A DNA stretch of 64,000 bases. It comes from Heliomicrobium sp. Its GTDB lineage: Bacteria > Acidobacteriota > Blastocatellia > RBC074. Made by a program: the position numbers and the translations under genes. Under the pieces are notes generated by a model. That model saw nothing but the letters and a program-made list of their open reading frames with translations, had not been told where the DNA came from and did no database searches. This document shows, one piece after another, positions 1 through 64,000 of this stretch (positions are counted from its first letter, which is position 1; each line of letters begins with the position of its first letter). Where the stretch lies: contig JAJNQA010000027.1 of the NCBI GenBank assembly GCA_021155085.1, forward strand, positions 30,058 through 94,057. The letters are read 5' to 3'.

Positions 1-1170
1 ACTGTCATTGGCGTGGTGATCGGCGTTGCCGTCGTCACGCTGATCGCGGCTTTGCTGGAAGGCGCGGAGAACTACATAAAACAGACTGCATCCGAACTGG
101 GACCCGGGATTGCGCGAATTGACAAGGCGGCGTTTCAGGATTTTATCGGTGACGGACAAGCCTTTGCCGAAGCGCAATCCAAACGCCCGGACGTGACCAT
201 TGAAGATTTAAGAGGGCTGCAGGAAAGATTGCGCGACCGAATGGAAGTTGGCGCACAGCTTGACGCTTCCCTGCCTGTGCAGCGCGGAAACAATTCCCTG
301 CAAGGCATTGCCGTACAGGGCACGACGCCGAACATTGTGGCGCTGACGACGGTCAAAGTTGAACGCGGGCGGCAACTGACTGATTTTGACGACGAGTATC
401 GCCGTCCGGTTTGCGTGATCGGCGCGGACATTGACGAGTTTCTCTTTCCCGACCGCGATCCCCTGGGCCAATTCATCAAGGTCGGTTCGGCGGAATATGA
501 AGTGATTGGCATCGCCGCCAGACGCGGCTCATTGTTTGGCGCGTCGCAGGACGGCTTTGTGCAAATTCCGCTGGGCACGTTTGCCAAAGTCTTTGGCGCG
601 CGTTCCCGCTCCATCTCGGTGCTGGCCAAGGCCAAGCCCGAAGCCAACATTCCCAACGAAGAAGTTGAAGACATTGTCCGTTTTGCGATGCGCACCGAGC
701 GCCGTTTGCAGCCAGGCGAAGCGGATGATTTCAGCGTCGTCACCGCCAAAAGCGTCGAAAAAGTTTCCAAAACGCTGACCGGCTTGGTGGCTTTGATCCT
801 GTACCCGCTGACAGGGATTGCGCTGGTGGTTGGCGGCATTGTCGTGATGAACATGATGCTGGCTTCGGTGACGGAGCGGACGCGGGAAATCGGCATTCGC
901 CTGGCCATCGGCGCGCGGCGCAAAGACATCCTGGCGCAATTCCTGATCGAATCCACGCTGCTGACCCTGGCGGGCGGCGTGGTTGGAATCCTCGCTTCGA
1001 CCGGCGTGGTCTGGACGGCGGCGAAACTCGCCGGTCTGCCGCTGACGATGCCGCTGTGGGCGCTGGGCGCGGCGGTGATTGTTTCCTGTCTGGTGGGAAT
1101 TGTCTTTGGTGTGTTTCCAGCGCGGCGCGCGTCGAAGCTCGATCCGATTGAGGCGTTGAGGAAAGAATGA
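1..1170 (+). CDS. ABC transporter permease, FtsX/MacB family (5' partial, runs off window start)
   Basis: ORF track frame 1; C-terminal FtsX 4-TM permease signature (VMNMMLASVTERTREIGIRLAIGARRKDIL...GVFPARRASKLDPIEALR) preceded by large periplasmic domain. Confidence 0.8.
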   Translation, partial: TVIGVVIGVAVVTLIAALLEGAENYIKQTASELGPGIARIDKAAFQDFIGDGQAFAEAQSKRPDVTIEDLRGLQERLRDRMEVGAQLDASLPVQRGNNSLQGIAVQGTTPNIVALTTVKVERGRQLTDFDDEYRRPVCVIGADIDEFLFPDRDPLGQFIKVGSAEYEVIGIAARRGSLFGASQDGFVQIPLGTFAKVFGARSRSISVLAKAKPEANIPNEEVEDIVRFAMRTERRLQPGEADDFSVVTAKSVEKVSKTLTGLVALILYPLTGIALVVGGIVVMNMMLASVTERTREIGIRLAIGARRKDILAQFLIESTLLTLAGGVVGILASTGVVWTAAKLAGLPLTMPLWALGAAVIVSCLVGIVFGVFPARRASKLDPIEALRKE

Positions 1171-1173
1171 ATT

Positions 1174-1244
1174 AGGTGATAGGTCGTAGGTGGCAGCTTG
1201 TAGGTTGAATGGAAAAAGCATCTGCCACCTGTCACCTACCACCT
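1174..1244. repeat. long imperfect inverted repeat (about 23-bp arms, 25-nt loop) spanning the first in-frame ATG (1209) of the second permease
   Basis: AGGTGATAGGTCGTAGGTGGCAG ... CTGCCACCTGTCACCTACCACCT, 8 perfect + about 12 further pairs by eye. Confidence 0.5.
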
Positions 1245-1253
1245 ACAACCTAT

Positions 1254-2516
1254 ATGCAAAAGCAAATTCTTCGCGACATCGTCATCACCGTTTTCGACAG
1301 CCTGCGCGCGCACAAGCTGCGTTCGGCGCTGACCCTGCTGGGAGTCGTCATCGGAACTTCAGTCGTGGTAATGGTCGGCGCCGTACTGACCGGGTTATCG
1401 GCGCGCGTGGCCGCCATCACCGAACGCAGCGCGCCGAATGTCATTTACTTCACGAAGGAAGAGCGGATCGGGCCATCCTTCAGCCGCCAAACCGCCGAAG
1501 AGCGGCAGCGGAAAGAAATCAGTTATGAAGATGCGCTGGCCGTTGCCGCGCTGGATACTCCACAGGCCGTTTCGCCGCAGAAAATTCGCGGCAGCTACGG
1601 CCCGTCGGCCAACAAGGCCAAAATGACCGCGAAGGGCCGCGAAGCCATCAATCCATTGATTCTCGGCGTCTGGGAGAACTTTCCCGAAATCGTTTCGGTA
1701 CGCGTGGATCGTGGCCGGTTTTTCACGGAAACCGAACGCAAGAGCCGCGCGAAAGTTTGCGTCATCGGCGTGGGCGTCGCCCGGCAGTTGTTTGAGGAGA
1801 CAAACCCGCTGGACCAGGACGTTCGCATTGATGGCGAGATTTACCGAGTGGTGGGCATTCTGGAAGAAGCTTCCGGCGAAGGGGTCATCGGCAGCGATGA
1901 CCTTGACGAACGCACCATCTACGTACCGTTCGAGACCATCGCCAAACAGTATCCGGAAATTGAAGGCACGGTCATTGTTGTTCGCGCGCCGGCAGGCAAA
2001 ACCGACGTGGTGACCGAGCAGGTGACGACAACTTTGCGCATTCGCCGAAACGTGCCGAACGAAGCGCCGAACAATTTCGGCGTCAATCGCGCCGAGCAGG
2101 TTTTTGAAGTCATTCAGCAGATCATCGTCGGTCTGGCCGCCATCGTCGTGCCGATTGCCCTGGCTGGCCTGGTGGTCGGCGGCGTCGGCGTCATGAACAT
2201 CATGCTGGTGTCGGTGACTGAACGGTCCCCGGAAATCGGTATCCGCCGGGCGCTGGGCGCGCGCCGCCGCGACGTGCTGACGCAGTTTCTGGTTGAAGCC
2301 ATGATTTTGACTGGCGTCGGCGGGCTGATCGGCATCGCCATCGGCTTTGTCTTTGCGCTGCTTATCCGCTTCGTCGTTAATTTTCCCGCCGCCGTGCCGA
2401 TGTGGGCGGTGATTGTTGGCTTCTTCACCTCGGCCTCGGTCGGTCTGATTGCCGGGATGTGGCCGGCCATCAGAGCCGCGCGCCTTGATCCGGTTGTCGC
2501 CATTCGCGGCGAGTAA
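1254..2516 (+). CDS. ABC transporter permease, FtsX/MacB family
   Basis: ORF 1209..2516; start placed at ATG 1254 just 3' of hairpin (1209 alternative); FtsX motif VMNIMLVSVTERSPEIGIRRALGARRRDVL...AGMWPAIRAARLDPVVAIRGE. Confidence 0.75.
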   Translation: MQKQILRDIVITVFDSLRAHKLRSALTLLGVVIGTSVVVMVGAVLTGLSARVAAITERSAPNVIYFTKEERIGPSFSRQTAEERQRKEISYEDALAVAALDTPQAVSPQKIRGSYGPSANKAKMTAKGREAINPLILGVWENFPEIVSVRVDRGRFFTETERKSRAKVCVIGVGVARQLFEETNPLDQDVRIDGEIYRVVGILEEASGEGVIGSDDLDERTIYVPFETIAKQYPEIEGTVIVVRAPAGKTDVVTEQVTTTLRIRRNVPNEAPNNFGVNRAEQVFEVIQQIIVGLAAIVVPIALAGLVVGGVGVMNIMLVSVTERSPEIGIRRALGARRRDVLTQFLVEAMILTGVGGLIGIAIGFVFALLIRFVVNFPAAVPMWAVIVGFFTSASVGLIAGMWPAIRAARLDPVVAIRGE

Positions 2517-2534
2517 GTCGGCCAACCGAATTTC

Positions 2535-2570
2535 CCTGAATTGCCTGAATTGCCTGAATTGCCTGAATTG
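2535..2570. repeat. tandem repeat 4 x 9 bp (CCTGAATTG)
   Basis: cctgaattg x4 directly after permease stop codon. Confidence 0.8.
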
Positions 2571-2668
2571 ATTGTAAAACCTGCCGCTCTGCGCCAGAAT
2601 GCGCGCGTTTCGTTCCACCTTTCCTTCAAACACAACTAAGCAGAATTGGACAAACAGGAGAGACCGCA

Positions 2669-3448
2669 GTGTCAGAGAAAATACTCGTCTCGCTGGAAAA
2701 CGGCATTAAACGGATTACCATCAACAATCCCACGCGTCGAAATGCGCTTGATTTCGATGCTTTCCGAGACCTCGCTGATGCCATCAAACAATCCGCCGAG
2801 GATGAAACCAAAGTTATTGTGCTGACCGGCGCGGGCGACAGCTTTTGCGCCGGAGCCGACCTGCAAGGCTTTGGCGGCGATGCGGCCAGTCACGATGTCA
2901 CAGCCAGTTTGCGCTCCGGAGTGAATCCCGGCATTCAGGCGATGCGCGATTTGCCGAAACCGATCATCGCGCGGGTTCACGGGCACGCGGCGGGTGTCGG
3001 CTGCAATTACGCGCTGGCGGCGGACATCATTATTGCTTCGGAGCAGGCTTTTTTCGGCCAGGTCTTCGTCAAGATCGGACTGATGCCGGATGGCGGCGGA
3101 ACCTACTTTCTGCCGCGCGCGGTCGGTTACAACCGTGCGTTCGAACTGATGGCGCTGGGCGATCCGATTCCGGCGCAGGCCGCTTTTGCCATGGGCATGA
3201 TCAATCGGGTTGTGCCCGTGGCGGAACTGGATGCGACGGTCAATGCGCTGGCCGAACGGCTGGCAAATTCGCCCGGCGTCGCGCTGGGACGGATCAAAGC
3301 CGGCTTGAACGCGGCGATGAATTCTGACCTCGCCGCGGCCCTGGACTTTGAAGCCGTCAATCAGGGCGCCTGCTTCCGCTCGGAAGATTTCAAGGAAGGC
3401 GTCGCCGCATTCCTGCAAAAACGGAAGCCGGATTTCAAAGGTAAATGA
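2669..3448 (+). CDS. enoyl-CoA hydratase/isomerase (crotonase family)
   Basis: GTG start with AGGAGAG SD; crotonase signature VLTGAGDSFCAGADLQGF, oxyanion-hole region. Confidence 0.85.
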   Translation: MSEKILVSLENGIKRITINNPTRRNALDFDAFRDLADAIKQSAEDETKVIVLTGAGDSFCAGADLQGFGGDAASHDVTASLRSGVNPGIQAMRDLPKPIIARVHGHAAGVGCNYALAADIIIASEQAFFGQVFVKIGLMPDGGGTYFLPRAVGYNRAFELMALGDPIPAQAAFAMGMINRVVPVAELDATVNALAERLANSPGVALGRIKAGLNAAMNSDLAAALDFEAVNQGACFRSEDFKEGVAAFLQKRKPDFKGK

Positions 3449-3529
3449 GTTTATAAAGAAGGCCGTTAAGCCGCGTCGCGGACGGAACGTCCGCGATCCA
3501 AACCAACCATCAACCGCCAACTACAAACA

Positions 3530-4882
3530 ATGAACGAAAATCAAAGCTCCGCCCAGAATCCGTCCCAGAATCAAGCCTGGTTTGCCCTGGCCATATTATT
3601 CGCCATCAACACGATGAACTTTTTCGACCGGCAGATTGCGGCTTCGGTCGGCAAGCCGATCATTGACGAATTCAAGCTGACGGATTCCGATTTCGGCAAT
3701 ATGGCGATGGCTTTTACGCTGATTTACGCGGCGGTGGGTGTGCCGCTGGGCCGGTGGGCGGATCGCGGAAACCGCTCGCGGATTTTGAGCATCGGCGTGG
3801 CGGCCTGGAGTTTGTTCACGGCGGCGGGCGCCGCCGCCTGGAGTTATGGGTCATTGTTTGCGGCGCGAATGCTGGTGGGCGTTGGCGAAGCCAGTTGTTC
3901 GCCAGCGGGGAATTCGCTGATCGGCGATTTGTATCCGGCCAACAAGCGTGCGCGGGCGACTTCGATCTTTATGCTGGGGCTGCCGATTGGCATCTTCCTC
4001 AGCAATATGTTCGGCGGCGTGATCGCCAAACATTACGGTTGGCGCGCAACGCTGCTGATTGCGGCGGTGCCTGGACTGATTCTGGCCTCGCTGGCTTTTT
4101 TCATCAAAGAGCCGCCGCGCGGCGCAACCGAGGCCATCAAAACCAAACAGCAGGATCACAAAGGCTGGGAGCCTTATCGCCGCGTGCTGAACATTCCCAC
4201 GATGTGGTGGATCATCCTGTCGGGTGCGCTGCACAACTTCAACGCCTACGCGGTCAATTCATTTATGCCGCTTTACCTGGGCCGCTACCACGGTTTGGAC
4301 GTGGCCAACGCCGGTTATGTTTCCGCCGTGGTGCTGGGCGCGGTGGGGGTCGTCGGCTTGCTGGGCGGAGGGCTGGCCGCCGACTGGGTTCGCAAGAAAA
4401 GCCCGAACGGACGAATGCTTCTGTCCGCCTGGTCACTGCTGATCTCAACGCCGTGTATTTTCCTGGCATTGCAAATGCCGAAAGGCTCGCTGACCGCTTT
4501 TATGATTCTGATGGGGATCGGCTGGATGATGATCTACGTTTATTACGTGACGGTTTATCCGGCGGTGCAGGACGTGGTCGAGCCCGGTTTGCGCGGCACG
4601 GCGATGGCGCTGTATTTTTTCGCGATGTACCTGCTGGGTGGGGCCTTTGGCGCAAAAATCCTGGGAAATCTGAGCGATTATTTCGCCCGGCAGGAAATGA
4701 TCAAAGCCGGCGCAACCGCCATGGCCGAATCTTTCAGAGCCGAAGGATTGCACACCGCCTTTTACATCGCTCCGGTTGCTTCCCTGATTCTGGCTCTGGT
4801 GTTATTCGCCGGGGCGCGAACCGTGGCCAAAGACATGGAAAGGCTTCAGCAATGGATGCGCGGCGCGGCGGAAAAAGCCTGA
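3530..4882 (+). CDS. MFS transporter (spinster-like)
   Basis: 12-TM hydrophobic profile, MFS motif GRWADRGNRSRIL, DRQIAASVGKPI. Confidence 0.8.
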   Translation: MNENQSSAQNPSQNQAWFALAILFAINTMNFFDRQIAASVGKPIIDEFKLTDSDFGNMAMAFTLIYAAVGVPLGRWADRGNRSRILSIGVAAWSLFTAAGAAAWSYGSLFAARMLVGVGEASCSPAGNSLIGDLYPANKRARATSIFMLGLPIGIFLSNMFGGVIAKHYGWRATLLIAAVPGLILASLAFFIKEPPRGATEAIKTKQQDHKGWEPYRRVLNIPTMWWIILSGALHNFNAYAVNSFMPLYLGRYHGLDVANAGYVSAVVLGAVGVVGLLGGGLAADWVRKKSPNGRMLLSAWSLLISTPCIFLALQMPKGSLTAFMILMGIGWMMIYVYYVTVYPAVQDVVEPGLRGTAMALYFFAMYLLGGAFGAKILGNLSDYFARQEMIKAGATAMAESFRAEGLHTAFYIAPVASLILALVLFAGARTVAKDMERLQQWMRGAAEKA

Positions 4883-5080
4883 TCGCAAAAGCCTGGGTAC
4901 GCATCGCTTCCAGCGTGCGGACATGGCGGGAAAACCCGGTGGAATCCGAAAAGCAGGTGGAGCGCGCCCGCACGCTGGAAGCGATGCGTACCCAGGGGAG
5001 AGTTGTTTCACTTCCCGGATTGGCTTATGTTCTTGCCGCGAGATTTAGGCTTCGATTACTCAAGTGAAGCAGGGCGAATT

Positions 5081-6160
5081 ATGAAAAGGAATCGCAGAGA
5101 ATTTCTGAGAACCGGGCTGGCATTGGCTGCGACGACTTTGCCGGTTTTCGCACTGGCGCAAGACCCGCAGCAGCCGGAACAGATCGTTTATGTCTGCCCG
5201 ATGCACGCTGACGTATCTTCCAAACTGCCGGGAAAATGTCCGAAATGCAGTATGAAGCTGATAGCTGCAAAAGCTGCAGGCAGCAGCGGCGATTTCTATT
5301 CCTGCCCGATGCACCCCGACATTGTTTCCAACCAGCCGGGGAATTGTTCAAAGTGCAAGATGAAGCTGGTCAAATCAGCGCCGCCAGAAGTCAGCGATTA
5401 CGTCGTCAAAATTCAAACCGTGCCATCTCCGCCGCGCGCGGGCCAGAAAGCGAAGTTTCGCTTCACCATCTTTCATCCGACAACCGATCAGCAGATCAAG
5501 CAATTCAATATTCTGCACGACATGCCTTTTCACTTGTTTGTCGTCAGCCAGGACTTTGAAGCGTTCCAGCATATTCATCCCGACAAACAGGCCGATGGCA
5601 GCTTTACAATCGAGACCAAGCTTCCGAAAGCGGGTTATTACAAAATCTTCTGCGACTTCTTTCCGGCGGGCGGCACGCCGCAGGTCACGCATCACAGCCT
5701 GGTCACCGCAGGTTACAAAGGCGATTTGATGTCGTCGCTGGCGAAACTGACGCCGGATAAACCCGTTGGCGGCAAACTGGTGAAAACGGTTGAGGGGACG
5801 CGCTTTGAACTGAATTTCGAGCCGGCGGAACCTTTTTCCGGAAAATCCGCCGAGTTGCGTTACCACTTGACGGATGAAAAGACCGGCGGGCCGGTGACGG
5901 ATTTGAAGCCTTACCTCGGCGCCTGGGGACACACGCTGATTCTGAGCGAGGATGCGACGGATTATCTGCATTCGCATCCGACCGAAATGATTGACGAAGA
6001 ATTGACCATCGAAGAGCGCGACAAACTGCCTGGCAAGGCGGACGTGGTGTTTGACACCTTCTTTCCGCATCCGGGGAATTACCGCCTCTGGTCGCAGTTT
6101 CAGCGCAGAGAGAAGATCATCACGGTTTCCTTCACCGTCTACATTCCGCGTCTCAAGTAA
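5081..6160 (+). CDS. Tat-secreted metal-binding protein: two CPMHxD...CxKCxMKL heavy-metal-binding motifs + His-rich Ig-like C-terminal region
   Basis: Twin-arginine signal MKRNRREFLRTGLALAA; YVCPMHADVSSKLPGKCPKCSMKL and YSCPMHPDIVSNQPGNCSKCKMKL; HIHPD/WGH/HSHP His clusters. Confidence 0.6.
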   Translation: MKRNRREFLRTGLALAATTLPVFALAQDPQQPEQIVYVCPMHADVSSKLPGKCPKCSMKLIAAKAAGSSGDFYSCPMHPDIVSNQPGNCSKCKMKLVKSAPPEVSDYVVKIQTVPSPPRAGQKAKFRFTIFHPTTDQQIKQFNILHDMPFHLFVVSQDFEAFQHIHPDKQADGSFTIETKLPKAGYYKIFCDFFPAGGTPQVTHHSLVTAGYKGDLMSSLAKLTPDKPVGGKLVKTVEGTRFELNFEPAEPFSGKSAELRYHLTDEKTGGPVTDLKPYLGAWGHTLILSEDATDYLHSHPTEMIDEELTIEERDKLPGKADVVFDTFFPHPGNYRLWSQFQRREKIITVSFTVYIPRLK

Positions 6161-6216
6161 GGATGGGAGGAAGTCGGAAATCCGGACCGGGTTTCATTTT
6201 CCAGTTCCTCGTTCTC

Positions 6217-6269
6217 ATTTTTGATTTGTCATTGGTGAAGAGCCAGCCACTCGATGACAAATCAAAAAT
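6217..6269. repeat. inverted-repeat element copy 1 (ATTTTTGATTTGTCAT-N21-ATGACAAATCAAAAAT)
   Basis: 16-bp perfect arms; same core as copy at 8541-8614; followed about 50 bp later by shared CTATACTCCGCGC block. Confidence 0.8.
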
Positions 6270-6297
6270 GGAAAATAAGTCCCCGACAGCGTTTCTC

Positions 6298-6326
6298 CTG
6301 ACACTCCTTTTCTTTTCGACTATACT
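6298..6326 (+). promoter_or_regulatory. sigma70-like promoter for kinase gene (-35 CTGACA, 17-bp spacer, -10 TATACT)
   Basis: 5/6 + 5/6 matches to consensus, 17-bp spacing, about 90 bp upstream of ATG 6419; part of duplicated module. Confidence 0.5.
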
Positions 6327-6418
6327 CCGCGCACCCCTTTTCAGATAACCGAACATTTAGGTCAGACAGGCAGGCCAGACAGGCAGGCCAAACAGGCCGA
6401 ACAATCAAGGAGCAAGCC

Positions 6419-8524
6419 ATGAACCGCTGCGCGCATTGCTACGGTGATTTGCCGGATTTCGCCGTTTTCTGTCCCTCCTGCGCACGTGCCGACGAACCGG
6501 ACTTTGCCCGGATGCTGCACCAAACCATCGGGGAGCGTTACCGCCTTTACCGCCGGTTGGGGCAGGGAGGGCTTTCGACCGTTTTTGCGGCGACTGATCT
6601 GCAAACCGACGAGGTGGTGGTCGTGAAGGTCAGCGATCCGGCGCAGTTGGTGCAGCGAGAATTGAGTTATGCGATTGATGCCGAAGCCGCGCGCAACTAT
6701 TGGGGCGAGATGCTGGAGCGCATGCGCCGCGAAGCGGAAACACTTGCCGAGATTGATCATCCGAACATCGTGCGATTTTATGACACCGGGTTGATTGGCG
6801 AAGACCTGCGTTTTGTCGTCATGGAGTTTTTGCGCGGGCGGATGCTGCGGGATGAAATGGACGCCAAAGGCAGGCTGGAACCGGCAGCCGCAATCCGCAT
6901 CGCCCTGGAAATCTGCCAGGCGCTGCGCGAAGTCCACGCGCGCGGCATTGTTCACCGCGACATCAGTCCGCGAAACATCTTTCTGGCGGAAGCCAGAACG
7001 CAGGCAGCGGAAAATGAAACCGTCGAGGTGCGCCGCTCCATCATCAAGTTGATTGATTTCGGGATTGCCAAATTTCCGCAGCCGCCCGGCGCACCGCCCT
7101 TCACGCAGCATTCGGTGCTGAGCGGCACGGTCGCCTACGCTTCGCCGGAGCAATGTCAGAGCCGCGAAGTGGATCATCGTTCGGATATTTATTCGCTGGG
7201 GGTGGTGCTGTACGAAATGGTGACCGGGCAGCGTCTGTTTACAGGGCGGACGCCGACGGAAATTGCCCTCAAGCAAATTCAGGCGGAGCCGGTTCCACCG
7301 CGACAACTCAATCCTGATCTTCCCCTGGGCCTGGAGCGGGCGATTCTGCGGACGCTGGCGAAAAATCCTGAAGAGCGGCCACAAACCGCCGAACTATTTG
7401 CTGAAGAGCTTCGGGCAAGTGCCCGGCAAATCGTAATTCCACTGCAGGGCGTTCAAGCAGCGGACGCCGATTCGGTGGAAGGGCAAATCGTTGACGGCGA
7501 AAATGAAGAGTTGATTGACCGCGCGCGACTGGTTCGCCGCCGCCGCCGGCGCTTTGCATTGGCCGTGGCAGCCTTGTTGCTGGTCGGAGCCACGACGGGA
7601 ATGCTGTTTGGCAAAGACTGGCTGGTTTCGCGCCTGGTTGAAGCGCCGTTGGTGTCGCTGGCCAATCTGGGCGCGCAACCTTCGCCATCACCCAGCGAGA
7701 GTGCCGACGCCGAAGCCAACAGCGACCCGGACGCGCTGGAACTCGCGGCCCAGCTTCCGGCGGACAATGTCGCGGGCGTGCCCGGTAACAGCGGCGCGCA
7801 GCCATTGTCGCAACCCGGTCCGTCGAAATTGCCGGAGGCCAAATCAAACTTGTCCGCGGGTTCAAACACTCCATCAATCACACCGGCAAAACCAACGCCT
7901 GCGCCGGCACCTGCCGTAAAATCCGCGCCAGTCGCGTCTCATACGACGGTGAAGACTCCACCCCCCGTTTTGCCCGCTCCGCCACCGACGGTTGCCGTCG
8001 CGCGCGCGCCGCAGCCGGGCAGTTCTGCGCCCGACAGCAGGCCGGAAGCGCCAGGTTCACGCAAAATCGAAGACAGGAATAATCCCCGGCAGAGCGAACA
8101 TTCAACTGAAAACACCGATCACAATAATTCGCCGCAGGTTGCTCGCCGGGATCGTGTCGCCGCCAATCGCCAACGGGAGGAAGACTTTCCCCGCCGCGAA
8201 TCAAACTCGCGAAGGCACGAAGCCGCAGCCGATGCGGACGATGATCCTCAGGACAGGGAAGATTCTCAGCAACTCGGCCCGAAGCTGATTCAATGGAGCG
8301 GCCCGGTCAACCGCGAGCGCGAAATCACCATTGAGTTACCGGGCAAGCCCGGCAGATTGGAAATTCCGCGCGTCTACCGCAACCGTGTCGGCATGGTCGA
8401 ACCGCCCAGCCCATCGAATCGCTGGCGCAGCGCGAAACTGCGCGTCTTTGGACAAGGTGGAGTTTCGTTCGTCGTCCGTTGGTGGCCGGATGTGGTCGGG
8501 CTTTCCCGTCTGGCCGGTCATTGA
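6419..8524 (+). CDS. Ser/Thr protein kinase with N-terminal zinc-ribbon and Pro/Ala-rich low-complexity C-terminal half
   Basis: CAHCYGDLPDFAVFCPSCAR; Hanks kinase motifs GQGGLSTVF...VVKV, HRDISPRNIFL, DFGIAKF, GTVAYASPEQ; TM segment then PAP-rich tail. Confidence 0.85.
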   Translation: MNRCAHCYGDLPDFAVFCPSCARADEPDFARMLHQTIGERYRLYRRLGQGGLSTVFAATDLQTDEVVVVKVSDPAQLVQRELSYAIDAEAARNYWGEMLERMRREAETLAEIDHPNIVRFYDTGLIGEDLRFVVMEFLRGRMLRDEMDAKGRLEPAAAIRIALEICQALREVHARGIVHRDISPRNIFLAEARTQAAENETVEVRRSIIKLIDFGIAKFPQPPGAPPFTQHSVLSGTVAYASPEQCQSREVDHRSDIYSLGVVLYEMVTGQRLFTGRTPTEIALKQIQAEPVPPRQLNPDLPLGLERAILRTLAKNPEERPQTAELFAEELRASARQIVIPLQGVQAADADSVEGQIVDGENEELIDRARLVRRRRRRFALAVAALLLVGATTGMLFGKDWLVSRLVEAPLVSLANLGAQPSPSPSESADAEANSDPDALELAAQLPADNVAGVPGNSGAQPLSQPGPSKLPEAKSNLSAGSNTPSITPAKPTPAPAPAVKSAPVASHTTVKTPPPVLPAPPPTVAVARAPQPGSSAPDSRPEAPGSRKIEDRNNPRQSEHSTENTDHNNSPQVARRDRVAANRQREEDFPRRESNSRRHEAAADADDDPQDREDSQQLGPKLIQWSGPVNREREITIELPGKPGRLEIPRVYRNRVGMVEPPSPSNRWRSAKLRVFGQGGVSFVVRWWPDVVGLSRLAGH

Positions 8525-8540
8525 ACGCCACAGTCTTTTT

Positions 8541-8614
8541 CCCATTTCCCATTTTTGATTTGTCATTTCCACGAACGTATCTTCCGCAATGACAAATCAA
8601 AAATGGGAAATGGG
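8541..8614. repeat. inverted-repeat element copy 2 (27-bp perfect arms CCCATTTCCCATTTTTGATTTGTCATT / AATGACAAATCAAAAATGGGAAATGGG) with GGGAAAT tandem units
   Basis: perfect 27-bp palindrome arms separated by 20 nt; shares core with 6217-6269. Confidence 0.85.
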
Positions 8615-8662
8615 AAATGAAATGCGCTCTGCCGTCAATCCATTCCAGAAGGGAAAAAACAT

Positions 8663-8691
8663 CTTCCCACCCTTTTTTCGTGTGCTATACT
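8663..8691 (+). promoter_or_regulatory. candidate promoter with extended -10 (TGcTATACT), weak -35
   Basis: same CTATACTCCGCGC block as copy 1; about 155 bp upstream of ATG 8848. Confidence 0.35.
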
Positions 8692-8847
8692 CCGCGCCGC
8701 TTAGCCGATAAGAAAAGACGCCTCAGCTGGCAGTAAATCGTTGCCGAAGCCATTGAGCAGTAATCGTTCGCTGAAGACGCGTCATTCAATTGTCCCGGAT
8801 CTTTCCCGTCAACCGCAGTCTCAAACAGCCGAGGAGGAGCTTTCTGT

Positions 8848-11800
8848 ATGCTTTCCAAAGAGTGGAAACAACGAAAAACAACTTACGATTTCATCATCAT
8901 TGGTTCTGGGTATGGAGGCGCAATCACCGCCGCACGCCTGACCGCCGCCACGCCTTCGCCGTCCGTCTGCCTGCTGGAACGCGGGCGCGAATGGGAGGTT
9001 GGCAAATTCCCCGATGACGTTGGTGAAGTCGCCCGCAGCGTCCGCAATCCCACCTTCAATCCCACGGGACTCTATGATTTTCTGCTCTTTCCTGAAATTT
9101 CAGTCATGAAAGGCTCCGGCCTCGGCGGGACCTCGCTGATCAACGCCAACGTGGCCATCGTGCCGGACGAAGAAGTCTTCAGGCAGCTTGCCTGGCCAAA
9201 CGCGATCAAGCTGCCGGAGTTGCTGCCGTATTACCAGAAGGCGAAAACCATGCTGGGCGCAAACCCCCACCCACGCGGAAATCCGGCACAGGCCGATTCG
9301 CTGTTGAAAGTTCGTGGCCTGGATAAACGCGCGCAGGAACTGAGCCAGCGGGCCTTTCCGCTCGACATCGTGGTCAGTTTCAAGGACGGCAAGAACGCGG
9401 CGGGCGTCGAACAGAAAGCCTGCATTGATTGCGGCGATTGCGTGACCGGCTGCAACGTCGGCGCGAAAAACACGCTTTACATGAATTACCTGCCGGTCGC
9501 CGCGCGGCAGGGCTGCGACATTTTCACGAAGACCGAAATCAAATGGATCGAAAAACTCAGCGGCGGCGGCTGGCGCGTTCACGGCGTGCGCTACAAGGAC
9601 CTGAATTTCACGGATGATTTCACGCTCGACGCGGGCAAGGTGATTCTGGCCGCCGGTTCGCTGGGCACGCCGGAGATTCTGCTGCGCTCGGAGTTTCGCG
9701 GTTTATCGCTTTCGCCCAAAGTGGGCACGCAGTTTTCCGGCAATGGCGATTTCTTCGCGCTGGCGTACAACGCGGATCAACAGTTGAACACCGTGGGCTT
9801 CGGCAAAAATCCCGGCCATAAGTGGGCGCAGCGCGGCAATGCGCCCGGGCCAAGCATTGTCGGGACCGTTCGCTACGGCGGGACAAATTCCAGCCTGCCG
9901 TTGGAAAAGCGTATGACGATTCAGGATTTTTCCTTTCCCAGCGCCTATGTCAGCGCGGCGATGATCGCGCTGGATTCGCTGGTCAATCTCGGCGGCGGAC
10001 AGGACACAGACCTCGGCGATGAAAAGGCCGAACGCGACCGCGTCCGGAAGAACAATCCGTTCGACCCTTATAAACAGGACAACGCCGCGTTCAATCACAC
10101 AATGCTCTATTTGATAATGGGGCACGACGACGGGAAGGGCGTTTTGCGGCTGAAGCATGAACAGGGACGCGTCGAAATTGATTGGGACAACGCCGGACGG
10201 CAGCAGGTCTTCAACCTGATCAACGAAGAGATTCGCCGCCATTCCCGCGCGCTGGGCGCAACCTTCGTCACCAATCCGCTGTGGGCCATTACCCCATCCA
10301 GAAACCTGATCACCGCGCATCCGCTGGGCGGTTGTCCGCTGGGCGATGATTATCTGCACGGCGCGGTGGATGAATTCGGGCGCGTCTTCGCGGGCGATGG
10401 CAATGTTCATGACGGATTGTTTGTGGCAGACGGCTCGTTGATTTCGACGGCGCTTGGGGTCAATCCGTTCCTGACCATTTCAGCCCTGTCGGAACGAATC
10501 GCCGACCGAATGGTCCGCCATCTGGGCGGCGAAGCTTACCCGGCGCGCCCGGTAACGGTCCCGGTTGGCGGGCTCGAGCCGGCGGAAATCACGAAGTACA
10601 AGGAAGACGACCTGGAACGCATCTTCAGCCGCGTTCAAACCGGCAGCATCGAAAAGATGGTCAACGGCGGCAAGGTCGAAATTGACGCGGCGCATGGAAT
10701 GATCCGCAACGACACCGTCTGGAAAGGCTTTTTTCCGCGCGGCCACGTGATGGACCGGCTTTCGACGGCATTTTTTGCCAGCTTCAGGAAACGCTTCAGC
10801 AAAACCGCCGATGGCAAATTCATCGGCGTCACCAGCGATTCCGATGGGCGCATCAACGCTAATAACAAGCTCGAAGAGATCACGCTGACCAAACGCACGG
10901 GCACGCTCGATCCGGGCAAATACATCAAATTAAGTTACACGGATCCGCAGTGGGCGGGCTTTTACGACATTTTCAAAGTCGTCAGCGATGACCTGCTGAT
11001 CGGGCGCGTTTATCTGGGACGCTACCCGGACGGCCATCGCCTGTTTACCTTCCCCATGGTCCGCAGCTACGGCCTGGACAATATGACCGTCCCCGATCAC
11101 AAGGCGATTTGGGATCAGGGCGCTGTGCCAGCGAAAGAGCAGTTGAGCGGATTGTGGGAAATGCACATGGTTTCCAACGCGCACAACACCGGCGTAGTGG
11201 CGTATTTGAAATTCGAGCACAAACCTGACGGGCGGCTGGAATCGCATTACCAATTCCTGGGTTTGATTGAAGGGTTGGCGGACGGAAGCTTCGGCCAGGA
11301 TCATTTCCGGATGGATGACTTCACGCGGTTTCACGACGAAATTCGTTTCGTCAATCCAGACATGCTGGTCGGCAAATACGTGACCGACGAACGCCCCGCC
11401 GTATTCAATTTGTTTGGCCCGGATTCGCTGGGACTTTTTCACCGCGAAAAAGGCGCGGACGGCACGACGCGTTTTGGCTTTTATTACTGGCTGAAACGCA
11501 GCACGCTGACCGAAACACCGGCAGTGGGCTTCCTGCGCCCATTGCTCGATACGCGCCTGCCGGAAGGCGTGGGAATGAGTTTTGACGAGGAGATGAACGG
11601 ATATTTCTTCCTAGGCTTCACGCCCCCCCCTGGACGCGCGGGCGATCAGCAGATCGAAGCCAGAATTCCCGCAAGCGGTAAACCCGCCGATGGCGAAGAG
11701 ATGAGTCTGGAAATGCGCATTACCGCGCGCGACCTCAACGAATTCATTGAAAGCACTGAACACGAAGCCCGTTTGGAAGGCACGATTCGCATTCAGAACT

Positions 11801-12249
11801 TCGAGGGGCAGCCGGGACAGACCATCTGCACCATCAACAGCTCGAAGAGTTTCTTCAACTACCTGCGCATCAATCCGGCGACGCAGGAGGCGGAGATTCT
11901 CTACCGCATCTATTTCTTCGCCGGCGTGGGCCGGGAATACCTCTTCTCCGGGCGCAAGTACATGCAAAAAGACGCGCGCGACGTGCAGGAAATCGTCCGT
12001 GATTTCACCACCTGTTACGGGCGTTTGACCGAATTGAAAACGGGACGCGAAGTCGGCGCGGGCCTGCTCCGATTCCGAACCTTTGAAGATCCGGACGCCG
12101 TGCATAGCTTTGCGGAGTACCTGAAATCCTTCCGCGTGATCGGCACGGACAATCCGTTTGTGCAGTCGCAGGCGCAACTTCGATTTCTGGCAGTGACCAA
12201 TCAGTTCGTCGCAAGGGAGTATGACTTGATTGGAAATTTGCTGAGCTAA
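8848..12249 (+). CDS. GMC-family (cholesterol-oxidase-like) FAD oxidoreductase fused to about 570-aa C-terminal region of unknown function
   Basis: GAGGAGGAG SD; N-term DFIIIGSGYGGA Rossmann, GGTSLINANV, C-term GMC motif HPLGGCPLGDD...GLFVADGSLISTALGVNPFLTISALSERIA at about aa 480-560; remaining about 570 aa no recognisable family. Confidence 0.75.
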   Translation: MLSKEWKQRKTTYDFIIIGSGYGGAITAARLTAATPSPSVCLLERGREWEVGKFPDDVGEVARSVRNPTFNPTGLYDFLLFPEISVMKGSGLGGTSLINANVAIVPDEEVFRQLAWPNAIKLPELLPYYQKAKTMLGANPHPRGNPAQADSLLKVRGLDKRAQELSQRAFPLDIVVSFKDGKNAAGVEQKACIDCGDCVTGCNVGAKNTLYMNYLPVAARQGCDIFTKTEIKWIEKLSGGGWRVHGVRYKDLNFTDDFTLDAGKVILAAGSLGTPEILLRSEFRGLSLSPKVGTQFSGNGDFFALAYNADQQLNTVGFGKNPGHKWAQRGNAPGPSIVGTVRYGGTNSSLPLEKRMTIQDFSFPSAYVSAAMIALDSLVNLGGGQDTDLGDEKAERDRVRKNNPFDPYKQDNAAFNHTMLYLIMGHDDGKGVLRLKHEQGRVEIDWDNAGRQQVFNLINEEIRRHSRALGATFVTNPLWAITPSRNLITAHPLGGCPLGDDYLHGAVDEFGRVFAGDGNVHDGLFVADGSLISTALGVNPFLTISALSERIADRMVRHLGGEAYPARPVTVPVGGLEPAEITKYKEDDLERIFSRVQTGSIEKMVNGGKVEIDAAHGMIRNDTVWKGFFPRGHVMDRLSTAFFASFRKRFSKTADGKFIGVTSDSDGRINANNKLEEITLTKRTGTLDPGKYIKLSYTDPQWAGFYDIFKVVSDDLLIGRVYLGRYPDGHRLFTFPMVRSYGLDNMTVPDHKAIWDQGAVPAKEQLSGLWEMHMVSNAHNTGVVAYLKFEHKPDGRLESHYQFLGLIEGLADGSFGQDHFRMDDFTRFHDEIRFVNPDMLVGKYVTDERPAVFNLFGPDSLGLFHREKGADGTTRFGFYYWLKRSTLTETPAVGFLRPLLDTRLPEGVGMSFDEEMNGYFFLGFTPPPGRAGDQQIEARIPASGKPADGEEMSLEMRITARDLNEFIESTEHEARLEGTIRIQNFEGQPGQTICTINSSKSFFNYLRINPATQEAEILYRIYFFAGVGREYLFSGRKYMQKDARDVQEIVRDFTTCYGRLTELKTGREVGAGLLRFRTFEDPDAVHSFAEYLKSFRVIGTDNPFVQSQAQLRFLAVTNQFVAREYDLIGNLLS

Positions 12250-12293
12250 ATCTGCTCCTTTTCGCTTGAACCCGAAACTCACAGGAGATTGCC

Positions 12294-13763
12294 ATGAACG
12301 AAGATTTGAAAACCCTGTATCGCACGGTTGGAATCACCGCTCCGCTGCCGGACGCCACCCGATCGTTTGCCGCCACTGCGGCGTTGAATGCTGACGACCC
12401 GGCGGATTTGCCGCCGCTGGATGCCAATGGGCTGGATCAGCTCGAAGCGGAGTTGAATCTTCATCCGCGCCTGACGCTGGCGCGCGCGCGCGAAGCCTGG
12501 GATCCCGGGCTGACCCAGAAGCAATTGCGTGAAGCCATTGCCACAACCCGCCGGGCGCTGAACGCGCCGGAGCAAGCCGTCGCCGAAATCCAGGCCGCCG
12601 CCCTTTCCCGTTCGGCAATTGCCGCCGCTGCACTGCCGAACGGCTTCGATTTCCCCGGAATGGATCTCGCGGAAATCGGGATTGACCCGGATGATCGAAA
12701 GTTTGAAAACGATGATGTGGTTGGCATTCTCGGTTGGATGTTTGGCGCGGGGCCATACGTTCTGACAAGACCGAAGAAGGAAACCTTTCGATTCCACAAT
12801 CAAGCCTCATTCTCATCGAACTTCATTTATCCGCTGCCGGAACCCGCGCCCGGCGCGCCGCTGGAAATCGCGCTGTTCAGCGATTTCGGCGTCGGGCGGT
12901 ATTACTCGAAATACATCGCCAAACAGCTCAAAACCCGCCGCTTTCCTTATGCCATTCATCTGGGCGATGTGTATTTCGCGGGGCGGCGCTCGGAATTCGC
13001 CGAATACTTCGAACCGCTGATTGATCCCATCCTGGCCGAGACCGGCGTTTTTGCGCTCAATTCGAACCACGAGATGTATTCCGGCGGCATTCCGTATTTC
13101 GAGTACATCAGCAAACGCGCACAGCTTCAGCCCGCCAAACAGAAACAGGAAGGAAGTTATTTCTGCCTGCGCTCGCAGCGGTTTCAAATCATCGGAATTG
13201 ACACCGCTTTCAATGGTCACGGACGCTACAAGGAAGACATCCTGGTCAACTGGCTGCGCGACCGGTTGCGCGAAGGGCGGCAAGCGGGGCGGGTGAACAT
13301 TCTGCTCAGCGCCGATCATCCCTACAATTACGGCGAAAAGAAACTGACGAAGCTGCTGGACAAAGACCTGAGGCCGCTGGTGCTGGACGAACGGCTGGTG
13401 GATTTGTGGTTCTGGGGCAACACGCATTACTGCGCGCTGTACGACCACAGGCCGGCGGCTGCGGGCGAAATTCCCGTGCTGCCCTTTGTCGGCAGTTGCA
13501 TCGGGCACGGCGGCTATCCTTATGACATCGTGAAGCAGGGCCGGTTCCAGCCCACGCCGATTGTCTTTCTGGAGGGAAACGCGCGCTTCCCGGCGGCAAC
13601 GGGGCTGCGGCAGGACAGAGGCAATAACGGCTACTGCGTGCTGCAACTCAATGCGGATGGGTCAATCGGATTGCAATACGTGGATTGGATGAGCAATTTG
13701 CGCTTTGCTGCAATGCTGACCCGCGATGCTGCCGGACAACCGCTGAAAGTGGTGCCAGCCTGA
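12294..13763 (+). CDS. calcineurin-like metallophosphoesterase with about 190-aa N-terminal extension
   Basis: motifs HLGDVYFAG, ALNSNHEMY (GNHE-like), HPYNY, GNTHY; 44 bp after upstream stop. Confidence 0.7.
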   Translation: MNEDLKTLYRTVGITAPLPDATRSFAATAALNADDPADLPPLDANGLDQLEAELNLHPRLTLARAREAWDPGLTQKQLREAIATTRRALNAPEQAVAEIQAAALSRSAIAAAALPNGFDFPGMDLAEIGIDPDDRKFENDDVVGILGWMFGAGPYVLTRPKKETFRFHNQASFSSNFIYPLPEPAPGAPLEIALFSDFGVGRYYSKYIAKQLKTRRFPYAIHLGDVYFAGRRSEFAEYFEPLIDPILAETGVFALNSNHEMYSGGIPYFEYISKRAQLQPAKQKQEGSYFCLRSQRFQIIGIDTAFNGHGRYKEDILVNWLRDRLREGRQAGRVNILLSADHPYNYGEKKLTKLLDKDLRPLVLDERLVDLWFWGNTHYCALYDHRPAAAGEIPVLPFVGSCIGHGGYPYDIVKQGRFQPTPIVFLEGNARFPAATGLRQDRGNNGYCVLQLNADGSIGLQYVDWMSNLRFAAMLTRDAAGQPLKVVPA

Positions 13764-13770
13764 TCAAAAA

Positions 13771-13797
13771 GTGGAACGGACTTCAGTCCGTTCACAG
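13771..13797 (+). terminator. stem-loop GTGGAACGGAC-ttca-GTCCGTTCAC between operon genes (member of GTGG...CCAC hairpin family)
   Basis: 8-9 bp perfect stem, 4-nt loop; no clear U-tract so may be processing/REP-like rather than terminator. Confidence 0.4.
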
Positions 13798-13850
13798 CTA
13801 CCTGGAACAGACCGAAAATCCGTCTCACAAACTTGTTTAAGGAGCAATCA

Positions 13851-14819
13851 ATGGCCAATCTTGGCAAACTCGAACTCACGATCAAAAACACTGTGGATCA
13901 GCCTGCCGCCGATCCCAAAACGCGAATTGAAGTTCAACGTACGGACAATTCCGTCGTCCGCCAATTTAAGAACCTTAACCTGCCGCTCCCCGGCGTATTG
14001 GAGATTCCGGCGTTCCCGCATGAATCCAATTTGCGCTGCACCGTGCTGTCAAAACGCTATCGCCCTTTCAACACGGGCTTTTTCACGCTTTCATCGGCGG
14101 AACCGAAGCGGCTGGAATTGCACGCCCTGCGCAATCCCAAAGAGTGGAGCGCGCAATTCGTCGCCTGGAAGCAACTGCCGGAAGAGTTCAAACCCATTCA
14201 ACAGGTGCTGGACGCTTCGGAAGTAAAAGTCATCAAGGGCGAAAAACTCGGCAAATTTACCGAAGACAAATACGACACGGCCAAGACCGAAAAGACCGTC
14301 CTGGCGAAAACCGCCCTGCTGAACCTGTTCGCCAAACTCACCGTTTTGCCGGAACCGATTGGCGGACGGAATCCCTGGTTTTCGTTTGTGGATCGCGTGC
14401 TGGCGATTGACCGGGAGCGTTTTTACGCGCAGGTGAACGTGGAAATGGGCGAGGTCGTCCGGCATATCAAAGACAACCTGCCCAAATTCAACGGCTACGA
14501 ATCGGCCACCGCCGGCAATCACTTCGACAAATTGCAGGAAACCCTGCCTGAATTCCGCATCTTCAAAACGAAGATGTTCAGCGTCAAAACCGACGATGCC
14601 AACGGCAATCTGCAACTGACGCTGGCTCCAGCCAAAGACGCTGGCGGAAACGACGTGCTGCTGCTGGATGCCGATATGGACGAAAACGGCAAAATGCTGA
14701 AGCACTTGATTGACGTGTTTTTCATTCACCCGTTCAATGGCGGAACGCATCCATTCGACATTCACGAATACCTGGCGCTGGCCCATCGCAACCATCCGCG
14801 CGGGTACGAACTGGTCTGA
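13851..14819 (+). CDS. hypothetical protein (322 aa), third gene of GMC/phosphoesterase operon
   Basis: AAGGAG SD 7 nt upstream of ATG 13851; no recognisable motif. Confidence 0.5.
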   Translation: MANLGKLELTIKNTVDQPAADPKTRIEVQRTDNSVVRQFKNLNLPLPGVLEIPAFPHESNLRCTVLSKRYRPFNTGFFTLSSAEPKRLELHALRNPKEWSAQFVAWKQLPEEFKPIQQVLDASEVKVIKGEKLGKFTEDKYDTAKTEKTVLAKTALLNLFAKLTVLPEPIGGRNPWFSFVDRVLAIDRERFYAQVNVEMGEVVRHIKDNLPKFNGYESATAGNHFDKLQETLPEFRIFKTKMFSVKTDDANGNLQLTLAPAKDAGGNDVLLLDADMDENGKMLKHLIDVFFIHPFNGGTHPFDIHEYLALAHRNHPRGYELV

Positions 14820-14866
14820 GGTTTTCGGGTCGCGGCGATGACTGAAAATCGCCGCGGCCCGGAATC

Positions 14867-16288
14867 TTACGGTCTGGATTTCGGCAGCCGCTCAACCAGC
14901 GGCTGGTAGCGCGGATCGGAACGCAACGTTGCCAGATCCTCATCGCCATCATAATCCGTGCGCGCGCCGAAGTTTTCATTAACCGCCTGCGCCAGCATTT
15001 CAAACGCCTTGTCTTTCTTTCCCAGCCGCGCATATCCACACGCCAGATTGTAGGACGCCAGCCCGCGCGTGTTGGCGCCGGGCGGAATACCAGCGGCAAA
15101 GGCATTCTCATAATTTTTGACCGCCTCTTCGTTTTTCCCCTGGTGGAGTTGTGCGTAGGCGAGCTGGCCGTAAACCTGACTGTTGCGCATTCCGCCGTCA
15201 ACGGCGCGGATCAAAAGCTGTTCCGCTTCAGCCCATTGCTGCCTGCCCAGCCGAATCTGTCCCAGCCCGGCCAGAACGCCCGGATGATCGGAACCCAGGG
15301 CCAGCGCCTTTTCATAGGCGGCGGTGGCTTCGTCCGTTCGCCGCAGTTGCATCAGCGCCCGGCCATAATGCAAATGCGCGTCGGCGTCTTTGGGATGGTC
15401 GGCCACCCAGCGAGAGAGCAAATCGGCTGTCTGCTGCGGATTATTGCCGTATGTCGCGGCGACGATAGCCCGCGCGGGCGAAGGCTGCCACGGCGGCGCG
15501 GGAACCGGTTCCAGATTGGATTTCCAGAACGCAAGACTTTGTTGAATGATCCGGCGCGCGTCGTCATTGTCTGAAAACGCGTCGAAGGCGTGCGGCAGGC
15601 GGCTGGCAAACAATAACGTCCACGGTGCGCCGGCTTCGACGACACGCTGCCACAAACCGGTGAGCGGCGCGCCCAATCCCGGCGCATCACCCGCTGCCGT
15701 AATGAACAGCACCGGCAGGTCGGTTCGCAGCTTGCCCGGCGGAGGCGCGCCGTAATACAGCGCCGCCGCGCGAATGCCGGGAGCGGCGTGTTCGCCGGAA
15801 AGATATTCCGCCGCTCCGCGCACATTGGCCGAAGCGGCGTAAACGCCCAGCCGCGCCGCGTCCACGTGATGTTCCGCGCCCCGCTCGGTCAAAAAGCTGA
15901 ACAGGCCGCGAATGCTTTCCTGAACTTTCGTGGCGTCGGCGTCCATCGAAATCCCGATCATTCCGTGCGCCGCCACCAGTCGCGGCCAGGTTTTATAAAT
16001 CTCCCAGCTTTTGATTTTGCTGTCTGGGCGGTCGCCAATGGCATTGAGGAACACAACCGCAGGGCGTTTCTCTCCGGCTTTCAAACCAGGCGGCAGATAA
16101 ATGTCCGCCGTCAATGCGCCGGAGTAGGGAACGTCCGCGCGGACTTTAACATCGCGCGTGGCGGGAACGTCGTAAACCACGCCCCAGTATGTCGCATCGA
16201 GTGGCGAACGCTCTTGCGCCAGACTGGAAATTGCAAAAGCCGCCGTCAGTAGCAGCAGTCGTGTTGCTCGAAACAGGTGTTGAATCAT
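14867..16288 (-). CDS. secreted alpha/beta-hydrolase (dienelactone-hydrolase/S9-like) with C-terminal TPR repeats
   Basis: start at MIQHL with GGAGG SD; signal peptide; a/b-hydrolase core then TPR-like AYEKALALG.../AYAQLHQGKNEEAVKNYENA. Confidence 0.7.
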   Translation of the reverse strand: MIQHLFRATRLLLLTAAFAISSLAQERSPLDATYWGVVYDVPATRDVKVRADVPYSGALTADIYLPPGLKAGEKRPAVVFLNAIGDRPDSKIKSWEIYKTWPRLVAAHGMIGISMDADATKVQESIRGLFSFLTERGAEHHVDAARLGVYAASANVRGAAEYLSGEHAAPGIRAAALYYGAPPPGKLRTDLPVLFITAAGDAPGLGAPLTGLWQRVVEAGAPWTLLFASRLPHAFDAFSDNDDARRIIQQSLAFWKSNLEPVPAPPWQPSPARAIVAATYGNNPQQTADLLSRWVADHPKDADAHLHYGRALMQLRRTDEATAAYEKALALGSDHPGVLAGLGQIRLGRQQWAEAEQLLIRAVDGGMRNSQVYGQLAYAQLHQGKNEEAVKNYENAFAAGIPPGANTRGLASYNLACGYARLGKKDKAFEMLAQAVNENFGARTDYDGDEDLATLRSDPRYQPLVERLPKSRP

Positions 16289-16420
16289 GGTTGCGCCTCC
16301 GAGTTTGGAAAAGCCGTTGAACATGAAAAAAGCCGGGCACGTGGCCCGGCTGGAAATATAGCGGCGCAAAGGTTGGCCGAATACTGCGGCTCACCGCGCT
16401 CTAACATCTTTTACAAGATT

Positions 16421-18919
16421 TTACCGCCCGCCAATCGGATCGCCCGGTGGTGTCGGCAGGGGACGGCTCGGCTGACGAACAGCGTCCGGGCGGCTCAAAA
16501 AGCGTTCGATGTCTTCCTGCACGGCGCGCCGATGCGCGTCGGTTGCGGCAGTGGTTTTCAGCAATGCATTCAAACCGCGCAGTGCGCCGGAAGCCTCCGC
16601 TCTCACCAGCGGCGAAGCGCCTTCATCCCCCGCCAGAGCGATCAGCTTCTGCGCTGTCACGCTTTGCACCGAACGCTGAATCGCGCGGTGATAAGCGTTC
16701 GTCGTGGCGGGAGCTTTCCAGGTGGCGGCGATGACGGCGTCAATCACTTCCTTGAAATCCGGATTGGCGGCGTTTTCTCCGTGGAACTGAATCAGCCGGG
16801 CGGCGCGATTCGGATCGAGCAGTGCGGTCAAGGTCAGATCGGCGGCAATCGTCGCGGCGGCCAGCGGATCGAACGCCGGGTCGGTGCGGCGGCTGAAATA
16901 TTCCGCCGTGCCGCCTTCGTAGCCGGTGGCAACGGGCGGAATCAGATCGAGAATATTTTGCGGCAGCGCCAGTTCATCCACCTTGATTGTTTCGAGTAAG
17001 GCTTTTAATGCCTCGCGCTGGCGAGCGGCAGGAGCGACTTCGCGGAATTTGGCCGGACTGGGACCATTGGCGGTTTTGACGGCGTAGGTGAAATACAGGC
17101 CGCCGAGCGATTTTGATGCGGCAATCAGTTGGTAGCGGTGATGCAGATACAACGGCAGCAGCTTGGCTTCGAGCGCGGACATCGGCTGGCCCACCGCGAT
17201 GCTTTTCAGGCCGAAATCTTTCAGCCCGATGCGGCGGACTTCCATTTCGTGGCGCAAGGTGGCGATGGCGTCCGTGCCGTTGTCCCAGACGCTGGCCAGC
17301 GGATGCGCCGTGCCTACGCCGCGCGCGTCGCCGTCGTCAATGAACAGCATTCCGTCGGTCAGCCCTTTTTGAATGATCTTTTCCAGTTCCGCTTTTTCAT
17401 TCACGCCGGCAGGGAATTCGGCGTAGGCGAATTTGACCGAAAACTTGTCGAAATCGCCGATGCCGACGGCGTAGGCATTCGACAAATCCAGTTTGCCGTT
17501 TTTGATCTCGACCCACGGCGCGGGGTAATCCATCACCGAACCTCGGTTGTAACTGGACGCCGCGAAGTTATGCGAGAAGCCCAGCGTGTGGCCGACTTCG
17601 TGGGCCGACAACTGGCGAATGCGCGCAAGCGCCATCGCCGCTGAATCGGTCGCCGCGTCGGCCGTCGAAGCGGTCAAATAGTCCATGTCCGGCGAATCGC
17701 CCGCTTCGCACAAATGATTGAATCCGGCATCTTCGGTTGACGCGGTCAGCACGGGGATCATCCCAGTCCCCAGCATGACATCCTGCCGAATGCGCAAACT
17801 TCCCAACGAGACATTGCCCTTGATGATTTCGCCCGTGCGCGGGTCGCTGACCGAGGCGCCGTAGGACCAGCCGCGCGTCGAACGATGCACCCAGTTGATC
17901 ATGTTGTAGCGGACATCCATCGGGTCTGCGTCCGCCGGAAGCACTTCGACGCGGTAGGCGTTTTTGAATCCGGCGGCTTCATACGCCTGTGCCCACCACT
18001 GCGCGCCTTCGACCAGGGCGGAGCGGATCGGTTCCGGCACGCCGTTATCCACGTAATAGACAATCGGTTTGACGACTTCGCTGACCGCCGCGCCAGGATC
18101 TTTTTTCTGCAGGCGGTGACGGCGAATCCAGCGCTTTTCGACCGGTTCGGTAAATGGCGAAGCGTAATCGTGAAACATCATTGGCATCGCGCTGACGCGC
18201 GGGTCGTATTCTCGCGGCTTATAGTTCAAATCCGGCAGTTCGACGAAGGAATGATGCTGGCGCACGGTCACGGATTGCGCTGACGGCGTAACGCTGCGAA
18301 CGAGGCCGCCCGGTTCATCGCTGGCCAGCGTGATGACGGTTTCGACTTCGGTATTTTTCGGAAAGCCTTTGGTGCGTGGCAGGTAAAACGAACTGCGCGA
18401 TTCGTCAAAACGGAAATTGCCCTGCCGCGCGCCGCGCATTCTTTCCGCGACACCGTGCGCGTCGCGCATAAACAGCGCGGTTGCATCCACCAGCACTTTG
18501 CCAGCTTCCGCCGCTTCGACCTTGAAGCCCCAGATGACGGATTTGGCAAAGGAATCGGCGACAGCGCGGCGTTCGGCTTCGTCGCTGGACAGTGCGCGAT
18601 AGCGGTAATTCGGCTGAATCATCAAGACCTTCGACCCGACGCGCTCGAAGTGCACGACAAACGTCCCGCCCAATTGTCCGCGATCCAGGCCGATGGGATT
18701 GGAGCCGACGCCCGCCGGCAGCGAAAGCTGGTAGAGCAGTTCGGTGTTGAACCGGGAAATTTCCATCCACATCTTGCCTTGCGCCGCGTCCCAGTACAGC
18801 GGCACGTAGCCGTCAATCTTTTGCAGGTTGGCGGTTTTGGCGGAAATCGTCGGTGGCGTTTGCGCGCCGACTGGCAGCGCGGCAAATAACAGCAACAGGG
18901 TGAAGAGCAGTTTTTTCAT
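16421..18919 (-). CDS. secreted zinc-dependent metalloprotease (DUF5117/DUF4953-type, HExxH)
   Basis: signal peptide [20 protein letters not shown]; [13 protein letters not shown] zinc-binding motif. Confidence 0.8.
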
Positions 18920-19018
18920 TTATACGTCCTCCGAAGTTTGTGAGTGAGTTGCGTGCGGTGGAATTAGTGCGGTACGCGAGCGTAAGCGAGCGCCATCAGT
19001 GATGAGAGTGGCGCTCGC

Positions 19019-20107
19019 TCACGCTCGCGTACTGTGCGCATCAAGCATCTTGCGAATCAACGGCGCGAGCAAATGCGGCTCGGCCAGAAAGCCATCGTGT
19101 CCGTGGTCGGTAAGGATTTCGGCGTACTCGGCATCCACACCCGCTTCTCGCATCCGGTTACTCAACGCTTTGACTTCCGAAGCCGGAAACAGCCAATCCG
19201 AAGAAATGCCGACCAGCAGCACGCGGGCCTGGATTCGTTCCAGCGCGGCGCGTTCCGACTCATAGCCAACCGTCGGATGAAAGTTATCCATTGCCTTGGT
19301 GATGAGCAGATAGGAATCGGCGTCAAAACGCCGCATGAAAATCGCGCCCTGATAATCCAGATACCCGCCGATGTCGTACCGTCCGGTCAGCGAAACCAGC
19401 GGGGCCTCGCCGTTGCGGTTTGGCCTGCGGGCGTACCGTTCGTCCAACAGCGTTTCGGATTTGTACGACAGCATCGCGATTTCACGCGCCAGCGCCAGCC
19501 CGCCATTTGGGTTATTAAAGATCGCCTGCCGTTGCAGGTGATTGAGCGCCAGTCCCATCGCGGTCAATGGCGCTGCCCCAATTGCCACGCATCGCGGAAC
19601 GCGATGCGGAAGGTCAATGGCCCATTGCATCGCCTGCATCGCGCCAATCGAACCGCCGACCACCGCGCGCAAGGTTTCAATTCCCAGATGATCCAGCAAA
19701 CGCGCCTGTGATCGAACCCAGTCGGAAACACCGACCAGCGGAAAGTCCCTGCCAAATGGTTTGCCGGTCGCGGGATTCCAGCTTTGCGGTCCGGTCGAAC
19801 CGTAGCAGGAACCCAGGACGTTGACGCAGATGACGCAATCGCGGTCGAGATCGAAAACGCCGTTCGCATTTTCCGGTGTCAGAAACAGTTGGGGCCACCA
19901 ATCGCCCGCGCGTGCCGAGCCGGACAAGGCGTGGCAGACCAGAATGGCGTTGTCGCGCTGTTCATTCAGCTTGCCGTAAATTGCGTAATGCAGCGTAACA
20001 GGTTGCAGCGAACCGCCGGAGAAAAGCTGGAAGGGCTGGTCAGTGGCGAAAGCGAAATCGCCTTCGAAGGTGGGTTCAATTGAATTGGGCGTCGCGTTTG
20101 ATGCCAT
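19019..20107 (-). CDS. metX: homoserine O-acetyltransferase
   Basis: a/b-hydrolase MetX family (GGSIGAMQAMQWAIDLP, catalytic Ser), start placed at ATG 20107 (MASNATPNS); ORF extends to 20161 with TTG. Confidence 0.8.
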   Translation of the reverse strand: MASNATPNSIEPTFEGDFAFATDQPFQLFSGGSLQPVTLHYAIYGKLNEQRDNAILVCHALSGSARAGDWWPQLFLTPENANGVFDLDRDCVICVNVLGSCYGSTGPQSWNPATGKPFGRDFPLVGVSDWVRSQARLLDHLGIETLRAVVGGSIGAMQAMQWAIDLPHRVPRCVAIGAAPLTAMGLALNHLQRQAIFNNPNGGLALAREIAMLSYKSETLLDERYARRPNRNGEAPLVSLTGRYDIGGYLDYQGAIFMRRFDADSYLLITKAMDNFHPTVGYESERAALERIQARVLLVGISSDWLFPASEVKALSNRMREAGVDAEYAEILTDHGHDGFLAEPHLLAPLIRKMLDAHSTRA

Positions 20108-20140
20108 TACTGCCTGTGGAAGGGAATTTTCAGGAAGCCG

Positions 20141-20250
20141 AAAGAGGAGAGCACGGAACAAACGGAAATAACGGAATAAACGGAAACTTCAGGGTTGTTT
20201 CTCTTCTTCCGTTCGCTCCGTTATTTCCGTGTGTTCCGTATTCTCCAAAT
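20141..20250. repeat. about 100-bp imperfect palindrome with AACGGAA(T)A tandem units in metY-metX spacer
   Basis: ggaacaaacggaaataacggaataaacggaaac ... gtttccgt / cgttatttccgtgtgttccg mirror arms. Confidence 0.6.
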
Positions 20251-20260
20251 GCATTGCTGG

Positions 20261-21733
<1,473 letters not shown>

Positions 21734-22005
21734 TCAAATTGTCACTAAAATTGTTGAATCATCTGAATGACGCGCGCAGTCTAGGCTATCGTCAACCGCA
21801 CTGTCAAAGTTTTGGATTGAATGCCCTGGATTGCGGACGTTCCGTCCGCGCAGTCGCGTCATTTTGCGCGGACGGAGCGTCTGCGCTCCAGCCTCAATCT
21901 TCTACTTTGGAAAAGAATGGTCTACCATACGGCCACTTCGCAAAAACACTTCAACGTTTGTCGGAATTTCGCATCCGGACTTTGCTTTCAGGGAGGAAAT
22001 TAAGA

Positions 22006-23295
22006 ATGCGTCGTCTCTTGTCGCTTGCGTTATCGCTAATGGTTTTGGGTTGTCTTGCCTCGCTTGCCGCGGTGTCGGCGGAAAACTGGCCGCAATGGCG
22101 CGGGCCGATGCTCAACGGCATCAGCAATGAAAAGAACCTGCCGGTCAAATGGTCCGCGGAAGAAAACGTCACCTGGAAACTGCCTATGCCCGACCGCAGC
22201 GGCTCAACGCCGATTATCTGGGACAACACAATTTTCCTGAATATGGCGGACGGCACAAAAGCGACCGGCACGCTGTCTTTCTGGGCGGTGGATCGCACCA
22301 AGGGCACCGTGTTGTGGAAAAAGCCGCTCGGCGCAGGCGACCACATGATGCGCAAACAGAATATGTCTTCGCCTTCGCCTGTCACGGACGGCAAAATGGT
22401 CTGGGTGCTGACAGGGATGGGTGTGCTGCGCGCCTTCGATTTCAACGGCAATGAACTGTGGATGCGCGACATTCAAAAAGAGTATGGCAAGTTCGGTTTG
22501 AACTGGGGCTACGGCTCTTCGCCGCTGCTGCACGAAAACGCGCTTTATGTGCCGGTGCTGCACGGCATGCGCACGGATGAGCCCTCTTACCTTTTGAAAC
22601 TGGACAAGGCCACCGGCAAAACCATCTGGAAACATGACCGGCCGACTCCGGCCATCATGGAATCACCCGATGCCTACATCACACCGGCCTTGCTGAAAAA
22701 CGGGAACAAACTGGAAATCGTGCTCAGCGGCGGCGACTGCATCACTGGTCACGATCTGGCGACCGGCAAGGAATTGTGGCGCGCTTACGGTCTGAATCCG
22801 CAAAACATACAGTTCAACCGCATCGTCAATTCGCCGATCGTTTTCGACGGGTTGATTTACGCCGGCAGTCGGGGAAATCCGTATCTGGCTCTGCGCGCCG
22901 GAGGAAGCGGCGACATCACCAACACCCATGTTGCCTGGTCGTTCAACAACGGTCCTGATGTGCCAACGCCGGTTACGGATGGCAAGTATCTCTATCTGGT
23001 GCGCGACAACGGCACAATATTCTGCCTGGATGCCAAAACCGGAAAAGAAATTTACGGTAACCAGCGTTTGAAACCTGGCACCTACAGCTCTTCTCCCGTG
23101 CTGGCCGACGGCAAGATATACGCGGCCAACGAAGAGGGCTTTACAGTGGTCGTCAAAGCCGGGCCGCAATTTGAAGTCCTGGCTGAAAACGCGCTTGGCG
23201 ATTACTGCCTGAGTTCGCCTGCGATTTCCGACGGCCAGATTTTCATGCGCACTTCGGGCGCGTTGTACTGCATCGGCAAACGCGTAAAGAAGTAA
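22006..23295 (+). CDS. secreted PQQ-like beta-propeller repeat protein
   Basis: GGGAGG SD; signal peptide [25 protein letters not shown]; repeated W-x-x-G propeller blades. Confidence 0.7.
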
Positions 23296-23303
23296 TGAAA
23301 GCG

Positions 23304-23351
23304 TGGGACAGATTTCAGTCTGTCCACAGTGCCGACAGGCTAAAGCCTGTC
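23304..23351. repeat. two adjacent REP-like hairpins (GTGGGACAGAT-ttcag-TCTGTCCACAG and GACAGGCT-aa-AGCCTGTCCCAC)
   Basis: same palindrome family as 34038, 40235, 41830. Confidence 0.7.
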
Positions 23352-23373
23352 CCACGATTTCCACGGAGCAATT

Positions 23374-25476
23374 ATGCTGAAAGCACGCATCGCAGTTGTT
23401 TCAATTCTCCTACTTATCTTTTCGCTGTCCGTGTTGGCGCAAACCAGGCGTCCGATCACTCACGAAGACGTCTGGCTGATGAAACGCGTCGGCGCGCCCG
23501 TGCCTTCGCCGGACGGGAAATGGGTAGTCTTTTCGGTGGTCGAACCGTCTTACGTCGAAGCGGACCAGGTTTCGGATTTGTGGATCGTTCCCGCCGACGG
23601 CAGCGCCAAACCGCGCAAGCTGACCAACACCAAAGGCGGTGAGAGCGGCGCAACGTGGTCGCCGGATGGCAAAAAGATCGCCTTTTCCACTCGCCGCGAA
23701 GGCGACGAAGCCGCGCAAATTTATCTGCTCAGCGTTGACGGCGGCGAAGCGATGCGTGTGACCCAGCTTTCCACTGGCGCGCGCAGTCCGCAGTTTTCGC
23801 CGGACGGCAAAGCGATTCTCTTTCAAAGCAGCGTCTTTCCCGGCACGCTCAACGACGAAGACAACAAGAAAGCCGCTGCCGACCGCAAGGCGCGCAAGTG
23901 GAACGCCCGCGTTTACGAAAGCTTCCCCATTCGCAACTGGGATCGCTGGCTGGATGACAAGCAAACGCACGTCTTTGTGCAATCACTTGATCCCGGTGCG
24001 AAAGCGAAAGACTTGCTGGCAGGAACGAAACTGGTCGCAGGCGCAGGATTCGCGGGCGTGACCGGCGCTGGCAGTGATGATCTGAATGCCGCGTGGTCGC
24101 CCGATGGCCAGTCAGTTGTGTTCGCGGCAAGCGACAACCGCAATGTGGCGGCTTATGCCGAAACCAGCACGCATCTTTACGCGGTTTCGATTAACGGCGG
24201 CGAACCAAAGCCGTTGACGAACGGACAGGACAGTTACTCCGGACCGAAGTTCAGCCATGATGGAAAAACGCTTTTCTGCGCGCTCAGTCCGGATTCCGAG
24301 AAAGCTTATAACCTGAACCGAATCGCCAGCTTTTCCTGGCCGTCCGTCAGCGACCGGAAAATTGTCACCGCCGGATTTGACCGTGCGCCGTCAAGCTTTG
24401 CGCTGACGCCGGATGGCAAAACGATTTACCTGCTGGCCGAAGACGCCGGACACGAAAAGCTGTTCACGGTTCCGGCAAGCGGTGGGCAAGTGACGCTGGC
24501 GATGGACCTGACGCGCGGCGTTTACACGGGCTTGGCGATTCCGGCCAAAGCGTCAGCAGTGTTTGCCAACTGGGAAAGCGCGACCAATCCGGCGGAAGTC
24601 GTGCGCATTGACCCCGCCTCGAAAACTCACAAGGCGCTGAGCGACTTCAACGCCGAGCGTGTTGCGCAGCTTGATCTGCCGCCGCTGCGCCATCACTGGT
24701 TCACCAGCAAGCGTGGAAAAAAGATTCACAGCTTGATTGTCTTGCCGCCGGGCTTCGACGAAAACAAAAAGTATCCATTGTTCGTCTTCATTCACGGCGG
24801 GCCGCACACGATGACGCGCGACCAGTTCTTTCTACGCTGGAATTATCATCTGTTGGCGCAGCCGGGCTACGTGATTTTGATGACGGATTACACAGGCTCG
24901 ACCGGCTACGGCGAAAAGTTCGCGCAGGAAATTCAGCGCGATCCGCTGAAAGGTCCCGGCGAAGAATTGAACGAAGCCGCTGACGCCGTGATCAAGGAAT
25001 TCAAATGGATTGACGGCGCGCGGCAGGCGGCGGGCGGCGCAAGTTACGGCGGGCATCTGGCCAACTGGCTGCAGGCAACCACCACGCGCTACAAATGTTT
25101 GATCGCGCACGCGGGCTTGATGAATTTGGAATCGCAGTGGGGAACCAGCGACGTGATTTACAGCCGCGAAGTCAGCAACGGCGGCCCGGTCTGGGAACAG
25201 GGCGAAGTCTGGCGGACGCAGAATCCGATTCGATACGCCGCCAACTTCAAAACGCCGATGCTGATCACCGTCGGCGAAAACGATTTCCGCGTGCCGCTCA
25301 ACAATTCACTGGAAAGTTGGAGCATCCATCAGCGGCTGCGCATTCCCAGCAAACTGCTGGTGTTTCCCGAAGAAAATCACTGGATTCTGCGTGGTGAAAA
25401 CAGCCGGTTTTTCTATTCGGAAGTTCACGCCTGGCTGAACCGCTGGCTGAATCCGGTTTCAAGCGCAGGCAATTGA
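23374..25476 (+). CDS. S9 family peptidase (prolyl-oligopeptidase/dipeptidyl-peptidase type) with N-terminal beta-propeller
   Basis: signal peptide; PD40-like repeats (WSPDG x several); C-term a/b-hydrolase GGASYGGHLANWL. Confidence 0.8.
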   Translation: MLKARIAVVSILLLIFSLSVLAQTRRPITHEDVWLMKRVGAPVPSPDGKWVVFSVVEPSYVEADQVSDLWIVPADGSAKPRKLTNTKGGESGATWSPDGKKIAFSTRREGDEAAQIYLLSVDGGEAMRVTQLSTGARSPQFSPDGKAILFQSSVFPGTLNDEDNKKAAADRKARKWNARVYESFPIRNWDRWLDDKQTHVFVQSLDPGAKAKDLLAGTKLVAGAGFAGVTGAGSDDLNAAWSPDGQSVVFAASDNRNVAAYAETSTHLYAVSINGGEPKPLTNGQDSYSGPKFSHDGKTLFCALSPDSEKAYNLNRIASFSWPSVSDRKIVTAGFDRAPSSFALTPDGKTIYLLAEDAGHEKLFTVPASGGQVTLAMDLTRGVYTGLAIPAKASAVFANWESATNPAEVVRIDPASKTHKALSDFNAERVAQLDLPPLRHHWFTSKRGKKIHSLIVLPPGFDENKKYPLFVFIHGGPHTMTRDQFFLRWNYHLLAQPGYVILMTDYTGSTGYGEKFAQEIQRDPLKGPGEELNEAADAVIKEFKWIDGARQAAGGASYGGHLANWLQATTTRYKCLIAHAGLMNLESQWGTSDVIYSREVSNGGPVWEQGEVWRTQNPIRYAANFKTPMLITVGENDFRVPLNNSLESWSIHQRLRIPSKLLVFPEENHWILRGENSRFFYSEVHAWLNRWLNPVSSAGN

Positions 25477-25485
25477 GGTAAACGC

Positions 25486-25908
25486 ATGAAATATCAAATC
25501 TCCACGGACGACCTGGAATTTCAACGGCAGTTTGAGACGGGGAGTTTTCCACCCGCTGAATTCAGTCATCGGGAACATGTGCGGCTTGCTTATGTTTATC
25601 TTTGCGGGAATGAGCCGGAAGCGGCGCACTTCAAAATGCGCCAGGCGCTTCAACAATACCTGGCGCATCACGGCATTGATCCCGGCAAATACCACGAAAC
25701 GATGACGAAAGCCTGGGTGCTGGCGGTGCGTCACTTTATGGAACGGTCTGCGGGGGCTGCGTCGTCGGAGCAGTTCATTGAAAACTGCCCGCTGCTGCTG
25801 GAAAAGGAAATCATGCTGACGCATTACACGAAATCCGAGCTTTTTTCCGAGAAGGCGCGCAGCGGTTTTATCGAACCGGATTTGGAGCAAATTCCCAGAT
25901 ACGCGTAA
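25486..25908 (+). CDS. hypothetical protein (140 aa)
   Basis: ORF only 9 bp after peptidase stop, no known motif. Confidence 0.4.
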   Translation: MKYQISTDDLEFQRQFETGSFPPAEFSHREHVRLAYVYLCGNEPEAAHFKMRQALQQYLAHHGIDPGKYHETMTKAWVLAVRHFMERSAGAASSEQFIENCPLLLEKEIMLTHYTKSELFSEKARSGFIEPDLEQIPRYA

Positions 25909-25927
25909 CTTGCCTGACTGGTAACGC

Positions 25928-25982
25928 AGAAAGCGGCGTCTTTTGTGGATTATATTTCGATCCACGAAAGACGCCGCTTTCT
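25928..25982. terminator. bidirectional stem-loop (16-bp stem AGAAAGCGGCGTCTTT / AAAGACGCCGCTTTCT with nested hairpin) between convergent genes
   Basis: perfect 16-bp arms flanked by T/A tracts on both strands. Confidence 0.7.
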
Positions 25983-25991
25983 TGCATTCGA

Positions 25992-26001
25992 GGGGGGGGG
26001 G
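25992..26001. repeat. poly-G homopolymer (10 nt) immediately 3' of stop codon of TIG-repeat gene
   Basis: gggggggggg at 25992-26001. Confidence 0.9.
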
Positions 26002-26002
26002 A

Positions 26003-29000
26003 CTATTTGATATTCACTCGCACGGTATTGGCGATTTTCCCATTCACCGTGATCACCAAATCCACTTCGCCGCGCCCCAGCAAACTACGCGGAATGCGCG
26101 CGTTGCACTGATCCAGCCCGATGAAACCCGGCGCGTCCGCTGCGTAAAGTACTTCACAATCCACGCCGCCGATTTTCACGCTGACACTGGACAGCGCGCC
26201 ATTGAATCGGAATCCCGTGCCGAACAGCAACGCGAAGACCTGGTCACCTTCCGGTCCCAGATCAATCGGACGCGGAACGAAACGGCCCAGCGAAGAATCG
26301 AACATCGCGAAGGATTCGAAGCTTTGCGCGCCGTTCGCGGTCAAGCGGAAAACGTTCGCCGCCGGAACGCCCACGCCGCTGGCATTCGCTGTGAACAAAC
26401 CCGGCGCAACCGTTGAGATTTGCTGTGTGCCCATCGAAATATTGTTGTCACCACTGGTGACTGTGATTGTCGCCAGGCCATTGGCCGTGCCCGGCGGGAT
26501 CAGGTAATTGATCTGTGATGGCGCGACGAAGAATAGCGGCGAGAGCCGTTCCATTCCCAGACTGTCTCTGACCGAAACCTTGGTTCCCAGCAACATTGTC
26601 GGCAACGGCTGGGAATCGGCGATGGCGACGCCGGTTGCCATCCCTACACCAAAAGCCGCGACAATGGATTCGGCGGCCAGTTCATTGCCGAAGAAACTGG
26701 CGGCGGAAACGCTGGTTACGCGGCTGACAATGTTAAAGGGCTGCGCGTTCGATGTGCCGCCACCCGGCGCGGGGGTGACAACCGTGATCGTTGCCGTCCC
26801 CGCGGTGGCAATGTCGGCAGCAGGGATCGCCGCTGTCAATTGCGTCGCGCTGAGAAACGTCGTTGTTCGCCCGCTGCCATTCCATTGCACCGACGAACTA
26901 TTAACGAAGTTCGTACCGGTGACAGTCAGCGTGAACGCCGTGCCGCCCGCGATGGCAAAACCTGGATTCAGGCTGGCAATCGTTGGCGCAGGCGTTGCCG
27001 CGTTGATCGTGAAACTGACTGCGTTTGAGGTGCCACCACCCGGCGTTGGCGTTACCACCGTCACGCTGGCCGTGCCAGCCGAAGCAATATCGCTGGCTGG
27101 AATCGCCGCTGTCAGTTGCGTGGCGCTGACAAAAGTCGTTGTCCGCGCGTTGCCGTTCCATCGCACGGTCGAACCATTGATGAAATTCGATCCGTTTACC
27201 GTAAGAGAAAACGCCGCGCCGCCCGTCGTCGCCGAATTCGGACTGATGTTGGTAAGTGTTGGCGCAGGGTTGTTGATGGTGAAGCTCAGGTTGTTTGAGC
27301 TTCCGCCGCCCGGCGCGGGATTGTTTACGGAAACACTGGCCGTGCCTGCCGTCGCAATGTCACTTGCCGGAATTGCGGCGGTCAGTTGCGTTGCACTGAC
27401 AAACGTCGTTGTGCGCTGGCTGCCGTTCCACCATACCGTCGAGCTGTTCACGAACCCGCTGCCGTTGAGGGTTAGCGTAAATGCTGCTCCGCCTGCCGCC
27501 GCTGAGTTCGGGTTCAGACTCGTGAGCGTCGGGGCCGGATTGTTGATCGTGAATGTTGCCGCTGCTGTGGTTCCGCCGCCTGGCGCGGGATTGGTCACTG
27601 TCACGCTGGCCGAGCCTGCCGTTGCTATATCCGTCGCGGGAATTGCCGCCGTCAATTGCGTGGCGCTGACGAAGGTCGTGGTGCGGAAACCGCCATTCCA
27701 CCACACGGTCGAATCGTTGATGAAATTCGTTCCATTGATTGTCAGCGTGAATGCCGCGCCGCCTGCCGTTGCTGAACTCGGATTGAGGGTCGTAATGGTG
27801 GGAACGGGATTCTGCGATTGATTGATCGTAAAACTCGCGGAATTTGATGTGCCTCCACCCGGCGCTGGATTCACAACCGTGACAATGGCGGAACCGTTAC
27901 TGGCGATGTCTGTTGCCGGAATGGCCGCTGTCAATTGCGTCGCGCTGCCAAAGGTCGTTGTGCGCGCACTGCCATTCCATCGGACGGTCGAACCGTTTAC
28001 AAAGCCGCTGCCGTTCACCGTCAAGGTAAACGCCGCGCCTCCCGTCGTCGCCGAATTCGGGTTCAATGTTGTTATGCCTGGCGTCGGATTATTGATGGTG
28101 AAGGTGGCCGTTGCGGAAGTTCCTCCGCCCGGCGCGGGACTATTCACTGTCACATTGGCGGTTCCTGCCGTGGCGATGTCGCTTGCCGGAATGGCCGCTG
28201 TCAATTGCGTCGCGCTGCCAAAAGTGGTTGTGCGCGGGCTGCCATTCCACTGCACGGTCGAACCGTTCACAAAGCCGCTGCCGTTGACTGTCAACGTAAA
28301 TGCCGTTCCGCCCGCTGTCACGGCATTCGGACTCAAGGTTGTGATTGTTGGGGCGGGGTTATTGATCGTAAACGTCAGGCTGTTTGAAGTGCCTCCGCCC
28401 GGCGCCGGACTTACTACGGTGACGGTTGCAGTACCCGCGGCAACCAGATCGCTGGATGGAATCGTCGCCGTCAGTTGAGTGGCGCTGACGAAGGTGGTTG
28501 TGCGCGGACTGTTGTTCCAGCGAACTTCAGAATTGCCGGCAAAGTTCGAGCCGTTCACCGTCAAGGTGATTCCACTGCTGCCAGCCGTCGCCGATGCGGG
28601 ATTCAGGCTGTTCAGCACAGGCACCGGATTCGGTTGCTGGACGGTGACCGCTCCCGCCGTGAAAGCCGATGTCAGGGTGTTGGCGGTGACATCGGAAATT
28701 TCGCGGGCGATGGGTTGATCCCCGAAGGTGATCGGGGAAGAGCCTGCCGCCGCGTTGCCGGCAACTGTGAAGGTGACGACGATAAGTTGCCGTGTCCCGG
28801 CGGCAAAGGTTTGTCCCGTTGACAACGCCAGGGCGACGCCCAGACGGCCATTGGCAACCTGCGCCGGATTCACGTTCAGCATTGCTCCGGCGGCGCCGTT
28901 GCCCGGCACGGTTGCCGGAGCGCTGAGGACGGTGGGGTTGAAATTCAGGCTGAAACCGATCGCGTTTTCATTGCCTTGCGAGACCAGTTCCACAGCCACG

Positions 29001-29167
29001 TTGACATTTTGACCCGTGGTGGCGGAAACGTTGACGATGCGCACTTCGCGCGCCTGCGCCGGGCTGGCCTGCGACGAATTCAAGCCGGCGGCAATGGCCA
29101 GTGTTGCGATGAATAATCCGGCCAGTGTTAGAAATGATTTTGCACGATGGAGCGTCTTGGCTTTCAT
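26003..29167 (-). CDS. large secreted surface protein: cohesin-like N-term, 7 tandem IPT/TIG domains, Solibacter-type C-terminal domain
   Basis: signal peptide; seven about 95-aa repeats [66 protein letters not shown]...; C-term SAASFFG...QINYLIPPG... (TIGR03437-like from memory). Confidence 0.75.
26500..28620. repeat. seven near-identical about 285-bp tandem coding repeats (TIG domains); mirror ORFs on + strand are artefacts
   Basis: protein-level repeats >80% identical. Confidence 0.8.
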
Positions 29168-29288
29168 TGTTGACCTCTCTTTGACCGACGATTTGTAACA
29201 ATGGGGAGCTTGTTCGGGCGATGTTTACGCCTGACGTTTGGAAACAAAATTTTGAAAGAATTGCTGAAGTGTTCCGAGGCGTTTTACC

Positions 29289-30026
29289 CTAACGCAGGTA
29301 TTGGCGTTCGACGGCCATGATTTTGGCGACGCGCTTACCGTGCCGCGCTTCGCCTTCAGGCGTGGCGAGCCAGGTCTGAACGACTTCGCGCAATTGCTCG
29401 GAACTGAGCATCCGCCCGCCGAGTGTCAGGACGTTCGCATAATTGTGCTCGCGGCTGTTGCGGGCGGTTGCCGCGTCGTAACACATTGCCGCGCGCACGC
29501 CGGGCACTTTGTTCGCGGTCATGCACGAACCGATTCCCGCGCCGTCCACGATGATTCCCAGATCGCAACCGCTGTCCGCGACAGCGCGCGCGACCGCATG
29601 CGCGAAGTCCGGGTAATCCACTGCCTCCTCCGAAAACGTGCCGAAGTCGCGATGTTTGAATCCGAGTTCGTCGAGCAGCTTTTTCAATTTCTCCTTCGCC
29701 TCAAACCCGCCGTGATCCGAGCCGATGGCGATCACGCGCTGTTTTCCGGAAACGGTGCGCCGTGTGCGGTGACGGATTTCGATGCCGCGTTCACGAATCA
29801 CATCCCGTGCGGCGGGCGTGATGATTGCGCCATCGCGAATCATCAGCTTTGCGTTTGCGGCCAGGTCGCGAACATCGGCTTCCGTAATGACGTTCTTCGC
29901 GGATTCGTCAATGACGGCTTCGGGTTGAACCTGATGAGGCGGGCCGCCAACCTGCTGCTGCAAAGCTTCGCGGACAAGCTGGCGAACCTTCTCACGTGAA
30001 TTGTTTTGCTCTTCGTTCATGTTCAA
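29289..30026 (-). CDS. RpiB/LacA/LacB-family sugar-phosphate isomerase with about 95-aa N-terminal extension
   Basis: C-terminal RpiB core (RVIAIGSDHGGFEAKEKL...GIIVDGAGIGSCMTANKVPGVRAA...); N-term VITEADVRDL..GAIITPAARDVIRERGIEI module. Confidence 0.7.
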   Translation of the reverse strand: MNMNEEQNNSREKVRQLVREALQQQVGGPPHQVQPEAVIDESAKNVITEADVRDLAANAKLMIRDGAIITPAARDVIRERGIEIRHRTRRTVSGKQRVIAIGSDHGGFEAKEKLKKLLDELGFKHRDFGTFSEEAVDYPDFAHAVARAVADSGCDLGIIVDGAGIGSCMTANKVPGVRAAMCYDAATARNSREHNYANVLTLGGRMLSSEQLREVVQTWLATPEGEARHGKRVAKIMAVERQYLR

Positions 30027-30658
30027 TCTTCTTCCAGATGCGCCGGGCCGGAATCACGGCTGAGCCACCATTGATGTCCGGCCAGCATCAACGCCACCCA
30101 GGCGCTGCCAAACATCCACCCGCCAACAATGTCCGTCGCCCAATGCGCACCGACGTGAATGCGGGCCAGATTGGTCAGCAGCAAATACAGCAGGGAAAGA
30201 ACGATTACGGTCTTGCTGAGGCGGGACTTGCCGGCCAACCGCGCCAGATACAACACCACGCCGCCCACCCCCATTGCATTCAGCGCCGTTCCGCTCGGAA
30301 AGCTCAACCCCTTCGACGCCTGATAGATCGTGACCAGATCCGCCGAGGGACGCGGACGCCCGAACAGCGGCTTCAGTTGCGATTCTCCGAACAGGGCGAT
30401 TGGCAGGCACGTCAGACCAAGCAGCAATGCCCAGTCCCATTTGCGCAATCCTAAAAGAATGGCGAAGACGAAATACGGCGAATAGCGCAGCATTTCACCC
30501 ATCACATTCCACAGCAGCCTGACGCCGCCGTTGTAAGGCAGCAGGTTTTGAACAAACTGGGTGAATTCCAAATCGCCCGGCAACGGGCCAGCGCCTTTCG
30601 CCTGCGAACCGAGCAAAATGGCGCACAGCAGAAACACCGCGGAGGCGATGAGAAACAT
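30023..30658 (-). CDS. PAP2-family membrane phosphatase
   Basis: KPLFGRPRP...SFPSGTA...RIHVGAHWATDIVGG motifs; 4-bp overlap with downstream gene. Confidence 0.7.
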   Translation of the reverse strand: MFLIASAVFLLCAILLGSQAKGAGPLPGDLEFTQFVQNLLPYNGGVRLLWNVMGEMLRYSPYFVFAILLGLRKWDWALLLGLTCLPIALFGESQLKPLFGRPRPSADLVTIYQASKGLSFPSGTALNAMGVGGVVLYLARLAGKSRLSKTVIVLSLLYLLLTNLARIHVGAHWATDIVGGWMFGSAWVALMLAGHQWWLSRDSGPAHLEED

Positions 30659-30698
30659 GCGGTAACTTTTCAAGCTCGCTCCTGGCAAAGAAGGGAAG

Positions 30699-31877
30699 TT
30701 AATCATTGAGGAACGACTTGATGCCGCGAATCGCCTGCGCGATGCGCTGTTCATTCTCCACCAGCGCGAATCGCACATACCCTTCGCCGCGTTCGCCGAA
30801 ACCTATACCGGGAGAAACGGCGACGCCTGCGCGCGTGATCATCTGTTTGGCGAATTCCAGCGAACCGTCTTTGGCAAAGTATTCCGGAATTTTCGCCCAG
30901 ACGAACATCGTCCCTTTGGGCGACGGAACTTTCCAGTTGGCGGAATTCAACCCTTTGATGAGGGCGTCGCGCCGCTTGCGGTAGACTTCGACGATTTCCG
31001 GCACGATGGCATCGCAATCCCGCAGGGCGATGACGCCCGCAATCTGCAACGGCTGGAAGATGCCGTAATCCAGATAGCTCTTGAGCCGCGTCAATGCCCC
31101 AATCGCCTGCTTGTTGCCGACGCAGAAACCCATTCGCCAGCCCGGCATCGAATAGCTCTTCGACATTGAAAACATCTCGACCGCGACATCCTTCGCGCCG
31201 GGAACCTGCAAAATGCTCGGTGCTTTATAACCATCGAAAGTCTGATCGGCATAGGCCAGATCGTGAATGATCAAATAGCCGCGTTCGCGCGCCAGCGCGA
31301 CGGCTTCTTCAAAAAAATCCAGTTCGACGCAGGCTGTCGTCGGATTGTGCGGGAACGACAGTACCAGCAGTTTGGGCTGTTCCGAACGCGGGAATTCCAG
31401 GCGGCGTAATTCCTCCATCATCTCTTCCGGGCTGTTATTGATCGGCAGTTTGATCAATTCGCAGCCGGCGATGGTGGCGGCGAAGGAATGAATCGGATAG
31501 CTGGGATCGGGCACGATGACCTTGTCGCCCGGTTCAACCAGGGCCAGCACCAGATGCGAAAAGCCTTCCTTGGCGCCAATGGTGACGATAGCTTCGGTCT
31601 CGGGATCAATGTCCACGTTATACCGGCGCGCGTACCATTTGGAAATTTCCAGCCGCAGGTTCGGAATCCCTTTCGATGCCGAATAGCGGTGATTGCGCGG
31701 ATTGCGCGCGGCTTCGACCAGCTTGTCCACAATCGGGTCCGGCGTGGCCAGATCGGGATTGCCCATTCCCATGTCAATAATGTCTTCGCCCTGGCGGCGG
31801 GCTTCCATCTTCAGTTGGTTGATGACGGCGAAAACGTACGGGGGAAGTTTTTCAATCAGTGGAAATCTGTAGTCCAT
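30699..31877 (-). CDS. class I/II pyridoxal-phosphate aminotransferase (alanine/aspartate aminotransferase-like)
   Basis: start [16 protein letters not shown]; [32 protein letters not shown] (Lys-PLP) motifs. Confidence 0.8.
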
Positions 31878-32079
31878 ACTTCGTCTTTGAGTTTTGAAAT
31901 CCTGGTTAAGATTAAGGCTGAATTGACACCCGGAGAATCGGTCAATATATTGCCGGTTCCCCACGGCAATTCATCATTCACAGCATACGCAAAACATTAC
32001 CAGCCCAAGCATTTGTGCGGGCCATATTTTAATTACCAGCCCTTCTCGAAGGTCGGGCTTTTGTAAGGAGTTTGGCAAC

Positions 32080-32634
32080 ATGTCTGAAACCCGCAACTCC
32101 GTGTCGGAGTTTAACAATCCGGAGCTTGAAGTTCTGATCCCGACCGAGAAGCTACAGGAACGAATCCGTGAACTCGGCCAGCAAATTGCCCGCGATTACG
32201 CGGGACGCCGTCCCGAACTGATCTGCGTGCTGAAAGGCGCGATGGTTTTCCTGAGCGATCTGATGCGCGCGATTGACCTCAATCTGACGATTGATTACAT
32301 CGCCGTTTCAAGTTACGGCAAAGGCGTCAAATCCTCCGGCGAAGTCAAAATCGTCAAAGACCTGGATGAGCCGCTGCAGGGCCGCGAAATCATTTTGGTT
32401 GAAGACATTCTCGACACCGGACTGACGCTCAGTTATCTGGTCAATAGTTTTCATGCGCGCGGGGCGACTTCGGTCAAGATCGCAACCTTACTCAACAAAC
32501 CGGAACGGCGCAAGGTCGAAGTCCATCCCGATTACGTCGGTTTCGATATTCCAGATAAGTTCGTTGTGGGCTATGGGCTGGATTACGCTGAGCGGTATCG
32601 CAACCTGCCTTACATCGGCGTTGTGAAAGGGTAA
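32080..32634 (+). CDS. hpt: hypoxanthine phosphoribosyltransferase
   Basis: PRTase motif ILVEDILDTGLT, full-length Hpt homology. Confidence 0.9.
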   Translation: MSETRNSVSEFNNPELEVLIPTEKLQERIRELGQQIARDYAGRRPELICVLKGAMVFLSDLMRAIDLNLTIDYIAVSSYGKGVKSSGEVKIVKDLDEPLQGREIILVEDILDTGLTLSYLVNSFHARGATSVKIATLLNKPERRKVEVHPDYVGFDIPDKFVVGYGLDYAERYRNLPYIGVVKG

Positions 32635-32747
32635 AAGGGAAGGGAAGCGGGAAACGTCATTGGCCATTGACCATTAGCAATTGGCCATTAACCGACAAAA
32701 GACAGACGCTCTTCCATCGGTTAATGGCTGAATTCCTAATTTCCGGC

Positions 32748-34019
32748 TCAGACGAAAATGTTCAAGTTGTTGAAATTTCCACCCAGCACCTGTGCCGATT
32801 CCGCCGCCGAGTTGCCGAACCAGCCTTGAATGATTGTTGCGTACACGTCGCGGAAATCAATGTTGTGTTTCAAATTGCCTTGTAACAGATCAGTCAGGTT
32901 CGGATCAGTGCCGTACATCCCGCCTTTCACTTTGCCGCCGATGCAATAAAGATTATTTGCCGTTCCGTGATCGGTGCCGTTGCTGGCGTTGTCGGCGACG
33001 CGGCGGCCAAATTCAGACCAGACCAGAATCAGCACTTTGTCGCCGATGCCGTGCGCGACCAGATCGTCATAAAACGCCTTCAACCCCTCGCTTAAGGTTT
33101 TGTGCAGATTCGGCAGATCCTTGTCCTGATTGGCGTGCGTGTCGTAGCCGCCCTGGCTGATGTAAAAGACGCGCGTGCCCAGTTTCGGGCTTGTCGAAGT
33201 CGCCATCTTGGCAATCAGCTTCAAGCCGCCGGCAAACTGATTGTTTGGATACTGCACGCTGCTCGAATAGCCGGTTGCGGCTTGTCCAACCGAATCGGAA
33301 CTGTTCAGCGCATCCAGCCAGGTGCTTTCGGCCAACTCCGCATAAGTTTTCGATGAAACCTCCGGATTGTCCCAGCGCGCGACGGCAAGCTGATTGTTGC
33401 GGTCGCCGTTGTAGCGGCCATCGGTGTTGAACGCATAACCCGACGGATTGCCTTGCGCGTCCGCGCCGATGCCGGAAATCTTCGCGCCCGGCGCATAAAG
33501 CGTTGTATTGACGCCGCCAATGCCCACCGTGTCGAGCGGATTGTTCCCGTTGCCGAACAGCAGCGAATGCCGCCCTAGCCAGCCTGATTGCGCCGTCACC
33601 GAAGGCGCGGGATCGCCGATGCGGTAAATGTTCCGCGAACCGTCGTGCGACAGATTCGGATTCGGATAATGTACGGATTGAATGACCGCCAGCTTGCCCG
33701 CGTCGGCAATCGGTTTGATTGCGCTCAAATTCGGCGACAAGCCCATCGTCGCTGAACCGTACAATGGCAAGACCTGATTTCGCGGAATCGCCAGCCGCGA
33801 ACGAAAGCTGGCGTACGTGCTGTACTGTCCGAGCGGCACAATCGTGTTGAGCGGATCATTCCCGCCGCCGAGTTCGACGACCACTAGAATTCTGTCTTCG
33901 GCGACCAATTCATGCCGCAAAGCTTCGACGACAGTCACACCGTTTGCCTGCCGGGGAAGAATCATTCCCGCGCCAATTGCGCCCGCACCAGTTTTGATGA
34001 AATCTCTTCGTGTGGTCAT
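32748..34019 (-). CDS. DUF1501 family protein (sulfatase-like, Tat signal)
   Basis: MTTRRDFIKTGAGAIGAG Tat signal; paired with DUF1800 upstream. Confidence 0.8.
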   Translation of the reverse strand: MTTRRDFIKTGAGAIGAGMILPRQANGVTVVEALRHELVAEDRILVVVELGGGNDPLNTIVPLGQYSTYASFRSRLAIPRNQVLPLYGSATMGLSPNLSAIKPIADAGKLAVIQSVHYPNPNLSHDGSRNIYRIGDPAPSVTAQSGWLGRHSLLFGNGNNPLDTVGIGGVNTTLYAPGAKISGIGADAQGNPSGYAFNTDGRYNGDRNNQLAVARWDNPEVSSKTYAELAESTWLDALNSSDSVGQAATGYSSSVQYPNNQFAGGLKLIAKMATSTSPKLGTRVFYISQGGYDTHANQDKDLPNLHKTLSEGLKAFYDDLVAHGIGDKVLILVWSEFGRRVADNASNGTDHGTANNLYCIGGKVKGGMYGTDPNLTDLLQGNLKHNIDFRDVYATIIQGWFGNSAAESAQVLGGNFNNLNIFV

Positions 34020-34037
34020 AAACTCCCCTTCGCAAAT

Positions 34038-34063
34038 GTGGGACAGGCTAAAGCCTGTCCCAC
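34038..34063. repeat. REP-like perfect palindrome GTGGGACAGGC-taaa-GCCTGTCCCAC
   Basis: 11-bp perfect stem, intergenic between DUF1800 and DUF1501. Confidence 0.85.
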
Positions 34064-34078
34064 GTTCAGAAATATTTC

Positions 34079-35611
34079 CTAAAAATTCTGCGCCTCCGGA
34101 CGCGACAGCAGCAGGTGAATCAGCCCCCGCACTTTCTTGTCTTTCGTTGTTGCGTCAAGCGTGAACGTGCCAATCGTACCGTTATCGTTTTTCTTCAGAT
34201 AATCAATCAGCAGTTGGCGAAGCTGCGCGTGAATCGGCCCCTGCACCAGCAGCTTGACGAAATAATCCACCACCTGTTCCGCCGTCGAATTCGCGTTCAA
34301 ACCCGCCGTCGCCAGCACGGTGTCTATTGGAATGCCTGGCGGGGCGGGCGCATTCCCGCGCGCTGTCGTCAGATTGTTGGCGAAGTTGGCGCGCGCGAAC
34401 AGTTGCGAAGTCGTGATCCAGTTCTCCTTGCCGGGCCAGCCGAAAACATCCGGCGGATTCAGCAAGACCATTCCCATCGAGGCAATGCTGGAAGGCGCCG
34501 GAATGTTGAATCCGCCGAAACCGCCGCCGTACAACTGGCGCAAATCCATTGTCGCCTGCGTCAATCGCACGGCGTTGACAGCGTAATACACAGGCCATTT
34601 GACCAGCGCGCGCATCGCCCGGTCAGAGTAAAATTCCTTGGTGTTCAGGAACAGATCGCGCAGGATCAACTTGATGTCGAAATCCGTCCGCAAGGCAACG
34701 GCAGCCAGATGTTCGATGACATGCGGTTCCGGATCGTCGTAGGCGAAATACTCAAACAGCTTCTTGCAAATCATCCGCGCGGCAAAGCTGCGCTGCGGTT
34801 CCCGGTCGAAAATCAAATCCACGATGTCGTCGCCATTGAAATTGCCTACCTGGCCGAAGACCGTCTTGTCGGTGTAATCGTGCCGCTGCGCCGCGCGCGA
34901 AGCATCCGGCGTGGCGGGCGGAACTTCGATGACTGCTGCCGGATCGGTGATGGGACCGTTCTGTTCGTTCATCAATTCCTTGTCGAACTGGCAGAACATC
35001 AAATTGTCGCCGCACTTCAAGCCCCAGCCGGTGAACGCCCGCGCCGCCTGCTGCACATCCGGTTCGGTGTATCCGCCCGCGAAAAAAGCGTCCAACCCGA
35101 GCGTGAAAATCTCAAACAGTTCGCGCGCATAGTTTTCATTCGGCGAGCCTTTGACGTTCAGATAATTGTCCAGCCACCACAGCATCGCCGGATCGCGGTT
35201 GATGGCTTTGACCAGCGCGCGGAAATTGCCGGTGGCGTGCTGGCGAAAGGTCAGGTTTTGCCAGTACAGATATTTGTAGCCGTTCGGCGCGCCAACTTTG
35301 CTGACTGCGGTTGCAAAATGATCGTGCCAGAAAATGACCATCCGCTCCTGCAATGGGCGGCGCGTTTTGACCATTCGTTCCAGCCACCACGAAGCCGTGT
35401 CTTCAATCGTCAGCAAGCGGATATTGAACGTTCCGTCGCGCGTCGTCGGCGTAGCGGGAATCGCGGGGTTTTCTACGACGGTTTCGTAGTTGATCAGTTG
35501 CTCCACCGTCGCCGCGAATCCTAGCTTCAAATAGTTTTCGATCTCATCCGGCCTTGCGCCAAACCCGGCGCGGCGCAGCAGATGCGCCATTCTGTCATAT
35601 TGAGTGGGCAT
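34079..35611 (-). CDS. DUF1800 family protein
   Basis: N-term MPTQYDRMAHLLRRAGFGARPDE signature; GGAG SD. Confidence 0.8.
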   Translation of the reverse strand: MPTQYDRMAHLLRRAGFGARPDEIENYLKLGFAATVEQLINYETVVENPAIPATPTTRDGTFNIRLLTIEDTASWWLERMVKTRRPLQERMVIFWHDHFATAVSKVGAPNGYKYLYWQNLTFRQHATGNFRALVKAINRDPAMLWWLDNYLNVKGSPNENYARELFEIFTLGLDAFFAGGYTEPDVQQAARAFTGWGLKCGDNLMFCQFDKELMNEQNGPITDPAAVIEVPPATPDASRAAQRHDYTDKTVFGQVGNFNGDDIVDLIFDREPQRSFAARMICKKLFEYFAYDDPEPHVIEHLAAVALRTDFDIKLILRDLFLNTKEFYSDRAMRALVKWPVYYAVNAVRLTQATMDLRQLYGGGFGGFNIPAPSSIASMGMVLLNPPDVFGWPGKENWITTSQLFARANFANNLTTARGNAPAPPGIPIDTVLATAGLNANSTAEQVVDYFVKLLVQGPIHAQLRQLLIDYLKKNDNGTIGTFTLDATTKDKKVRGLIHLLLSRPEAQNF

Positions 35612-35857
35612 AAAATTTCTCCGAAATCGGCCATCAATTGTTCAGTTGATCCGCTGAAACAACGTCACAAACCGTGCATTTCGGTCAGGAAAGGAAGGCT
35701 TCCGATAGTTTTATTCCGTTTCCAGCATTGACCGGAGATGTGGTACAAAGCGCTGGCGGTTGACGCTTTCAGACAGTGAGTCTTGAACGATGTCATCTCG
35801 CTGCCACTCACCAACTCCATTCGATAACTTTGTTCAGTCAATCCAGGAGGTGTTTCG

Positions 35858-36403
35858 ATGGTTAGAACTGCTCAGCTACTTAAGCAAACTTTCGCCGCGA
35901 TCTTGGCAACTTTATGCCTGTTTTCACTGACGACCGGAACTCAGGTTATTCAGGCGGCTCAGCAGGAGCGAACTTGTAAGGTCTATGAGCAAAGTATACC
36001 CAAAGGTGTGCTTGAGATCACGAAGATCAATAATCTTCAGTCGCCTTCGTTTCCCCAGGATTTTGAAGTTGAGGTGAAGAACATCTCAAACAAGCCGATT
36101 TATTACATCAACATAAACGCCACTCTTCCAGAAGCCTCGCCATACGGATTTATCCTGAAGTATGGCAGACGAGAGATCGCTGGTTTTGAACTTGCGGAAG
36201 AAAAAGATGTCCCCCTCCTTCCTGGTAAATCTGTAATTCTGGGGACCGACACGCCGCTGCGACAGAATAGAATGCCGAGGTTTAAAGACAATGATGCCGA
36301 ATGGGCCAGAGCAATGAGCCGAGTCAATGTGTCTTTTCAGTATCTACACTTCGGGGATGGAACTGGGTACATGATGAGCAAGCCTTATCCGCGCAAAAAT
36401 TAA
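35858..36403 (+). CDS. hypothetical secreted protein (181 aa) in AT-rich islet
   Basis: signal peptide; lower GC than surroundings. Confidence 0.5.
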   Translation: MVRTAQLLKQTFAAILATLCLFSLTTGTQVIQAAQQERTCKVYEQSIPKGVLEITKINNLQSPSFPQDFEVEVKNISNKPIYYININATLPEASPYGFILKYGRREIAGFELAEEKDVPLLPGKSVILGTDTPLRQNRMPRFKDNDAEWARAMSRVNVSFQYLHFGDGTGYMMSKPYPRKN

Positions 36404-36420
36404 GTCTTCACTTCTTGGAC

Positions 36421-36468
36421 AAAAGAAATGGGCGGCAATTGACTGTTGCTGCCCATTTCTTTTGCTTT
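36421..36468 (+). terminator. rho-independent terminator (18-bp stem AAAAGAAATGGGCGGCAA/TTGCTGCCCATTTCTTTT + T-tract)
   Basis: near-perfect 18-bp stem followed by TTTTGCTTTGC. Confidence 0.75.
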
Positions 36469-36578
36469 GCTGGCGGAATGGGTTGATCGCAATGATGACG
36501 CGAGTTTGCATTGTTTTGTCTGATTGGGGACGTGCTATGCTTCCGCCACAATGTTGACTGAGAAAATTGGAGGCTACG

Positions 36579-36806
36579 ATGATTCGGACGATTGAAGCTC
36601 CGCAAATTCAGGTGGAATGGCTAAAGCTGCTCGAAGCTGCAAGTCGAGGCGAGGAGATCATAATCACGCGCGATACCCAACCCGTCGCCAAGCTTGCGCC
36701 AGTAAGCCATGGTGATGGTGATTTACGCTACGGCAGCGCCAAAGGCCTGGTCACAATTCATCCGGATTTTGATGCGCCGATTGAAGGATTTGAGGAGTAT
36801 CAGTAA
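36579..36806 (+). CDS. type II antitoxin, Phd/YefM-VapB-like
   Basis: GGAGG SD; MIRTIEAPQIQVEWLKLLEAASRGEEIIITRDTQPVAKLAPV; stop overlaps toxin start. Confidence 0.7.
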   Translation: MIRTIEAPQIQVEWLKLLEAASRGEEIIITRDTQPVAKLAPVSHGDGDLRYGSAKGLVTIHPDFDAPIEGFEEYQ

Positions 36807-37192
36807 TGCGGTTGCTCTTGGACACGCACGCGCTGCTGTGGTTCGTCAGCGCGGATCCCAAACTCAGCCTGCCTGCGCAACAAGCCATTGCGGATCCCCG
36901 AAATCAGAAATTCGTCAGCATCGTCAGCCTTTGGGAAATTGCAATCAAACACAGTTTGGGCAGGTTGGATTTGCAAATGCCGCTTGCTGATTTCATTAAC
37001 CAGCATCTGACGCCAGGGAAGATCACGCTTTTGTCCATGAGCATTCCTCATCTGCTGAAAGTTGATTTGCTCCCGCACCTTCACCGCGACCCATTTGATC
37101 GCTTGTTGATCGCTCAAGCTTTGACCGAAAACTTATTGCTGGTGAGCGCTGACGCCGCATTTGATCAATATGGTGTGCCACTGATTTGGTGA
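36806..37192 (+). CDS. vapC: type II toxin VapC (PIN domain RNase)
   Basis: MRLLLDTHALLWF...PIN acidic residues D6, E, D. Confidence 0.8.
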   Translation: MRLLLDTHALLWFVSADPKLSLPAQQAIADPRNQKFVSIVSLWEIAIKHSLGRLDLQMPLADFINQHLTPGKITLLSMSIPHLLKVDLLPHLHRDPFDRLLIAQALTENLLLVSADAAFDQYGVPLIW

Positions 37193-37269
37193 TTGTAAAC
37201 GGGCAGCGAGAATCAGTCTCTGCCCGTCAAATTTGCTGCTCCGGCAAAGTAGTTTGAAAGAAGACCAAT

Positions 37270-38823
37270 TCAGAAGGAATTTTTGATATTAAACGAATCA
37301 GGCTCGTCGGCCATCGAGTTGATGACGTTTAACTGCCCGCCCGTGAATTCAAACACCTTCCACAACGTCCCGCCGCCGGTTGGAGCCGTGAATACCCGCA
37401 CTTGGCTGTTTCCGCTGTACACCCGAACTACCACGCCGGATTGCGCGATGCCGGTGCTGCCATTCGTGTCACGGTTGGTGTAGTTGTGAATCGAGAAGCG
37501 ATAGGTGCTGGTTGCGTTTGGAGTAAAAGTCACGGTTTCTGGGCCGGGGCTGCTGCCGTCAATGTCCAGCATCGTGGTCATGGGGGTGAGCAAATCCGTC
37601 GGTTCCAGCCACCAGACGTGGAAGCGGGAATTGCCGGAAGCCGGGCCGGTCATATGCGCGTCGAGGTCAATCGCGCTTTGCCAGGTGACGATGACTCTGT
37701 ATTGCCCGGCGGCGAGCGGGGCTGTCAGCGCAAAGTTGGCGGTGCCTGTCTGGCCTCCGGTGACCATCGCCGATTGCGAGGCGGTAATGAAGCCATTGGC
37801 GGCGGCGGACAAATTGTAGCTGCCCGGATTGATGACGTAGAGATTGAATTTGCCCAGTACGTCGGTCGTGGCTGTGCGCGTGGTGCCGTTGCCAGTGGGT
37901 TGCAGGCTGACGCTTGCGCCCGCGAGCGGCGCGCCGCTGACCGCATTGAGCACGGTGCCGCCAACGGTGCCGAATTCATTGCGGTTCACGATGGCCAGCG
38001 TGGTTGAAAGGCTCTGTTTGCCTTTCAACGAGACAGTAAAAGGCGTTTTCAGATTGGTCGGCAGGCTGGCCGGAATCACCGCGTTGATCTGCCACAGGCC
38101 GACGAAGCCGGGCGCGAGTCCGCTGAATTGGACTTCGGCGGCGATGCCGCCAATTGAAACAGAGGTTGTGCCAGTGGCCACAGCTAGCGGATCGCCGGGA
38201 GCCGCGACGCCGTCCGCGACCAGCGGATTGGTGTTGCCGATGCCGGTGGCGTAAATCACCACGACGTTGCCGGAAGCTTCAGGGCGCGCGCCTGGAGATT
38301 TATCGAAATCGGAGTTGGGCGAAAGATCGGAATTCAGCGCAATGGCCTGGTTCTTGCCAGAAAGATCTGTTGTCAAAATTCCGGGCGCGGCTTCGGCGAC
38401 GTTGGCTGTGCCGGTTCCGACTGCGGCGGCAATGCCGTTGTTGAAGACCTGAATGCTGGAGGTCCCGACCGTTGCGCCGCTGGGCACTTGCAGGTTGATC
38501 TGGTTCGGCGAAACGAAAAAGAGCGGCGCGTCAATGCCGTTGATTTTGACCGTCACGCCGCCCAGCGTTTTCGGCAGCGGCACGGTCGACGCGATGACGG
38601 TTTGCGTCGCCATCCCCGCGCCGAACAACGCGCCGATGGAGCCGGGCGCGACCGCCACATCGTAGCTTGCCGCATTGACCAGCGTAACCGTGCCGGCTTG
38701 GGCGGCTTTGGCTGCCGGCGCGAAGTGAGTGGTTGCGGCGGCGGCATAAACAAACAGCGCCAGAACCAGCACTCGCCGCGACCAAGAACAAGCGGATGAA
38801 TTGAAGATTGCTTTAAGCTTCAT
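37270..38823 (-). CDS. secreted protein: N-terminal Solibacter-type domain (SAASY...QINLQVP) + carboxypeptidase-regulatory-like domain
   Basis: signal peptide; VNAASYDVAVAPGSIGALFG...VSPNQINLQVP; GTVLNAVSGAPLAGASVSL... CarbopepD_reg-like. Confidence 0.6.
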   Translation of the reverse strand: MKLKAIFNSSACSWSRRVLVLALFVYAAAATTHFAPAAKAAQAGTVTLVNAASYDVAVAPGSIGALFGAGMATQTVIASTVPLPKTLGGVTVKINGIDAPLFFVSPNQINLQVPSGATVGTSSIQVFNNGIAAAVGTGTANVAEAAPGILTTDLSGKNQAIALNSDLSPNSDFDKSPGARPEASGNVVVIYATGIGNTNPLVADGVAAPGDPLAVATGTTSVSIGGIAAEVQFSGLAPGFVGLWQINAVIPASLPTNLKTPFTVSLKGKQSLSTTLAIVNRNEFGTVGGTVLNAVSGAPLAGASVSLQPTGNGTTRTATTDVLGKFNLYVINPGSYNLSAAANGFITASQSAMVTGGQTGTANFALTAPLAAGQYRVIVTWQSAIDLDAHMTGPASGNSRFHVWWLEPTDLLTPMTTMLDIDGSSPGPETVTFTPNATSTYRFSIHNYTNRDTNGSTGIAQSGVVVRVYSGNSQVRVFTAPTGGGTLWKVFEFTGGQLNVINSMADEPDSFNIKNSF

Positions 38824-38917
38824 CGCAAAACTCCTGTAAAACGTTTATGGCTCGGTCTTCAGGCGGAAGAGTTGCATTGAAAACCGCTTCCGCCTGAAGG
38901 CGGAACTACAAACCTCA

Positions 38918-40216
38918 TCACATCAAAAAGCCCAGATTCGTGAATTGACCGTTGAGCACTTGTTGAGCCTCGGCAGCGGTGTTGCCGAACCAGCTTTGAA
39001 TGATCGTCGAATAGGCATCGCGGAAATCCAGATTGTTTTTCAGGTTTCCGTTTTGCAGATCGTTCAGTTTGGGGTCCGCGCCGTAGGTGCCGCCTTTGAC
39101 ACGGTCGCCGATGCAATAAATATTGTTGGCCTGGCCGTGATCGGTGCCGTCGCTGGCGTTGTCGGCGACACGGCGGCCAAATTCGGACCAGATCATAATC
39201 AGCGTTTTGTCAGCCAGATTATGCGCCACCAGGTCGTCGTAAAACGCTTTCACGGCTTCGGCCAACGCTCTATGCAACGTTGGCTGATCGTTGATTTGGT
39301 CAGCATGCGTGTCATAACCGCCCTGAGTGGCGTAAAAAACGCGCGAACCCAGTTGCGGATTGGTCGAGGTGGCCAGTTTGGCGATCAGTTTCAAGCCGGC
39401 GGCAAGGTTGTTGCCGGTTGGATACGTGATGGTGCTTTGGTAGGTTGCGGCAGCTTGCGCGACCAGGTCGGCGCTGTTCAGCGCATCAAGCTGGGTTGAC
39501 TCAGACAGATCAATGTAAGGTTTGTTGGATTGCGCGTTGTCAACGGTTCTGGCCACGGCGAGTTGATTGTTGCGGTCGCCCGTGTAGCGGTCATCCGTGC
39601 GGAAAAGATAACCGGAGGGATTGCCTTGCGCGTCATTGTTAATTCCAGAGATTTTCGCGCCCGGCGCATACAGCGTTGAATTGACGCCGCCGATGCCGAC
39701 CGTGTCCAGCGAATTCGTCCTGCTGCCGAACAGCGCCGAATGGCGGCCAATCCAGCCCGTGCCGCCCGCCGCCACGCTGCCGGAAGCATTGCCTTGCCGG
39801 TAGATCGAACGCGAGCCGTCGTGCGACAGGTTCGGATTCGGGTAATGGCACATTTGAATGACAGCCAGTTTGCCCGCGTCCGCAATGGGTTTGATCGCGC
39901 TGAGGTTCGGCGACAAGCCCATCGTCGTTGAACCGTACAGCGGCAGCACCTGTTCTTTCGGAATGGCGATGCGCGAACGGAAGCTGGCGTAGGTGTTGTA
40001 CTGTTGCAGCGGCACGATGGTGTTGAGCGGATCGTTGCCGCCGGCCAGTTCGATGATGACCAGGATTTTGTTGTCCGCCTGCAATTCGTCCCGCAGCATT
40101 TGCACCATTGCCTCGCCCCTGGCGTCGGGGTTGAAGACCGGCAGCAGCATTCCTGCACTGAGGCCTGCGCCAACTGCGGCCGTGCCTGTTTTGATGAAAT
40201 CTCTTCGCGTGGTCAT
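38918..40216 (-). CDS. DUF1501 family protein (paralog 2)
   Basis: MTTRRDFIKTGTAAVGAGLSAGMLLP Tat signal; about 60% identical to 32748-34019 product. Confidence 0.8.
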   Translation of the reverse strand: MTTRRDFIKTGTAAVGAGLSAGMLLPVFNPDARGEAMVQMLRDELQADNKILVIIELAGGNDPLNTIVPLQQYNTYASFRSRIAIPKEQVLPLYGSTTMGLSPNLSAIKPIADAGKLAVIQMCHYPNPNLSHDGSRSIYRQGNASGSVAAGGTGWIGRHSALFGSRTNSLDTVGIGGVNSTLYAPGAKISGINNDAQGNPSGYLFRTDDRYTGDRNNQLAVARTVDNAQSNKPYIDLSESTQLDALNSADLVAQAAATYQSTITYPTGNNLAAGLKLIAKLATSTNPQLGSRVFYATQGGYDTHADQINDQPTLHRALAEAVKAFYDDLVAHNLADKTLIMIWSEFGRRVADNASDGTDHGQANNIYCIGDRVKGGTYGADPKLNDLQNGNLKNNLDFRDAYSTIIQSWFGNTAAEAQQVLNGQFTNLGFLM

Positions 40217-40234
40217 AAAATCTCCTTCGCAATT

Positions 40235-40287
40235 GTGGGACAGGCTTCAGCCTGTCGTCAGTGCGGACAGGCTGAAGCCTGTCCCAC
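40235..40287. repeat. two head-to-head REP-like hairpins forming a 53-bp near-perfect super-palindrome
   Basis: GTGGGACAGGC-ttca-GCCTGTCgtcagtgcGGACAGGC-tgaa-GCCTGTCCCAC. Confidence 0.85.
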
Positions 40288-40302
40288 GTTCAGGAATGAC
40301 TT

Positions 40303-41808
40303 CTAAAAATTCTGGCATTCGGGCCGCGACAGCAGCAGATGAATCAAGCCGCGCACCTTTTTGTCTTTCGTCGTCGCATCCAGCGTGAACGTGCCGATGG
40401 ATCCGTTGTCGGTCTTTTTCAGATAATCCACCAGCGCCTGGCGGACGTTTGCCGCCAGCGGACGCTGGATCAGCAGGCTGATGAAGTAATCGGTGACTTG
40501 TTCGGCGGTGGCGTTGGCGCCAAGTCCGCCTGCGGCCAGTACCGTATCAATTGGAATGCCGGTGTTGCCCTGCGTGGTGCTGCGGTTGGTGGCCAGTGCA
40601 TTGGCGAAATTGTCCCGCGCCAGCAGTTGCGCGGTCGTAATCCATTCCTCCTTGCCGGGCCAGCCGAAAACATCCGGTGGATTCAGCAGCGCCATGCCCA
40701 TGGCGTCGAGCGTCGTCTGCTGTTGCTGGACACGCCCGCCGCCGTTCAAACCGCGCGTGATGATCGAAGCTTGAAGTTGCCGCACGGCGTTGACGACGTA
40801 ATACACAGGCCATTTGACCAGCGAATGAATGGCGCGTTCGGAATAGAACTCCTTGGTGTTGAGGAACAGATCGCGCAGGACGAGTTTGATGTTGAAGTTG
40901 TGGCGCAGGGTGACGGCGGCCATGTGCTCGACGACTGCTTCTTCGGGGTTTTCGTAGGCGAAATGTTCGAAGAGCTTTTTGCCGATCATCTTCGCGGCGA
41001 AGGTGCGCTGCGGTTCGTGGTCGAGAATCAAATCCACGATGTCGTCGCCGTTGAAATTGCGCACCACGCCGAAGACTGTCTTGTCGCCGTAATCGTGATT
41101 TCGCGTGGCCGGCGAGTTGTCGTTCGCATTCGGAGGAATGATGACGGCTTGTGCCGGATCAGTCAGCGGGCCGTTCGGATTGTTGTTGACCGGAACATCC
41201 GCGCCGCGCCGGATCGTCCAGCCGGTGAAAGCGCGCGCGGCTTGTTGCACGTCCGGCTCTGTGTAACCCCCCGCGAAGAAGGATTCCAGTCCGAGCATGA
41301 AAATCTCCAACTGCTCGCGGGCATAGTTTTCATTCGGGCTGCCTTTGATGTTCAGGTAGTTGTCCAGCCACCACAGCATTGCCGGGTCGCGGTTGATGGC
41401 TTTGCACATCGCGCGAAAGTCCCCGGTGGCGTATTGCCTGAAAAGCTGGTTTTGCCAGTACAGGTATTTGAGGCCGTTCGGCACGTTGACCTTGCTGGCC
41501 GCCGTTGCGAAATGATCATGCCAGAAAATGGTCATCCGCTCCTGCAGCGGGCGTTTGGTGAAGATCATCCGCGTCAGCCACCAGGAAGTGGTGTTATCCA
41601 GGTCGAGAATTTGAACGTCCAACCCGCCTCCGGTGGTGGTGGGTTGGGCCGGGACATTGGGCGATTCGGCGACGTTTTCGTAATTGATCAGTTGATCCAC
41701 CGTCGTCTCGAAGCCTTGTTTGAGGTAGTTGTTGATTTCGTCGGGACGCGCACCGAACGCGGCTCGACGCCACAGATGCGCCATTCTGTCATAGGCTGAT
41801 ACCGCCAT
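40303..41808 (-). CDS. DUF1800 family protein (paralog 2)
   Basis: MAVSAYDRMAHLWRRAAFGARPDE; AAGGAGGA SD. Confidence 0.8.
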   Translation of the reverse strand: MAVSAYDRMAHLWRRAAFGARPDEINNYLKQGFETTVDQLINYENVAESPNVPAQPTTTGGGLDVQILDLDNTTSWWLTRMIFTKRPLQERMTIFWHDHFATAASKVNVPNGLKYLYWQNQLFRQYATGDFRAMCKAINRDPAMLWWLDNYLNIKGSPNENYAREQLEIFMLGLESFFAGGYTEPDVQQAARAFTGWTIRRGADVPVNNNPNGPLTDPAQAVIIPPNANDNSPATRNHDYGDKTVFGVVRNFNGDDIVDLILDHEPQRTFAAKMIGKKLFEHFAYENPEEAVVEHMAAVTLRHNFNIKLVLRDLFLNTKEFYSERAIHSLVKWPVYYVVNAVRQLQASIITRGLNGGGRVQQQQTTLDAMGMALLNPPDVFGWPGKEEWITTAQLLARDNFANALATNRSTTQGNTGIPIDTVLAAGGLGANATAEQVTDYFISLLIQRPLAANVRQALVDYLKKTDNGSIGTFTLDATTKDKKVRGLIHLLLSRPECQNF

Positions 41809-41829
41809 AACGCTTCCTCCTTGAAAAAC

Positions 41830-41880
41830 GTGGGAGAGGCTTTCGCCAGTCCCACCGTGGACAGACCGAAGCCTGCCCCT
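41830..41880. repeat. degenerate copies of GTGGGA..GGC/GCC..TCCCAC hairpin family
   Basis: GTGGGAGAGGCtttcGCCAGTCCCAC and GGACAGACcgaaGCCTGCCC. Confidence 0.5.
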
Positions 41881-42066
41881 CGCTGTGTTGAGGGCTGCTG
41901 ATGAAATCTGTTTTGTAGAGCTTGCAGCTTGAGAACGATCTGCGCCGCAGTGAACTTTTCCGCGCTTGTCTTGTCGCGCGTCAGATTCACTTCCGCAAGT
42001 CAGCGTTGTTTGGGAGGAGGTCTTTACAAAAAAAGTCTTAAATATTTTTGCGCCGGCTCAATTTAT

Positions 42067-42855
42067 TCAATCTGTTTTCGGCGCGCCGCCAATCAAGGCC
42101 AGCAATCCGCCATCCACGTCAATCGCAGTTCCAGTGACGAAGGATGCTGCATCCGTCAGCAGGAAGGCGATGACTTCGGCGACCTCCATCGGCTGGGCCA
42201 TTCGACCCATCGGGTGCATGCTCGCGCAGGCTTTGATGACGGAATCCGGATTGGCGTCAAGTGACGCAGACCAGCGAAACATCGGCGTGTCCACGGTTCC
42301 GGGGCAGACGCAGTTGACGCGGATGTGTTCCGCTGCGTAATCCACCGCCATTGCTCTGGTCAGCCCGAGCATCGCGTGCTTGCTGGTGACATACGCAACC
42401 GCGCCACGTTGCGACGCGTGCGATTGCACGGAGCCGACATTGACGATGGCGCCGCCACCGCTCTGCCGTAAATGCGGGATGGCCGCGCGAGAAACCAGAA
42501 ATGCGGCAGTCAGATTTACATCCATCACTTCGCGCCACAATTCCAGCGAAGTTTGTTCCGCATTGCCGTAGCGCTGAATGCCAGCGCTGTTGACGACGGC
42601 GTCGAGGCTTCCGAACGCCTGGACAGTTTGGGCGACAGCGCGCTCGGCGTCTTCCGGCTGAGCCAGATTGGCTTCAATGAAAATGGCGCGTTGATCCTGG
42701 TCATTGAGAGCGGTCAACGCTTCCGCACCTTTGCCGGCCTGCACATCAACAATGGCCACGCGCGCGCCGCGCTGATGAAGCAATTGCGCGGTGGCCAGAC
42801 CGATGCCGCTCGCGCCGCCGGTGACAAGCGCTGACAGTTTGCTGGAGTTGGTCAT
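42067..42855 (-). CDS. SDR-family NAD(P)-dependent oxidoreductase
   Basis: LVTGGASGIGLATA Rossmann, catalytic YxxxK (YVTSKHAM); start at MTNSS avoids overlap with kinase. Confidence 0.8.
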   Translation of the reverse strand: MTNSSKLSALVTGGASGIGLATAQLLHQRGARVAIVDVQAGKGAEALTALNDQDQRAIFIEANLAQPEDAERAVAQTVQAFGSLDAVVNSAGIQRYGNAEQTSLELWREVMDVNLTAAFLVSRAAIPHLRQSGGGAIVNVGSVQSHASQRGAVAYVTSKHAMLGLTRAMAVDYAAEHIRVNCVCPGTVDTPMFRWSASLDANPDSVIKACASMHPMGRMAQPMEVAEVIAFLLTDAASFVTGTAIDVDGGLLALIGGAPKTD

Positions 42856-42859
42856 GGGG

Positions 42860-45811
<2,952 letters not shown>

Positions 45812-46049
45812 AGTGCGCTCGTGTGGAATAAGTCCGAAACTCTAGCCGAGTTTGCCGGGCTGGGCAAGGTAGGCTTCATCCGATCATGATGTTCAAATCA
45901 TTTTGCCAGCGTCATCTCGAACCTTGACGAACCGGGCGCGCAAGGCAACCTTGACTGGCAATTTTCCTGGTCGCGGCAATCCTTCGACAAAAGGAGATGG
46001 GCCAGGCAAAGACGCTTGCGCCCATCTTTTCAGTTGTGATCGCCAATGG

Positions 46050-47936
46050 CTACTTAGGCGGCAAAACGCCCACTTTCAAATGCGAACTCAGTTTCGCTGA
46101 ATGGAATACGCGATGCGTCGCTTTCTGAAAATCGGCCTCCGTCGCGCTGTAGATGTCCACGAATTTCTGCGGATTGCGATCCACCAGCGGGAACCAGGAA
46201 CTTTGCACCTGCACCATCAGCCTGTGACCAGCCTTAAAGGTGTGATTCACGTCCTGCAAGTTGAATTTCACTTCGGTCGGCTGGTTGGGCGTAAAGGCTT
46301 CCGGTTTTGAGAAACTGTTGCGGAACTTGCCGCGCATGACTTCGGCGCGAACCAGCATTTGGAAACCGCCCATCTTCACCTGTGGCGACGTGTTCGGCGC
46401 GTTGTCGGGAGAAACGTCAATCAGCTTGACCACGAAATCCGCATCCGTGCCGGTGATCGAAACAAAGAGGTCAGCCAGAATCGGCCCGGCCAGTGTGATG
46501 TCTTCCGCCAGAGCTTCCGTCTGGAAGGTGAGCACATCAGACCGCCGCGCGGCAAAACGCTGATCTTCGATCATATAGCCCGTGCCGCGATTGTTCGTGA
46601 TTTCGTTGGTGTAGGGGACGGGCTTCGATGGATCGCTGATGTATTCGGCAAATTCGGAAGCTGATGATTTCGGCGCATCAAACGACAACTTGCCGTTCGC
46701 CTGAAAGTAAAGCGAACGCGCTTGTAATTGCGTCGGCGGCCACTGTTCGTAAGATTTCCATTCATTTGCGCCTGTCTGAAAGACCGATGCTTCCGGTAGT
46801 TTCAACTCACCTTTGTCTTTCAGATGGAAATTGAAAAACTTCAGCTCGACGTTTTCCCTGTACCATTCGGAAGGCTTTGAATCGAACCGGATGTTGCCCA
46901 GCGATTCACCCGTCCCGCGCGCCCATCCGCCGTGCGACCACGGTCCCATCACCAGCGCGTTGAAACCTTGCGGATTGTTCTTTTCGAGTTTCTGGTAAAT
47001 GTTCAACGGCCCAAACAGGTCTTCCGCGTCAAACCATCCGCCGACGGTCAGAACAGCAGTGTGGACTTTCTTCAAATGCGGCAGCGTGCTGTGCGACTGC
47101 CAGAATTCGTCGTAGGCGCCGTGGGCCATCACATCGTTCCAATACTTGTTCTGCCCCTTGAAATACTTCTTTTGCGCATTCGCCACCGGGCCGAGTTCGA
47201 GAAAAAACTGATAGGCGTCTGGAGTTCCCATATTGAAACTTTTGAATTGATTTTGCGTCGGTTGGGGACGCGGCATCCCGAAAAATTGATTGAAGCTGAA
47301 ACAGTCAAACAGGAAAAACGCGCCGTTGTGATGATCGTCATCGCCCAGAAACATATCGCCAATCGGAGCCTGTGGCGAAGACGCTTTCAATGCCGGATGC
47401 GGATCGTGCAGCGCCGCCGCCGCGTAAAAGCCTGGATAGGAGATGCCATACATTCCCGCGCGGCCATTGTTGTTCGGGATGTTTTTGATCAGCCAGTCAA
47501 TCGTGTCGTACGTGTCGCTCGCTTCGTCAATGTCGGCGTTCGATTTTTTGTTCGGAATGAAGGGCCGAACGTCTTCATAGTCGCCTTCGGACAGAAACGT
47601 CCCGCGCACATCCTGGTAAACGAAAATATACCCTTCCGAGGTGAACAGGGGGGAGGGGCCAAGCGACGGACGATACACTTCCACGCCATAAGGGCCGGAG
47701 CCATAAGGTGTGCGCGTCATCAGAAATGGGTATTTCTGGGAACCGTCTTTCGGCGAGTACACAACGGTGTACAGCTTCCTGCCATCACGCATCGGAATCT
47801 GATGTTCCGATTTAACGTAGTTCGCCTTGACATCGGCGATGGAACTTTGCGCCTGTACCGGCTGAGCAGGAGGGAAGGACGAAAACGCCAGGACTGCAAT
47901 ACACAGCAGTGGCGCGAGCAATCTGAATAACTTCAT
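46050..47936 (-). CDS. CocE/NonD-family hydrolase (X-Pro dipeptidyl-peptidase S15-like), secreted
   Basis: signal peptide MKLFRLLAPLLCIAVLA; GISYPGFY Ser nucleophile region. Confidence 0.75.
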   Translation of the reverse strand: MKLFRLLAPLLCIAVLAFSSFPPAQPVQAQSSIADVKANYVKSEHQIPMRDGRKLYTVVYSPKDGSQKYPFLMTRTPYGSGPYGVEVYRPSLGPSPLFTSEGYIFVYQDVRGTFLSEGDYEDVRPFIPNKKSNADIDEASDTYDTIDWLIKNIPNNNGRAGMYGISYPGFYAAAALHDPHPALKASSPQAPIGDMFLGDDDHHNGAFFLFDCFSFNQFFGMPRPQPTQNQFKSFNMGTPDAYQFFLELGPVANAQKKYFKGQNKYWNDVMAHGAYDEFWQSHSTLPHLKKVHTAVLTVGGWFDAEDLFGPLNIYQKLEKNNPQGFNALVMGPWSHGGWARGTGESLGNIRFDSKPSEWYRENVELKFFNFHLKDKGELKLPEASVFQTGANEWKSYEQWPPTQLQARSLYFQANGKLSFDAPKSSASEFAEYISDPSKPVPYTNEITNNRGTGYMIEDQRFAARRSDVLTFQTEALAEDITLAGPILADLFVSITGTDADFVVKLIDVSPDNAPNTSPQVKMGGFQMLVRAEVMRGKFRNSFSKPEAFTPNQPTEVKFNLQDVNHTFKAGHRLMVQVQSSWFPLVDRNPQKFVDIYSATEADFQKATHRVFHSAKLSSHLKVGVLPPK

Positions 47937-48097
47937 CAAGCAATCTCCTTGGGGTTGATTTCGACGGCAGAGCATAAACGACGGTCGGCGGGAAATCCAC
48001 GCCTGCAAATGCCTGCCGGCAGCCTGTCAATCTCGCAACCGGTAAGCGAGAATTCGCCGCTATTCAAGCTGTTGATTTCACTTACGGCAGAGGATAA

Positions 48098-49537
48098 ATG
48101 AATAACGAAAACGAGTTCGGCAAACCGCCGCTCCTTCGCTCGCTCAAACTGCGCGATCTGGTTCTGTTCAATTTGGTTGCGGTGCTGGGGTTGCGGCATC
48201 TGGCAATTTCGGCCAACTTTGGCCCCGGCGCGCTGGCGCTGTGGGGACTGGCCGCGCTCTTCTTTTTCATTCCCCAAGGTCTGGCCGTGATTGAACTGTC
48301 ATCGCGATTTCCGAATGAAGGTGGAATCTACTTCTGGACGAAGCAGGCGCTGGGAGAAGGGCATGGGTTTTTGTGTGGCTGGTGTTACTGGATCAACAAT
48401 GTTCTTTATTATCCCAATTTGCTGATCACGTCAGCCGTCATCGCGACGTACATTGTGGGAAAAGGCGACAGCGGATTCAGCGGCAATTGGAGCTACGTTT
48501 TGCCCGCGACGCTAATTGCGTTGTGGCTGGCAGTCATCATCAATATCGTGGGAGTAGGAACGGGAAAATGGCTGCAAAACGCCGGCGCGCTCGGCACGTA
48601 TATTCCCGGACTGATCATCATCCTGCTTGGCATCCACGGCGCAATCTACGGCCCGCCTGCCAACCCGATCAACATTTCCACGCTGATACCGGATTTTTCC
48701 GATTTTGGATCATTGAACTTGCTCTCTGCCGTGGCCTTCGCCTTTGCCGGGCTGGAACTCGTTTCGACTATGGGCGATGAAGTGGAGAACCCAAAGCGAA
48801 ATCTCTCCCGATCCGTTTTTATCGCCGCGCCACTGATTGCGATGGCTTATGTGCTGGGCACGGCAGCGCTGCTCTGGCTGGTGCCGAAACAGGAGATCAA
48901 TGTTGTTTCGGGAATTCTGCAAGCCATCTCAAACGGCATCGGCAATCTTCCTGGAAGCTTGCGCTGGCTGATGCCGGTTTGCGCCGCACTGTACACTCTC
49001 GGAAACATTGGCTGCGTCGGAGCCTGGCTGGTTGGACCGGCGCGCGTGGCATTTGTTATCGGTTTGGATCGTTACTTTCCGGCGTGGTTCGGCAAGGTGC
49101 ATCCAACATGGCGCACACCATATGCCGCCATTCTGGTTCAGGCTTCACTGGCAACGGTTTTTCTCCTGCTTTCAATTCTGGGGAAAGGCACCACCGTTGA
49201 AGAGGTTTATCTGATTTTGCTCGACACGCAAGTGCTGATCTACTTCATTCCCTATGCCTATCTCTTCATCGTTTTTCTGCTTCACCGCATACGCGCTGAA
49301 GCTTGCCAGGGCGTGGTACTCGCGCCAGGAGGTCGTCCAGGCGCGTGGATTATTGGGGGAAGCGGCCTGACTCTGACCTTGTTCGCGATGGTTGTCGCGA
49401 TGATTCCACCAGCGTCCAGTGCCCATCCAATGCTGTTTAGAGCAAAGGTGATCGGGGGCGCTCTGGGTTTCATTTTGGTCGGCGGAGTAATCTACGGAAT
49501 TGCAAAGATGAAGAATAAAGGCACTTTTAGGAAGTAA
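48098..49537 (+). CDS. APC-family amino acid permease
   Basis: 12 TM, APC signature FGPGALALWGLAALFFFIPQGL...NEGGIYFW. Confidence 0.8.
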   Translation: MNNENEFGKPPLLRSLKLRDLVLFNLVAVLGLRHLAISANFGPGALALWGLAALFFFIPQGLAVIELSSRFPNEGGIYFWTKQALGEGHGFLCGWCYWINNVLYYPNLLITSAVIATYIVGKGDSGFSGNWSYVLPATLIALWLAVIINIVGVGTGKWLQNAGALGTYIPGLIIILLGIHGAIYGPPANPINISTLIPDFSDFGSLNLLSAVAFAFAGLELVSTMGDEVENPKRNLSRSVFIAAPLIAMAYVLGTAALLWLVPKQEINVVSGILQAISNGIGNLPGSLRWLMPVCAALYTLGNIGCVGAWLVGPARVAFVIGLDRYFPAWFGKVHPTWRTPYAAILVQASLATVFLLLSILGKGTTVEEVYLILLDTQVLIYFIPYAYLFIVFLLHRIRAEACQGVVLAPGGRPGAWIIGGSGLTLTLFAMVVAMIPPASSAHPMLFRAKVIGGALGFILVGGVIYGIAKMKNKGTFRK

Positions 49538-49682
49538 GCTATGAAAATGAAGTAACATCACTTTCAGAAATGATAACGCGTATTATGGTAAAACAACTCG
49601 TTTCTCACTTATCACGCATGCAAAATATCGATATTGTGTACCATCAAGGCAGAATATATTTTCTAAATGAGAGATTATTTTC

Positions 49683-49711
49683 TTGACGGCCTTCCCGGAC
49701 AGGAGTATAAA
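49683..49711 (+). promoter_or_regulatory. near-consensus sigma70 promoter (-35 TTGACG, 17-bp spacer, -10 TATAAA) in AT-rich leader upstream of tRNA array
   Basis: TTGACG-gccttcccggacaggag-TATAAA. Confidence 0.6.
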
Positions 49712-50095
49712 ACGCGACGGTGAAAGTGAATGAAGTAGCTTTCAGCCAGTTCAAGGTAAAGATCAAATTTTCGGTAATTAATTTTCAAGACACTTTTCAG
49801 GACGCTATGTTGCTCAATGGACACAAAAACTTGATAGCCGCCAACGCGACAACGAAACGTCGCGCCGCCATCTCAGCATGTTGGCAATTTGGCGTCGTGG
49901 TGACCTTGGGAAGCAACCCGAATACGCCATCCAACAATTCGATTGATTCGATGATGCTGCGAGATAAAACCAGACGGGCGGGATCGCCCGAACGTTTAGT
50001 CGGCGGTTATCTCTTTAGTCATCAATGTTAAGCCAGCGGGAGCGGTTTCCCGCTCCCGAAAATTCCAAGTTCAAGTACACCAGGGATTTAAGGTC

Positions 50096-50140
50096 GAGCG
50101 GGCCGCTTCAACGAAAGTTCTGAAGCTTGCCCGCTTTTTC
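50096..50140 (+). terminator. rho-independent terminator/attenuator hairpin + TTTTT just upstream of first tRNA
   Basis: GCGGGC-CGCTTCA-acgaaagttc-TGAAGC-TT-GCCCGC-TTTTT. Confidence 0.6.
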
Positions 50141-50176
50141 CTTTTGCGGCAGCGCCTTCAGCAAAAAGGTTTCGAC

Positions 50177-50262
50177 GCCGGAGAAGCCCGATGGACGGGC
50201 GGCGGACTGTAAACCCGTTGTGGACGTGTGTCTGCAAGCAGGTTCGATTCCTGCCTCCGGCA
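50177..50262 (+). tRNA. tRNA-Tyr(GTA), type II (19-nt variable arm); non-canonical A8-A9
   Basis: acceptor GCCGGAG/CTCCGGC, loop CTGTAAA, T-arm GCAGG-TTCGATT-CCTGC, disc A; A31-C39 mismatch. Confidence 0.55.
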
Positions 50263-50267
50263 TTTCG

Positions 50268-50339
50268 GGGAGTATGTGGTAACTGGCAACCGGTCGGTCT
50301 CCAAAACCGATATTCCAGGTTCAAATCCTGGTACTCCTG
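50268..50339 (+). tRNA. tRNA-Trp(CCA)
   Basis: anticodon arm TCGGT-CTCCAAA-ACCGA, T-arm CCAGG-TTCAAAT-CCTGG, G1-U72; irregular D-arm. Confidence 0.6.
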
Positions 50340-50358
50340 TCAACGTTTGTAGCTATTT

Positions 50359-50446
50359 AGAGGCGTGGCGGAATTGGCAATCGCACTGGTCCGCTAAACC
50401 AGGGAGCTACTACAGTCTCGTGTGGGTTCGAGTCCCACCGCCTCTG
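50359..50446 (+). tRNA. tRNA-Ser(GCT), type II; C33 in anticodon loop
   Basis: acceptor AGAGGCG/CGCCTCT, CTGGT-CCGCTAA-ACCAG, long variable arm, T-arm GTGGG-TTCGAGT-CCCAC. Confidence 0.6.
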
Positions 50447-50465
50447 TCGAGTTATTTTTAGTTAC

Positions 50466-50550
50466 GGAGGGTTAGCCTAATTGGTAAGGCAGCAGTTTCG
50501 AAAACTGCCGTAGGATTGTACCTTTGAGGGTTCGAGTCCCTCACCCTCCT
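50466..50550 (+). tRNA. tRNA-Ser(CGA), type II; CCA encoded (50551-50553)
   Basis: acceptor GGAGGGT/ACCCTCC, GCAGT-TTCGAAA-ACTGC, T-arm GAGGG-TTCGAGT-CCCTC. Confidence 0.7.
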
Positions 50551-50600
50551 CCATTAAGTTCGGAGGTAATCAGCAACGCAATTAAGTTACAAATAGTTAT

Positions 50601-50684
50601 GGAGGGATGGCCGAATTGGCAAGGCAGTAGTTTTGAAAACTACCGGAGGTAACACTCTTCGGGGTTCGAGTCCCCGTCCCTTCG
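50601..50684 (+). tRNA. tRNA-Ser(TGA), type II
   Basis: acceptor GGAGGGA/TCCCTTC, GTAGT-TTTGAAA-ACTAC, T-arm CGGGG-TTCGAGT-CCCCG. Confidence 0.7.
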
Positions 50685-50715
50685 TCAGGTAGTAGTGTGT
50701 CTTGCAGGTACTTTG

Positions 50716-50791
50716 GCACTGGTAGCTCAGTTGGAATCAGAGCGCGGGCCTCCGAAGCCTGAGGTCGCGAGTTCGAGTCTCGCCCGGTGCA
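50716..50791 (+). tRNA. tRNA-Arg(CCG)
   Basis: acceptor GCACTGG/CCGGTGC, CGGGC-CTCCGAA-GCCTG, T-arm GCGAG-TTCGAGT-CTCGC. Confidence 0.7.
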
Positions 50792-50846
50792 TTTGACGTA
50801 AGTCGAACGTTATTTGAAAAGCCGGAAGTTATATTCAAATTACTTT

Positions 50847-50921
50847 GCGGGTGTGGCGCAAGCTGGTAGACGCGCAGCGCTAAGAACGCTGTTATTGGAG
50901 GTTCAAGTCCTCTCACCCGCA
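50847..50921 (+). tRNA. compact (type I, 75 nt) Leu-like tRNA with anticodon AAG
   Basis: acceptor GCGGGTG/CACCCGC, Leu-type D-arm GCG-CAAGCTGGTAGA-CGC, CAGCG-CTAAGAA-CGCTG, 5-nt variable loop, T-arm GGAGG-TTCAAGT-CCTCT, disc A. Confidence 0.5.
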
Positions 50922-50931
50922 TTTGGCGTTT

Positions 50932-51006
50932 GCAGGCATGGCGCAAATTGGCAGACGCGGCAGTCTCAAAAACTGCATTGTGAAGGTTCGAGTCCTTCTG
51001 CCTGCA
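50932..51006 (+). tRNA. compact (type I, 75 nt) Leu-like tRNA, anticodon CAA
   Basis: acceptor GCAGGCA/TGCCTGC, D-arm GCG-CAAATTGGCAGA-CGC, GCAGT-CTCAAAA-ACTGC, variable ATTGT, T-arm GAAGG-TTCGAGT-CCTTC, disc A. Confidence 0.55.
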
Positions 51007-51022
51007 TTATTGAAAGTTTTTT

Positions 51023-51098
51023 GTGGGTGTGGCGCAATTCAGGTAGACGCACCGGTCTCAGAAGCCGGTTGTTGGAGGTTCAAGTCCTCTCACCCACA
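51023..51098 (+). tRNA. compact (type I, 76 nt) Leu-like tRNA, anticodon CAG
   Basis: acceptor GTGGGTG/CACCCAC, D-arm GCG-CAATTCAGGTAGA-CGC, CCGGT-CTCAGAA-GCCGG, variable TTGTT, disc A. Confidence 0.55.
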
Positions 51099-51108
51099 TC
51101 AGATTTTC

Positions 51109-51181
51109 GTCGGCGTAGCTCAATTGGGAGAGCGCGAGTTTGCCAGGCTCGAGGTCGGGAGTTCAAACCTCCTCGCCGACT
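51109..51181 (+). tRNA. tRNA-Gly(GCC); CCA encoded (51182-51184)
   Basis: acceptor GTCGGCG/CGCCGAC, CGAGT-TTGCCAG-GCTCG, T-arm GGGAG-TTCAAAC-CTCCT, disc T. Confidence 0.7.
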
Positions 51182-51193
51182 CCATATTCTTTT

Positions 51194-51267
51194 GCACGCT
51201 TGGCCGAGTGGATTACAGGCGCAGGGCCGCAGCCCCTGTCAGGGCGGTTCGATTCCGTCAGCGTGCT
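51194..51267 (+). tRNA. Cys-like tRNA (anticodon GCA) with Ser-like D-arm, C33 and G37
   Basis: acceptor GCACGCT/AGCGTGC, disc T, CAGGG-CCGCAGC-CCCTG, T-arm GGCGG-TTCGATT-CCGTC. Confidence 0.45.
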
Positions 51268-51278
51268 TCATTTGATCT

Positions 51279-51354
51279 GCCGAAGTGGCGCAAACAGGCA
51301 GACGCGTGGAGCTTAAACCTCCGTCATTTGAGGGTTCGAGTCCCTCCTTCGGCA
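51279..51354 (+). tRNA. compact (type I, 76 nt) Leu-like tRNA, anticodon TAA
   Basis: acceptor GCCGAAG/CTTCGGC, D-arm GCG-CAAACAGGCAGA-CGC, TGGAG-CTTAAAC-CTCCG, short variable loop, T-arm GAGGG-TTCGAGT-CCCTC, disc A. Confidence 0.55.
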
Positions 51355-51365
51355 TTGTCAGTTTT

Positions 51366-51435
51366 TGCGGGTGGGCAAGTGCTCAGTTAGGTCTCATAAG
51401 CCTCGACTCGCTGGGAGCGTTACCCAGACCCGCAA
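51366..51435 (+). pseudogene. degenerate tRNA-like (CAT anticodon loop CTCATAA; non-canonical T-loop AGCGTTA)
   Basis: acceptor TGCGGGT/ACCCGCA pairs; D/T arms irregular. Confidence 0.3.
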
Positions 51436-51445
51436 TCAAAGTATG

Positions 51446-51521
51446 GGGCGCTGGGCAAGTCCGGTGAAGCCGTCGGTCTTTCAAGCTGAAGATCGTGGAT
51501 TCAAATCCCACACGACGCCCT
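51446..51521 (+). pseudogene. degenerate tRNA-like (TTC anticodon loop; T-stem A53-C61 mismatch and 2-nt insertion before 3' acceptor)
   Basis: GGGCGCTGGGCAAGT 5' end paralogous to 51366 copy; TCGGT-CTTTCAA-GCTGA. Confidence 0.3.
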
Positions 51522-51569
51522 ACTGTGTTTAGTTACATGATGTTACTCGGCAAGTAACTCGAAGTTACT

Positions 51570-51642
51570 GAGTCCGTGGCCTAATTGGCAAGGCAACAGC
51601 CTTTTAAGCTGTAAGATGTGGGTTCGATTCCCACCGGACTCA
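51570..51642 (+). tRNA. tRNA-Lys(TTT)
   Basis: acceptor GAGTCCG/CGGACTC, ACAGC-CTTTTAA-GCTGT, T-arm GTGGG-TTCGATT-CCCAC. Confidence 0.75.
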
Positions 51643-51660
51643 TTCGGATTTTTGAAGTTT

Positions 51661-51752
51661 GCTCCCGTAGCTTAAATGGAGAAAGCGGCGCGAAAATGAC
51701 GTGTCAGCATCGAGGGTCGCTGGAAATCCGGGTTCAAATCCCGGCTGGAGTC
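51661..51752 (+). tRNA. 92-nt tRNA-like gene with about 23-nt extra arm and non-canonical anticodon loop (AAAATGA); paralog of 51774 gene
   Basis: acceptor GCTCCCG/CTGGAGT (one C-U mismatch), D-arm GCTT-AAATGGAGA-AAGC, T-arm CCGGG-TTCAAAT-CCCGG. Confidence 0.35.
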
Positions 51753-51773
51753 TTTGTTTTTGGCTGCTGATTG

Positions 51774-51863
51774 GCTCCTGTAGCTCAACAGGCAGAGCGG
51801 CACGCTTATAACGTGTAAGCACCAGATCGGTGCGTGATCCGGGTTCGAATCCCGGCGGGAGCA
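51774..51863 (+). tRNA. 90-nt Ile-like tRNA, anticodon TAT, with about 22-nt stem-loop variable arm
   Basis: acceptor GCTCCTG/CGGGAGC, D-arm GCTC-AACAGGCA-GAGC, GCACG-CTTATAA-CGTGT, extra arm GCACC-agatc-GGTGC, T-arm CCGGG-TTCGAAT-CCCGG. Confidence 0.45.
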
Positions 51864-51874
51864 TCAGGATTTCT

Positions 51875-51949
51875 GGCGGGTGTAGCTCAGGCAGGCAGAG
51901 CGTCTGGCTGTGAACCAGAAAGCCGCCGGTTCAAATCCGGTCACTCGCC
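51875..51949 (+). tRNA. tRNA-His(GTG) with genome-encoded G-1
   Basis: G-1 + GCGGGTG/CACTCGC, disc C pairs G-1; TCTGG-CTGTGAA-CCAGA; T-arm GCCGG-TTCAAAT-CCGGT. Confidence 0.75.
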
Positions 51950-51967
51950 CTGATTTTTGAAGGTCTT

Positions 51968-52039
51968 TGGGATGTCGTCTAACTGGCAGGACGGTAGTCT
52001 TTGAAGCTATCTGTCGAGGTTCGAATCCTCGCATCCCGG
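51968..52039 (+). tRNA. tRNA-Gln(TTG), U1
   Basis: acceptor TGGGATG/CATCCCG, GTAGT-CTTTGAA-GCTAT, T-arm CGAGG-TTCGAAT-CCTCG. Confidence 0.65.
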
Positions 52040-52043
52040 TTTT

Positions 52044-52116
52044 GCACCTGAAGCTCAGTTGGCAGAGCACGCGGTTGATAACCGCGCGGTCGAAGGTTCG
52101 AGTCCTTCCGGGTGCA
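52044..52116 (+). tRNA. tRNA-Ile(GAT)
   Basis: acceptor GCACCTG/CGGGTGC, CGCGG-TTGATAA-CCGCG, T-arm GAAGG-TTCGAGT-CCTTC. Confidence 0.75.
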
Positions 52117-52126
52117 TCGAATTTGT

Positions 52127-52200
52127 GGGGCGTTGGTGTAGATGGTGAACACGCTCGGCTTTCAATCGAGAGATGGCCGGTTCGAGTCCGGTACGCCCTA
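52127..52200 (+). tRNA. tRNA-Glu(TTC)
   Basis: acceptor GGGGCGT/ACGCCCT, CTCGG-CTTTCAA-TCGAG, T-arm GCCGG-TTCGAGT-CCGGT. Confidence 0.7.
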
Positions 52201-52212
52201 CTCAAGTTTTAT

Positions 52213-52286
52213 GGGATCGTGGGCCAGTTGGAGTGGCTGCAGCCCTGTCAAGGCTGAGATCACGGGTTCGAGTCCCGTCGGTCCCG
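52213..52286 (+). tRNA. tRNA-Asp(GTC)
   Basis: acceptor GGGATCG/CGGTCCC, CAGCC-CTGTCAA-GGCTG, T-arm ACGGG-TTCGAGT-CCCGT. Confidence 0.75.
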
Positions 52287-52302
52287 TTTAGGATTTGAAA
52301 AT

Positions 52303-52375
52303 GGATCGGTAACTCAATGGTCAGAGTGCCTGCCTCTTAAGCAGGAAGTTGTGGGTTCAAGTCCCACCCGATCCA
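52303..52375 (+). tRNA. tRNA-Lys(CTT); CCA encoded (52376-52378)
   Basis: acceptor GGATCGG/CCGATCC, CCTGC-CTCTTAA-GCAGG, T-arm GTGGG-TTCAAGT-CCCAC. Confidence 0.75.
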
Positions 52376-52387
52376 CCAAAAAGTTTT

Positions 52388-52460
52388 TACAGGGTAGCTC
52401 AGTTGGCAGAGCGCCGGTCTGTTAAACCGGTCCGCGCGGGTTCGAGTCCCGCCCCTGTAG
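52388..52460 (+). tRNA. tRNA-Asn(GTT)
   Basis: acceptor TACAGGG/CCCTGTA, CCGGT-CTGTTAA-ACCGG, T-arm GCGGG-TTCGAGT-CCCGC. Confidence 0.75.
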
Positions 52461-52465
52461 CTTTT

Positions 52466-52542
52466 CAGAGTGTAGTTGCGGTTTGCGCAGAGCGCACGGC
52501 CCGGGCCCGTGAGGTCGCTCACTTCGAATCCTGCCACTCTGA
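52466..52542 (+). pseudogene. degenerate tRNA-like (acceptor CAGAGTG/CACTCTG pairs; anticodon hairpin CACGG-CCCGGGC-CCGTG; T-stem does not pair)
   Basis: TTCGAAT T-loop present but flanks unpaired. Confidence 0.3.
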
Positions 52543-52617
52543 TTTTAGCGGCGAATGCTGATGGAACTACATCTTGGAAAATGAACGTTTCATCAAATTT
52601 TTGTCGCCGCTTTTTTC

Positions 52618-52690
52618 GTGAGCGAAGCGCTAATGGCAGCGTGCTGGTCTTCCAAACCGGAGGTAGCGGGTTCGATCCCCGCCGCTCACT
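52618..52690 (+). tRNA. tRNA-Gly(TCC)
   Basis: acceptor GTGAGCG/CGCTCAC, CTGGT-CTTCCAA-ACCGG, T-arm GCGGG-TTCGATC-CCCGC; preceded by 8-bp-stem hairpin + T6 (52551-52616). Confidence 0.75.
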
Positions 52691-52695
52691 TTTTT

Positions 52696-52767
52696 GCTGG
52701 TGTAGCTCAACGGATGAGCCGCCGTCTCGTAAGCGGCAGGATATGGGTTCGAATCCCATCGCCAGCT
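52696..52767 (+). tRNA. tRNA-Thr(CGT)
   Basis: acceptor GCTGGTG/CGCCAGC, GCCGT-CTCGTAA-GCGGC, T-arm ATGGG-TTCGAAT-CCCAT. Confidence 0.7.
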
Positions 52768-52772
52768 TTGAT

Positions 52773-52844
52773 TGGGAGATCGTCTAATTGGCAGGATGGC
52801 AGATTCTGACTCTGTTGATTGTGGTTCGAATCCACATCTCCCAG
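52773..52844 (+). tRNA. tRNA-Gln(CTG), U1
   Basis: acceptor TGGGAGA/TCTCCCA, GCAGA-TTCTGAC-TCTGT, T-arm TGTGG-TTCGAAT-CCACA. Confidence 0.7.
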
Positions 52845-52850
52845 TTTTTT

Positions 52851-52923
52851 AGGAACGTAGCTCAGTGGCTAGAGCATTGGTCTTACAAACCAGAGGCCGT
52901 GGGTTCGAGTCCCACCGTTCCTA
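52851..52923 (+). tRNA. tRNA-Val(TAC)
   Basis: acceptor AGGAACG/CGTTCCT, TTGGT-CTTACAA-ACCAG, T-arm GTGGG-TTCGAGT-CCCAC; followed by 15-bp x2 tandem TTGCCCAATGCTTAT (52926-52955). Confidence 0.75.
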
Positions 52924-52965
52924 TTTTGCCCAATGCTTATTTGCCCAATGCTTATTTGAAAGCCT

Positions 52966-53038
52966 GGGATCGTAGCCAAACTGGAAAGGCGCCAGTCTTG
53001 CAAACTGGAAATTGTGGGTTCGAGCCCCACCGGTTCCA
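52966..53038 (+). tRNA. tRNA-Ala(TGC) with G3-U70 identity pair
   Basis: acceptor GGGATCG/CGGTTCC, CCAGT-CTTGCAA-ACTGG, T-arm GTGGG-TTCGAGC-CCCAC. Confidence 0.75.
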
Positions 53039-53048
53039 TTCTGATTTT

Positions 53049-53120
53049 CTGGGTGTGGGGCAGTGGCTGCCCACTTGCCTTGGGAGCAAGCCGACGCAGG
53101 TTCGAGTCCTGCCACCCAGA
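53049..53120 (+). tRNA. tRNA-Pro(TGG)
   Basis: acceptor CTGGGTG/CACCCAG, CTTGC-CTTGGGA-GCAAG, T-arm GCAGG-TTCGAGT-CCTGC. Confidence 0.75.
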
Positions 53121-53126
53121 CTTTAT

Positions 53127-53203
53127 GTTCGTGTAGCTCAGTGGAAATTTAGAGCGCTGGTCTACGAAACCAGAGGCCGAAGGTTCGAATCCTTCCACGA
53201 ACA
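53127..53203 (+). tRNA. tRNA-Arg(ACG)
   Basis: acceptor GTTCGTG/CACGAAC, CTGGT-CTACGAA-ACCAG, T-arm GAAGG-TTCGAAT-CCTTC. Confidence 0.75.
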
Positions 53204-53211
53204 TCAAATTT

Positions 53212-53283
53212 GGTTGGTTAGCACAACTGGCAGTGCGCTCGGCTGAAGCCCGAACGGACGGGGTTCGAGTCCTCGACCAACCA
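53212..53283 (+). tRNA. tRNA-Phe(GAA)
   Basis: acceptor GGTTGGT/ACCAACC, CTCGG-CTGAAGC-CCGAA, T-arm CGGGG-TTCGAGT-CCTCG; followed by 7-bp-stem hairpin 53290-53318. Confidence 0.7.
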
Positions 53284-53324
53284 TCAAATCAAATCTCCGA
53301 TTTCAAATTGGAGATTCGAGATGG

Positions 53325-53399
53325 GGTGATGTAGCTCAGTGGAATCAGAGCGACTGCCTCCTAAGCAGTAGGCCGTGAGTTCAAATCTCACCATCGCCA
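53325..53399 (+). tRNA. tRNA-Arg(CCT)
   Basis: acceptor GGTGATG/CATCGCC, ACTGC-CTCCTAA-GCAGT, T-arm GTGAG-TTCAAAT-CTCAC. Confidence 0.75.
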
Positions 53400-53407
53400 C
53401 TTCAAAT

Positions 53408-53481
53408 GTCCGCATAGCTCAGTTGGAGGCAGCACCCGCTCGGTACGCGGGAGGACGCCGGTTCGATTCCGGCTGCGGGCT
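53408..53481 (+). tRNA. tRNA-Thr(GGT); apparent C33 and 3-bp D-stem
   Basis: acceptor GTCCGCA/TGCGGGC, CCCGC-TCGGTAC-GCGGG, T-arm GCCGG-TTCGATT-CCGGC. Confidence 0.55.
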
Positions 53482-53497
53482 TAACCTGATAATCTAC

Positions 53498-53573
53498 GGG
53501 TCTGTCGTCTAATTGGAATCAAGGCGTCCGGCTTCTAACCGGGATGATGCAGGTTCGAGTCCTGCCAGGCCCT
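53498..53573 (+). tRNA. tRNA-Arg(TCT)
   Basis: acceptor GGGTCTG/CAGGCCC, TCCGG-CTTCTAA-CCGGG, T-arm GCAGG-TTCGAGT-CCTGC. Confidence 0.7.
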
Positions 53574-53597
53574 TCTTGAGCAATCAACGGAGTTGTT

Positions 53598-54155
53598 ATG
53601 GTAATCAGCAGAAAAGTCTTGCTACTCAACGCTTCTTACGAACCGCTCAGTGTGGTGACTGCGCCGAAGGCGTTGACGCTAGTTTTCAGGCACGTGGCCG
53701 AAGTGCTGGAGGCGGATCAAGGACACGTGCTGCGTTCGCCACGGTTTGTTTTCCAGGTGCCGTCGGTGATCCGGTTGACGCAATACATCAATATCCGCTC
53801 GCGGCAAAACCGCGTGGCCAATCGCCATCGGATTCTGGCGCGTGACCATTACCGCTGCCAGTATTGCGGCAAGCGTGGAAGTGCCTTTGAACTGACGCTT
53901 GATCACATCCTACCCAGATCACGTGGCGGTCGAACAGTGGCCGAAAACCTGGTTGCGTCTTGCCAGGCTTGTAACAACCGCAAAGGTGACCGGACGCCGG
54001 AAGAAGCCCGGATGCCTTTGCTGACTAATCCGGCGGCGTTGTTTTATGGATTGGAGCGGGTGGAGTTGCGGCAGGCGGCCGCGAATCGTCCGGAATGGAG
54101 AAAATATCTTTTCCTCGAACACGCGGAAGAGGAACTGGCGGTAATCTCCGCCTGA
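53598..54155 (+). CDS. HNH endonuclease
   Basis: ACGGAG SD; HNH motif DHYRCQYCGKRGSAFELTLDHILPRSRGG...NLVASCQACNNRKGDRT. Confidence 0.8.
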   Translation: MVISRKVLLLNASYEPLSVVTAPKALTLVFRHVAEVLEADQGHVLRSPRFVFQVPSVIRLTQYINIRSRQNRVANRHRILARDHYRCQYCGKRGSAFELTLDHILPRSRGGRTVAENLVASCQACNNRKGDRTPEEARMPLLTNPAALFYGLERVELRQAAANRPEWRKYLFLEHAEEELAVISA

Positions 54156-54315
54156 GGTTCCCAGTCGTCGCTGGCGCTGATTCGAGCAATGGAGTCTGTG
54201 TCGTTCTGCTGCCCGAATCGGCGCTGGCGGGCGAATTTTTTGAACTACATTTTTTGTCTGTCTTGACAGTTTCGCGAACCATCTGCTACTTTCCCGGCTT
54301 CGTTATTAGACATAC

Positions 54316-54390
<75 letters not shown>

Positions 54391-54744
54391 TTTCTCCCGA
54401 TTTCCTGGGAGTTTCTCTTTGGCACATGCCAAAACGTTCAACGTCAGCTCCCGAAGAGTTGCCGGAATTATGCAAAGACGATTTATCTTTAATCGAACTA
54501 AGTAGCTGCGATGATCCAAGCGCCACTCCGGCGCGTTCGTCGCAGCAGCTTTGCATTGGCAACCGCTGGCGTAGGACCTTACCTTAAAGCGCCTATCTTA
54601 CTTGGGCTTTTTGCTTTTGGGATTGTCCGCACCGGTTAATTTCAGATTTGAAATCCGGGGCCTGGGTTTCGTTGTTATGCCCGGGGTCCTGGTTTCAGGC
54701 TACAGACATCCCATCTGTCAGACCGTAAGTTTAGGTAAAAAGCA

Positions 54745-56751
54745 GTGAGCGAAATACAAAATCAATCCAATCAAGCATCGTCGCAAGCAGCAGGGGCTCA
54801 AGCTGTTGTTGGGGCTTCAGCGCTGGAACTTTTGAAGCAACAGGATCGCGAAAGCGCAAAGAAAGCGCTTGCCGCACGTCTTTTCCGCAATGGTGTTCAG
54901 CAGGAAGAGCCTGTTGATTTGAGCTATCAAATTGGTGAAGGTGAACGGGTGGAACCCGTCACGCCAGAATCGCCTGAAGCTCTGGAAGTTTACCGCCATT
55001 CGACAGCGCATTTGCTGGCGGCGGCGGTTTTGGATCTGTTTCCGGGGGCGAAACTCGGTATTGGGCCGGCGTTACTCGACGATCCAAAGGGCGGGTTCTA
55101 TTACGACTTTGTGCGTGAAGACGGTGGGCGATTCACGCCGGAAGATTTACCGAAGATCGAAAAGAAAATGCGCGATCTGATGAAGCGCAATCTCGAATAT
55201 CGGCGAATTCAGATGCCGAAGGCGGAAGCCGAAAAGAAATTTGCCGAGATGGCCGAGCCGCTCAAGTGCGAGTTGATCAAGGAAAAAGCGGGCGAAATCG
55301 TCAGTTGCTACACGATTGAAGGCACGCCCTTCGTGGATTTTTGTCTGGGGCCGCATATTCCTTCGACGGGCAAGATCAAGGCGATCAAGCTGCTTTCGAT
55401 TGCCGGCGCGCACTGGAAAGGCGACGAAAAGCGCGAGCAGATGCAGCGAATTTACGGCACGTCCTTCTTTTCGCAGGAGGAACTGGACGCCTGGATCAAG
55501 CAAAAGGAAGAGGCCGAAAAGCGTGATCATCGTCGCCTGGGGCAGGAGCTTGATCTGTTCAGCTTCAGCGACGCGATTGGGCCCGGCTTGGTGCTCTGGC
55601 ATCCGAACGGTGCGCTGATTCGCAAAGTCATCGAGCAGTTCCTGAACGACAAGCTTTATCAAAGCGGATACAGCTTCGTGAACACGCCGCACGTCACGCA
55701 GTCGGAGCTTTTCAGAATCTCCGGCCATTTGGAGAACTACCAGGAAGGCCTGTATCCGGCGATGCACACGGGCGACAAGGGCGAAAAGGAAGATGTAGAG
55801 TATCGGATGAAGCCGATGAACTGCCCGTTCCATATCCAGATTTTCAAAGCCCGGCAGCGGTCGTATCGTGACTTGCCGCAGCGTTACGCCGAATACGGGA
55901 TGGTTTACCGCTACGAGCGTTCGGGGGTTACGCACGGGTTGATGCGCGCGCGCGGTTTCACGCAGGACGATGCGCATCTGTTCTGCACACCGGAGCAATT
56001 GGTTCACGAAGTGCTCGGTTGCCTGGAACTGGTGGATTATGTTTTCAAGGCGTTCGGTTTTGAGTACAAGGCCGAATTATCCGTTCGCCACGCAACGGAT
56101 CATGAAAAATATTTGGGTTCGGACGAAGTTTGGACGCTGGCCGAAAAGGCATTGACGGACGCGCTCAACGAATACGGCTTGCCTTACGTTCGAATGGAAG
56201 ATGAAGCCGCGTTTTACGGGCCGAAAATTGACTTCAAGGTCGTGGATGCGATCAAGCGGACCTGGCAGCTTTCGACGATTCAGGTGGATTTCAATTTGCC
56301 GCAGCGGTTCGGCATTGAATATACGGGCGCGGACAACAAACCGCATCAGCCGATTATGGTGCATCGGGCGATTCTGGGTTCGTTCGAGCGGTTCTTTGGG
56401 ATTTTGATTGAGCATTATGCGGGGGCTTTCCCGGTCTGGATGGCGCCGACACAAGCCATCGTGCTGCCGATTTCGGATCGTTTCAATGACAAGGCGATGG
56501 AAGTCGAGCGCGAATTGCAGGCAGCCGGTCATCGCATCCAGGCTGATCTGCGCAGCGAAAAAATCGGCGCGAAGATTCGGGATGCTCAGTTGAAGAAGAT
56601 TCCTTTTATGCTGGTGCTTGGCGAGCGTGAGGCGGAGGCCGGGTTGGTTTCAGTCCGCGACCGCATCAAAGGCGACACCGGCGCGGTTCCAGTGGCGGAA
56701 TTCAGCGCGCGATTGAAAGAGTTCGTCAGCACGCGCGCATTGCAGGCTTAG
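54745..56751 (+). CDS. thrS: threonyl-tRNA synthetase
   Basis: class II aaRS motifs, TGS/N2 editing domain ([12 protein letters not shown]), anticodon-binding C-term. Confidence 0.9.
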
Positions 56752-56803
56752 TCAGGTATTAAGTTGTGGACTTGATGCTTGAGATTTCATTGGAGGTGGG
56801 TTT

Positions 56804-57373
56804 ATTAACACAGGATTTTCAGGCGGCGGTTATCGAGGTGGCGGAGGGCGCGGTCAACATCGTGCCCCCCAAGTCCGCGTCAATGAACGCATTCGCACAA
56901 AAGAAGTGCGTGTGATTGACGAGGAAGGGCAGCAGTTAGGCATTATGACGCCGCAGGAAGCGATCAAAACAGCGCGTTCGCGCGGCTATGACCTGGTCGA
57001 AGTCGCGCCGCAAGCGCAACCCCCTGTTTGCCGAATTGTGGATTTTGGCAAGTATCTTTACGAACAGAAGAAACGGGCGCACGAAGCCAAGAAAAAACAG
57101 GTCGTCATTGAGGTCAAAGAGATCAAATTTCGTCCGGCGACCGACGAACACGACTATAATTTTAAGATGAAGCATGCCCGGGAAATTCTGGCCGATGGCA
57201 ACAAAGTCAAAGCCACCGTCAGATTCAGAGGCCGAGAGATTACGCACAAAGAGTTGGGGGCGCAATTGCTTGAACGGCTGGAGAAAGATCTGGCCGACGT
57301 TGGCGTGCCCGAATTCAGGCCGAAACTCGAAGGGATGCAATTCATTCTGATCTTTACACCGAAAAAGCAATAG
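56804..57373 (+). CDS. infC: translation initiation factor IF-3 (AUU start codon)
   Basis: ORF track begins at GTG 56906, but in-frame upstream residues ([26 protein letters not shown]) are IF-3-like; GGAGGTG SD 7 nt before ATT 56804. Confidence 0.75.
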
Positions 57374-57414
57374 GCAAGTTGTTGCCTGTCGCTGACTCAT
57401 ACAACGGAGGAATT

Positions 57415-57618
57415 ATGCCTAAGCTTAAAACTCACCGGGGGGCGGCCAAACGGTTTCGGACGACCGCGACCGGCAAAATCAAGCGCGGCCATTCGCACGC
57501 GCGCCACATTCTTACGAAGAAGACCACGAAACGTAAGCGCCTGCTCGACATTGACGCGCTGGTTTCCGTAAGTGATCAGAAGCGCGTCGAGGCGATGCTT
57601 CCATACGGCAGAAAGTAA
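57415..57618 (+). CDS. rpmI: 50S ribosomal protein L35
   Basis: [24 protein letters not shown]; GGAGG SD. Confidence 0.85.
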
Positions 57619-57687
57619 CGCTGAATCCCTTCCACAAAGATTACGTTCAGCATTCAAAATTATCTTTTAGTTAAGTAAGGAGGGCTT

Positions 57688-58065
57688 ATGCCTCGGGCAA
57701 AACGTGGACCCAAGCGCGTAGAAAAGCGCAAAAAATTAGAGAAACTGTCGAAAGGCTATCGCGGAACCAAGAGCAAGCTGTATCGCTCGATGCGCGAATC
57801 CGTGCAACGCGCACTGAAATTCGCCTACGTTGGCCGCAAGATCAAGAAGCGTGATTATCGTTCGCTGTGGATCGTTCGCATCGGCGCGGCGGCGCGGTTG
57901 AACGGATTGAACTACAGCCAATTCATGCACGGTTTGAAAGTGGCCGGCATTGATCTGGATCGCAAGATTCTGGCCGATCTGGCTGTCAATCAGCCGGATG
58001 CGTTTACCGAATTGGCAAATTCGGTGAAGAAGGCTTTGGAATCGGCGGATAAGAAAGCAGCGTAG
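57688..58065 (+). CDS. rplT: 50S ribosomal protein L20
   Basis: [26 protein letters not shown]. Confidence 0.9.
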
Positions 58066-58161
58066 ACCGGCAACAATCGTTCCCGGTTGAAGAAACCTCA
58101 AGACCCAAGACCTGAAGCCTGAAACTCTTCGAGTCTTGGGTTTTCGTTTACTCTCGAACTT

Positions 58162-59187
58162 ATGTCAGATCGCATTACACAACTGCGCGAAGATTTCGAC
58201 CGCGAATTGGCGGCGGTTGCCAGTGACACCGAAGCGGGTTCGCTGCGCGACCGTTGGGTAGGGCGCAAAAGCGGCTTGCTCACCGCCGAAATGAAGACGC
58301 TCGGCAAGCTTTCGCCCGAAGAGCGCAAGACGGCAGGCGCGAAACTCAACGAATTGAAGAATTCCGTCGAAGTGGCGATTGACGGGCTACTCGGCAGTTT
58401 CGCCGCCAAACGCGAAGCCGAACAGCTTGCCAAGGAACGAATTGACGTGACGCTGCCCGGTCGGCGCATTCAAGCCGGTCACCTGCATCCGATCACGCTG
58501 CTGCGGCAGAAGATCGAAGACATCTTCGTTTCGATGGGCTACGAGATCGAAGACGGGCCGGAAATCGAAACGCATTTCTACAACTTCGATGCGCTGAACA
58601 TTCCGGAAAACCATCCGGCGCGCAGTCCGCAAGACACGTTTTACCTGACCGAACATCTGGCGCTGCGTTCGCAGACTTCGACCATGCAGATTCACGCGAT
58701 GCAGAAACGGCAGCCGCCGTTGCGCGTCGCCGCGCCTGGCCGCGTTTTCCGGCGCGATACGCCTGACGCGACGCACAACCCGATGTTCTATCAAGTGGAA
58801 GGCCTGTTGATTGATCGCGGCATCACGCTCGGAGACCTGAAAGGCACGGTTGAAGAATTCGTCCGCCGCCTGTTCGGACTGGAAACGCGGACGCGCTTCC
58901 GCCCGTCGTATTTCCCTTTCGTCGAACCAGGCGCGGAAATTGACTACACCTGCTTCAAATGCGGCGGCGGTGGCTGCCGTGTTTGCAAAGGTTCCGGCTG
59001 GATCGAAATGGGCGGTTCGGGCATGGTGCATCCGAATGTGCTGCGCGTCGTCGGAATTGATCCAGAAGAATTCTCAGGCTTCGCGTTTGGCCTGGGCTTG
59101 GATCGGTTGTGCGCGTTGATGTATGGCTTGGACGATATTCGGCTTCTGTACGAAAATGACGTGCGGTTTTTAGAACAGTTTAGTTAG
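58162..59187 (+). CDS. pheS: phenylalanyl-tRNA synthetase alpha subunit
   Basis: class II motifs ([31 protein letters not shown]). Confidence 0.9.
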
Positions 59188-59210
59188 TCTGAGTTTCATT
59201 GGAGGGCAAA

Positions 59211-59450
59211 ATGGAACAACAAACACTGACGATTTCGCAGGCTCTTTATCGCAGGCTGGAAACCGAGGCACAGCTTCAAAGCTTGAGTATTGAACAGTTG
59301 ATTGAACAGTGGGAACACCAACTTTCAGAGATCAAGCGACGGCAGGAAGCAGGGCGTGTGATCAAAGAAACTTTCAAGAAAATGAAAGCCAAATACGGAC
59401 TCATGCCGGACAGTGCCGAACTAATTCGCGAGGATCGGGACAGCAGATGA
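59211..59450 (+). CDS. ribbon-helix-helix type II antitoxin (VapB-like)
   Basis: MEQQTLTISQALYRRLETEAQLQSLSIEQLIEQ RHH pattern; ATGA overlap with PIN gene. Confidence 0.55.
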   Translation: MEQQTLTISQALYRRLETEAQLQSLSIEQLIEQWEHQLSEIKRRQEAGRVIKETFKKMKAKYGLMPDSAELIREDRDSR

Positions 59451-59878
59451 CAAATCTGGTGATAGACAGTGGCGTTGCGGTGAAATGGTTTGTGAACGAG
59501 CCAAACTCCGCGGAAGCTGAACGCATTTTCGATGAGTATCTGGCCAGCGAGATTTTCTTATTGGCTCCGGACTTTATCTATGCTGAGTTCGGCAACATCA
59601 TCTGGAAAAAGCAGACGCTTCAGGGATTCAATCCTACAGACGCGGCCAAGGTTATTGATGACTTTCGCACGCGGGTCACAATTGCTCTGACTTCAACGGC
59701 AGATCTGCTTGAAGATGCCTACCAATTGGCTGTCACTCACAGGCGAACCGTTTACGACATGCTTTACCTGGCCTTGAGTCTTCGCGAAGGCTGCCAATTC
59801 GTTACCGCCGATGATCGTCTGGTGAACGCAATCGGCAGTCAATTCCCAAACATCGTTCGATTGGCCGATTGGCCGTAA
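59447..59878 (+). CDS. PIN-domain toxin (VapC-like)
   Basis: MTNLVIDSGVAVKWF...PIN acidic residues; start overlaps antitoxin stop. Confidence 0.7.
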   Translation: MTNLVIDSGVAVKWFVNEPNSAEAERIFDEYLASEIFLLAPDFIYAEFGNIIWKKQTLQGFNPTDAAKVIDDFRTRVTIALTSTADLLEDAYQLAVTHRRTVYDMLYLALSLREGCQFVTADDRLVNAIGSQFPNIVRLADWP

Positions 59879-59890
59879 GAAGCGAGGGAG

Positions 59891-60694
59891 ATGAAACGGA
59901 AAGTCTCGGAATTCGCCTACGGTTTTGTTCTGACACACGAACTGGTGCGCACTTATGGCTATTTGCCGACCGATGTGCCGCTGCCCGGAATGGAAAAGAA
60001 ACGTAAGAAGGCGAAAGCTGGAGACGATGCCGGCGCTTTGCCGCCCAAACAGTATGGTTATCCGCTCTTCCTGCAATTCAAAGCCAGCGAATTTATGAAG
60101 CGCAAGAACGCGGGCGAATCGAAGCTGGTGGGTTTGCCGTATTTCCGGTTTCCGATCTATCGCAAGACGCAGTCGAATCAGCAGCCGTTGTTGTGCGAGA
60201 TCGAAAAGCGCGGTTACCCGGTTTATTACGCAACGCCGAAGATGCACGAAGCGGTCAATTTGAATGGAGCTTTCTTCGACGAACGCGTTGTCGCCCATTC
60301 GCTGTTTGTCAGTCCGCTGGAAATCGGAGAATTGCCGGACAATCTAAATCATCGTGTGGTTTTCAGCGGCACGACGAAAGAAGTTTATTTCTGTCCGAAG
60401 CCACGTCAGCTCAAACGTGCGATTCACGGCGAAGACTTTGCCGAAAAGATCCAGGAAGTTCTTTCCACGCGAGAGCCGGAACTGCTCGATGATGATTTCT
60501 TTCAGCGGCTGGCGAGCGATTTGGTCTCGCTGGTTTCGCCGAACCGCAGAATCTTCGATGAATTATCGCGCGGGAAATTTGAGATGACTGCGGCGACGTT
60601 TGCTAACTATCTGGCACGGACTTTGTTCGATTGCGAATTACTGATCATTCCGGCGAAGGCTGTGGATGAAGACGGAACGACTTTGCACTTATGA
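59891..60694 (+). CDS. hypothetical protein (267 aa) inserted between pheS and pheT, stop overlaps pheT start (ATGA)
   Basis: no recognisable motif. Confidence 0.5.
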
Positions 60695-62745
60695 AAATCA
60701 GCTACAACTGGCTTAAAGAATTTGTGGACGTTGATCTCCCGCCGCGCGATTTGGCGGAGAAGCTGACGATGGTCGGACTGGCGGTGGATGGGGTCGAAGA
60801 GCATGGTGAAGATTTTGTGCTCGACATTGATCTGACCTCGAACCGGCCGGACTGTTTGTCTCATCTCGGCGTTGCGCGCGAAGCAGCGGCGATCACTAGA
60901 AATCCATTGCGAATGCCGAAAGTTGAGTTTGCCGAATCGCAGGCTAAGGTTGGCGAATTGACCTCGGTGGAGATTTTGAATCCGGACCTTTGTCCGCGCT
61001 ACACGGCGCGAATTATCAAAGGCGTCAAGATCGGTCCTTCGCCTGAGTGGTTGGTCAAACGGCTGGAGGTGATGGGACAGCGCAGCGTCAACAACGTCGC
61101 CGACATCACCAATTACGTCATGCTGGAGATGGGGCAGCCGCTGCACGCCTTCGATCTGGCGATGCTGAACTCGCAGCGCATCATTGTCCGTGCGGCGCGT
61201 GACGGCGAAAAGATGACGACGCTCGATGGCGAAGAGCGCGAGCTGACTTCCAGGATGCTGGTCATCGCCGATGCCGAATGCGCGGTGGCGCTCGGCGGAA
61301 TCAAGGGCGGGGAGGACTCGGGCATTACGGACACGACGGTGGATGTGCTGCTCGAAGCGGCGTATTTCACTCCAGCGCAGATTCGCGCAACTTCAAAAAC
61401 ATTGGGTTTGAGCACCGAAGCTTCGTACCGTTTCGAGCGAGGGACGGATCCCGAAATCGTGCCGGTGGCTTCAGCGCGGGCGGCGGCGATGATCGCCGAA
61501 ATCGCGGGCGGGGAGGTGCTAGACGGAATCGTGGACGTTTATCCGAAGCAGGCGGAGCGCCGCCGAATCACGATGCGCCGCGCGCGGTATTCGCAACTGA
61601 CCGGTTTGCAGATTGAGCTTGGCGAAGCTGAAGCGATTCTGCGCGGACTTGGTTTTGAGGTTGAGGCCGATATTGAAAATGATTCGCTGCACACGAACGC
61701 GCCAAGCTGGCGGATTGATATTTCGATTGAAGAAGATTTGATCGAAGAAGTCGCCCGCATCGCCGGGTATGACAACCTGAAAACAACGCTGCCGGGCAGC
61801 GCTGGCGCTGGCGCTTATCTGCCGGGCGAAGAAGGCCGCCGCGCCGCACGCCGCGCGCTGACTTCGTTGGGCTACACCGAAGCAGTCAGCTTCAGCTTCG
61901 TCAACGCCGAAGCGGACGCGGTCGTCAGCGATGCGCCGGATTCCGCGCGGTTGCTGCTGCGAAATCCGATTGATGAAACGCAGTCGCACATGCGGACGAC
62001 GCTGCTGGGTGGGTTGCTGAAAGCGCTCGAGCATAACTTCAACCATTCTTCGCGCAACGTGCGGCTGTTCGAAATCGGCAAGTGCTTTCTTGACGCGGGC
62101 GAAGATCGGCCCCGGGAGACGGAACACCTGGCGTTTGTCGCCACCGGCGCGCGCAATGAATTTGACTGGCAGACGGCCAACGCGAAAATTGATTTCTTCG
62201 ATGTCAAAGGCGCGCTTGAATCCATTGGCGCAGCATTGGGTTTGCCGCCAATGGAATTCACGCCGGTTGAAACCAGAACGTCTTTGCATCCCGGACGCGC
62301 CGCGCTAATATCACTGGCCGGAAATCGAGTAGGACAAATCGGGCAGCTTCATCCCCGCGTCGCTGCAAATTACAAATTCAAACAAGCTGTCTTCGTTGCC
62401 GAATTGGATTTCGGGGCTTTGCTGAATGCCGACCGCGCAGGCGTTCGCTATCAACCGCTGCCGAAATATCCGGCGGTGGTTCGCGATCTGGCGCTGCTGA
62501 TCGAAACCAGCGTGCCGCTTGCCGCCATTGAACGCGCTGTCCACGCCTTGAGTATTTCGGAACTGGCAGGCATCAGACTGTTCGATCTGTATTCGGGCAA
62601 GGAATTGCCGGCTGGCAAGCATTCGATTGCGCTTTCGCTGCGTTATCGCGCGGCGGATCGCACGCTGACGGACGAGGAAATCAGCGTGATGCACTCGCAG
62701 ATTGTGAAACAATTGACCGAAGAGTTTTCGGCTGAAATTCGATGA
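60691..62745 (+). CDS. pheT: phenylalanyl-tRNA synthetase beta subunit
   Basis: [16 protein letters not shown] tRNA-binding N-term, B3/4, B5, FDX-ACB domains. Confidence 0.9.
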
Positions 62746-62764
62746 GGGAATTGTCACAGGAATT

Positions 62765-63040
62765 ATGGCTGCACCGGGGCTGGAAAAATTCGAGAACTTG
62801 TTGGACAAAATCCATCGTTCAGTCGCCATCTGCAATTCTCTCAGACATGAGAAAGAACAGCTCGAAGGTGACCTTCAAAAATTAACGCTAGATTTGGCGG
62901 CGGAAAAGACGGATAACGAGAAGCTGAAATCTCAAATCGAGTTCTTGCTCGAGGAACGGGAAGCCATGAAATTGAAGGTTGAAGGCATTCTCGATGCCAT
63001 CACAATGCTGGAACTCGAAGCCGATTCGGTCAAGAAATGA
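62765..63040 (+). CDS. small coiled-coil protein (ZapB-like)
   Basis: heptad-rich 91-aa ORF between pheT and zapA. Confidence 0.4.
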   Translation: MAAPGLEKFENLLDKIHRSVAICNSLRHEKEQLEGDLQKLTLDLAAEKTDNEKLKSQIEFLLEEREAMKLKVEGILDAITMLELEADSVKK

Positions 63041-63209
63041 GCGGCTGAAGTTTAAGCAGGTCTGCAAAAACAAATTGATATAGACAAGATTCACTGGATT
63101 TTGGCAGGTGTCTTCTCTGCTTTTGTCCATCCTGTTAGTACTCTGATTAATCCTGTCCAGGCTTGGTTTATTTGCCGAGGAAGTAATTGGCTTCCCAGGT
63201 GGAGAAGAT

Positions 63210-63512
63210 ATGGAAATCCCGTCCCAAACCGTGAACGTCAAAATCTTCAACCAGACCTACACCATTCGCGCGAACGACGGCGATGCGGAGCGAACACAGC
63301 GGCTGGCGGCGCTGGTGGATCAGCGGATGCGCGAAATTGCGCAGGGCGCGCTAACCTCCGATTCGCTGAAGCTGGCCATTCTGGCCGCAATTCTGATCGC
63401 CGACGATCTGGAGAAAGCGAACGCCAGATATGACGAATTGAACCAGGAATTGATTGCGCGCAGCGCCGAATGCGCCGAACTGCTGGATCAAATGCTCAAA
63501 GGCGGAAAATAA
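63210..63512 (+). CDS. zapA: cell division protein ZapA
   Basis: [37 protein letters not shown] ZapA fold signature, pheT-linked as in many bacteria. Confidence 0.75.
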
Positions 63513-63602
63513 ATACGCATTGATCGAATCAAGCCTAATCGGGATTGACCTGACCTGATCTCCTGCAAACAGGCTCTTGATGACAAACTTCATGGAGGCA
63601 TC

Positions 63603-64000
63603 GTGAAAAAAATCGTTTTAACAGGCCTGCTGTTTGCGGGCGTTCTGGCAGCGCCGCAAATGGCGACGCAAGCGCAACGCAAGCAGGAGGGCACAACACA
63701 GAACAGGCCGCCGGCGGTTTCGCTGGCGGCGGAAAAACAAACCGGTGAATTCGGCAACGTCGAAGGCATCACCGCCGCGCAGTTGAAAGACTATCTGTAT
63801 TTCGTCGCTTCGGATGAAATGGAAGGCCGCAACACGCCTTCGCGCGGATTGGACCTGACGGCCAAGTTCCTGGCAATGAACATGTCGCGCTGGGGATTGA
63901 AGCCCGCCGGTGACGACGGAACGTTCATGCAGAAGATCGCGCTGACCAGCCGCTCGATTGCGCCGGAACAATCCAGCGCCAGCGTCGGCGGGCAAAGCTT
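63603..64000 (+). CDS. secreted M28-like peptidase, N-terminal fragment (runs off window)
   Basis: GGAGG SD, GTG start, signal peptide, [22 protein letters not shown] motif. Confidence 0.5.

What the first reader, a model, noticed from the sequence alone, without database searches (positions are those of the whole stretch)
6205..8700. Duplicated ~150-bp module (long inverted repeat + CTATACTCCGCGC promoter block) flanking the Ser/Thr kinase gene
Two copies of a palindrome built on TTTTTGATTTGTCAT...ATGACAAATCAAAAA (16-bp arms at 6217-6269; 27-bp perfect arms with GGGAAAT tandem units at 8541-8614) are present. Each is followed 50-70 bp later by a shared TATACT -10-like block (6321; 8686). One copy follows the metal-binding gene and precedes the kinase; the other follows the kinase and precedes the GMC operon. 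The kinase gene is therefore bracketed by direct copies of the element, like a MITE-flanked cassette or a duplicated terminator-promoter regulatory module. The arms are long enough to be a protein operator.
Basis: seen in the sequence. Interest (0 to 1): 0.6.

Follow-up and report, generated by a model that had tools for sequence, protein, structure and literature searches.

The report
Small hairpin repeats flanking kinase gene
Two copies of a small AT-rich hairpin-forming repeat, from a family found at unrelated sites in related soil Acidobacteria, sit on either side of a kinase gene just upstream of two much older promoters; this is an ordinary kind of intergenic repeat, not a mobile gene cassette or a regulatory operator.

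Summary
Two perfect palindromes (17-nt arms at 6216-6232/6254-6270; 30-nt arms at 8538-8567/8588-8617) share the core CATTTTTGATTTGTCAT(T). An exact 13-mer, CTATACTCCGCGC, lies in the -10 region of the next promoter in both spacers.

It is not one duplicated 150-bp module. Only the arms and the 13-mer match. The loops and the linking sequence are unrelated.

The two parts have different histories. Both promoters are old. The kinase promoter is conserved in orthologues down to 55% protein identity, and the GMC promoter down to 70%, with or without hairpins. The hairpins are young and lineage-specific. IR1 is decayed in a relative whose kinase is 81% identical. IR2 is absent there, and another allele carries a different hairpin at that site. 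Kinase synteny predates both hairpins.

The arms are phased 7-nt units (YCATTTN). The same arm core occurs at unrelated intergenic sites in other Blastocatellia-like contigs. One pair of contigs shares a whole 101-nt element with unrelated flanks.

Best reading: these are two copies of a dispersed, REPIN/MITE-like palindromic repeat with heptamer-phased arms, sitting in the zone between a stop codon and the next promoter. They probably act as 3'-end RNA stem-loops. I rate it a new member of a known kind, of modest interest.

The parts
5003..6160 (+). Upstream gene: heavy-metal-binding-domain (HMBD) protein. Context only.
   Evidence: Pfam HMBD, E = 4e-24.
6177..6202 (+). Small GC-rich stem-loop (GAAATCCG-GAC-CGGGTTTC) followed by AUUUUCC. 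Candidate real intrinsic terminator of the HMBD gene.
   Evidence: Read from the sequence and from the fold of the spacer. It has one T too few to pass the terminator scan. Inference.
6195..6277 (.). IR1, the older and partly decayed copy of the heptamer-phased palindromic repeat. The perfect core arms are 6216-6232 and 6254-6270, with a 21-nt loop. The outer heptamers (CATTTTC CAGTTCC TCGTTCT on the left, GAAAATA on the right) no longer pair.
   Evidence: The orthologue in L061 has 39-nt arms at 79% complementarity. The window copy lacks 14 nt (2 units) of the right arm relative to L061.
6298..6332 (+). Kinase promoter: -35 CTGACA (6298-6303), -10 TATACT (6321-6326), and the shared block CTATACTCCGCGC (6320-6332).
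   Evidence: Promoter scan, 10 of 12 matches. CTGACA, TTTCG.CTATACT and ACC..TT are invariant in six orthologues down to 55% kinase identity.
6363..6397 (+). Lineage-specific 13-nt tandem repeat (CAGACAGGCAGGC x2 plus a partial unit) inserted in the kinase 5'UTR.
   Evidence: Present in the window lineage but absent from L042-L047 at that place. A 14-nt version is in L061.
6419..8524 (+). Ser/Thr protein kinase gene (701 aa). A conserved core gene of Blastocatellia.
   Evidence: Pfam Pkinase, E = 1.5e-42. Full-length orthologues at 50-99% identity carry Blastocatellia names.
8538..8617 (.). IR2, the younger and intact copy. Arms 8538-8567 and 8588-8617 (30 nt, perfect), with a 20-nt loop. The left arm parses as TTTCCCA TTTCCCA TTTTTGA TTTGTCA TT. 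It starts 13 nt after the kinase stop codon.
   Evidence: L036 has one G->A change in the right arm. L039 lacks one CCCATTT unit in the left arm. L040 carries an unrelated hairpin at this site, and L061 and L042 carry other unrelated sequence.
8651..8678 (+). Short stem (GGGAA..TTCCC) followed by ACCCTTTTTT. It looks like a terminator and overlaps the -35 region of the GMC promoter.
   Evidence: Terminator scan. Partly conserved in L040 and L042. Function not shown.
8664..8697 (+). GMC-operon promoter: weak -35 TTCCCA (8664-8669), extended -10 TGC-TATACT (8683-8691), and the shared block CTATACTCCGCGC (8685-8697).
   Evidence: Promoter scan. TGTGCTATACTCCGCGCCG is invariant in L036, L039, L040 and L042.
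8698..8847 (+). Conserved ~150-nt 5' leader of the GMC gene. UCUUUC (8800-8805) can pair with the GGAGGA ribosome-binding site (about 8833-8838).
   Evidence: Alignment A2. RNAalifold keeps this helix in 4 of 4 sequences, but there is little covariation. No Rfam match.
8848..12249 (+). Downstream gene: 1133-aa GMC-family oxidoreductase. Context only.
   Evidence: Pfam GMC_oxred_N and GMC_oxred_C.

Best explanation
IR1 and IR2 are two copies, of different ages, of a small dispersed hairpin-forming repeat family found in Blastocatellia (Acidobacteriota). The arms are AT-rich and built of phased 7-nt units (YCATTTN on the 5' arm, its complement on the 3' arm). They are near-perfect Watson-Crick palindromes around an arbitrary 10-40-nt loop.

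Shown: copies of this family lie in the tolerant zone between a stop codon and the next promoter. They grow and shrink by whole heptamers. They decay by uncompensated substitutions.

Inferred: the family spreads to unrelated sites, or is copied between nearby sites, in the manner of REPIN or MITE elements. IR2 probably arose by short-range copying from IR1 or from another family member.

The CTATACTCCGCGC block is a separate matter. It is the -10 hexamer plus a GC-rich discriminator of two old promoters that are conserved independently of the hairpins.

Inferred function: when the upstream gene is transcribed, the palindrome forms a very stable 3' stem-loop (-29 and -45 kcal/mol). This would work as E. 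coli REP elements do, as a barrier to 3'-to-5' exonucleases or as a processing or boundary site between neighbouring transcription units. A 30-bp perfect duplex would also be a candidate RNase III substrate. IR2 starts 13 nt after the stop codon, within the distance at which REPs have been reported to interfere with the terminating ribosome. The elements have no U-tract, so they are not canonical intrinsic terminators.
For: Structure: the arms are perfect and the fold z-scores are -6 and -10.

Heptamer phase: lag-7 self-similarity marks 5 regions in the window, against 0-1 at lags 5, 6 and 8-11 and 0.1 in shuffles. Two of the five are the arms of IR2, and two more lie in other intergenic hairpins, at 1171-1255 and 32657-32745. 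All family arms line up in one 7-nt register.

Dispersal: the same arm core (TTTTCCATTTTTGATTTGTCATT) sits at an unrelated locus in L024. Its neighbouring gene is most similar to Blastocatellia proteins, at 77% identity. L049 and L055 share a whole ~101-nt element, loop included, at about 94% identity with unrelated flanks. Further members are in Acidobacteriota MAGs L003 and L029 and in soil metagenome contigs.

Position: 11 of 16 family members lie within 75 nt of a gene's 3' end by crude ORF calls. Almost every gene 3' end in the window carries a strong hairpin of some family.

Turnover: IR2 differs by a 7-nt unit in L039 and by a point change in L036. The site holds an unrelated hairpin in L040 and other unrelated sequence in L061 and L042. 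IR1 in L061 has 39-nt arms at 79% complementarity, three uncompensated core substitutions, and a 14-nt unit indel relative to the window.

Promoters are independent and old.

DNA-level palindrome: the outer arm positions scored across family members are 296 Watson-Crick, 11 wobble-type and 24 other, so there is no excess of wobble pairs.

Literature: heptameric intergenic repeats occur in inverted pairs close behind the upstream ORF in Xanthomonas (PMC4692102). REPINs are two inverted REPs separated by a spacer (PMC3337134 abstract). REPs within 15 nt of a stop codon stall ribosomes (as cited in PMC12306157).
Against: The copy number in the source genome is unknown. The 64-kb window holds only these two copies with this core, and they are 2.3 kb apart. 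That fits local copying better than random dispersal.

The loops of IR1 and IR2 are unrelated, so these two copies did not move as whole hairpins, unlike L049 and L055.

I found no target-site duplication, no clean empty site, and no candidate transposase.

There are no transcript data, so the RNA role is inferred from position and stability alone.

The uncompensated decay of IR1 in L061 argues that the host selects weakly, if at all, for the stem.

The taxonomic labels of some MAG hits are unreliable, so I cannot say how far beyond Acidobacteria the family reaches.
Confidence: 0.6

Rival explanations
1. No mobility. Each palindrome grew in place from a short hairpin or a one-sided heptamer tract. 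Growth was by polymerase slippage in 7-nt steps, and template switching within the strand kept the arms perfectly complementary. IR2 took its arm sequence from IR1 by ectopic gene conversion, and the two have no function.
For: Unit indels of 7 and 14 nt between close relatives. The arms are perfect Watson-Crick palindromes with no wobble excess. The loops of IR1 and IR2 are unrelated and have ordinary genome composition. The two copies are only 2.3 kb apart and are the only ones in 64 kb. Heptameric repeats are reported as over-represented in bacterial intergenic DNA and have been attributed to slippage (PMC4692102). No target-site duplication is seen.
Against: The same arm core of 23 nt or more recurs at unrelated loci in other genomes (L024, L049, L055). 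L049 and L055 share arms and loop with unrelated flanks. In-place growth cannot produce either result.
Confidence: 0.2
2. The first reader's module: one terminator-plus-promoter unit of about 150 bp was duplicated as a piece, so that the kinase and the GMC operon share a regulatory module.
For: Both spacers have the same order of parts: palindrome, then 50-68 nt, then CTATACTCCGCGC.
Against: Nothing between the arms and the 13-mer aligns. The 13-mer is present at both promoters in L042, which has neither palindrome. The kinase promoter is conserved down to 55%-identity orthologues that lack the palindrome. IR2 is missing from L040 and L061, although L040 keeps the GMC promoter.
Confidence: 0.07
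3. The palindromes are operators for a dimeric DNA-binding regulator or a nucleoid protein that co-regulates the kinase and GMC promoters, or that insulates them from each other.
For: Long perfect dyad symmetry with a shared core upstream of two adjacent promoters that also share their -10 block. The AT-rich arms stand out in a genome of about 57% GC.
Against: The centres lie about 90 and about 120 nt upstream of the predicted transcription starts, which is a different geometry in each case. Arm length varies by 7-nt units. The elements are absent from orthologues that keep the same promoters, and they decay without compensation. Family members lie next to unrelated genes, usually at gene 3' ends.
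Confidence: 0.06
4. The kinase gene is a mobile cassette bounded by MITE-like or attC-like repeats.
For: Copies of the same palindrome lie on both sides of the gene.
Against: The kinase is a full-length orthologue family throughout Blastocatellia. It sits in conserved synteny with its neighbours in genomes that lack one or both repeats. Recombination patches among strains do not end at the repeats. There is no integrase or transposase next to it, and no GTTRRRY-type core site in the sequence.
Confidence: 0.02

Closest known systems
REP / REPIN elements (repetitive extragenic palindromes and their inverted doublets, mobilised by RAYT transposases)
   Same: Short, dispersed, hairpin-forming intergenic repeats that lie mostly just downstream of genes. 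The arms are more conserved than the central spacer. A REPIN is two inverted repeat units around a spacer (PMC3337134). Likely RNA-level effects on the 3' end of the upstream message. IR2 lies within the 15-nt distance from the stop codon that has been reported to matter for E. coli REPs (PMC12306157).
   Different: There is no GTAG or CGTC tag at either end, and each arm is not itself a palindrome. The arms are AT-rich in a GC-rich genome and are built of phased heptamers. No RAYT gene is known for this family. The copy number per genome is unknown. The window carries a separate, more REP-like family (GTGGGACAGGCT..AGCCTGTCCCAC).
Heptameric intergenic simple-sequence repeats in inverted pairs (Xanthomonas GGGAATC, Nostoc GGGGAYT, cyanobacterial STRR)
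   Same: Heterogeneous 7-nt tandem units. In Xanthomonas, 70-75 inverted pairs per genome, on average 28 nt behind the upstream ORF and 160 nt before the next ORF. Array length varies between close relatives. Function unknown (PMC4692102).
   Different: Those repeats are G-rich and can form quadruplexes. These are AT-rich with only two G-runs per arm. Here a specific arm sequence of 23 nt or more, not just a repeated unit, recurs at unrelated loci, and at least one whole element with its loop is duplicated.
MITEs (miniature inverted-repeat transposable elements)
   Same: Terminal inverted repeats, a size of 55-110 nt, an intergenic location, and no coding capacity. One pair (L049 and L055) shares the internal sequence as well.
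   Different: No target-site duplication is visible and no parent IS with matching ends is known. The internal sequence of IR1 and IR2 is unrelated. The 'terminal repeats' make up nearly the whole element.
Rho-independent (intrinsic) terminators
   Same: A stable stem-loop shortly after a stop codon and before the next promoter.
   Different: The stem is AU-rich and there is no 3' U-tract. On both strands the 5' arm is U-rich and the 3' arm A-rich, which is the reverse of a bidirectional terminator such as the one at 36420-36464.

Membership tests
REP/REPIN (RAYT-associated) | Conserved GTAG or CGTC tetranucleotide at one end of the palindrome | tested here: not met
   The arms begin TTTCCCATTT (IR2) and CATTTTTG (IR1). 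No GTAG or CGTC is seen at either end. The feature is as defined in PMC3733652 (abstract).
REP/REPIN (RAYT-associated) | High copy number (usually more than 100 per genome), dispersed in intergenic regions | not testable with these tools
   Only 64 kb of the source genome is held, and it has 2 copies. Copies at unrelated loci in related contigs show dispersal but not abundance.
REP/REPIN (RAYT-associated) | A RAYT (Y1 transposase) gene in the genome, flanked by the same repeats | not tested
   Genes next to the elements are ordinary. The rest of the genome was not available.
REP/REPIN (RAYT-associated) | Two inverted units around a less conserved spacer that fold into one long hairpin | tested here: met
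MITE | Target-site duplication flanking the terminal inverted repeats | tested here: inconclusive
   No direct repeat is visible at the ends of IR1, IR2, L049 or L055. No clean empty site was available for comparison.
MITE | Copies share their internal sequence as well as their ends | tested here: not met
   The loops of IR1 and IR2 are unrelated. The feature is met only by the pair L049 and L055.
Heptameric intergenic SSR inverted pairs (Xanthomonas type) | Tandem 7-nt units, possibly heterogeneous, in two convergent arrays on opposite strands | tested here: met
   Lag-7 excess. Phase table.
Heptameric intergenic SSR inverted pairs (Xanthomonas type) | Intergenic, and closer to the end of the upstream ORF than to the next start | tested here: met
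   IR1 lies 55 nt after the stop and 148 nt before the next start. IR2 lies 13 nt after the stop and 230 nt before the next start. 11 of 16 family members lie within 75 nt of a gene's 3' end.
Heptameric intergenic SSR inverted pairs (Xanthomonas type) | Length varies by whole units between close relatives | tested here: met
   L039 lacks 7 nt in the left arm of IR2. The window and L061 differ by 14 nt in the right arm of IR1.
Heptameric intergenic SSR inverted pairs (Xanthomonas type) | G-rich units able to form a quadruplex (four or more G-runs) | tested here: not met
   Each IR2 arm has only two GGG runs, and IR1 has none.
Intrinsic terminator | GC-rich stem followed by a U-tract | tested here: not met
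   The terminator scan does not call either palindrome. The sequence after the right arms is GAAAATAAG (IR1) and TGAAATGCG (IR2).
Transcription-factor operator | Fixed position relative to the promoter and co-conservation with it in orthologues | tested here: not met
   The promoters are conserved without the palindromes. The distances to the -10 element differ, at 50 and 68 nt.
Integron attC / gene cassette | GTTRRRY core sites, an integrase nearby, and the gene absent from the site in relatives | tested here: not met
   No core sites in the sequence. The neighbours are MFS, HMBD, GMC and metallophosphatase genes. The kinase is syntenic in relatives.

The most novel reading that the evidence does not exclude
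The AT-rich heptamer-phased palindromes are a previously undescribed class of non-autonomous element, or of protein-binding array. On this reading the class is spread through Acidobacteriota and perhaps other soil phyla (contigs labelled Planctomycetota carry many copies). It would be propagated by machinery unrelated to RAYTs and recognised in 7-nt steps by a dedicated protein. One candidate would be a single-strand-binding cold-shock-type or nucleoid protein that controls read-through between neighbouring transcription units.
Probability: 0.12. Interest if true: 0.6.

Novelty: new member of a known kind. Interest (0 to 1): 0.33.

Why it matters
The result removes a tempting but wrong reading, namely a mobile kinase cassette or a shared operator. 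It shows that the apparent 'module' is two unrelated layers. One layer is a pair of old promoters that share their -10/discriminator block. The other is a pair of young selfish or neutral hairpin repeats.

The wider point is modest but real. Blastocatellia genomes carry a family of palindromic repeats whose arms are built of phased 7-nt units. This links two phenomena that are usually treated separately: the over-representation of heptameric simple repeats in bacterial intergenic DNA, and REPIN-like dispersed hairpins. If the family is abundant, it could be used as a strain-typing marker. It would also be a natural test case for how 3' stem-loops without U-tracts shape transcript ends in a phylum with almost no molecular genetics.

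Tried and rejected
(1) Rfam. Nothing in the region reaches a gathering score. Below threshold the only matches are to plant microRNA precursors and a Phe leader, which I take to reflect a generic long AU-rich hairpin. Rejected.

(2) Scan of 185,579 species genomes for TGATTTGTCAT-N10-40-ATGACAAATCA. It gave 34 loci in many phyla. Most are unrelated hairpins that happen to share the 11-mer, for example a conserved hairpin next to a ribosome-binding site in Clostridiales and a GC-flanked repeat in an Eggerthellaceae MAG. I discounted these as what is expected when one 11-mer is sought among the very many inverted repeats in genomes. Only the subset with heptamer-phased arms was kept.

(3) Cross-phylum claim. 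The contig most similar to ours is labelled Heliobacteriaceae, but its neighbouring protein is closest to Blastocatellia proteins. MAG labels are therefore not reliable evidence of wide distribution. The Planctomycetota label of L008, L013 and L017 was not checked.

(4) Viral contigs. No match.

(5) Getting more of the source genome. The exact kinase is on record only on a 14-kb Logan contig, and the look-up with pheT failed. Genome-wide copy number could not be measured.

(6) IHF, Fur and other remembered operator consensus sequences were compared by eye with the arms. None fitted, so I make no claim.

(7) Selection on the RNA stem. There is no excess of wobble pairs, and in L061 the three core changes are uncompensated. 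I found no evidence for selection, but the sample is small.

(8) Target-site duplications. None seen.

(9) The identity values of 85-87% for L039 and L040 were first taken as phylogenetic distance. Sliding identity shows these contigs are about 99-100% identical to the window except for imported patches. They give no information on the age of IR1.
Full report
**The observation.** Both palindromes are in the sequence, a little longer than reported. IR1 has perfect 17-nt arms at 6216-6232 and 6254-6270 around a 21-nt loop. IR2 has perfect 30-nt arms at 8538-8567 and 8588-8617 around a 20-nt loop. The 15-mer TTTTTGATTTGTCAT occurs exactly four times in the 64-kb window, once in each arm, and nowhere else even with three mismatches. 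As RNA the hairpins fold at -28.7 and -45.3 kcal/mol, 6 and 10 standard deviations below dinucleotide shuffles. CTATACTCCGCGC is exact at 6320 and 8685 and nowhere else. Each copy contains the -10 hexamer of a sigma-70-like promoter prediction: CTGACA-17-TATACT for the kinase, and TTCCCA-16 with an extended TGn-TATACT for the GMC gene.

The part that does not hold is 'one ~150-bp module'. In a pairwise alignment of the two spacers, only about 22 nt of each arm and the 13-mer coincide. The loops and the stretch from arm to promoter are unrelated, and their lengths differ.

**Anatomy of the two spacers.** The genes are an MFS transporter, an HMBD protein, the Ser/Thr kinase, a 1133-aa GMC oxidoreductase and a metallophosphatase, all on the + strand.

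- Spacer 1 reads: stop (6160); a small GC stem with a short U-run (6177-6202), which is a better terminator candidate than IR1; IR1; promoter; a 5'UTR with a 13-nt tandem repeat; ribosome-binding site; ATG at 6419.
- Spacer 2 reads: stop (8524); IR2, 13 nt later; a weak stem plus T6 that overlaps the -35 element; promoter; a ~150-nt leader; ribosome-binding site; ATG at 8848.

Neither palindrome has a U-tract after it. On both strands the 5' arm is U-rich and the 3' arm A-rich, which is the reverse of a bidirectional terminator.

**Relatives separate the promoters from the hairpins.** Names on kinase homologues place the organism in Blastocatellia (Acidobacteriota). The kinase is a full-length orthologue family at 50-99% identity. 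I fetched ten orthologous loci.

- The kinase promoter is invariant at CTGACA, TTTCG.CTATACT and ACC..TT down to an orthologue of 55% identity. Most of these loci have no palindrome.
- The GMC promoter and its whole leader are conserved in L036, L039, L040 and L042.
- The 13-mer is at both promoters in L042, a 70%-identity relative with neither palindrome, and it occurs nowhere else in any locus held.

The shared 13-mer is therefore an old property of two promoters, a -10 hexamer plus a GC-rich discriminator. A third promoter-like site in the window (TTGACA-18-TAGACT-GCGCGC at 21783, minus strand) has the same style. Whether the identity reflects common regulation or old common descent cannot be decided here.

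**The hairpins are young and unstable.** L039 and L040 looked like 85-87% relatives. Sliding identity shows they are about 99-100% identical to the window except for imported divergent patches. They are the same population, with recombination.

- In L040 the patch covers spacer 2 and carries a completely different hairpin at the same place.
- L036 has one G-to-A change in the right arm of IR2, and L039 lacks one CCCATTT unit in the left arm.
- L061, whose kinase is 81% identical, has an orthologue of IR1 with 39-nt arms at only 79% complementarity. It has three substitutions in the inner core, none compensated. It also has two extra heptamers in the right arm that the window lacks.
- L061 has no IR2.

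IR1 is therefore the older copy and is decaying. IR2 is recent and intact. Kinase synteny (HMBD-kinase-GMC) holds in genomes without the repeats, which rules out a cassette.

**What the arms are made of.** The arms parse into 7-nt units (TTTCCCA TTTCCCA TTTTTGA TTTGTCA). A lag-7 self-similarity scan finds 5 regions in the window, against 0-1 at lags 5, 6 and 8-11 and 0.1 in shuffles. Two of the five are the arms of IR2, and two lie in other intergenic hairpins with different units: (TAGGTNN)n at 1171-1255 and (CCATTNN)n at 32657-32745.

Pattern scans of 185,579 species genomes and of JGI metagenomes with the arm core returned many unrelated hairpins, which I discount. They also returned a coherent subset whose arms are in the same 7-nt register with units YCATTTN.

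- Closest to ours is L024 (TCATTTT CCATTTT CCATTTT TGATTTG TCATTTG). It lies between a hypothetical gene and a GT39 glycosyltransferase. The MAG is labelled Heliobacteriaceae, but the glycosyltransferase is 77% identical to Blastocatellia proteins.
- L049 and L055, two contigs of one soil metagenome, share an entire ~101-nt element, loop included, at about 94% identity. The flanks are unrelated and there is no target duplication.
- Genes next to family members are unrelated housekeeping genes. 11 of 16 members lie within 75 nt of a gene's 3' end by crude ORF calls.
- Across members, the outer arm positions scored are 296 Watson-Crick, 11 wobble-type and 24 other. These are DNA-level palindromes, not RNA stems that tolerate G-U pairs.

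**Genome background.** Almost every gene 3' end in the window with a spacer over 40 nt has a strong hairpin. These include 29-nt perfect arms after the MFS gene, a GTGGGACAGGCT..AGCCTGTCCCAC family with at least three copies, and a canonical A-stem-T terminator at 36420-36464. A hairpin between a stop codon and the next promoter is the rule in this genome, not a peculiarity of the kinase.

**Most likely mechanism.** Shown: two copies of a dispersed palindromic repeat family with heptamer-phased arms; unit slippage; uncompensated decay; independence from the promoters.

Inferred: the family spreads or is copied like a REPIN or MITE, and IR2 arose by short-range copying from IR1 or another member. 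The 2.3-kb spacing of the only two copies in 64 kb favours local copying.

Inferred: as RNA, each palindrome forms a very stable 3' stem-loop on the upstream message and works as E. coli REPs are reported to. That means a barrier to 3' exonucleases or a processing or boundary site. A 30-bp perfect duplex is also a plausible RNase III substrate. At 13 nt from the stop codon, IR2 is within the range in which REPs were reported to stall terminating ribosomes (cited in PMC12306157). The decay seen in L061 suggests any host benefit is weak.

**Rivals.**
- In-place growth by slippage plus template switching, without mobility. This explains the perfect arms, the unit indels and the unrelated loops. 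It does not explain identical arm cores of 23 nt or more at unrelated loci, or the L049/L055 pair (confidence 0.2).
- A duplicated terminator-promoter module (0.07), an operator (0.06) and a kinase cassette (0.02). All three are contradicted by the comparative data above.

**Comparison with known systems.** The closest in behaviour are REP/REPIN elements. The GTAG/CGTC tag is absent, a RAYT gene could not be looked for, and the arms are AT-rich heptamer arrays rather than small GC-rich palindromes.

The closest in construction are the heptameric intergenic repeats of Xanthomonas. There are 70-75 inverted pairs per genome, lying on average 28 nt behind the upstream ORF, with lengths that vary between species and no known function (PMC4692102). 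The cyanobacterial STRR and TAACTGA repeats are related examples (PMC4679880). Those repeats are G-rich or are direct repeats, and no conserved arm sequence shared between unrelated loci is reported for them in the passages I read.

The elements are not intrinsic terminators, MITEs in the strict sense, attC sites or operators (see the membership table).

**Verdict.** The finding is a new family of a known kind of small intergenic palindromic repeat, lying next to two old promoters that share a 13-nt core. Interest is modest (0.33).

The main open questions are the copy number and means of spread of the family, why the arms are built in 7-nt steps, and why two neighbouring promoters keep an identical -10/discriminator block.

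**Limits.** There are no transcript data. Only 64 kb of the source genome was available. The collection scans required exact matches to one arm core, so the family is certainly under-sampled. MAG taxonomy labels proved unreliable in the one case checked.

Noticed in passing
window 50177-54387 (+): An array of 34 tRNA genes back to back, covering nearly all amino acids. GC content falls from about 0.58 to about 0.52-0.54 from 46 kb onward. This could be a tRNA-array island or a prophage remnant.
   Followed up: no
window 1171-1255 and 32657-32745: Two more intergenic hairpins whose arms are phased heptamers with different units. One is (TAGGTNN)n/(NNACCTA)n between two FtsX-type genes, at -36.9 kcal/mol. 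The other is (CCATTNN)n between convergent genes. The heptamer construction is therefore a recurring feature of this genome.
   Followed up: partly
L042 2443-2576 (inside the kinase ORF of a 70%-identity orthologue): Inverted heptamer arrays (GATTGCG)n ... (CGCAATC)n lie in frame inside the kinase gene. They encode an insert (..QSAIRNPQSAIK) between the catalytic loop and the DFG motif. A similar peptide (AIRHPQSAIK) is in the 55% orthologue P0018. This looks like a heptamer palindrome taken up into coding sequence.
   Followed up: partly
window 8698-8847; L036, L039, L040, L042 equivalents: The ~150-nt leader of the GMC oxidoreductase gene is unusually conserved, even at 70% protein identity. 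It contains UCUUUC that can pair with the GGAGGA ribosome-binding site. It may be an undescribed translational leader. There is no Rfam match and too few sequences to test covariation.
   Followed up: partly
window 23297-23361, 34035-34066, 40235-40287: A GC-rich REP-like family, GTGGGACAGGCT..AGCCTGTCCCAC, is present as single hairpins and as doublets. Two copies lie in the spacers of paralogous two-gene modules (a DUF1501 gene plus its upstream gene) whose flanks also align.
   Followed up: partly
window 7118-9300 vs L040; 7384-7984 vs L039: Strains that are otherwise 99-100% identical carry divergent patches of 62-88% identity within the kinase gene and spacer 2. This is recombination mosaicism centred on the kinase linker region.
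   Followed up: partly
window 4892-4996: A perfect 29-nt inverted repeat with a 47-nt spacer lies between the MFS and HMBD genes. It folds at -64 kcal/mol, is GC-rich and is not heptameric.
   Followed up: no
window 6363-6397 and 2524-2579: Two lineage-specific tandem repeats. One is a 13-nt unit (CAGACAGGCAGGC) in the kinase 5'UTR, absent at that place from the more distant orthologues L042-L047; L061 has a 14-nt version. The other is a 9-nt unit (CCTGAATTG) x4 in the spacer at 2524-2579.
   Followed up: no
L061 513-529 and 3090-3106: In the 81% relative, a different short repeat (GCACGCGAGGCCGC) lies on both sides of the kinase gene. Bracketing of this gene by members of one repeat family has therefore happened at least twice with different repeats.
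   Followed up: no
L024/L025 (CAZWAK01 contigs): A MAG deposited as 'uncultured Heliobacteriaceae' carries a glycosyltransferase whose best named relatives are Blastocatellia (77% identity), with GC of 0.55-0.57. The label, or the binning of these contigs, looks wrong.
   Followed up: partly
L003 about 4100-4280 (Acidobacteriota MAG, 2.9-Mb contig): A member of the same heptamer-phased family has arms of about 75 nt, of which about 68 nt are perfectly complementary. That is unusually long for a stable bacterial palindrome.
   Followed up: no

What the first reader, a model, noticed from the sequence alone, without database searches (positions are those of the whole stretch)
8848..14819. Three-gene operon of unknown function: GMC-oxidoreductase fusion, metallophosphoesterase with N-terminal extension, hypothetical
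The genes are co-directional and tightly spaced (44 and 87 bp gaps, the latter holding a hairpin), each with a strong SD, behind the duplicated promoter module. The first protein (1133 aa) is about twice the length of known cholesterol-oxidase-type GMC enzymes; its last ~570 aa match nothing recognisable. The second is a calcineurin-like phosphoesterase carrying a ~190-aa N-terminal region of no known family. The third (322 aa) is an orphan. This combination does not correspond to a described pathway or system.
Basis: partly seen in the sequence, partly recalled or inferred. Interest (0 to 1): 0.65.

Follow-up and report, generated by a model that had tools for sequence, protein, structure and literature searches.

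The report
Undescribed flavoprotein–phosphoesterase three-gene cluster
Three adjacent genes of a soil Acidobacteriota bacterium (a double-length flavin enzyme with an iron-sulfur motif and three predicted ligand-binding barrels, an unusual phosphoesterase, and a member of an unnamed protein family) are a shortened copy of a recurring, undescribed gene cluster that in relatives also holds a plant-type fatty-acid alpha-dioxygenase; its function is still unknown.

Summary
The three ORFs, their spacing (44 and 87 nt), Shine-Dalgarno sites and the B-C hairpin are as described. Several interpretive points need revising.

- **Gene A's unmatched C-terminal 570 aa** is predicted to fold into three calycin-type beta-barrels. 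In Ca. Scalindua this module is a separate gene next to the GMC gene.
- **The GMC half of A** carries a conserved CxxCxxCxxxC motif. Three of its cysteines fall where the 3Fe-4S ligands sit in B. cepacia FAD-glucose dehydrogenase, so A is probably an Fe-S dehydrogenase rather than a simple oxidase.
- **Gene B, including its N-terminal extension,** belongs to a conserved family found in Acidobacteriota, myxobacteria and Chloroflexi.
- **Gene C is not an orphan.** About 500 clusters at 50% identity match it, and it has an invariant Asp/His motif.
- **The trio is one variant of a modular cluster.** L158 has A–alpha-dioxygenase–B–C. Other relatives swap in purple-acid-phosphatase-like or PhoD-type phosphoesterases, or a protease-nuclease fusion. 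The closest relatives by C identity lack A and B altogether.
- **Associations are non-random.** GMC genes (14 loci within 5 kb, none at 5-10 kb) and phosphoesterases cluster tightly around C.

No known pathway or defence system matches. Best guess (about 0.4): cytoplasmic processing of a phosphorylated, lipid-like substrate.

The parts
8538..8617 (.). Perfect 30-nt AT-rich inverted repeat (20-nt spacer), 14 nt after the stop of the upstream Ser/Thr kinase gene. It is a probable terminator or boundary element upstream of the cluster.
   Evidence: unique in the window, with 0 matches expected by chance
8664..8691 (+). Promoter-like site TTCCCA-16-TATACT with an extended TG; candidate promoter of the unit.
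   Evidence: consensus match only, and the number of such sites in the region is not above chance
8848..12249 (+). Gene A, 1133 aa: a cholesterol-oxidase-like GMC flavoprotein fused to a triple beta-barrel module. Soluble, with no signal peptide or TM segment.
8848..10527 (+). A, GMC domain (aa 1-560). It has the FAD motif GSGYGG (8902-8919), the catalytic-pair motifs HPLGG (10318-10332) and GVNPF (10456-10470), and best PDB match to class I cholesterol oxidase.
   Evidence: (1coy, E 2.7e-29)
9421..9453 (+). A, ferredoxin-like CIDCGDCVTGC (aa 192-202). Cys192, Cys198 and Cys202 have the same spacing, and the aligned position, of Cys212, Cys218 and Cys222, which bind the 3Fe-4S cluster in B. 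cepacia FAD-GDH.
   Evidence: conserved in 69 of 76 full-length homologues; the other 7 ORFs start within about 100 nt of a contig end, except L124, which starts further in; 6a2u_B residues 211-298 aligned from query residue 20; PMC6719666
10528..12246 (+). A, C-terminal module (aa 561-1133): three predicted 8-stranded calycin-type barrels (about 10675-11073, 11149-11502 and 11572-12075) plus terminal helices.
12294..13763 (+). Gene B, 489 aa: divergent calcineurin-like metallophosphoesterase. The family-specific N-terminal region is aa 1-190 (12294-12863). The catalytic domain is aa 191-489, with motifs SDFG, GDVY, SNHE, GNTH and IGHGG.
13774..13793 (+). 8-9 bp hairpin in the B-C spacer with no T-run on the + strand. 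It is not a convincing terminator, so read-through into C is likely.
13851..14819 (+). Gene C, 322 aa: member of an unnamed family. It has an N-terminal transthyretin-like beta-sandwich (aa 1-105) and an alpha/beta domain with the invariant motifs LDxDxDEnG (14664-14690) and GGTHP[FY]DIHEY (14739-14771).
14827..14860 (.). 13-bp GC-rich hairpin between convergent gene C and the TPR gene (14867-16369, minus strand); marks the end of the unit.
   Evidence: read directly from the sequence

Best explanation
A-B-C is one transcription unit encoding three soluble cytoplasmic proteins. It is a reduced variant of a modular Acidobacteriota gene cluster whose fuller form is A-alphaDOX-B-C.

Proposed mechanism, with inferred steps marked:
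- B is a binuclear metallophosphoesterase that cleaves a phosphate or phosphodiester head from an amphipathic, lipid-like substrate (inferred).
- The three calycin barrels of A hold either the hydrophobic part of that substrate or a lipophilic electron acceptor (inferred from fold).
- The cholesterol-oxidase-like FAD domain of A oxidises an exposed hydroxyl. The catalytic His and Asn motifs are present, which is shown.
- Electrons pass from FAD to an Fe-S cluster bound by the CxxCxxCxxxC loop rather than directly to O2. The motif and its positional equivalence to a known 3Fe-4S site are shown; presence of a cluster is inferred.
- C is a metal-binding accessory enzyme or partner that works with phosphoesterases and GMC enzymes on the same substrate class (inferred from neighbourhood, gene fusions and the invariant Asp/His motif).

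In relatives a fatty-acid alpha-dioxygenase sits between A and the phosphoesterase, which points to fatty-acyl or lipid chemistry.
For: Operon-like layout.

Gene A:
- It is closest to class I cholesterol oxidases, with HPLGG and GVNPF conserved.
- The Cys motif is conserved in 69 of 76 full-length family members, and in the split Scalindua GMC.
- That motif aligns with the 3Fe-4S ligands of 6a2u (PMC6719666).
- The C-terminal half is predicted as three calycin barrels.
- The GMC and barrel protein are separate adjacent genes in Ca. Scalindua.

Association of A with a phosphoesterase:
- 12 of the 13 loci with the closest A relatives hold an MPE of one of three subfamilies: B-type, PAP-like or PhoD-type.
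- 20 of 83 loci anchored on more distant A homologues also hold one.

Association of C with its partners:
- GMC genes lie within 5 kb of C in 14 of 53 loci, and in none at 5-10 kb.
- PAP-like MPEs show 7 against 0 in the same comparison.
- A GDPD phosphodiesterase sits next to C in L009, L010 and L156.
- Remote C-like proteins lie near distant A homologues.

Lipid context:
- An alpha-dioxygenase homologue (E 2e-117 to rice and Arabidopsis alpha-DOX) lies between A and the MPE in 8 of the 13 closest loci.
- The full A-alphaDOX-B-C form is seen in L158.

No TM segment or signal peptide was found in A, B or C.
Against: - No substrate is identified and nothing was tested biochemically.
- The window has no alpha-dioxygenase anywhere, so the lipid link is by analogy to relatives.
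- Calycin barrels bind many ligand types, including cyclic dinucleotides in Cap15, so the fold does not prove lipid binding.
- Some related clusters carry a trypsin-like protease fused to Endonuclease_NS, or a membrane pYEATS protein. These do not fit a lipid pathway.
- C is also fused to GH5 and SGNH hydrolases, and lies next to GT2 and YdjC genes. That suggests carbohydrate contexts.
- The closest relatives keep C without A or B.
- There is no electron-acceptor gene in the operon.
- B lacks the motif-I histidine and has no solved relative by sequence.
Confidence: 0.4

Rival explanations
1. Conflict, defence or programmed-death effector cluster. The variable genes (H2O2- or electron-producing flavoprotein, lipid dioxygenase, protease-nuclease, protease-phosphoesterase, membrane pYEATS protein) are cytoplasmic effectors, and the barrels of A sense a small-molecule signal. 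The window would hold a three-gene version.
For: - Gene content is modular and changes between close relatives, and A and B are absent from the nearest relatives.
- A cytoplasmic NAL1-like trypsin protease module is fused either to Endonuclease_NS or to the B-type MPE, with 45% identity between the two protease modules.
- A pYEATS membrane protein sits in L005.
- Neighbours include Mrr_cat and DUF4928 in L005, DUF4276 with AAA_15 in L070, and type I R-M and toxin-antitoxin genes in Scalindua.
Against: - No PADLOC model matches any of 12 proteins tested.
- No NTPase, cyclase or other sensor gene is consistently linked.
- The most frequent partner of distant A homologues is a VAO-type flavoprotein, which looks metabolic.
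- The window itself has no nuclease or protease.
- The barrel similarity is generic to all calycins.
Confidence: 0.2
2. Catabolism of a soluble phosphorylated alcohol, polyol or sugar, such as a phospholipid or teichoic-acid head group. A phosphoesterase frees the alcohol, the flavoprotein oxidises it, and C is a glycan- or head-group-directed accessory hydrolase. The barrels would have a non-lipid role.
For: - Four different phosphoesterase families (B-type, PAP-like, PhoD, GDPD) sit next to C.
- Plain GMC enzymes lie directly adjacent to C.
- C is fused to GH5 and SGNH domains.
- GT2, YdjC and polyphosphate kinase genes lie upstream of C in L006, L019, L025 and L030.
- A VAO/ALO-type (alditol- or lactone-oxidase-like) flavoprotein is adjacent to A in 31 of 83 loci.
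Against: - The GMC half of A is nearest to cholesterol oxidases, not to choline or sugar oxidoreductases.
- The fused barrels and the alpha-dioxygenase neighbour point to hydrophobic substrates.
- No transporter or kinase for such a substrate is in the unit.
Confidence: 0.15
3. No three-way functional unit. C is a resident gene of this chromosomal neighbourhood, and an A-B pair (itself a real pair) was inserted upstream of it. The tight spacing would be incidental.
For: - C is syntenic with the downstream block (DUF5117 zincin, alpha/beta hydrolase, Cys/Met PLP enzyme, PQQ_2, S9 peptidase) in L010 and L156, which lack A and B.
- A-alphaDOX-B occurs without C in L070, L072, L076 and L097.
Against: - C follows an MPE, or an A-type cluster, on the same strand in many independent loci: L005, L012, L013, L016, L017, L073, L074 and L158.
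- The near-versus-far control gives 14 against 0 and 7 against 0.
- Remote C-like genes lie near distant A homologues.
Confidence: 0.15

Closest known systems
Class I cholesterol oxidase (GMC family; PDB 1coy, 1b4v)
   Same: FAD-binding fold, best PDB sequence match (E 2.7e-29), and conserved HPLGG and GVNPF catalytic motifs.
   Different: - It scores 184 bits against the 850-bit NCBIfam cutoff.
- It has a CxxCxxCxxxC insertion where cholesterol oxidase has no cysteines.
- It carries a 570-aa triple-barrel extension.
- It has no signal peptide.
- Its substrate is unknown.
Catalytic subunit of direct-electron-transfer FAD dehydrogenase complexes (B. cepacia FAD-GDH alpha, PDB 6a2u; PMC6719666)
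   Same: GMC scaffold, with three cysteines at the same spacing and aligned position as the 3Fe-4S ligands Cys212, Cys218 and Cys222.
   Different: - There is no Tat 'hitchhiker' small subunit and no multihaem cytochrome c gene in the operon.
- The protein is cytoplasmic.
- A fourth cysteine gives a ferredoxin-type motif.
- The fused barrels may take the place of the electron-transfer partner, which is speculative.
Calycin superfamily (lipocalins, FABPs, avidins, nitrobindin-like; DUF3598 2o62, Tcur_1030 4mve)
   Different: No Pfam family matches at threshold, three barrels occur in tandem, and they are fused or adjacent to a flavoprotein. No ligand is known.
Purple acid phosphatase and other calcineurin-like metallophosphoesterases
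   Same: B passes the Pfam Metallophos threshold. Its motif pattern D-x-G / GD..Y / NHE / ..H / GH resembles the PAP pattern. True PAP-like and PhoD enzymes occupy the same cluster position in relatives.
   Different: - B is only marginally similar to those enzymes (BLASTP E 5e-4).
- The tyrosine spacing differs.
- It has no PAP N-terminal domain.
- It has a conserved 190-aa family-specific N-terminus.
- No solved relative is found even with a family profile.
Plant and cyanobacterial fatty-acid alpha-dioxygenase pathway (PDB 4kvj, 4hhr; PMC8720084)
   Same: Related clusters encode a full-length alpha-DOX homologue next to A (E 2e-117).
   Different: The window has no alpha-DOX. No alpha-DOX-linked GMC, MPE or C-type partners are described in the paper read.

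Membership tests
GMC oxidoreductase superfamily (A, aa 1-560) | N-terminal FAD-binding beta-alpha-beta fold with GxGxxG | tested here: met
   GSGYGG at aa 19-24; Pfam GMC_oxred_N E 6e-16, 59 bits against a 23-bit cutoff
GMC oxidoreductase superfamily (A, aa 1-560) | C-terminal substrate domain with catalytic His and Asn (or His) | tested here: met
   GMC_oxred_C at 41.6 bits against a 24.6-bit cutoff. HPLGG (His491) and GVNPF (Asn539) align with the corresponding motifs of 1coy
Cholesterol oxidase ChoA/B equivalog (NF058674) | Score above the curated whole-protein cutoff (850 bits) | tested here: not met
   183.8 bits
Cholesterol oxidase ChoA/B equivalog (NF058674) | 3-beta-hydroxysteroid oxidation and isomerisation activity | not testable with these tools
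   needs an enzyme assay
Fe-S-containing FAD dehydrogenase catalytic subunits (BcGDH-alpha type) | Cys-rich loop whose three cysteines bind a 3Fe-4S cluster near the FAD | tested here: inconclusive
   Cys192, Cys198 and Cys202 match the spacing (6 and 4 residues) and aligned position of Cys212, Cys218 and Cys222, and the motif is conserved in the family. Cluster binding itself was not shown.
Fe-S-containing FAD dehydrogenase catalytic subunits (BcGDH-alpha type) | Partner small 'hitchhiker' subunit with a Tat signal, and a multihaem cytochrome c subunit | tested here: not met
   Neither is encoded in or beside the operon
Calycin / lipocalin-like barrels (A, aa 561-1133) | 8-stranded antiparallel up-and-down beta-barrel enclosing a ligand pocket | tested here: met
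Calycin / lipocalin-like barrels (A, aa 561-1133) | Bound hydrophobic ligand | not testable with these tools
   needs binding or structural experiments
Calcineurin-like metallophosphoesterase (B) | Pfam PF00149 above the gathering score | tested here: met
   26.0 bits against 21.5
Calcineurin-like metallophosphoesterase (B) | Canonical metal-ligand motifs DxH / GD / GNH[ED] / H / GHxH | tested here: inconclusive
   D197-F-G has no His. G224-D225, N258-H259-E, H378 and H405 are invariant, and the classical motif-IV His is not conserved
Purple acid phosphatase (B) | DxG / GDxxY / GNH[DE] / VxxH / GHxH motifs plus the PAP N-terminal domain | tested here: not met
   The Tyr lies at +2 rather than +3, there is no Pur_ac_phosph_N hit, and similarity to true PAP-like neighbours (cl6) is only E 5e-4
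Known anti-phage defence systems (PADLOC-DB 2.0) | Any component protein matching a system model | tested here: not met
   No hits for A, B, C or for nine partner proteins from related clusters
Any named protein family (C) | Match to Pfam, NCBIfam or PDB sequences | tested here: not met

The most novel reading that the evidence does not exclude
A, (alpha-dioxygenase), a phosphoesterase and C constitute a previously unrecognised bacterial system for oxidising lipids inside the cell. At its centre is an Fe-S flavoprotein with built-in lipid- or cofactor-binding barrels. The system would be used either as an alpha-oxidation or oxylipin pathway, or as a membrane-directed conflict or cell-death effector set. 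The latter reading draws on the protease-nuclease and protease-phosphoesterase fusions in sister clusters. It may also be the bacterial source of the plant alpha-DOX and NAL1-type protease families. C would be the founding member of a new metal-dependent enzyme family.
Probability: 0.22. Interest if true: 0.8.

Novelty: new variant of a known kind. Interest (0 to 1): 0.52.

Why it matters
- **A is a common but unstudied architecture.** It combines FAD, a probable Fe-S cluster and three ligand-binding barrels in one chain. It could show how a GMC dehydrogenase hands electrons on without a cytochrome subunit, or how it captures a lipid substrate.
- **The link to bacterial alpha-dioxygenases gives them a genomic context.** Their physiological role is unknown, and this neighbourhood supplies candidate partner enzymes to test.
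- **C is an unnamed family of about 500 clusters at 50% identity.** It has an invariant Asp/His motif and a consistent association with phosphoesterases and GMC enzymes, which makes it a tractable target for function discovery.
- **There is a limit to the claim.** None of this is established function. The window's own operon is a reduced and possibly degenerate version of the cluster.

Tried and rejected
- **Sequence searches against solved structures** found nothing for A aa 561-1133, B or C. Family profiles of C and B also found nothing.
- **PADLOC** gave no hits for A, B, C or nine partner proteins.
- **NCBIfam** gave only sub-threshold GMC hits.
- **Literature searches** for pYEATS, for conflict-system terms, and for alpha-dioxygenase with GMC gene clusters returned nothing relevant.
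- **The AlphaFold-database fold library** was unavailable, so the C-terminal domain of C could only be compared with PDB. Only its N-terminal sandwich matched.
- **B orthologous to the PAP-like MPEs next to C elsewhere:** rejected. BLASTP E-values are 0.21 and 5e-4, and the similarity is confined to the metal motifs.
- **A shared N-terminal targeting domain among B, the nuclease, the pYEATS protein and the peroxidase:** rejected. All-against-all BLASTP found none. The real shared module is a trypsin-like protease, which is present in longer B homologues but absent from the window's B.
- **Secreted or periplasmic location:** rejected. No signal peptides or TM segments were found.
- **A simple H2O2-producing oxidase:** made less likely by the conserved Fe-S-type motif.
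- **An alpha-dioxygenase elsewhere in the 64-kb window:** none found.

Full report
**Observation.** The window holds three co-directional ORFs:
- A: 8848-12249, 1133 aa.
- B: 12294-13763, 489 aa.
- C: 13851-14819, 322 aa.

The gaps are 44 and 87 nt. Each ATG is preceded by an AGGAG-type site. The B-C spacer holds an 8-9 bp hairpin without a T-run on the coding strand. A 13-bp hairpin shared with the convergent TPR gene closes the unit. Upstream lie a perfect 30-nt inverted repeat (8538-8617), a near-duplicated 20-mer and one promoter-like site. The number of promoter-like sites is not above chance. By hydropathy and inspection of the N-termini, none of the three proteins has a TM segment or signal peptide.

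**Gene A, N-terminal half.**
- Pfam finds GMC_oxred_N and GMC_oxred_C in aa 1-547.
- The best solved relatives are class I cholesterol oxidases (1coy, E 2.7e-29), with the HPLGG and GVNPF catalytic motifs conserved.
- The protein scores 184 bits against the 850-bit cutoff of the NCBIfam cholesterol-oxidase equivalog. It is cholesterol-oxidase-like, not a cholesterol oxidase by that test.
- At aa 192-202 sits CIDCGDCVTGC. As a fragment it matches ferredoxin 4Fe-4S motifs best.
- This motif is conserved in 69 of 76 full-length homologues. The other seven ORFs mostly begin at a contig end and lack this region. It is also present in the stand-alone Scalindua GMC.
- The A fragment aligns to B. cepacia FAD-glucose dehydrogenase (6a2u_B) from query residue 20 to chain residue 211. 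This puts Cys192, Cys198 and Cys202 on Cys212, Cys218 and Cys222 with identical spacing (the whole N-half matches 6a2u_B at E 1.9e-6).
- Those three cysteines bind the surface 3Fe-4S cluster that carries electrons from FAD to a cytochrome subunit (PMC6719666).

I infer that A is an Fe-S flavoprotein dehydrogenase. The cluster itself is not shown.

**Gene A, C-terminal half.**
- No Pfam, NCBIfam or PDB sequence match exists. Two or three homologues give faint DUF4334 or GXWXG hits.
- The half has at least 133 homologues. Most are fused to GMC, but 529-541-aa stand-alone forms exist.
- In Ca. Scalindua a 557-aa GMC and a 529-aa barrel protein are adjacent genes, which supports a functional pairing of the two halves.
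- An AlphaFold model built from 32 sequences (pLDDT 85) shows three beta-barrels.
- Foldseek matches it to DUF3598 (2o62, E 1e-5), Tcur_1030, bilin-binding protein and nitrophorins.

These are calycin-type small-molecule-binding barrels. What they bind cannot be told from the fold.

**Gene B.**
- Metallophos is just above threshold.
- The family has 547 hits at E<=1e-3. It is conserved over its full length, including the N-terminal 190 aa, in Acidobacteriota, Sorangium, Minicystis and Anaerolineae.
- Invariant residues are D197 (in a DFG motif, not DxH), G224-D225-x-Y227, N258-H259, H378 and H405. This is a purple-acid-phosphatase-like pattern with altered spacing.
- A family profile finds no solved relative.
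- Longer homologues of 800-830 aa carry an N-terminal NAL1_N plus trypsin-like protease module. That module is 45% identical to the N-half of a protease-Endonuclease_NS fusion found in sister clusters.
- The window's B is the protease-less form. Its 'extension' corresponds to the linker that follows the protease in the longer forms.

**Gene C.**
- It is not an orphan. The indexed search gives 353 homologues, and the exhaustive search gives 497 clusters at 50% identity.
- Nearly all are 315-335 aa. The members with a taxonomic label are almost all Acidobacteriota, mainly Blastocatellia and Pyrinomonadaceae, with a few Vicinamibacteria, Bryobacteraceae and Gemmatimonadota.
- The alignment shows invariant LLDxDxDEnG, H285, H293 and GGTHP[FY]DIHEY, plus conserved arginines.
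- No Pfam family covers it.
- Fusions exist with SGNH/GDSL hydrolases (three proteins) and with GH5 (two proteins).

**Neighbourhoods anchored on C** (60 genome loci; analysis):
- A GMC gene lies within 5 kb on the same strand in 14 of 53 non-redundant loci, and in none at 5-10 kb.
- A PAP-like MPE (470-489 aa) lies next to C in 7 loci, and in none at 5-10 kb.
- Other recurrent neighbours are Ser/Thr kinases, subtilases and a GT2-YdjC-PPK block.
- In L009, L010 and L156, the closest relatives by C (84-87% identity), C keeps the window's downstream synteny (DUF5117 zincin, hydrolase, PLP enzyme, PQQ_2, S9 peptidase). Instead of A-B, a divergently transcribed GDPD phosphodiesterase lies upstream.
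- C therefore sits beside four different phosphoesterase families in different genomes.

**Neighbourhoods anchored on A and B**. The arrangements found are:
- Window and L153: PK-A-B-C-TPR.
- L158: A-alphaDOX-B-C.
- L072: A-alphaDOX-B.
- L070, L076, L097: A-(protease-nuclease)-alphaDOX-B.
- L005: A-(membrane pYEATS)-alphaDOX-PhoD-C.
- L017, L012: A-alphaDOX-(PAP-like MPE)-C-C2.
- L073: A-TIG-(PAP-like MPE)-C.
- L074: A-(protease-nuclease)-C.
- L075, L077: A followed by a PAP-like MPE.
- L004: A alone.

The 'An_peroxidase' gene in these clusters is a fatty-acid alpha-dioxygenase homologue (E 2e-117 to 4kvj and 4hhr across the full length). Bacterial alpha-DOX enzymes are functional in cyanobacteria and were noted phylogenetically in Acidobacteria, without genomic context (PMC8720084). 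The window has none.

Among the 13 loci with the closest A relatives, 12 have an MPE, 8 have alpha-DOX and 7 have C. Among 83 loci anchored on more distant A homologues, the counts are:

| Neighbour | Loci |
|---|---|
| VAO-type FAD_binding_4+ALO flavoprotein | 32 |
| MPE (B-like or PAP-like) | 20 |
| C or remote C-like protein | 11 |
| Both MPE and C-like | 4 |
| Subtilase | 9 |
| RoxA-like cytochrome c | 4 |
| Conserved unknown protein, about 730 aa | 21 |
| Conserved unknown protein, about 1250 aa | 12 |

**Interpretation.** The evidence supports a real but loose functional module made of an A-type Fe-S flavoprotein, a phosphoesterase and a C-type protein. The window carries a reduced form of it. 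The best-supported mechanistic reading is cytoplasmic processing of a phosphorylated, hydrophobic substrate, in these steps:
1. The phosphoesterase cleaves the phosphoester.
2. The barrels capture the substrate or an electron acceptor.
3. The FAD domain oxidises a hydroxyl.
4. Electrons leave through the Fe-S cluster.

The alpha-dioxygenase neighbour and the cholesterol-oxidase affinity point to lipid chemistry. I hold this reading at about 0.4.

A conflict or cell-death effector reading (about 0.2) is kept alive by three things: the protease-nuclease and protease-MPE fusions, the patchy distribution, and defence-like neighbours in some loci. No PADLOC model matches, and no sensor gene is linked. 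A soluble head-group or polyol catabolic role (about 0.15) and simple juxtaposition of an A-B pair with a resident C (about 0.15) remain possible.

**Novelty.** Each enzyme class is known, but several things are not described in any resource searched here:
- the architecture of A (GMC plus Fe-S motif plus three calycin barrels);
- the B subfamily;
- the C family;
- their recurrent clustering with alpha-dioxygenase.

I rate it a new variant of known kinds, of moderate interest, with a more novel reading that is not excluded.

Noticed in passing
window 8538-8567 / 8588-8617: Perfect 30-nt AT-rich inverted repeat with a 20-nt spacer, directly after the Ser/Thr kinase gene. It is unique in the window and unusual in a 58% GC genome. 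It could be a terminator, an operator or a small mobile-element scar.
   Followed up: partly
No function was tested.
   Followed up: no
L070:8231-9904, L005:6398-8086, L017:6712-8400, L072:1739-3430, L158:489-2177: These Acidobacteriota genes match plant fatty-acid alpha-dioxygenases over the full length (E 2e-117). They always lie between the A-type flavoprotein and a metallophosphoesterase. This gives bacterial alpha-DOX a genomic context that the paper read here does not describe.
   Followed up: partly
L070:6275-8164; proteins P0337, P0322, P0347: A NAL1-like trypsin protease module is fused either to an Endonuclease_NS domain or to the B-type phosphoesterase, with 45% identity between the two protease modules. 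Both alpha-DOX and NAL1 are otherwise known as plant families.
   Followed up: partly
L001:6270-9590 (Ca. Scalindua, GCA_004282745.1): The GMC enzyme (557 aa, with the Cys motif) and the triple-barrel protein (529 aa) are separate adjacent genes. This is the unfused form of gene A, in a Planctomycetota genome next to type I R-M and YafQ/Phd genes.
   Followed up: partly
L017:11116-11994; L012:9005-9889: A second, divergent paralogue of C (about 30% identity, keeps the DADIDD...THPFDIHE motif) lies in tandem with C in two loci.
   Followed up: no
proteins P0433, P0445, P0476, P0447, P0505: C-family domains are fused to SGNH/GDSL hydrolase domains (C-terminal to C) or to GH5 glycoside hydrolase domains (N-terminal to C).
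   Followed up: partly
L024:7824-10963, L035:7846-10960, L023:495-3634: A different GMC subfamily carries its own CxxCxxCxxxC motif (CRECGSCGVGC). It is followed by a conserved 176-aa protein without Pfam hits and then C, a layout reminiscent of catalytic plus small subunit of FAD-dehydrogenase complexes.
   Followed up: no
L096:1457-3655; L101:14387-18127: Two conserved proteins of about 730 aa and 1250 aa have no Pfam or PADLOC match. They recur next to distant A homologues in 21 and 12 of 83 loci.
   Followed up: no
window 14867-25476 compared with L010 and L156: The downstream block (DUF5117/DUF4953 zincin, alpha/beta hydrolase, Cys/Met PLP enzyme, PQQ_2 propeller, S9 peptidase) is syntenic with relatives. 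The TPR gene at 14867-16369 and the PK-A-B segment are window-specific insertions relative to them.
   Followed up: partly

What the first reader, a model, noticed from the sequence alone, without database searches (positions are those of the whole stretch)
32748..41808. Two paralogous DUF1800-DUF1501 operons bracketing an AT-rich islet, each decorated with the same palindromic hairpin family
The DUF1800(-)/DUF1501(-) pairs at 34079-35611/32748-34019 and 40303-41808/38918-40216 are ~55-60% identical paralogs. Both have Tat-signal DUF1501 proteins. Both carry GTGGGACAGGC-nnnn-GCCTGTCCCAC hairpins in the DUF1800-DUF1501 spacer and upstream. The function of this widespread pair is unknown. The tandem paralogy with a toxin-antitoxin-bearing islet between them suggests recent duplication or recombination.
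Basis: partly seen in the sequence, partly recalled or inferred. Interest (0 to 1): 0.5.

Follow-up and report, generated by a model that had tools for sequence, protein, structure and literature searches.

The report
Old duplicated gene pair with mobile hairpins
Two neighbouring copies of a widespread gene pair of unknown function are real, but the duplication is ancient and conserved in this group of soil bacteria, and the shared hairpins are ordinary mobile palindromic repeats (REP/REPIN type) that come and go between strains rather than signals specific to these genes.

Summary
The four ORFs sit exactly where stated and are DUF1800/DUF1501 pairs. They are 68-69% identical, not 55-60%. Both DUF1501 proteins carry Tat signals.

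The duplication is not recent. NJ trees place the two pairs in separate sister clades, each with orthologues in other Blastocatellia. The cluster DUF1800-DUF1501-CarboxypepD_reg-DUF1800-DUF1501 is contiguous in another MAG (L016). The low-GC VapBC islet is a strain-lineage insertion at a junction that holds a different 9.5-kb insert in a third genome (L018).

The hairpins are real (7 arm matches against 0.79 expected), but they behave as GTGG-headed REP/REPIN elements:
- One precedes an unrelated S9 peptidase gene.
- None lies upstream of operon 1.
- Both spacer hairpins are missing from a 96.5%-identical strain.
- None of 135 other hairpin loci encodes DUF1800 or DUF1501.
- The same core flanks RAYT transposase genes in other soil contigs.

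The two spacers resemble each other within a genome (76-78%) but not between strains (37-46%), which suggests gene conversion between the paralogues.

DUF1501 models as an alkaline-phosphatase-superfamily enzyme nearest NPP/PafA, with no sulfatase CxPxR motif. DUF1800 is signal-less, all-alpha, and has no solved structural relative. I infer that it is exported with DUF1501 through Tat as a complex.

Verdict: ordinary, low novelty.

The parts
40303..41808 (-). DUF1800, 'upstream pair' copy (501 aa), no signal peptide
   Evidence: ORF. Pfam PF08811, E 2e-100. Falls in the clade with P0027, L016_up and L141_up. No hydrophobic N-terminus.
38918..40216 (-). DUF1501, 'upstream pair' copy (432 aa), Tat signal
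   Evidence: Pfam PF07394. TIGR01409 scores 20.0 bits against a cut-off of 16.7. Clusters with L019_up and L016_up.
37270..38823 (-). Secreted 517-aa protein with Soli_cterm and CarboxypepD_reg domains; a conserved third member of the cluster
   Evidence: Pfam and NCBIfam hits. N-terminal signal-like sequence. A homologous gene lies next to the pairs in L016, L018, L019 and L141.
35612..37269 (.). Low-GC inserted islet between the CarboxypepD_reg gene and DUF1800 copy 1
   Evidence: GC 46-51%. The same junction is 110 bp in L016 and holds a different 9.5-kb insert in L018. No flanking repeats that would define a mobile element.
35858..36403 (+). 181-aa predicted secreted protein with no family match (islet cargo)
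   Evidence: No Pfam or NCBIfam hit. The translation shows a hydrophobic N-terminus.
36567..36806 (+). VapB/Phd-like antitoxin (79 aa)
   Evidence: NCBIfam TA_VapB E 5e-8 (below the curated cut-off) and phd_fam E 1e-3. The gene ends where the PIN gene starts.
36806..37192 (+). PIN-domain VapC-type toxin (128 aa)
   Evidence: Pfam PIN, E 3.7e-12.
34079..35611 (-). DUF1800, 'downstream pair' copy (510 aa), no signal peptide
32748..34019 (-). DUF1501, 'downstream pair' copy (423 aa), Tat signal, alkaline-phosphatase-superfamily fold
34038..34063 (.). REP singlet GTGGGACAGGC-TAAA-GCCTGTCCCAC in the DUF1800-1/DUF1501-1 spacer. It lies 15 nt after the stop codon and 18 nt before the ATG.
   Evidence: The hairpin dominates an RNA fold of -28 kcal/mol, z -4.3. 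Absent from the orthologous spacer in L019 and L140.
40235..40287 (.). REPIN-like doublet in the DUF1800-2/DUF1501-2 spacer. Two inverted REP copies flank a 9-nt centre and fold as a 22-bp hairpin.
   Evidence: Fold of -53 kcal/mol, z -8.4. Absent from the L019 spacer. Present in L146.
41830..41879 (.). Degenerate REPIN-like doublet 21 nt upstream of the DUF1800-2 start codon
   Evidence: Conserved in L019. Weaker fold, z -2.3.
23303..23355 (.). REPIN-like doublet of the same family outside the cluster. It lies between a PQQ-propeller gene and an S9 peptidase gene.
   Evidence: Neighbouring genes. Fold of -36.9 kcal/mol, z -5.1.
38857..38899 (.). Unrelated 13-bp-arm palindrome (CTTCAGGCGGAAG...CTTCCGCCTGAAG) between DUF1501-2 and the CarboxypepD_reg gene

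Best explanation
The region is a conserved Blastocatellia (Acidobacteriota) gene cluster produced by an ancient tandem duplication. Its order is [DUF1800-DUF1501] - secreted CarboxypepD_reg/Soli_cterm protein - [DUF1800-DUF1501].

In this species a 1.66-kb low-GC insert sits at a junction that is variable between genomes. The insert carries a 181-aa secreted protein plus a VapBC toxin-antitoxin pair.

Each pair most likely encodes a two-subunit exported enzyme:
- DUF1501 is a Tat-signal-bearing metallo-hydrolase or transferase of the alkaline-phosphatase superfamily, closest in fold to NPP/PafA phosphodiesterases and phosphatases. The candidate nucleophile is invariant Ser124, placed at a helix N-terminus. 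Candidate metal ligands are E49/D55, D293-x-H295 and D350-H351.
- DUF1800 is a signal-less all-alpha protein with no solved structural relative. I infer that it binds DUF1501 in the cytoplasm and is carried across the membrane with it by 'hitchhiking'.

The hairpins are not operon signals. They are GTGG-headed repetitive extragenic palindromes, present as singlets and as inverted doublets (REPIN-like). They belong to a family whose core flanks RAYT transposase genes in other soil bacteria.

The hairpin-bearing spacer allele is strain-specific. It occupies both operons because the intercistronic spacer was copied between the paralogues by gene conversion. The nearly identical coding ends (...GLIHLLLSRPE / M..TRRDFIKTG) served as homology arms.

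Any effect of the hairpins is secondary and dispensable. Possible effects are mRNA 3'-end protection of DUF1800 or processing between the cistrons.

Shown: gene identities, age of the duplication, conserved synteny, the insert, hairpin polymorphism, the RAYT link in other taxa, the protein folds, and Tat signal versus no signal. Inferred: complex formation and co-export, catalytic residues, substrate class, the gene-conversion mechanism, and any RNA-level effect.
For: Genes and signals.

Taxon: homologues are named Blastocatellia, Blastocatellales or Acidobacteriota.

Ancient duplication:
- NJ trees of both proteins split into an 'upstream pair' clade and a 'downstream pair' clade, each containing orthologues from L016, L018, L019 and L141.
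- L016 has all five genes contiguous.
- L141 has 1800-1501-1800-1501-CarboxypepD_reg.

Insert: the L016 junction is 110 bp, and L018 has TIR-NACHT-FGE-sulfatase x2 plus bAvd at the same place. GC profile.

Hairpins as REP/REPIN:
- Enrichment above chance and strong folds.
- A copy at an unrelated gene.
- Loss from both spacers in the 96.5%-identical L019 and from spacer 1, the only one on the contig, in L140.
- A doublet of this family sits before the phosphoribosyltransferase gene in L019/L140, where the window has other sequence.
- No DUF1800/DUF1501 gene in 135 other hairpin loci.
- A Y1_Tnp gene is flanked by inverted copies of GGGACAGGCT(TC/GA)AGCCTGTCCC in L088 and in L142. A variant hairpin flanks the gene in L143.
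- Homologues of that gene are named RayT by JGI.
- The GTAG head of REPs is reported to degenerate to GTRG or GTGG (PMC3733652).
- Other Blastocatellia loci carry their own REPIN-like families, including in the same DUF1800-DUF1501 spacer.

Gene conversion: spacer identity is 78% for win1/win2 and 76% for L019_1/L019_2. Orthologous spacers are only 37% and 46% identical. Coding bodies are 95-99% identical between orthologues and 71-73% between paralogues.

Proteins:
- DUF1501 fold, with invariant residues and no CxPxR motif.
- 81 of 85 DUF1800 homologues have <=20 residues before the invariant RR, and none of the window copies has a hydrophobic N-terminus.
Against: - No RAYT gene was found in the window or in any Blastocatellia locus held. 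The REP-RAYT link for this lineage rests on sequence identity of the core with RAYT-flanking REPs in unrelated high-GC contigs.
- Genome-wide copy number in the source genome is unknown. Only 4 loci in 64 kb were seen.
- In classical REPs the GTAG head lies outside the stem. Here GTGG pairs with CCAC.
- Three of the four window loci lie in this cluster (Fisher p 0.005, or 0.04 if the two homologous spacers count once). A local functional role is therefore not excluded.
- Gene conversion is inferred from identity patterns only. Two independent acquisitions of a similar cassette, or import of both tracts from an unsampled donor, would give a similar picture.
- Complex formation and co-export of DUF1800 were not tested. 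DUF1800 could simply be cytoplasmic.
- The catalytic residues come from conservation and predicted secondary structure, not from a residue-level superposition.
- The trees are distance-based NJ without bootstrap support.
Confidence: 0.75

Rival explanations
1. A recent tandem duplication or recombination created two operons, and a dedicated hairpin family marks and regulates them.
For: - Same orientation, gene order and hairpin position in both spacers.
- Three of four hairpin loci in the window lie in this cluster.
Against: - The paralogues are 68-69% identical, while orthologues in other genomes reach 82-93%.
- The trees separate the copies into old clades.
- The cluster is conserved in distant relatives.
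- The spacer hairpins are absent in a conspecific strain.
- A hairpin lies at an unrelated gene.
- No DUF1800/DUF1501 gene lies near 135 other hairpin copies.
Confidence: 0.04
2. The palindrome is a DNA operator or RNA regulatory element of a small regulon. The regulon would comprise both DUF1501 genes, DUF1800-2 and the S9 peptidase. A dimeric regulator would bind the element, and its resemblance to REPs would be incidental.
For: - The palindrome is a perfect 11-4-11.
- In the window and in several related loci the 3' end lies 17-22 nt before a start codon, just 5' of the Shine-Dalgarno sequence.
- Local enrichment in the cluster.
Against: - Both spacer copies are dispensable in a 96.5%-identical strain.
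- The inverted doublets with a variable centre are typical of REPINs.
- The same core flanks RAYT genes.
- Other genomes place unrelated palindromes in the same spacer.
- In longer intergenic regions such palindromes sit next to the upstream stop codon, not the start.
- No positional peak appears in 147 copies compared with shifted controls.
- No Rfam family matches.
Confidence: 0.08
3. The hairpins are intrinsic terminators or attenuators that uncouple DUF1800 transcription from DUF1501 transcription.
For: - Very stable GC-rich stems between the cistrons.
- Some unrelated genomes use the same stem with A- and T-runs as bidirectional terminators (L005, L007, L013).
Against: - No T-run follows the stem on the coding strand.
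- The terminator scan did not call any of the hairpins.
- A terminator between the subunit genes of an obligate pair would be counter-productive.
- One copy lies in a 5' leader (41830-41879).
Confidence: 0.05
4. The two spacer hairpins result from two independent REP insertions, reflecting a target preference for this spacer, rather than from gene conversion between the paralogues.
For: - REP/REPIN elements are mobile.
- L141 and L018 carry their own families in the same spacer, which suggests the site is permissive or preferred.
Against: - The similarity between the two window spacers extends beyond the hairpin. It covers both non-REP flanks, the stop codon (TAG in both, against TAA and TGA in L019) and the first codons (ATGACCAC).
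- L019's two hairpin-less spacers are likewise alike (76%).
Confidence: 0.15

Closest known systems
REP/REPIN elements mobilised by RAYT (TnpA_REP) tyrosine transposases
   Same: - Short GC-rich extragenic palindromes with a GT[AG]G-type head (here GTGG).
- They occur as singlets and as inverted doublets that form a long hairpin.
- They show presence/absence polymorphism between close strains.
- The same core flanks Y1_Tnp/RayT genes in inverted orientation in L088 and L142 (PMC3733652, PMC3116915, PMC3337134).
   Different: - The GTGG head is part of the stem, because the singlet is a perfect palindrome.
- The RAYT of this lineage was not found.
- Acidobacteria were not among the phyla listed for GTAG repeats in the 2013 survey.
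- Genome-wide copy number is unknown.
DUF1800 (PF08811) - DUF1501 (PF07394) gene pairs of unknown function, for example those linked to bacterial chitin-synthase genes, and the two tandem pairs in Agrobacterium vitis (PMC5122149)
   Same: - Same two families and the same gene order.
- A Tat motif on DUF1501.
- Tandem doubling of the pair has been described before.
   Different: - There is no chitin synthase or sugar epimerase nearby.
- Here the conserved third partner is a secreted CarboxypepD_reg/Soli_cterm protein.
Nucleotide pyrophosphatase/phosphodiesterases (NPP) and PafA-type alkaline phosphatases (alkaline-phosphatase superfamily)
   Same: - A conserved D-H-G motif and a D-x-H motif are present.
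- A hydroxyl residue sits at a helix N-terminus, where the superfamily nucleophile is found.
   Different: - Sequence identity is only about 11%, and there is no sequence-level match to any PDB entry.
- Substrate and metal content are unknown.
- DUF1501 has an obligatory DUF1800 neighbour, which NPP and PafA lack.
Type I (formylglycine) sulfatases
   Different: The C/S-x-P/A-x-R formylglycine motif is absent from both DUF1501 copies. Sulfatases also rank below NPP and PafA in the fold search.
Tat 'hitchhiker' complexes such as hydrogenase HybO-HybC and DmsA-DmsB (own knowledge)
   Same: One subunit has a twin-arginine signal and the adjacent, co-transcribed partner has none.
   Different: No cofactor-insertion logic is evident. 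Complex formation was not tested here.
Intercistronic REP in the E. coli malE-malF operon (own knowledge)
   Same: A stable REP hairpin lies between two cistrons shortly after the upstream stop codon. It could protect the upstream mRNA segment from 3' exonucleases.
   Different: There are no expression data. The element is absent in a sister strain, so any effect is not required.

Membership tests
REP/REPIN | Short (20-40 nt) imperfect or perfect palindrome able to form a stem-loop | tested here: met
   26-nt 11-4-11 unit. Folds are strongly below shuffled controls.
REP/REPIN | Extragenic location | tested here: met
   All four window loci lie between ORFs.
REP/REPIN | Conserved GTAG / GT[AG]G tetranucleotide at one end | tested here: met
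   The units begin with GTGG. GTGG variants are documented in PMC3733652. Caveat: here the head is base-paired.
REP/REPIN | Inverted doublets (REPINs) separated by a short spacer | tested here: met
   40235-40287, 23303-23355 and 41830-41879, plus the L019/L140 doublet.
REP/REPIN | High copy number dispersed over the genome | tested here: inconclusive
   Four loci (7 units) in 64 kb, and one further locus in L019. The whole genome is not available. The motif is 9-fold or more above shuffles.
REP/REPIN | Cognate RAYT gene flanked by the REPs | tested here: inconclusive
   Met for the same core in L088 and L142, and for a variant in L143. These are high-GC contigs from other taxa. No RAYT was found in the window or in the Blastocatellia loci held.
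DUF1800 (PF08811) | Full-length match to the family HMM above the gathering score | tested here: met
   346 and 337 bits against a cut-off of 26.1, covering profile positions 1-418 of 419.
DUF1501 (PF07394) | Match to the family HMM above the gathering score | tested here: met
   101 and 94.5 bits against a cut-off of 27.
Alkaline-phosphatase superfamily | Core alpha/beta fold | tested here: met
   [not shown]
Alkaline-phosphatase superfamily | Metal-binding Asp/His residues and a nucleophile at a helix N-terminus | tested here: inconclusive
   E49, S124, H125, D293, H295, D350 and H351 are invariant in 77 sequences. They are placed after beta-strands in the model. No residue-level superposition or experiment was done.
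Type I sulfatase | C/S-x-P/A-x-R formylglycine motif | tested here: not met
   The regular expression finds no match in either DUF1501 copy.
Tat substrate | Twin-arginine signal (S/T-R-R-x-F-L-K followed by a hydrophobic region) | tested here: met
   TIGR01409 is above its cut-off for both DUF1501 copies. The family profile's only PDB match is the NapA signal peptide. Sequence: MTTRRDFIKTGAGAIGAG...
Tat hitchhiker pair | Partner lacks any signal peptide | tested here: met
   The DUF1800 N-termini are hydrophilic and are part of a confidently folded helix.
Tat hitchhiker pair | Partner forms a complex with the signal-bearing subunit before export | not testable with these tools
   No multimer prediction or experiment is available. 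The one apparent fusion protein (P0086) looks like a deletion or assembly chimera.
VapBC type II toxin-antitoxin | PIN-domain toxin preceded by a small overlapping antitoxin gene | tested here: met
   PIN at E 3.7e-12. The VapB/Phd hits are below the curated cut-off but significant. The two genes abut at 36806.

The most novel reading that the evidence does not exclude
DUF1800-DUF1501 is an obligate two-subunit periplasmic phosphodiesterase- or phosphatase-like enzyme. In this reading a catalytic alkaline-phosphatase-superfamily subunit carries a novel-fold, signal-less all-alpha subunit through the Tat pathway. In addition, the REP family in its spacers belongs to a REP-RAYT system whose identical core is shared across distant soil phyla, which would imply horizontal spread of a REP-RAYT pair.
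Probability: 0.25. Interest if true: 0.55.

Novelty: new member of a known kind. Interest (0 to 1): 0.27.

Why it matters
It removes a false lead. Neither the hairpins nor the islet says anything specific about the DUF1800/DUF1501 system, and the duplication is old.

The modest points of value are these:
- A widespread and uncharacterised gene pair now has a concrete, testable model. That model is Tat co-export of a novel-fold partner with an NPP/PafA-like enzyme, with Ser124 as candidate nucleophile.
- There is evidence for GTGG-headed REP/REPIN elements in Blastocatellia. This phylum was not covered by earlier REP surveys.
- It is a clear small example of concerted evolution of intercistronic spacers between ancient paralogues.

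Tried and rejected
1. Hairpin always about 18 nt upstream of a start codon, as an RBS-linked element. This looked striking in 6-7 loci. It failed in two tests:
   - 147 copies showed no positional peak against shifted controls.
   - A survey of intergenic palindromes in Blastocatellia loci showed they sit next to the upstream stop codon when the spacer is long.

2. Hairpins as markers of DUF1800/DUF1501. tblastn of the window proteins against 135 hairpin loci found nothing.

3. Rfam. No family matches the hairpins or anything else in 32500-42300. The gathering-threshold scan of the whole window found only tRNAs.

4. Sequence search of both proteins and of the DUF1501 profile against the PDB gave no homologue. 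The only hit was the NapA Tat signal peptide.

6. P0086 as a Rosetta-stone fusion of DUF1800 and DUF1501. It is 542 aa, with a DUF1800 N-terminal part joined to the last ~110 residues of DUF1501. It is probably a deletion or chimera, so I did not use it.

7. Mobile-element boundaries of the islet. No convincing flanking direct or inverted repeats were found.

8. Search for a Blastocatellia RAYT. Of the four RAYT homologues on long contigs that were fetched with DNA, two (L142, L143) carried GGGACAG-type REPs but are high-GC, and two (L144, L145) carried none. None is Blastocatellia. A fifth look-up (P0244) returned no DNA.

9. Viral contigs hold no exact copy of the hairpin.

10. Literature. 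No paper in the library assigns a function to either DUF.

Full report
**Observation**

- 34079-35611(-) and 40303-41808(-) are full-length DUF1800 proteins.
- 32748-34019(-) and 38918-40216(-) are DUF1501 proteins.
- Both DUF1501 copies have a twin-arginine signal above the TIGR01409 cut-off.

The palindrome GTGGGACAGGC-N4-GCCTGTCCCAC is present in both DUF1800-DUF1501 spacers. At 34038-34063 it is a single unit. At 40235-40287 two inverted units flank a 9-nt centre. A degenerate doublet lies 21 nt upstream of DUF1800-2 at 41830-41879. Nothing of the kind lies upstream of DUF1800-1.

A fourth locus (23303-23355) lies between a PQQ-propeller gene and an S9 peptidase gene.

The motif is well above chance. 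There are 7 arm matches against 0.79 expected, and 4 core matches against 0.11 expected. The units fold strongly, at -28 to -53 kcal/mol with z from -4.3 to -8.4.

An independent Logan assembly is 100% identical over 17.3 kb including the hairpins, so they are not assembly artefacts.

GC falls to 46-51% around 35500-37250. That stretch holds an unassigned 181-aa secreted protein, a VapB-like antitoxin and a PIN toxin.

The rest of the interval between the pairs is a 62%-GC gene for a secreted Soli_cterm/CarboxypepD_reg protein.

**Origin and age of the duplication**

Named homologues are from Blastocatellia, Blastocatellales or Acidobacteriota.

DUF1800 copy 1 has homologues at 93, 85, 85, 83 and 82% identity in other assemblies. 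All are closer than its neighbour copy 2 at 68%.

NJ trees of DUF1800 and DUF1501 both resolve two sister clades:
- One contains window copy 2 together with the upstream copies of L016, L019 and L141.
- The other contains window copy 1 together with the downstream copies of L016, L018, L019 and L141.

Synteny agrees with the trees:
- L016, a Blastocatellales MAG, has DUF1800-DUF1501-CarboxypepD_reg-DUF1800-DUF1501 contiguous. Only 110 bp separate the third and fourth genes.
- L141, from a 9.5-Mb contig, has the two pairs back to back, followed by the CarboxypepD_reg gene.
- L018 has the CarboxypepD_reg gene, then 9.5 kb holding two TIR-NACHT-FGE-sulfatase genes and a bAvd gene, then the downstream pair.
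- L019, which is 96.5% identical to the window over 21.5 kb, and L146 have the same VapBC islet as the window.

So the pairs do arise from a tandem duplication, but an old one that predates the divergence of these lineages. The islet is a later insertion at a junction that accepts different cargo in different genomes. No repeat boundaries of a mobile element were found around it.

**What the hairpins are**

Each unit has a GTGG head followed by a GC-rich palindrome. Three of the four loci are inverted doublets that fold into one long hairpin. This is the anatomy of REPs and REPINs. The literature describes the REP head as GTAG, degenerating to GTRG or GTGG in some families (PMC3733652; PMC3116915 and PMC3337134, listed).

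They are polymorphic between close strains:
- L019 lacks both spacer hairpins, although its coding sequence is 95-99% identical.
- L140 also lacks the spacer-1 hairpin.
- L019 and L140 carry a doublet of the same family in front of the phosphoribosyltransferase gene, where the window has other sequence.

They are not linked to the operons elsewhere:
- L016 has no hairpin in either spacer.
- A genome scan and a metagenome scan with the hairpin returned 15 and at least 120 loci.
- None of those 135 loci (638 kb) encodes a DUF1800 or DUF1501 homologue.

Among those loci, L088 carries a Y1_Tnp gene (PF01797, 35.4 bits) flanked by GGGACAGGCTTCAGCCTGTCCC on one side and its reverse complement on the other.

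Homologues of that protein are named RayT or REP-associated tyrosine transposase by JGI. The homologue in L142 is flanked by two copies of the same hairpin upstream and two downstream, one of them degenerate. The homologue in L143 is flanked by a variant, GGGACAGTCCTAGGACTGTCCC.

Other Blastocatellia loci have their own REPIN-like families at several intergenic sites. In L141 and L018 one of those sites is the DUF1800-DUF1501 spacer itself.

Rfam has no matching family.

I therefore file the hairpins as REP/REPIN-type elements. Two defining features remain unproven for this genome: no RAYT was found in the Blastocatellia sequence held, and the genome-wide copy number is unknown.

**Why both spacers carry the element**

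The table gives nucleotide identity for the spacers and for the coding bodies.

| Comparison | Spacer identity | Coding-body identity |
|---|---|---|
| Paralogues within the window (win1/win2) | 78% | 71-73% |
| Paralogues within L019 | 76% | 71-73% |
| Orthologues, operon 1 (window/L019) | 37% | 95-99% |
| Orthologues, operon 2 (window/L019) | 46% | 95-99% |

The within-genome similarity extends beyond the hairpin. It covers both flanks, the stop codon (TAG in both window copies, TAA and TGA in L019) and the first codons.

Around each spacer, window-to-L019 identity drops to 66-85% for a few hundred bases.

This pattern fits replacement of the spacer region by recombination in one lineage, followed by homogenisation between the two paralogous spacers. 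The near-identical coding ends (GLIHLLLSRPE... and ...TRRDFIKTG) would supply the homology. This is an inference from identity patterns. Two independent insertions are the main alternative.

It also explains the apparent local enrichment. Three of 6 cluster intergenic regions carry the element, against 1 of 40 elsewhere (p 0.005). The value falls to 0.04 when the two homologous spacers are counted once.

**What the genes probably do**

No function is reported for either family in the library searched. One paper notes the conserved pairing, the Tat motif and two tandem pairs in Agrobacterium vitis.

DUF1501:
- The AlphaFold2 model has pLDDT 85 outside the signal peptide.
- There is no sequence-level PDB match.
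- Residues invariant in 77 homologues include E49, S124-H125, S128-R129, D293, H295, E336, D350-H351-G352.
- S124 sits at the N-terminus of helix 125-134, after strand 110-117. The nucleophile of this superfamily is found at such a position.
- The sulfatase C/S-x-P/A-x-R motif is absent.

DUF1800:
- The model is confident (pLDDT 92, pTM 0.93) and all-alpha.
- It has no hydrophobic N-terminus. In 81 of 85 homologues at most 20 residues precede the invariant RR of the first helix.

A signal-less protein always encoded next to a Tat-signal protein suggests assembly in the cytoplasm and co-export. That step is inferred, not shown.

The conserved secreted CarboxypepD_reg/Soli_cterm protein may act with the pairs outside the cytoplasm. 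I have no evidence on how.

**Effect of the hairpins on the operon**

The terminator scan did not call the hairpins, and no T-run follows them on the coding strand.

In both spacers the element starts 15 nt after the DUF1800 stop codon and ends 18 nt before the DUF1501 start codon. The Shine-Dalgarno sequence is left free.

A role as a 3'-exonuclease barrier or a processing site is plausible by analogy with intercistronic REPs in E. coli (own knowledge). The hairpin-less sister strain shows that any such role is dispensable.

**Verdict**

This is an old, conserved paralogous cluster of an uncharacterised but already recognised gene pair. It carries a strain-lineage toxin-antitoxin insertion and ordinary mobile palindromes. 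Novelty is low: a new member of known kinds. The open question worth pursuing is the biochemical function of the DUF1800/DUF1501 pair.

Noticed in passing
window 50177-54387 (+): A dense array of 33-34 tRNA genes in about 4.2 kb, covering at least 19 amino acids, with no tRNA-Met called. It includes unusual anticodons (Ile-AAT, Ile-TAT, Leu-AAG). It lies between an amino-acid permease gene and the threonyl-tRNA synthetase gene. This is unusual for a bacterial chromosome and deserves its own look.
   Followed up: partly
window 4883-5002, 6161-6418, 8525-8847, 25477-26002, 38857-38899: Other long intergenic palindromes unrelated to the GTGGGACAGGC family. One has 30-bp arms (CCTGGGTACGCATCGC...). 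An AT-rich family (TTTCCCATTTCCCATTTTTGATTTGTCATT...) occurs at two sites. One has 22-bp arms between convergent genes. The genome seems rich in several REPIN-like families.
   Followed up: partly
L018 663-9862: At the junction where the window has the VapBC islet, this Acidobacteria MAG has two TIR-NACHT-FGE-sulfatase genes and a bAvd gene. bAvd is an accessory protein of diversity-generating retroelements. This suggests a defence or DGR-type islet at a recurrent insertion site.
   Followed up: no
L141 2490-2846, 5050-5166, 11507-11608, 21048-21283: A different REPIN-like family (GTCCGACAAGCTGNCAGCTTGTCG ... inverted copy, with 24-27-bp arms) occurs four times in 21 kb of a 9.5-Mb genome. One copy is in its own DUF1800-DUF1501 spacer.
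   Followed up: partly
L020-L139 (metagenome loci), e.g. L063 3703-3928, L035 ~3300-3365, L079 ~220-285: The core GGGACAGGC-TNNA-GCCTGTCCC is common in high-GC soil contigs (mean GC 66%). The loops are almost always TTCA, TGAA or TTAA. It forms arrays of four copies spaced 54-75 nt apart, and tandem half-site repeats that end in a full palindrome. Sharing of an identical REP core across distant taxa is unexplained.
   Followed up: partly
L019 11507-11564 and 17690-17717: The hairpin-less spacer allele starts with three tandem TTGCGGA heptamers in both operons. A GCGGATTGC-armed palindrome occurs in L018 at 17517-17594, so this allele may derive from another repeat family.
   Followed up: no
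L016 6954-8270 (DUF1501, upstream copy): The Tat signal region carries an extra tandem repeat (CAACCGAACTGGCAACCAAACTGGCAACCGAACTTG) that is absent from the other copies.
   Followed up: no
L003, L006, L008, L009 (contigs of a MAG labelled Heliomicrobium, binchicken_co200_54): Four contigs with 55-62% GC carry the exact 26-nt Blastocatellia-type hairpin with TNNA loops. The bin may contain acidobacterial contigs, or the label may be wrong.
   Followed up: no
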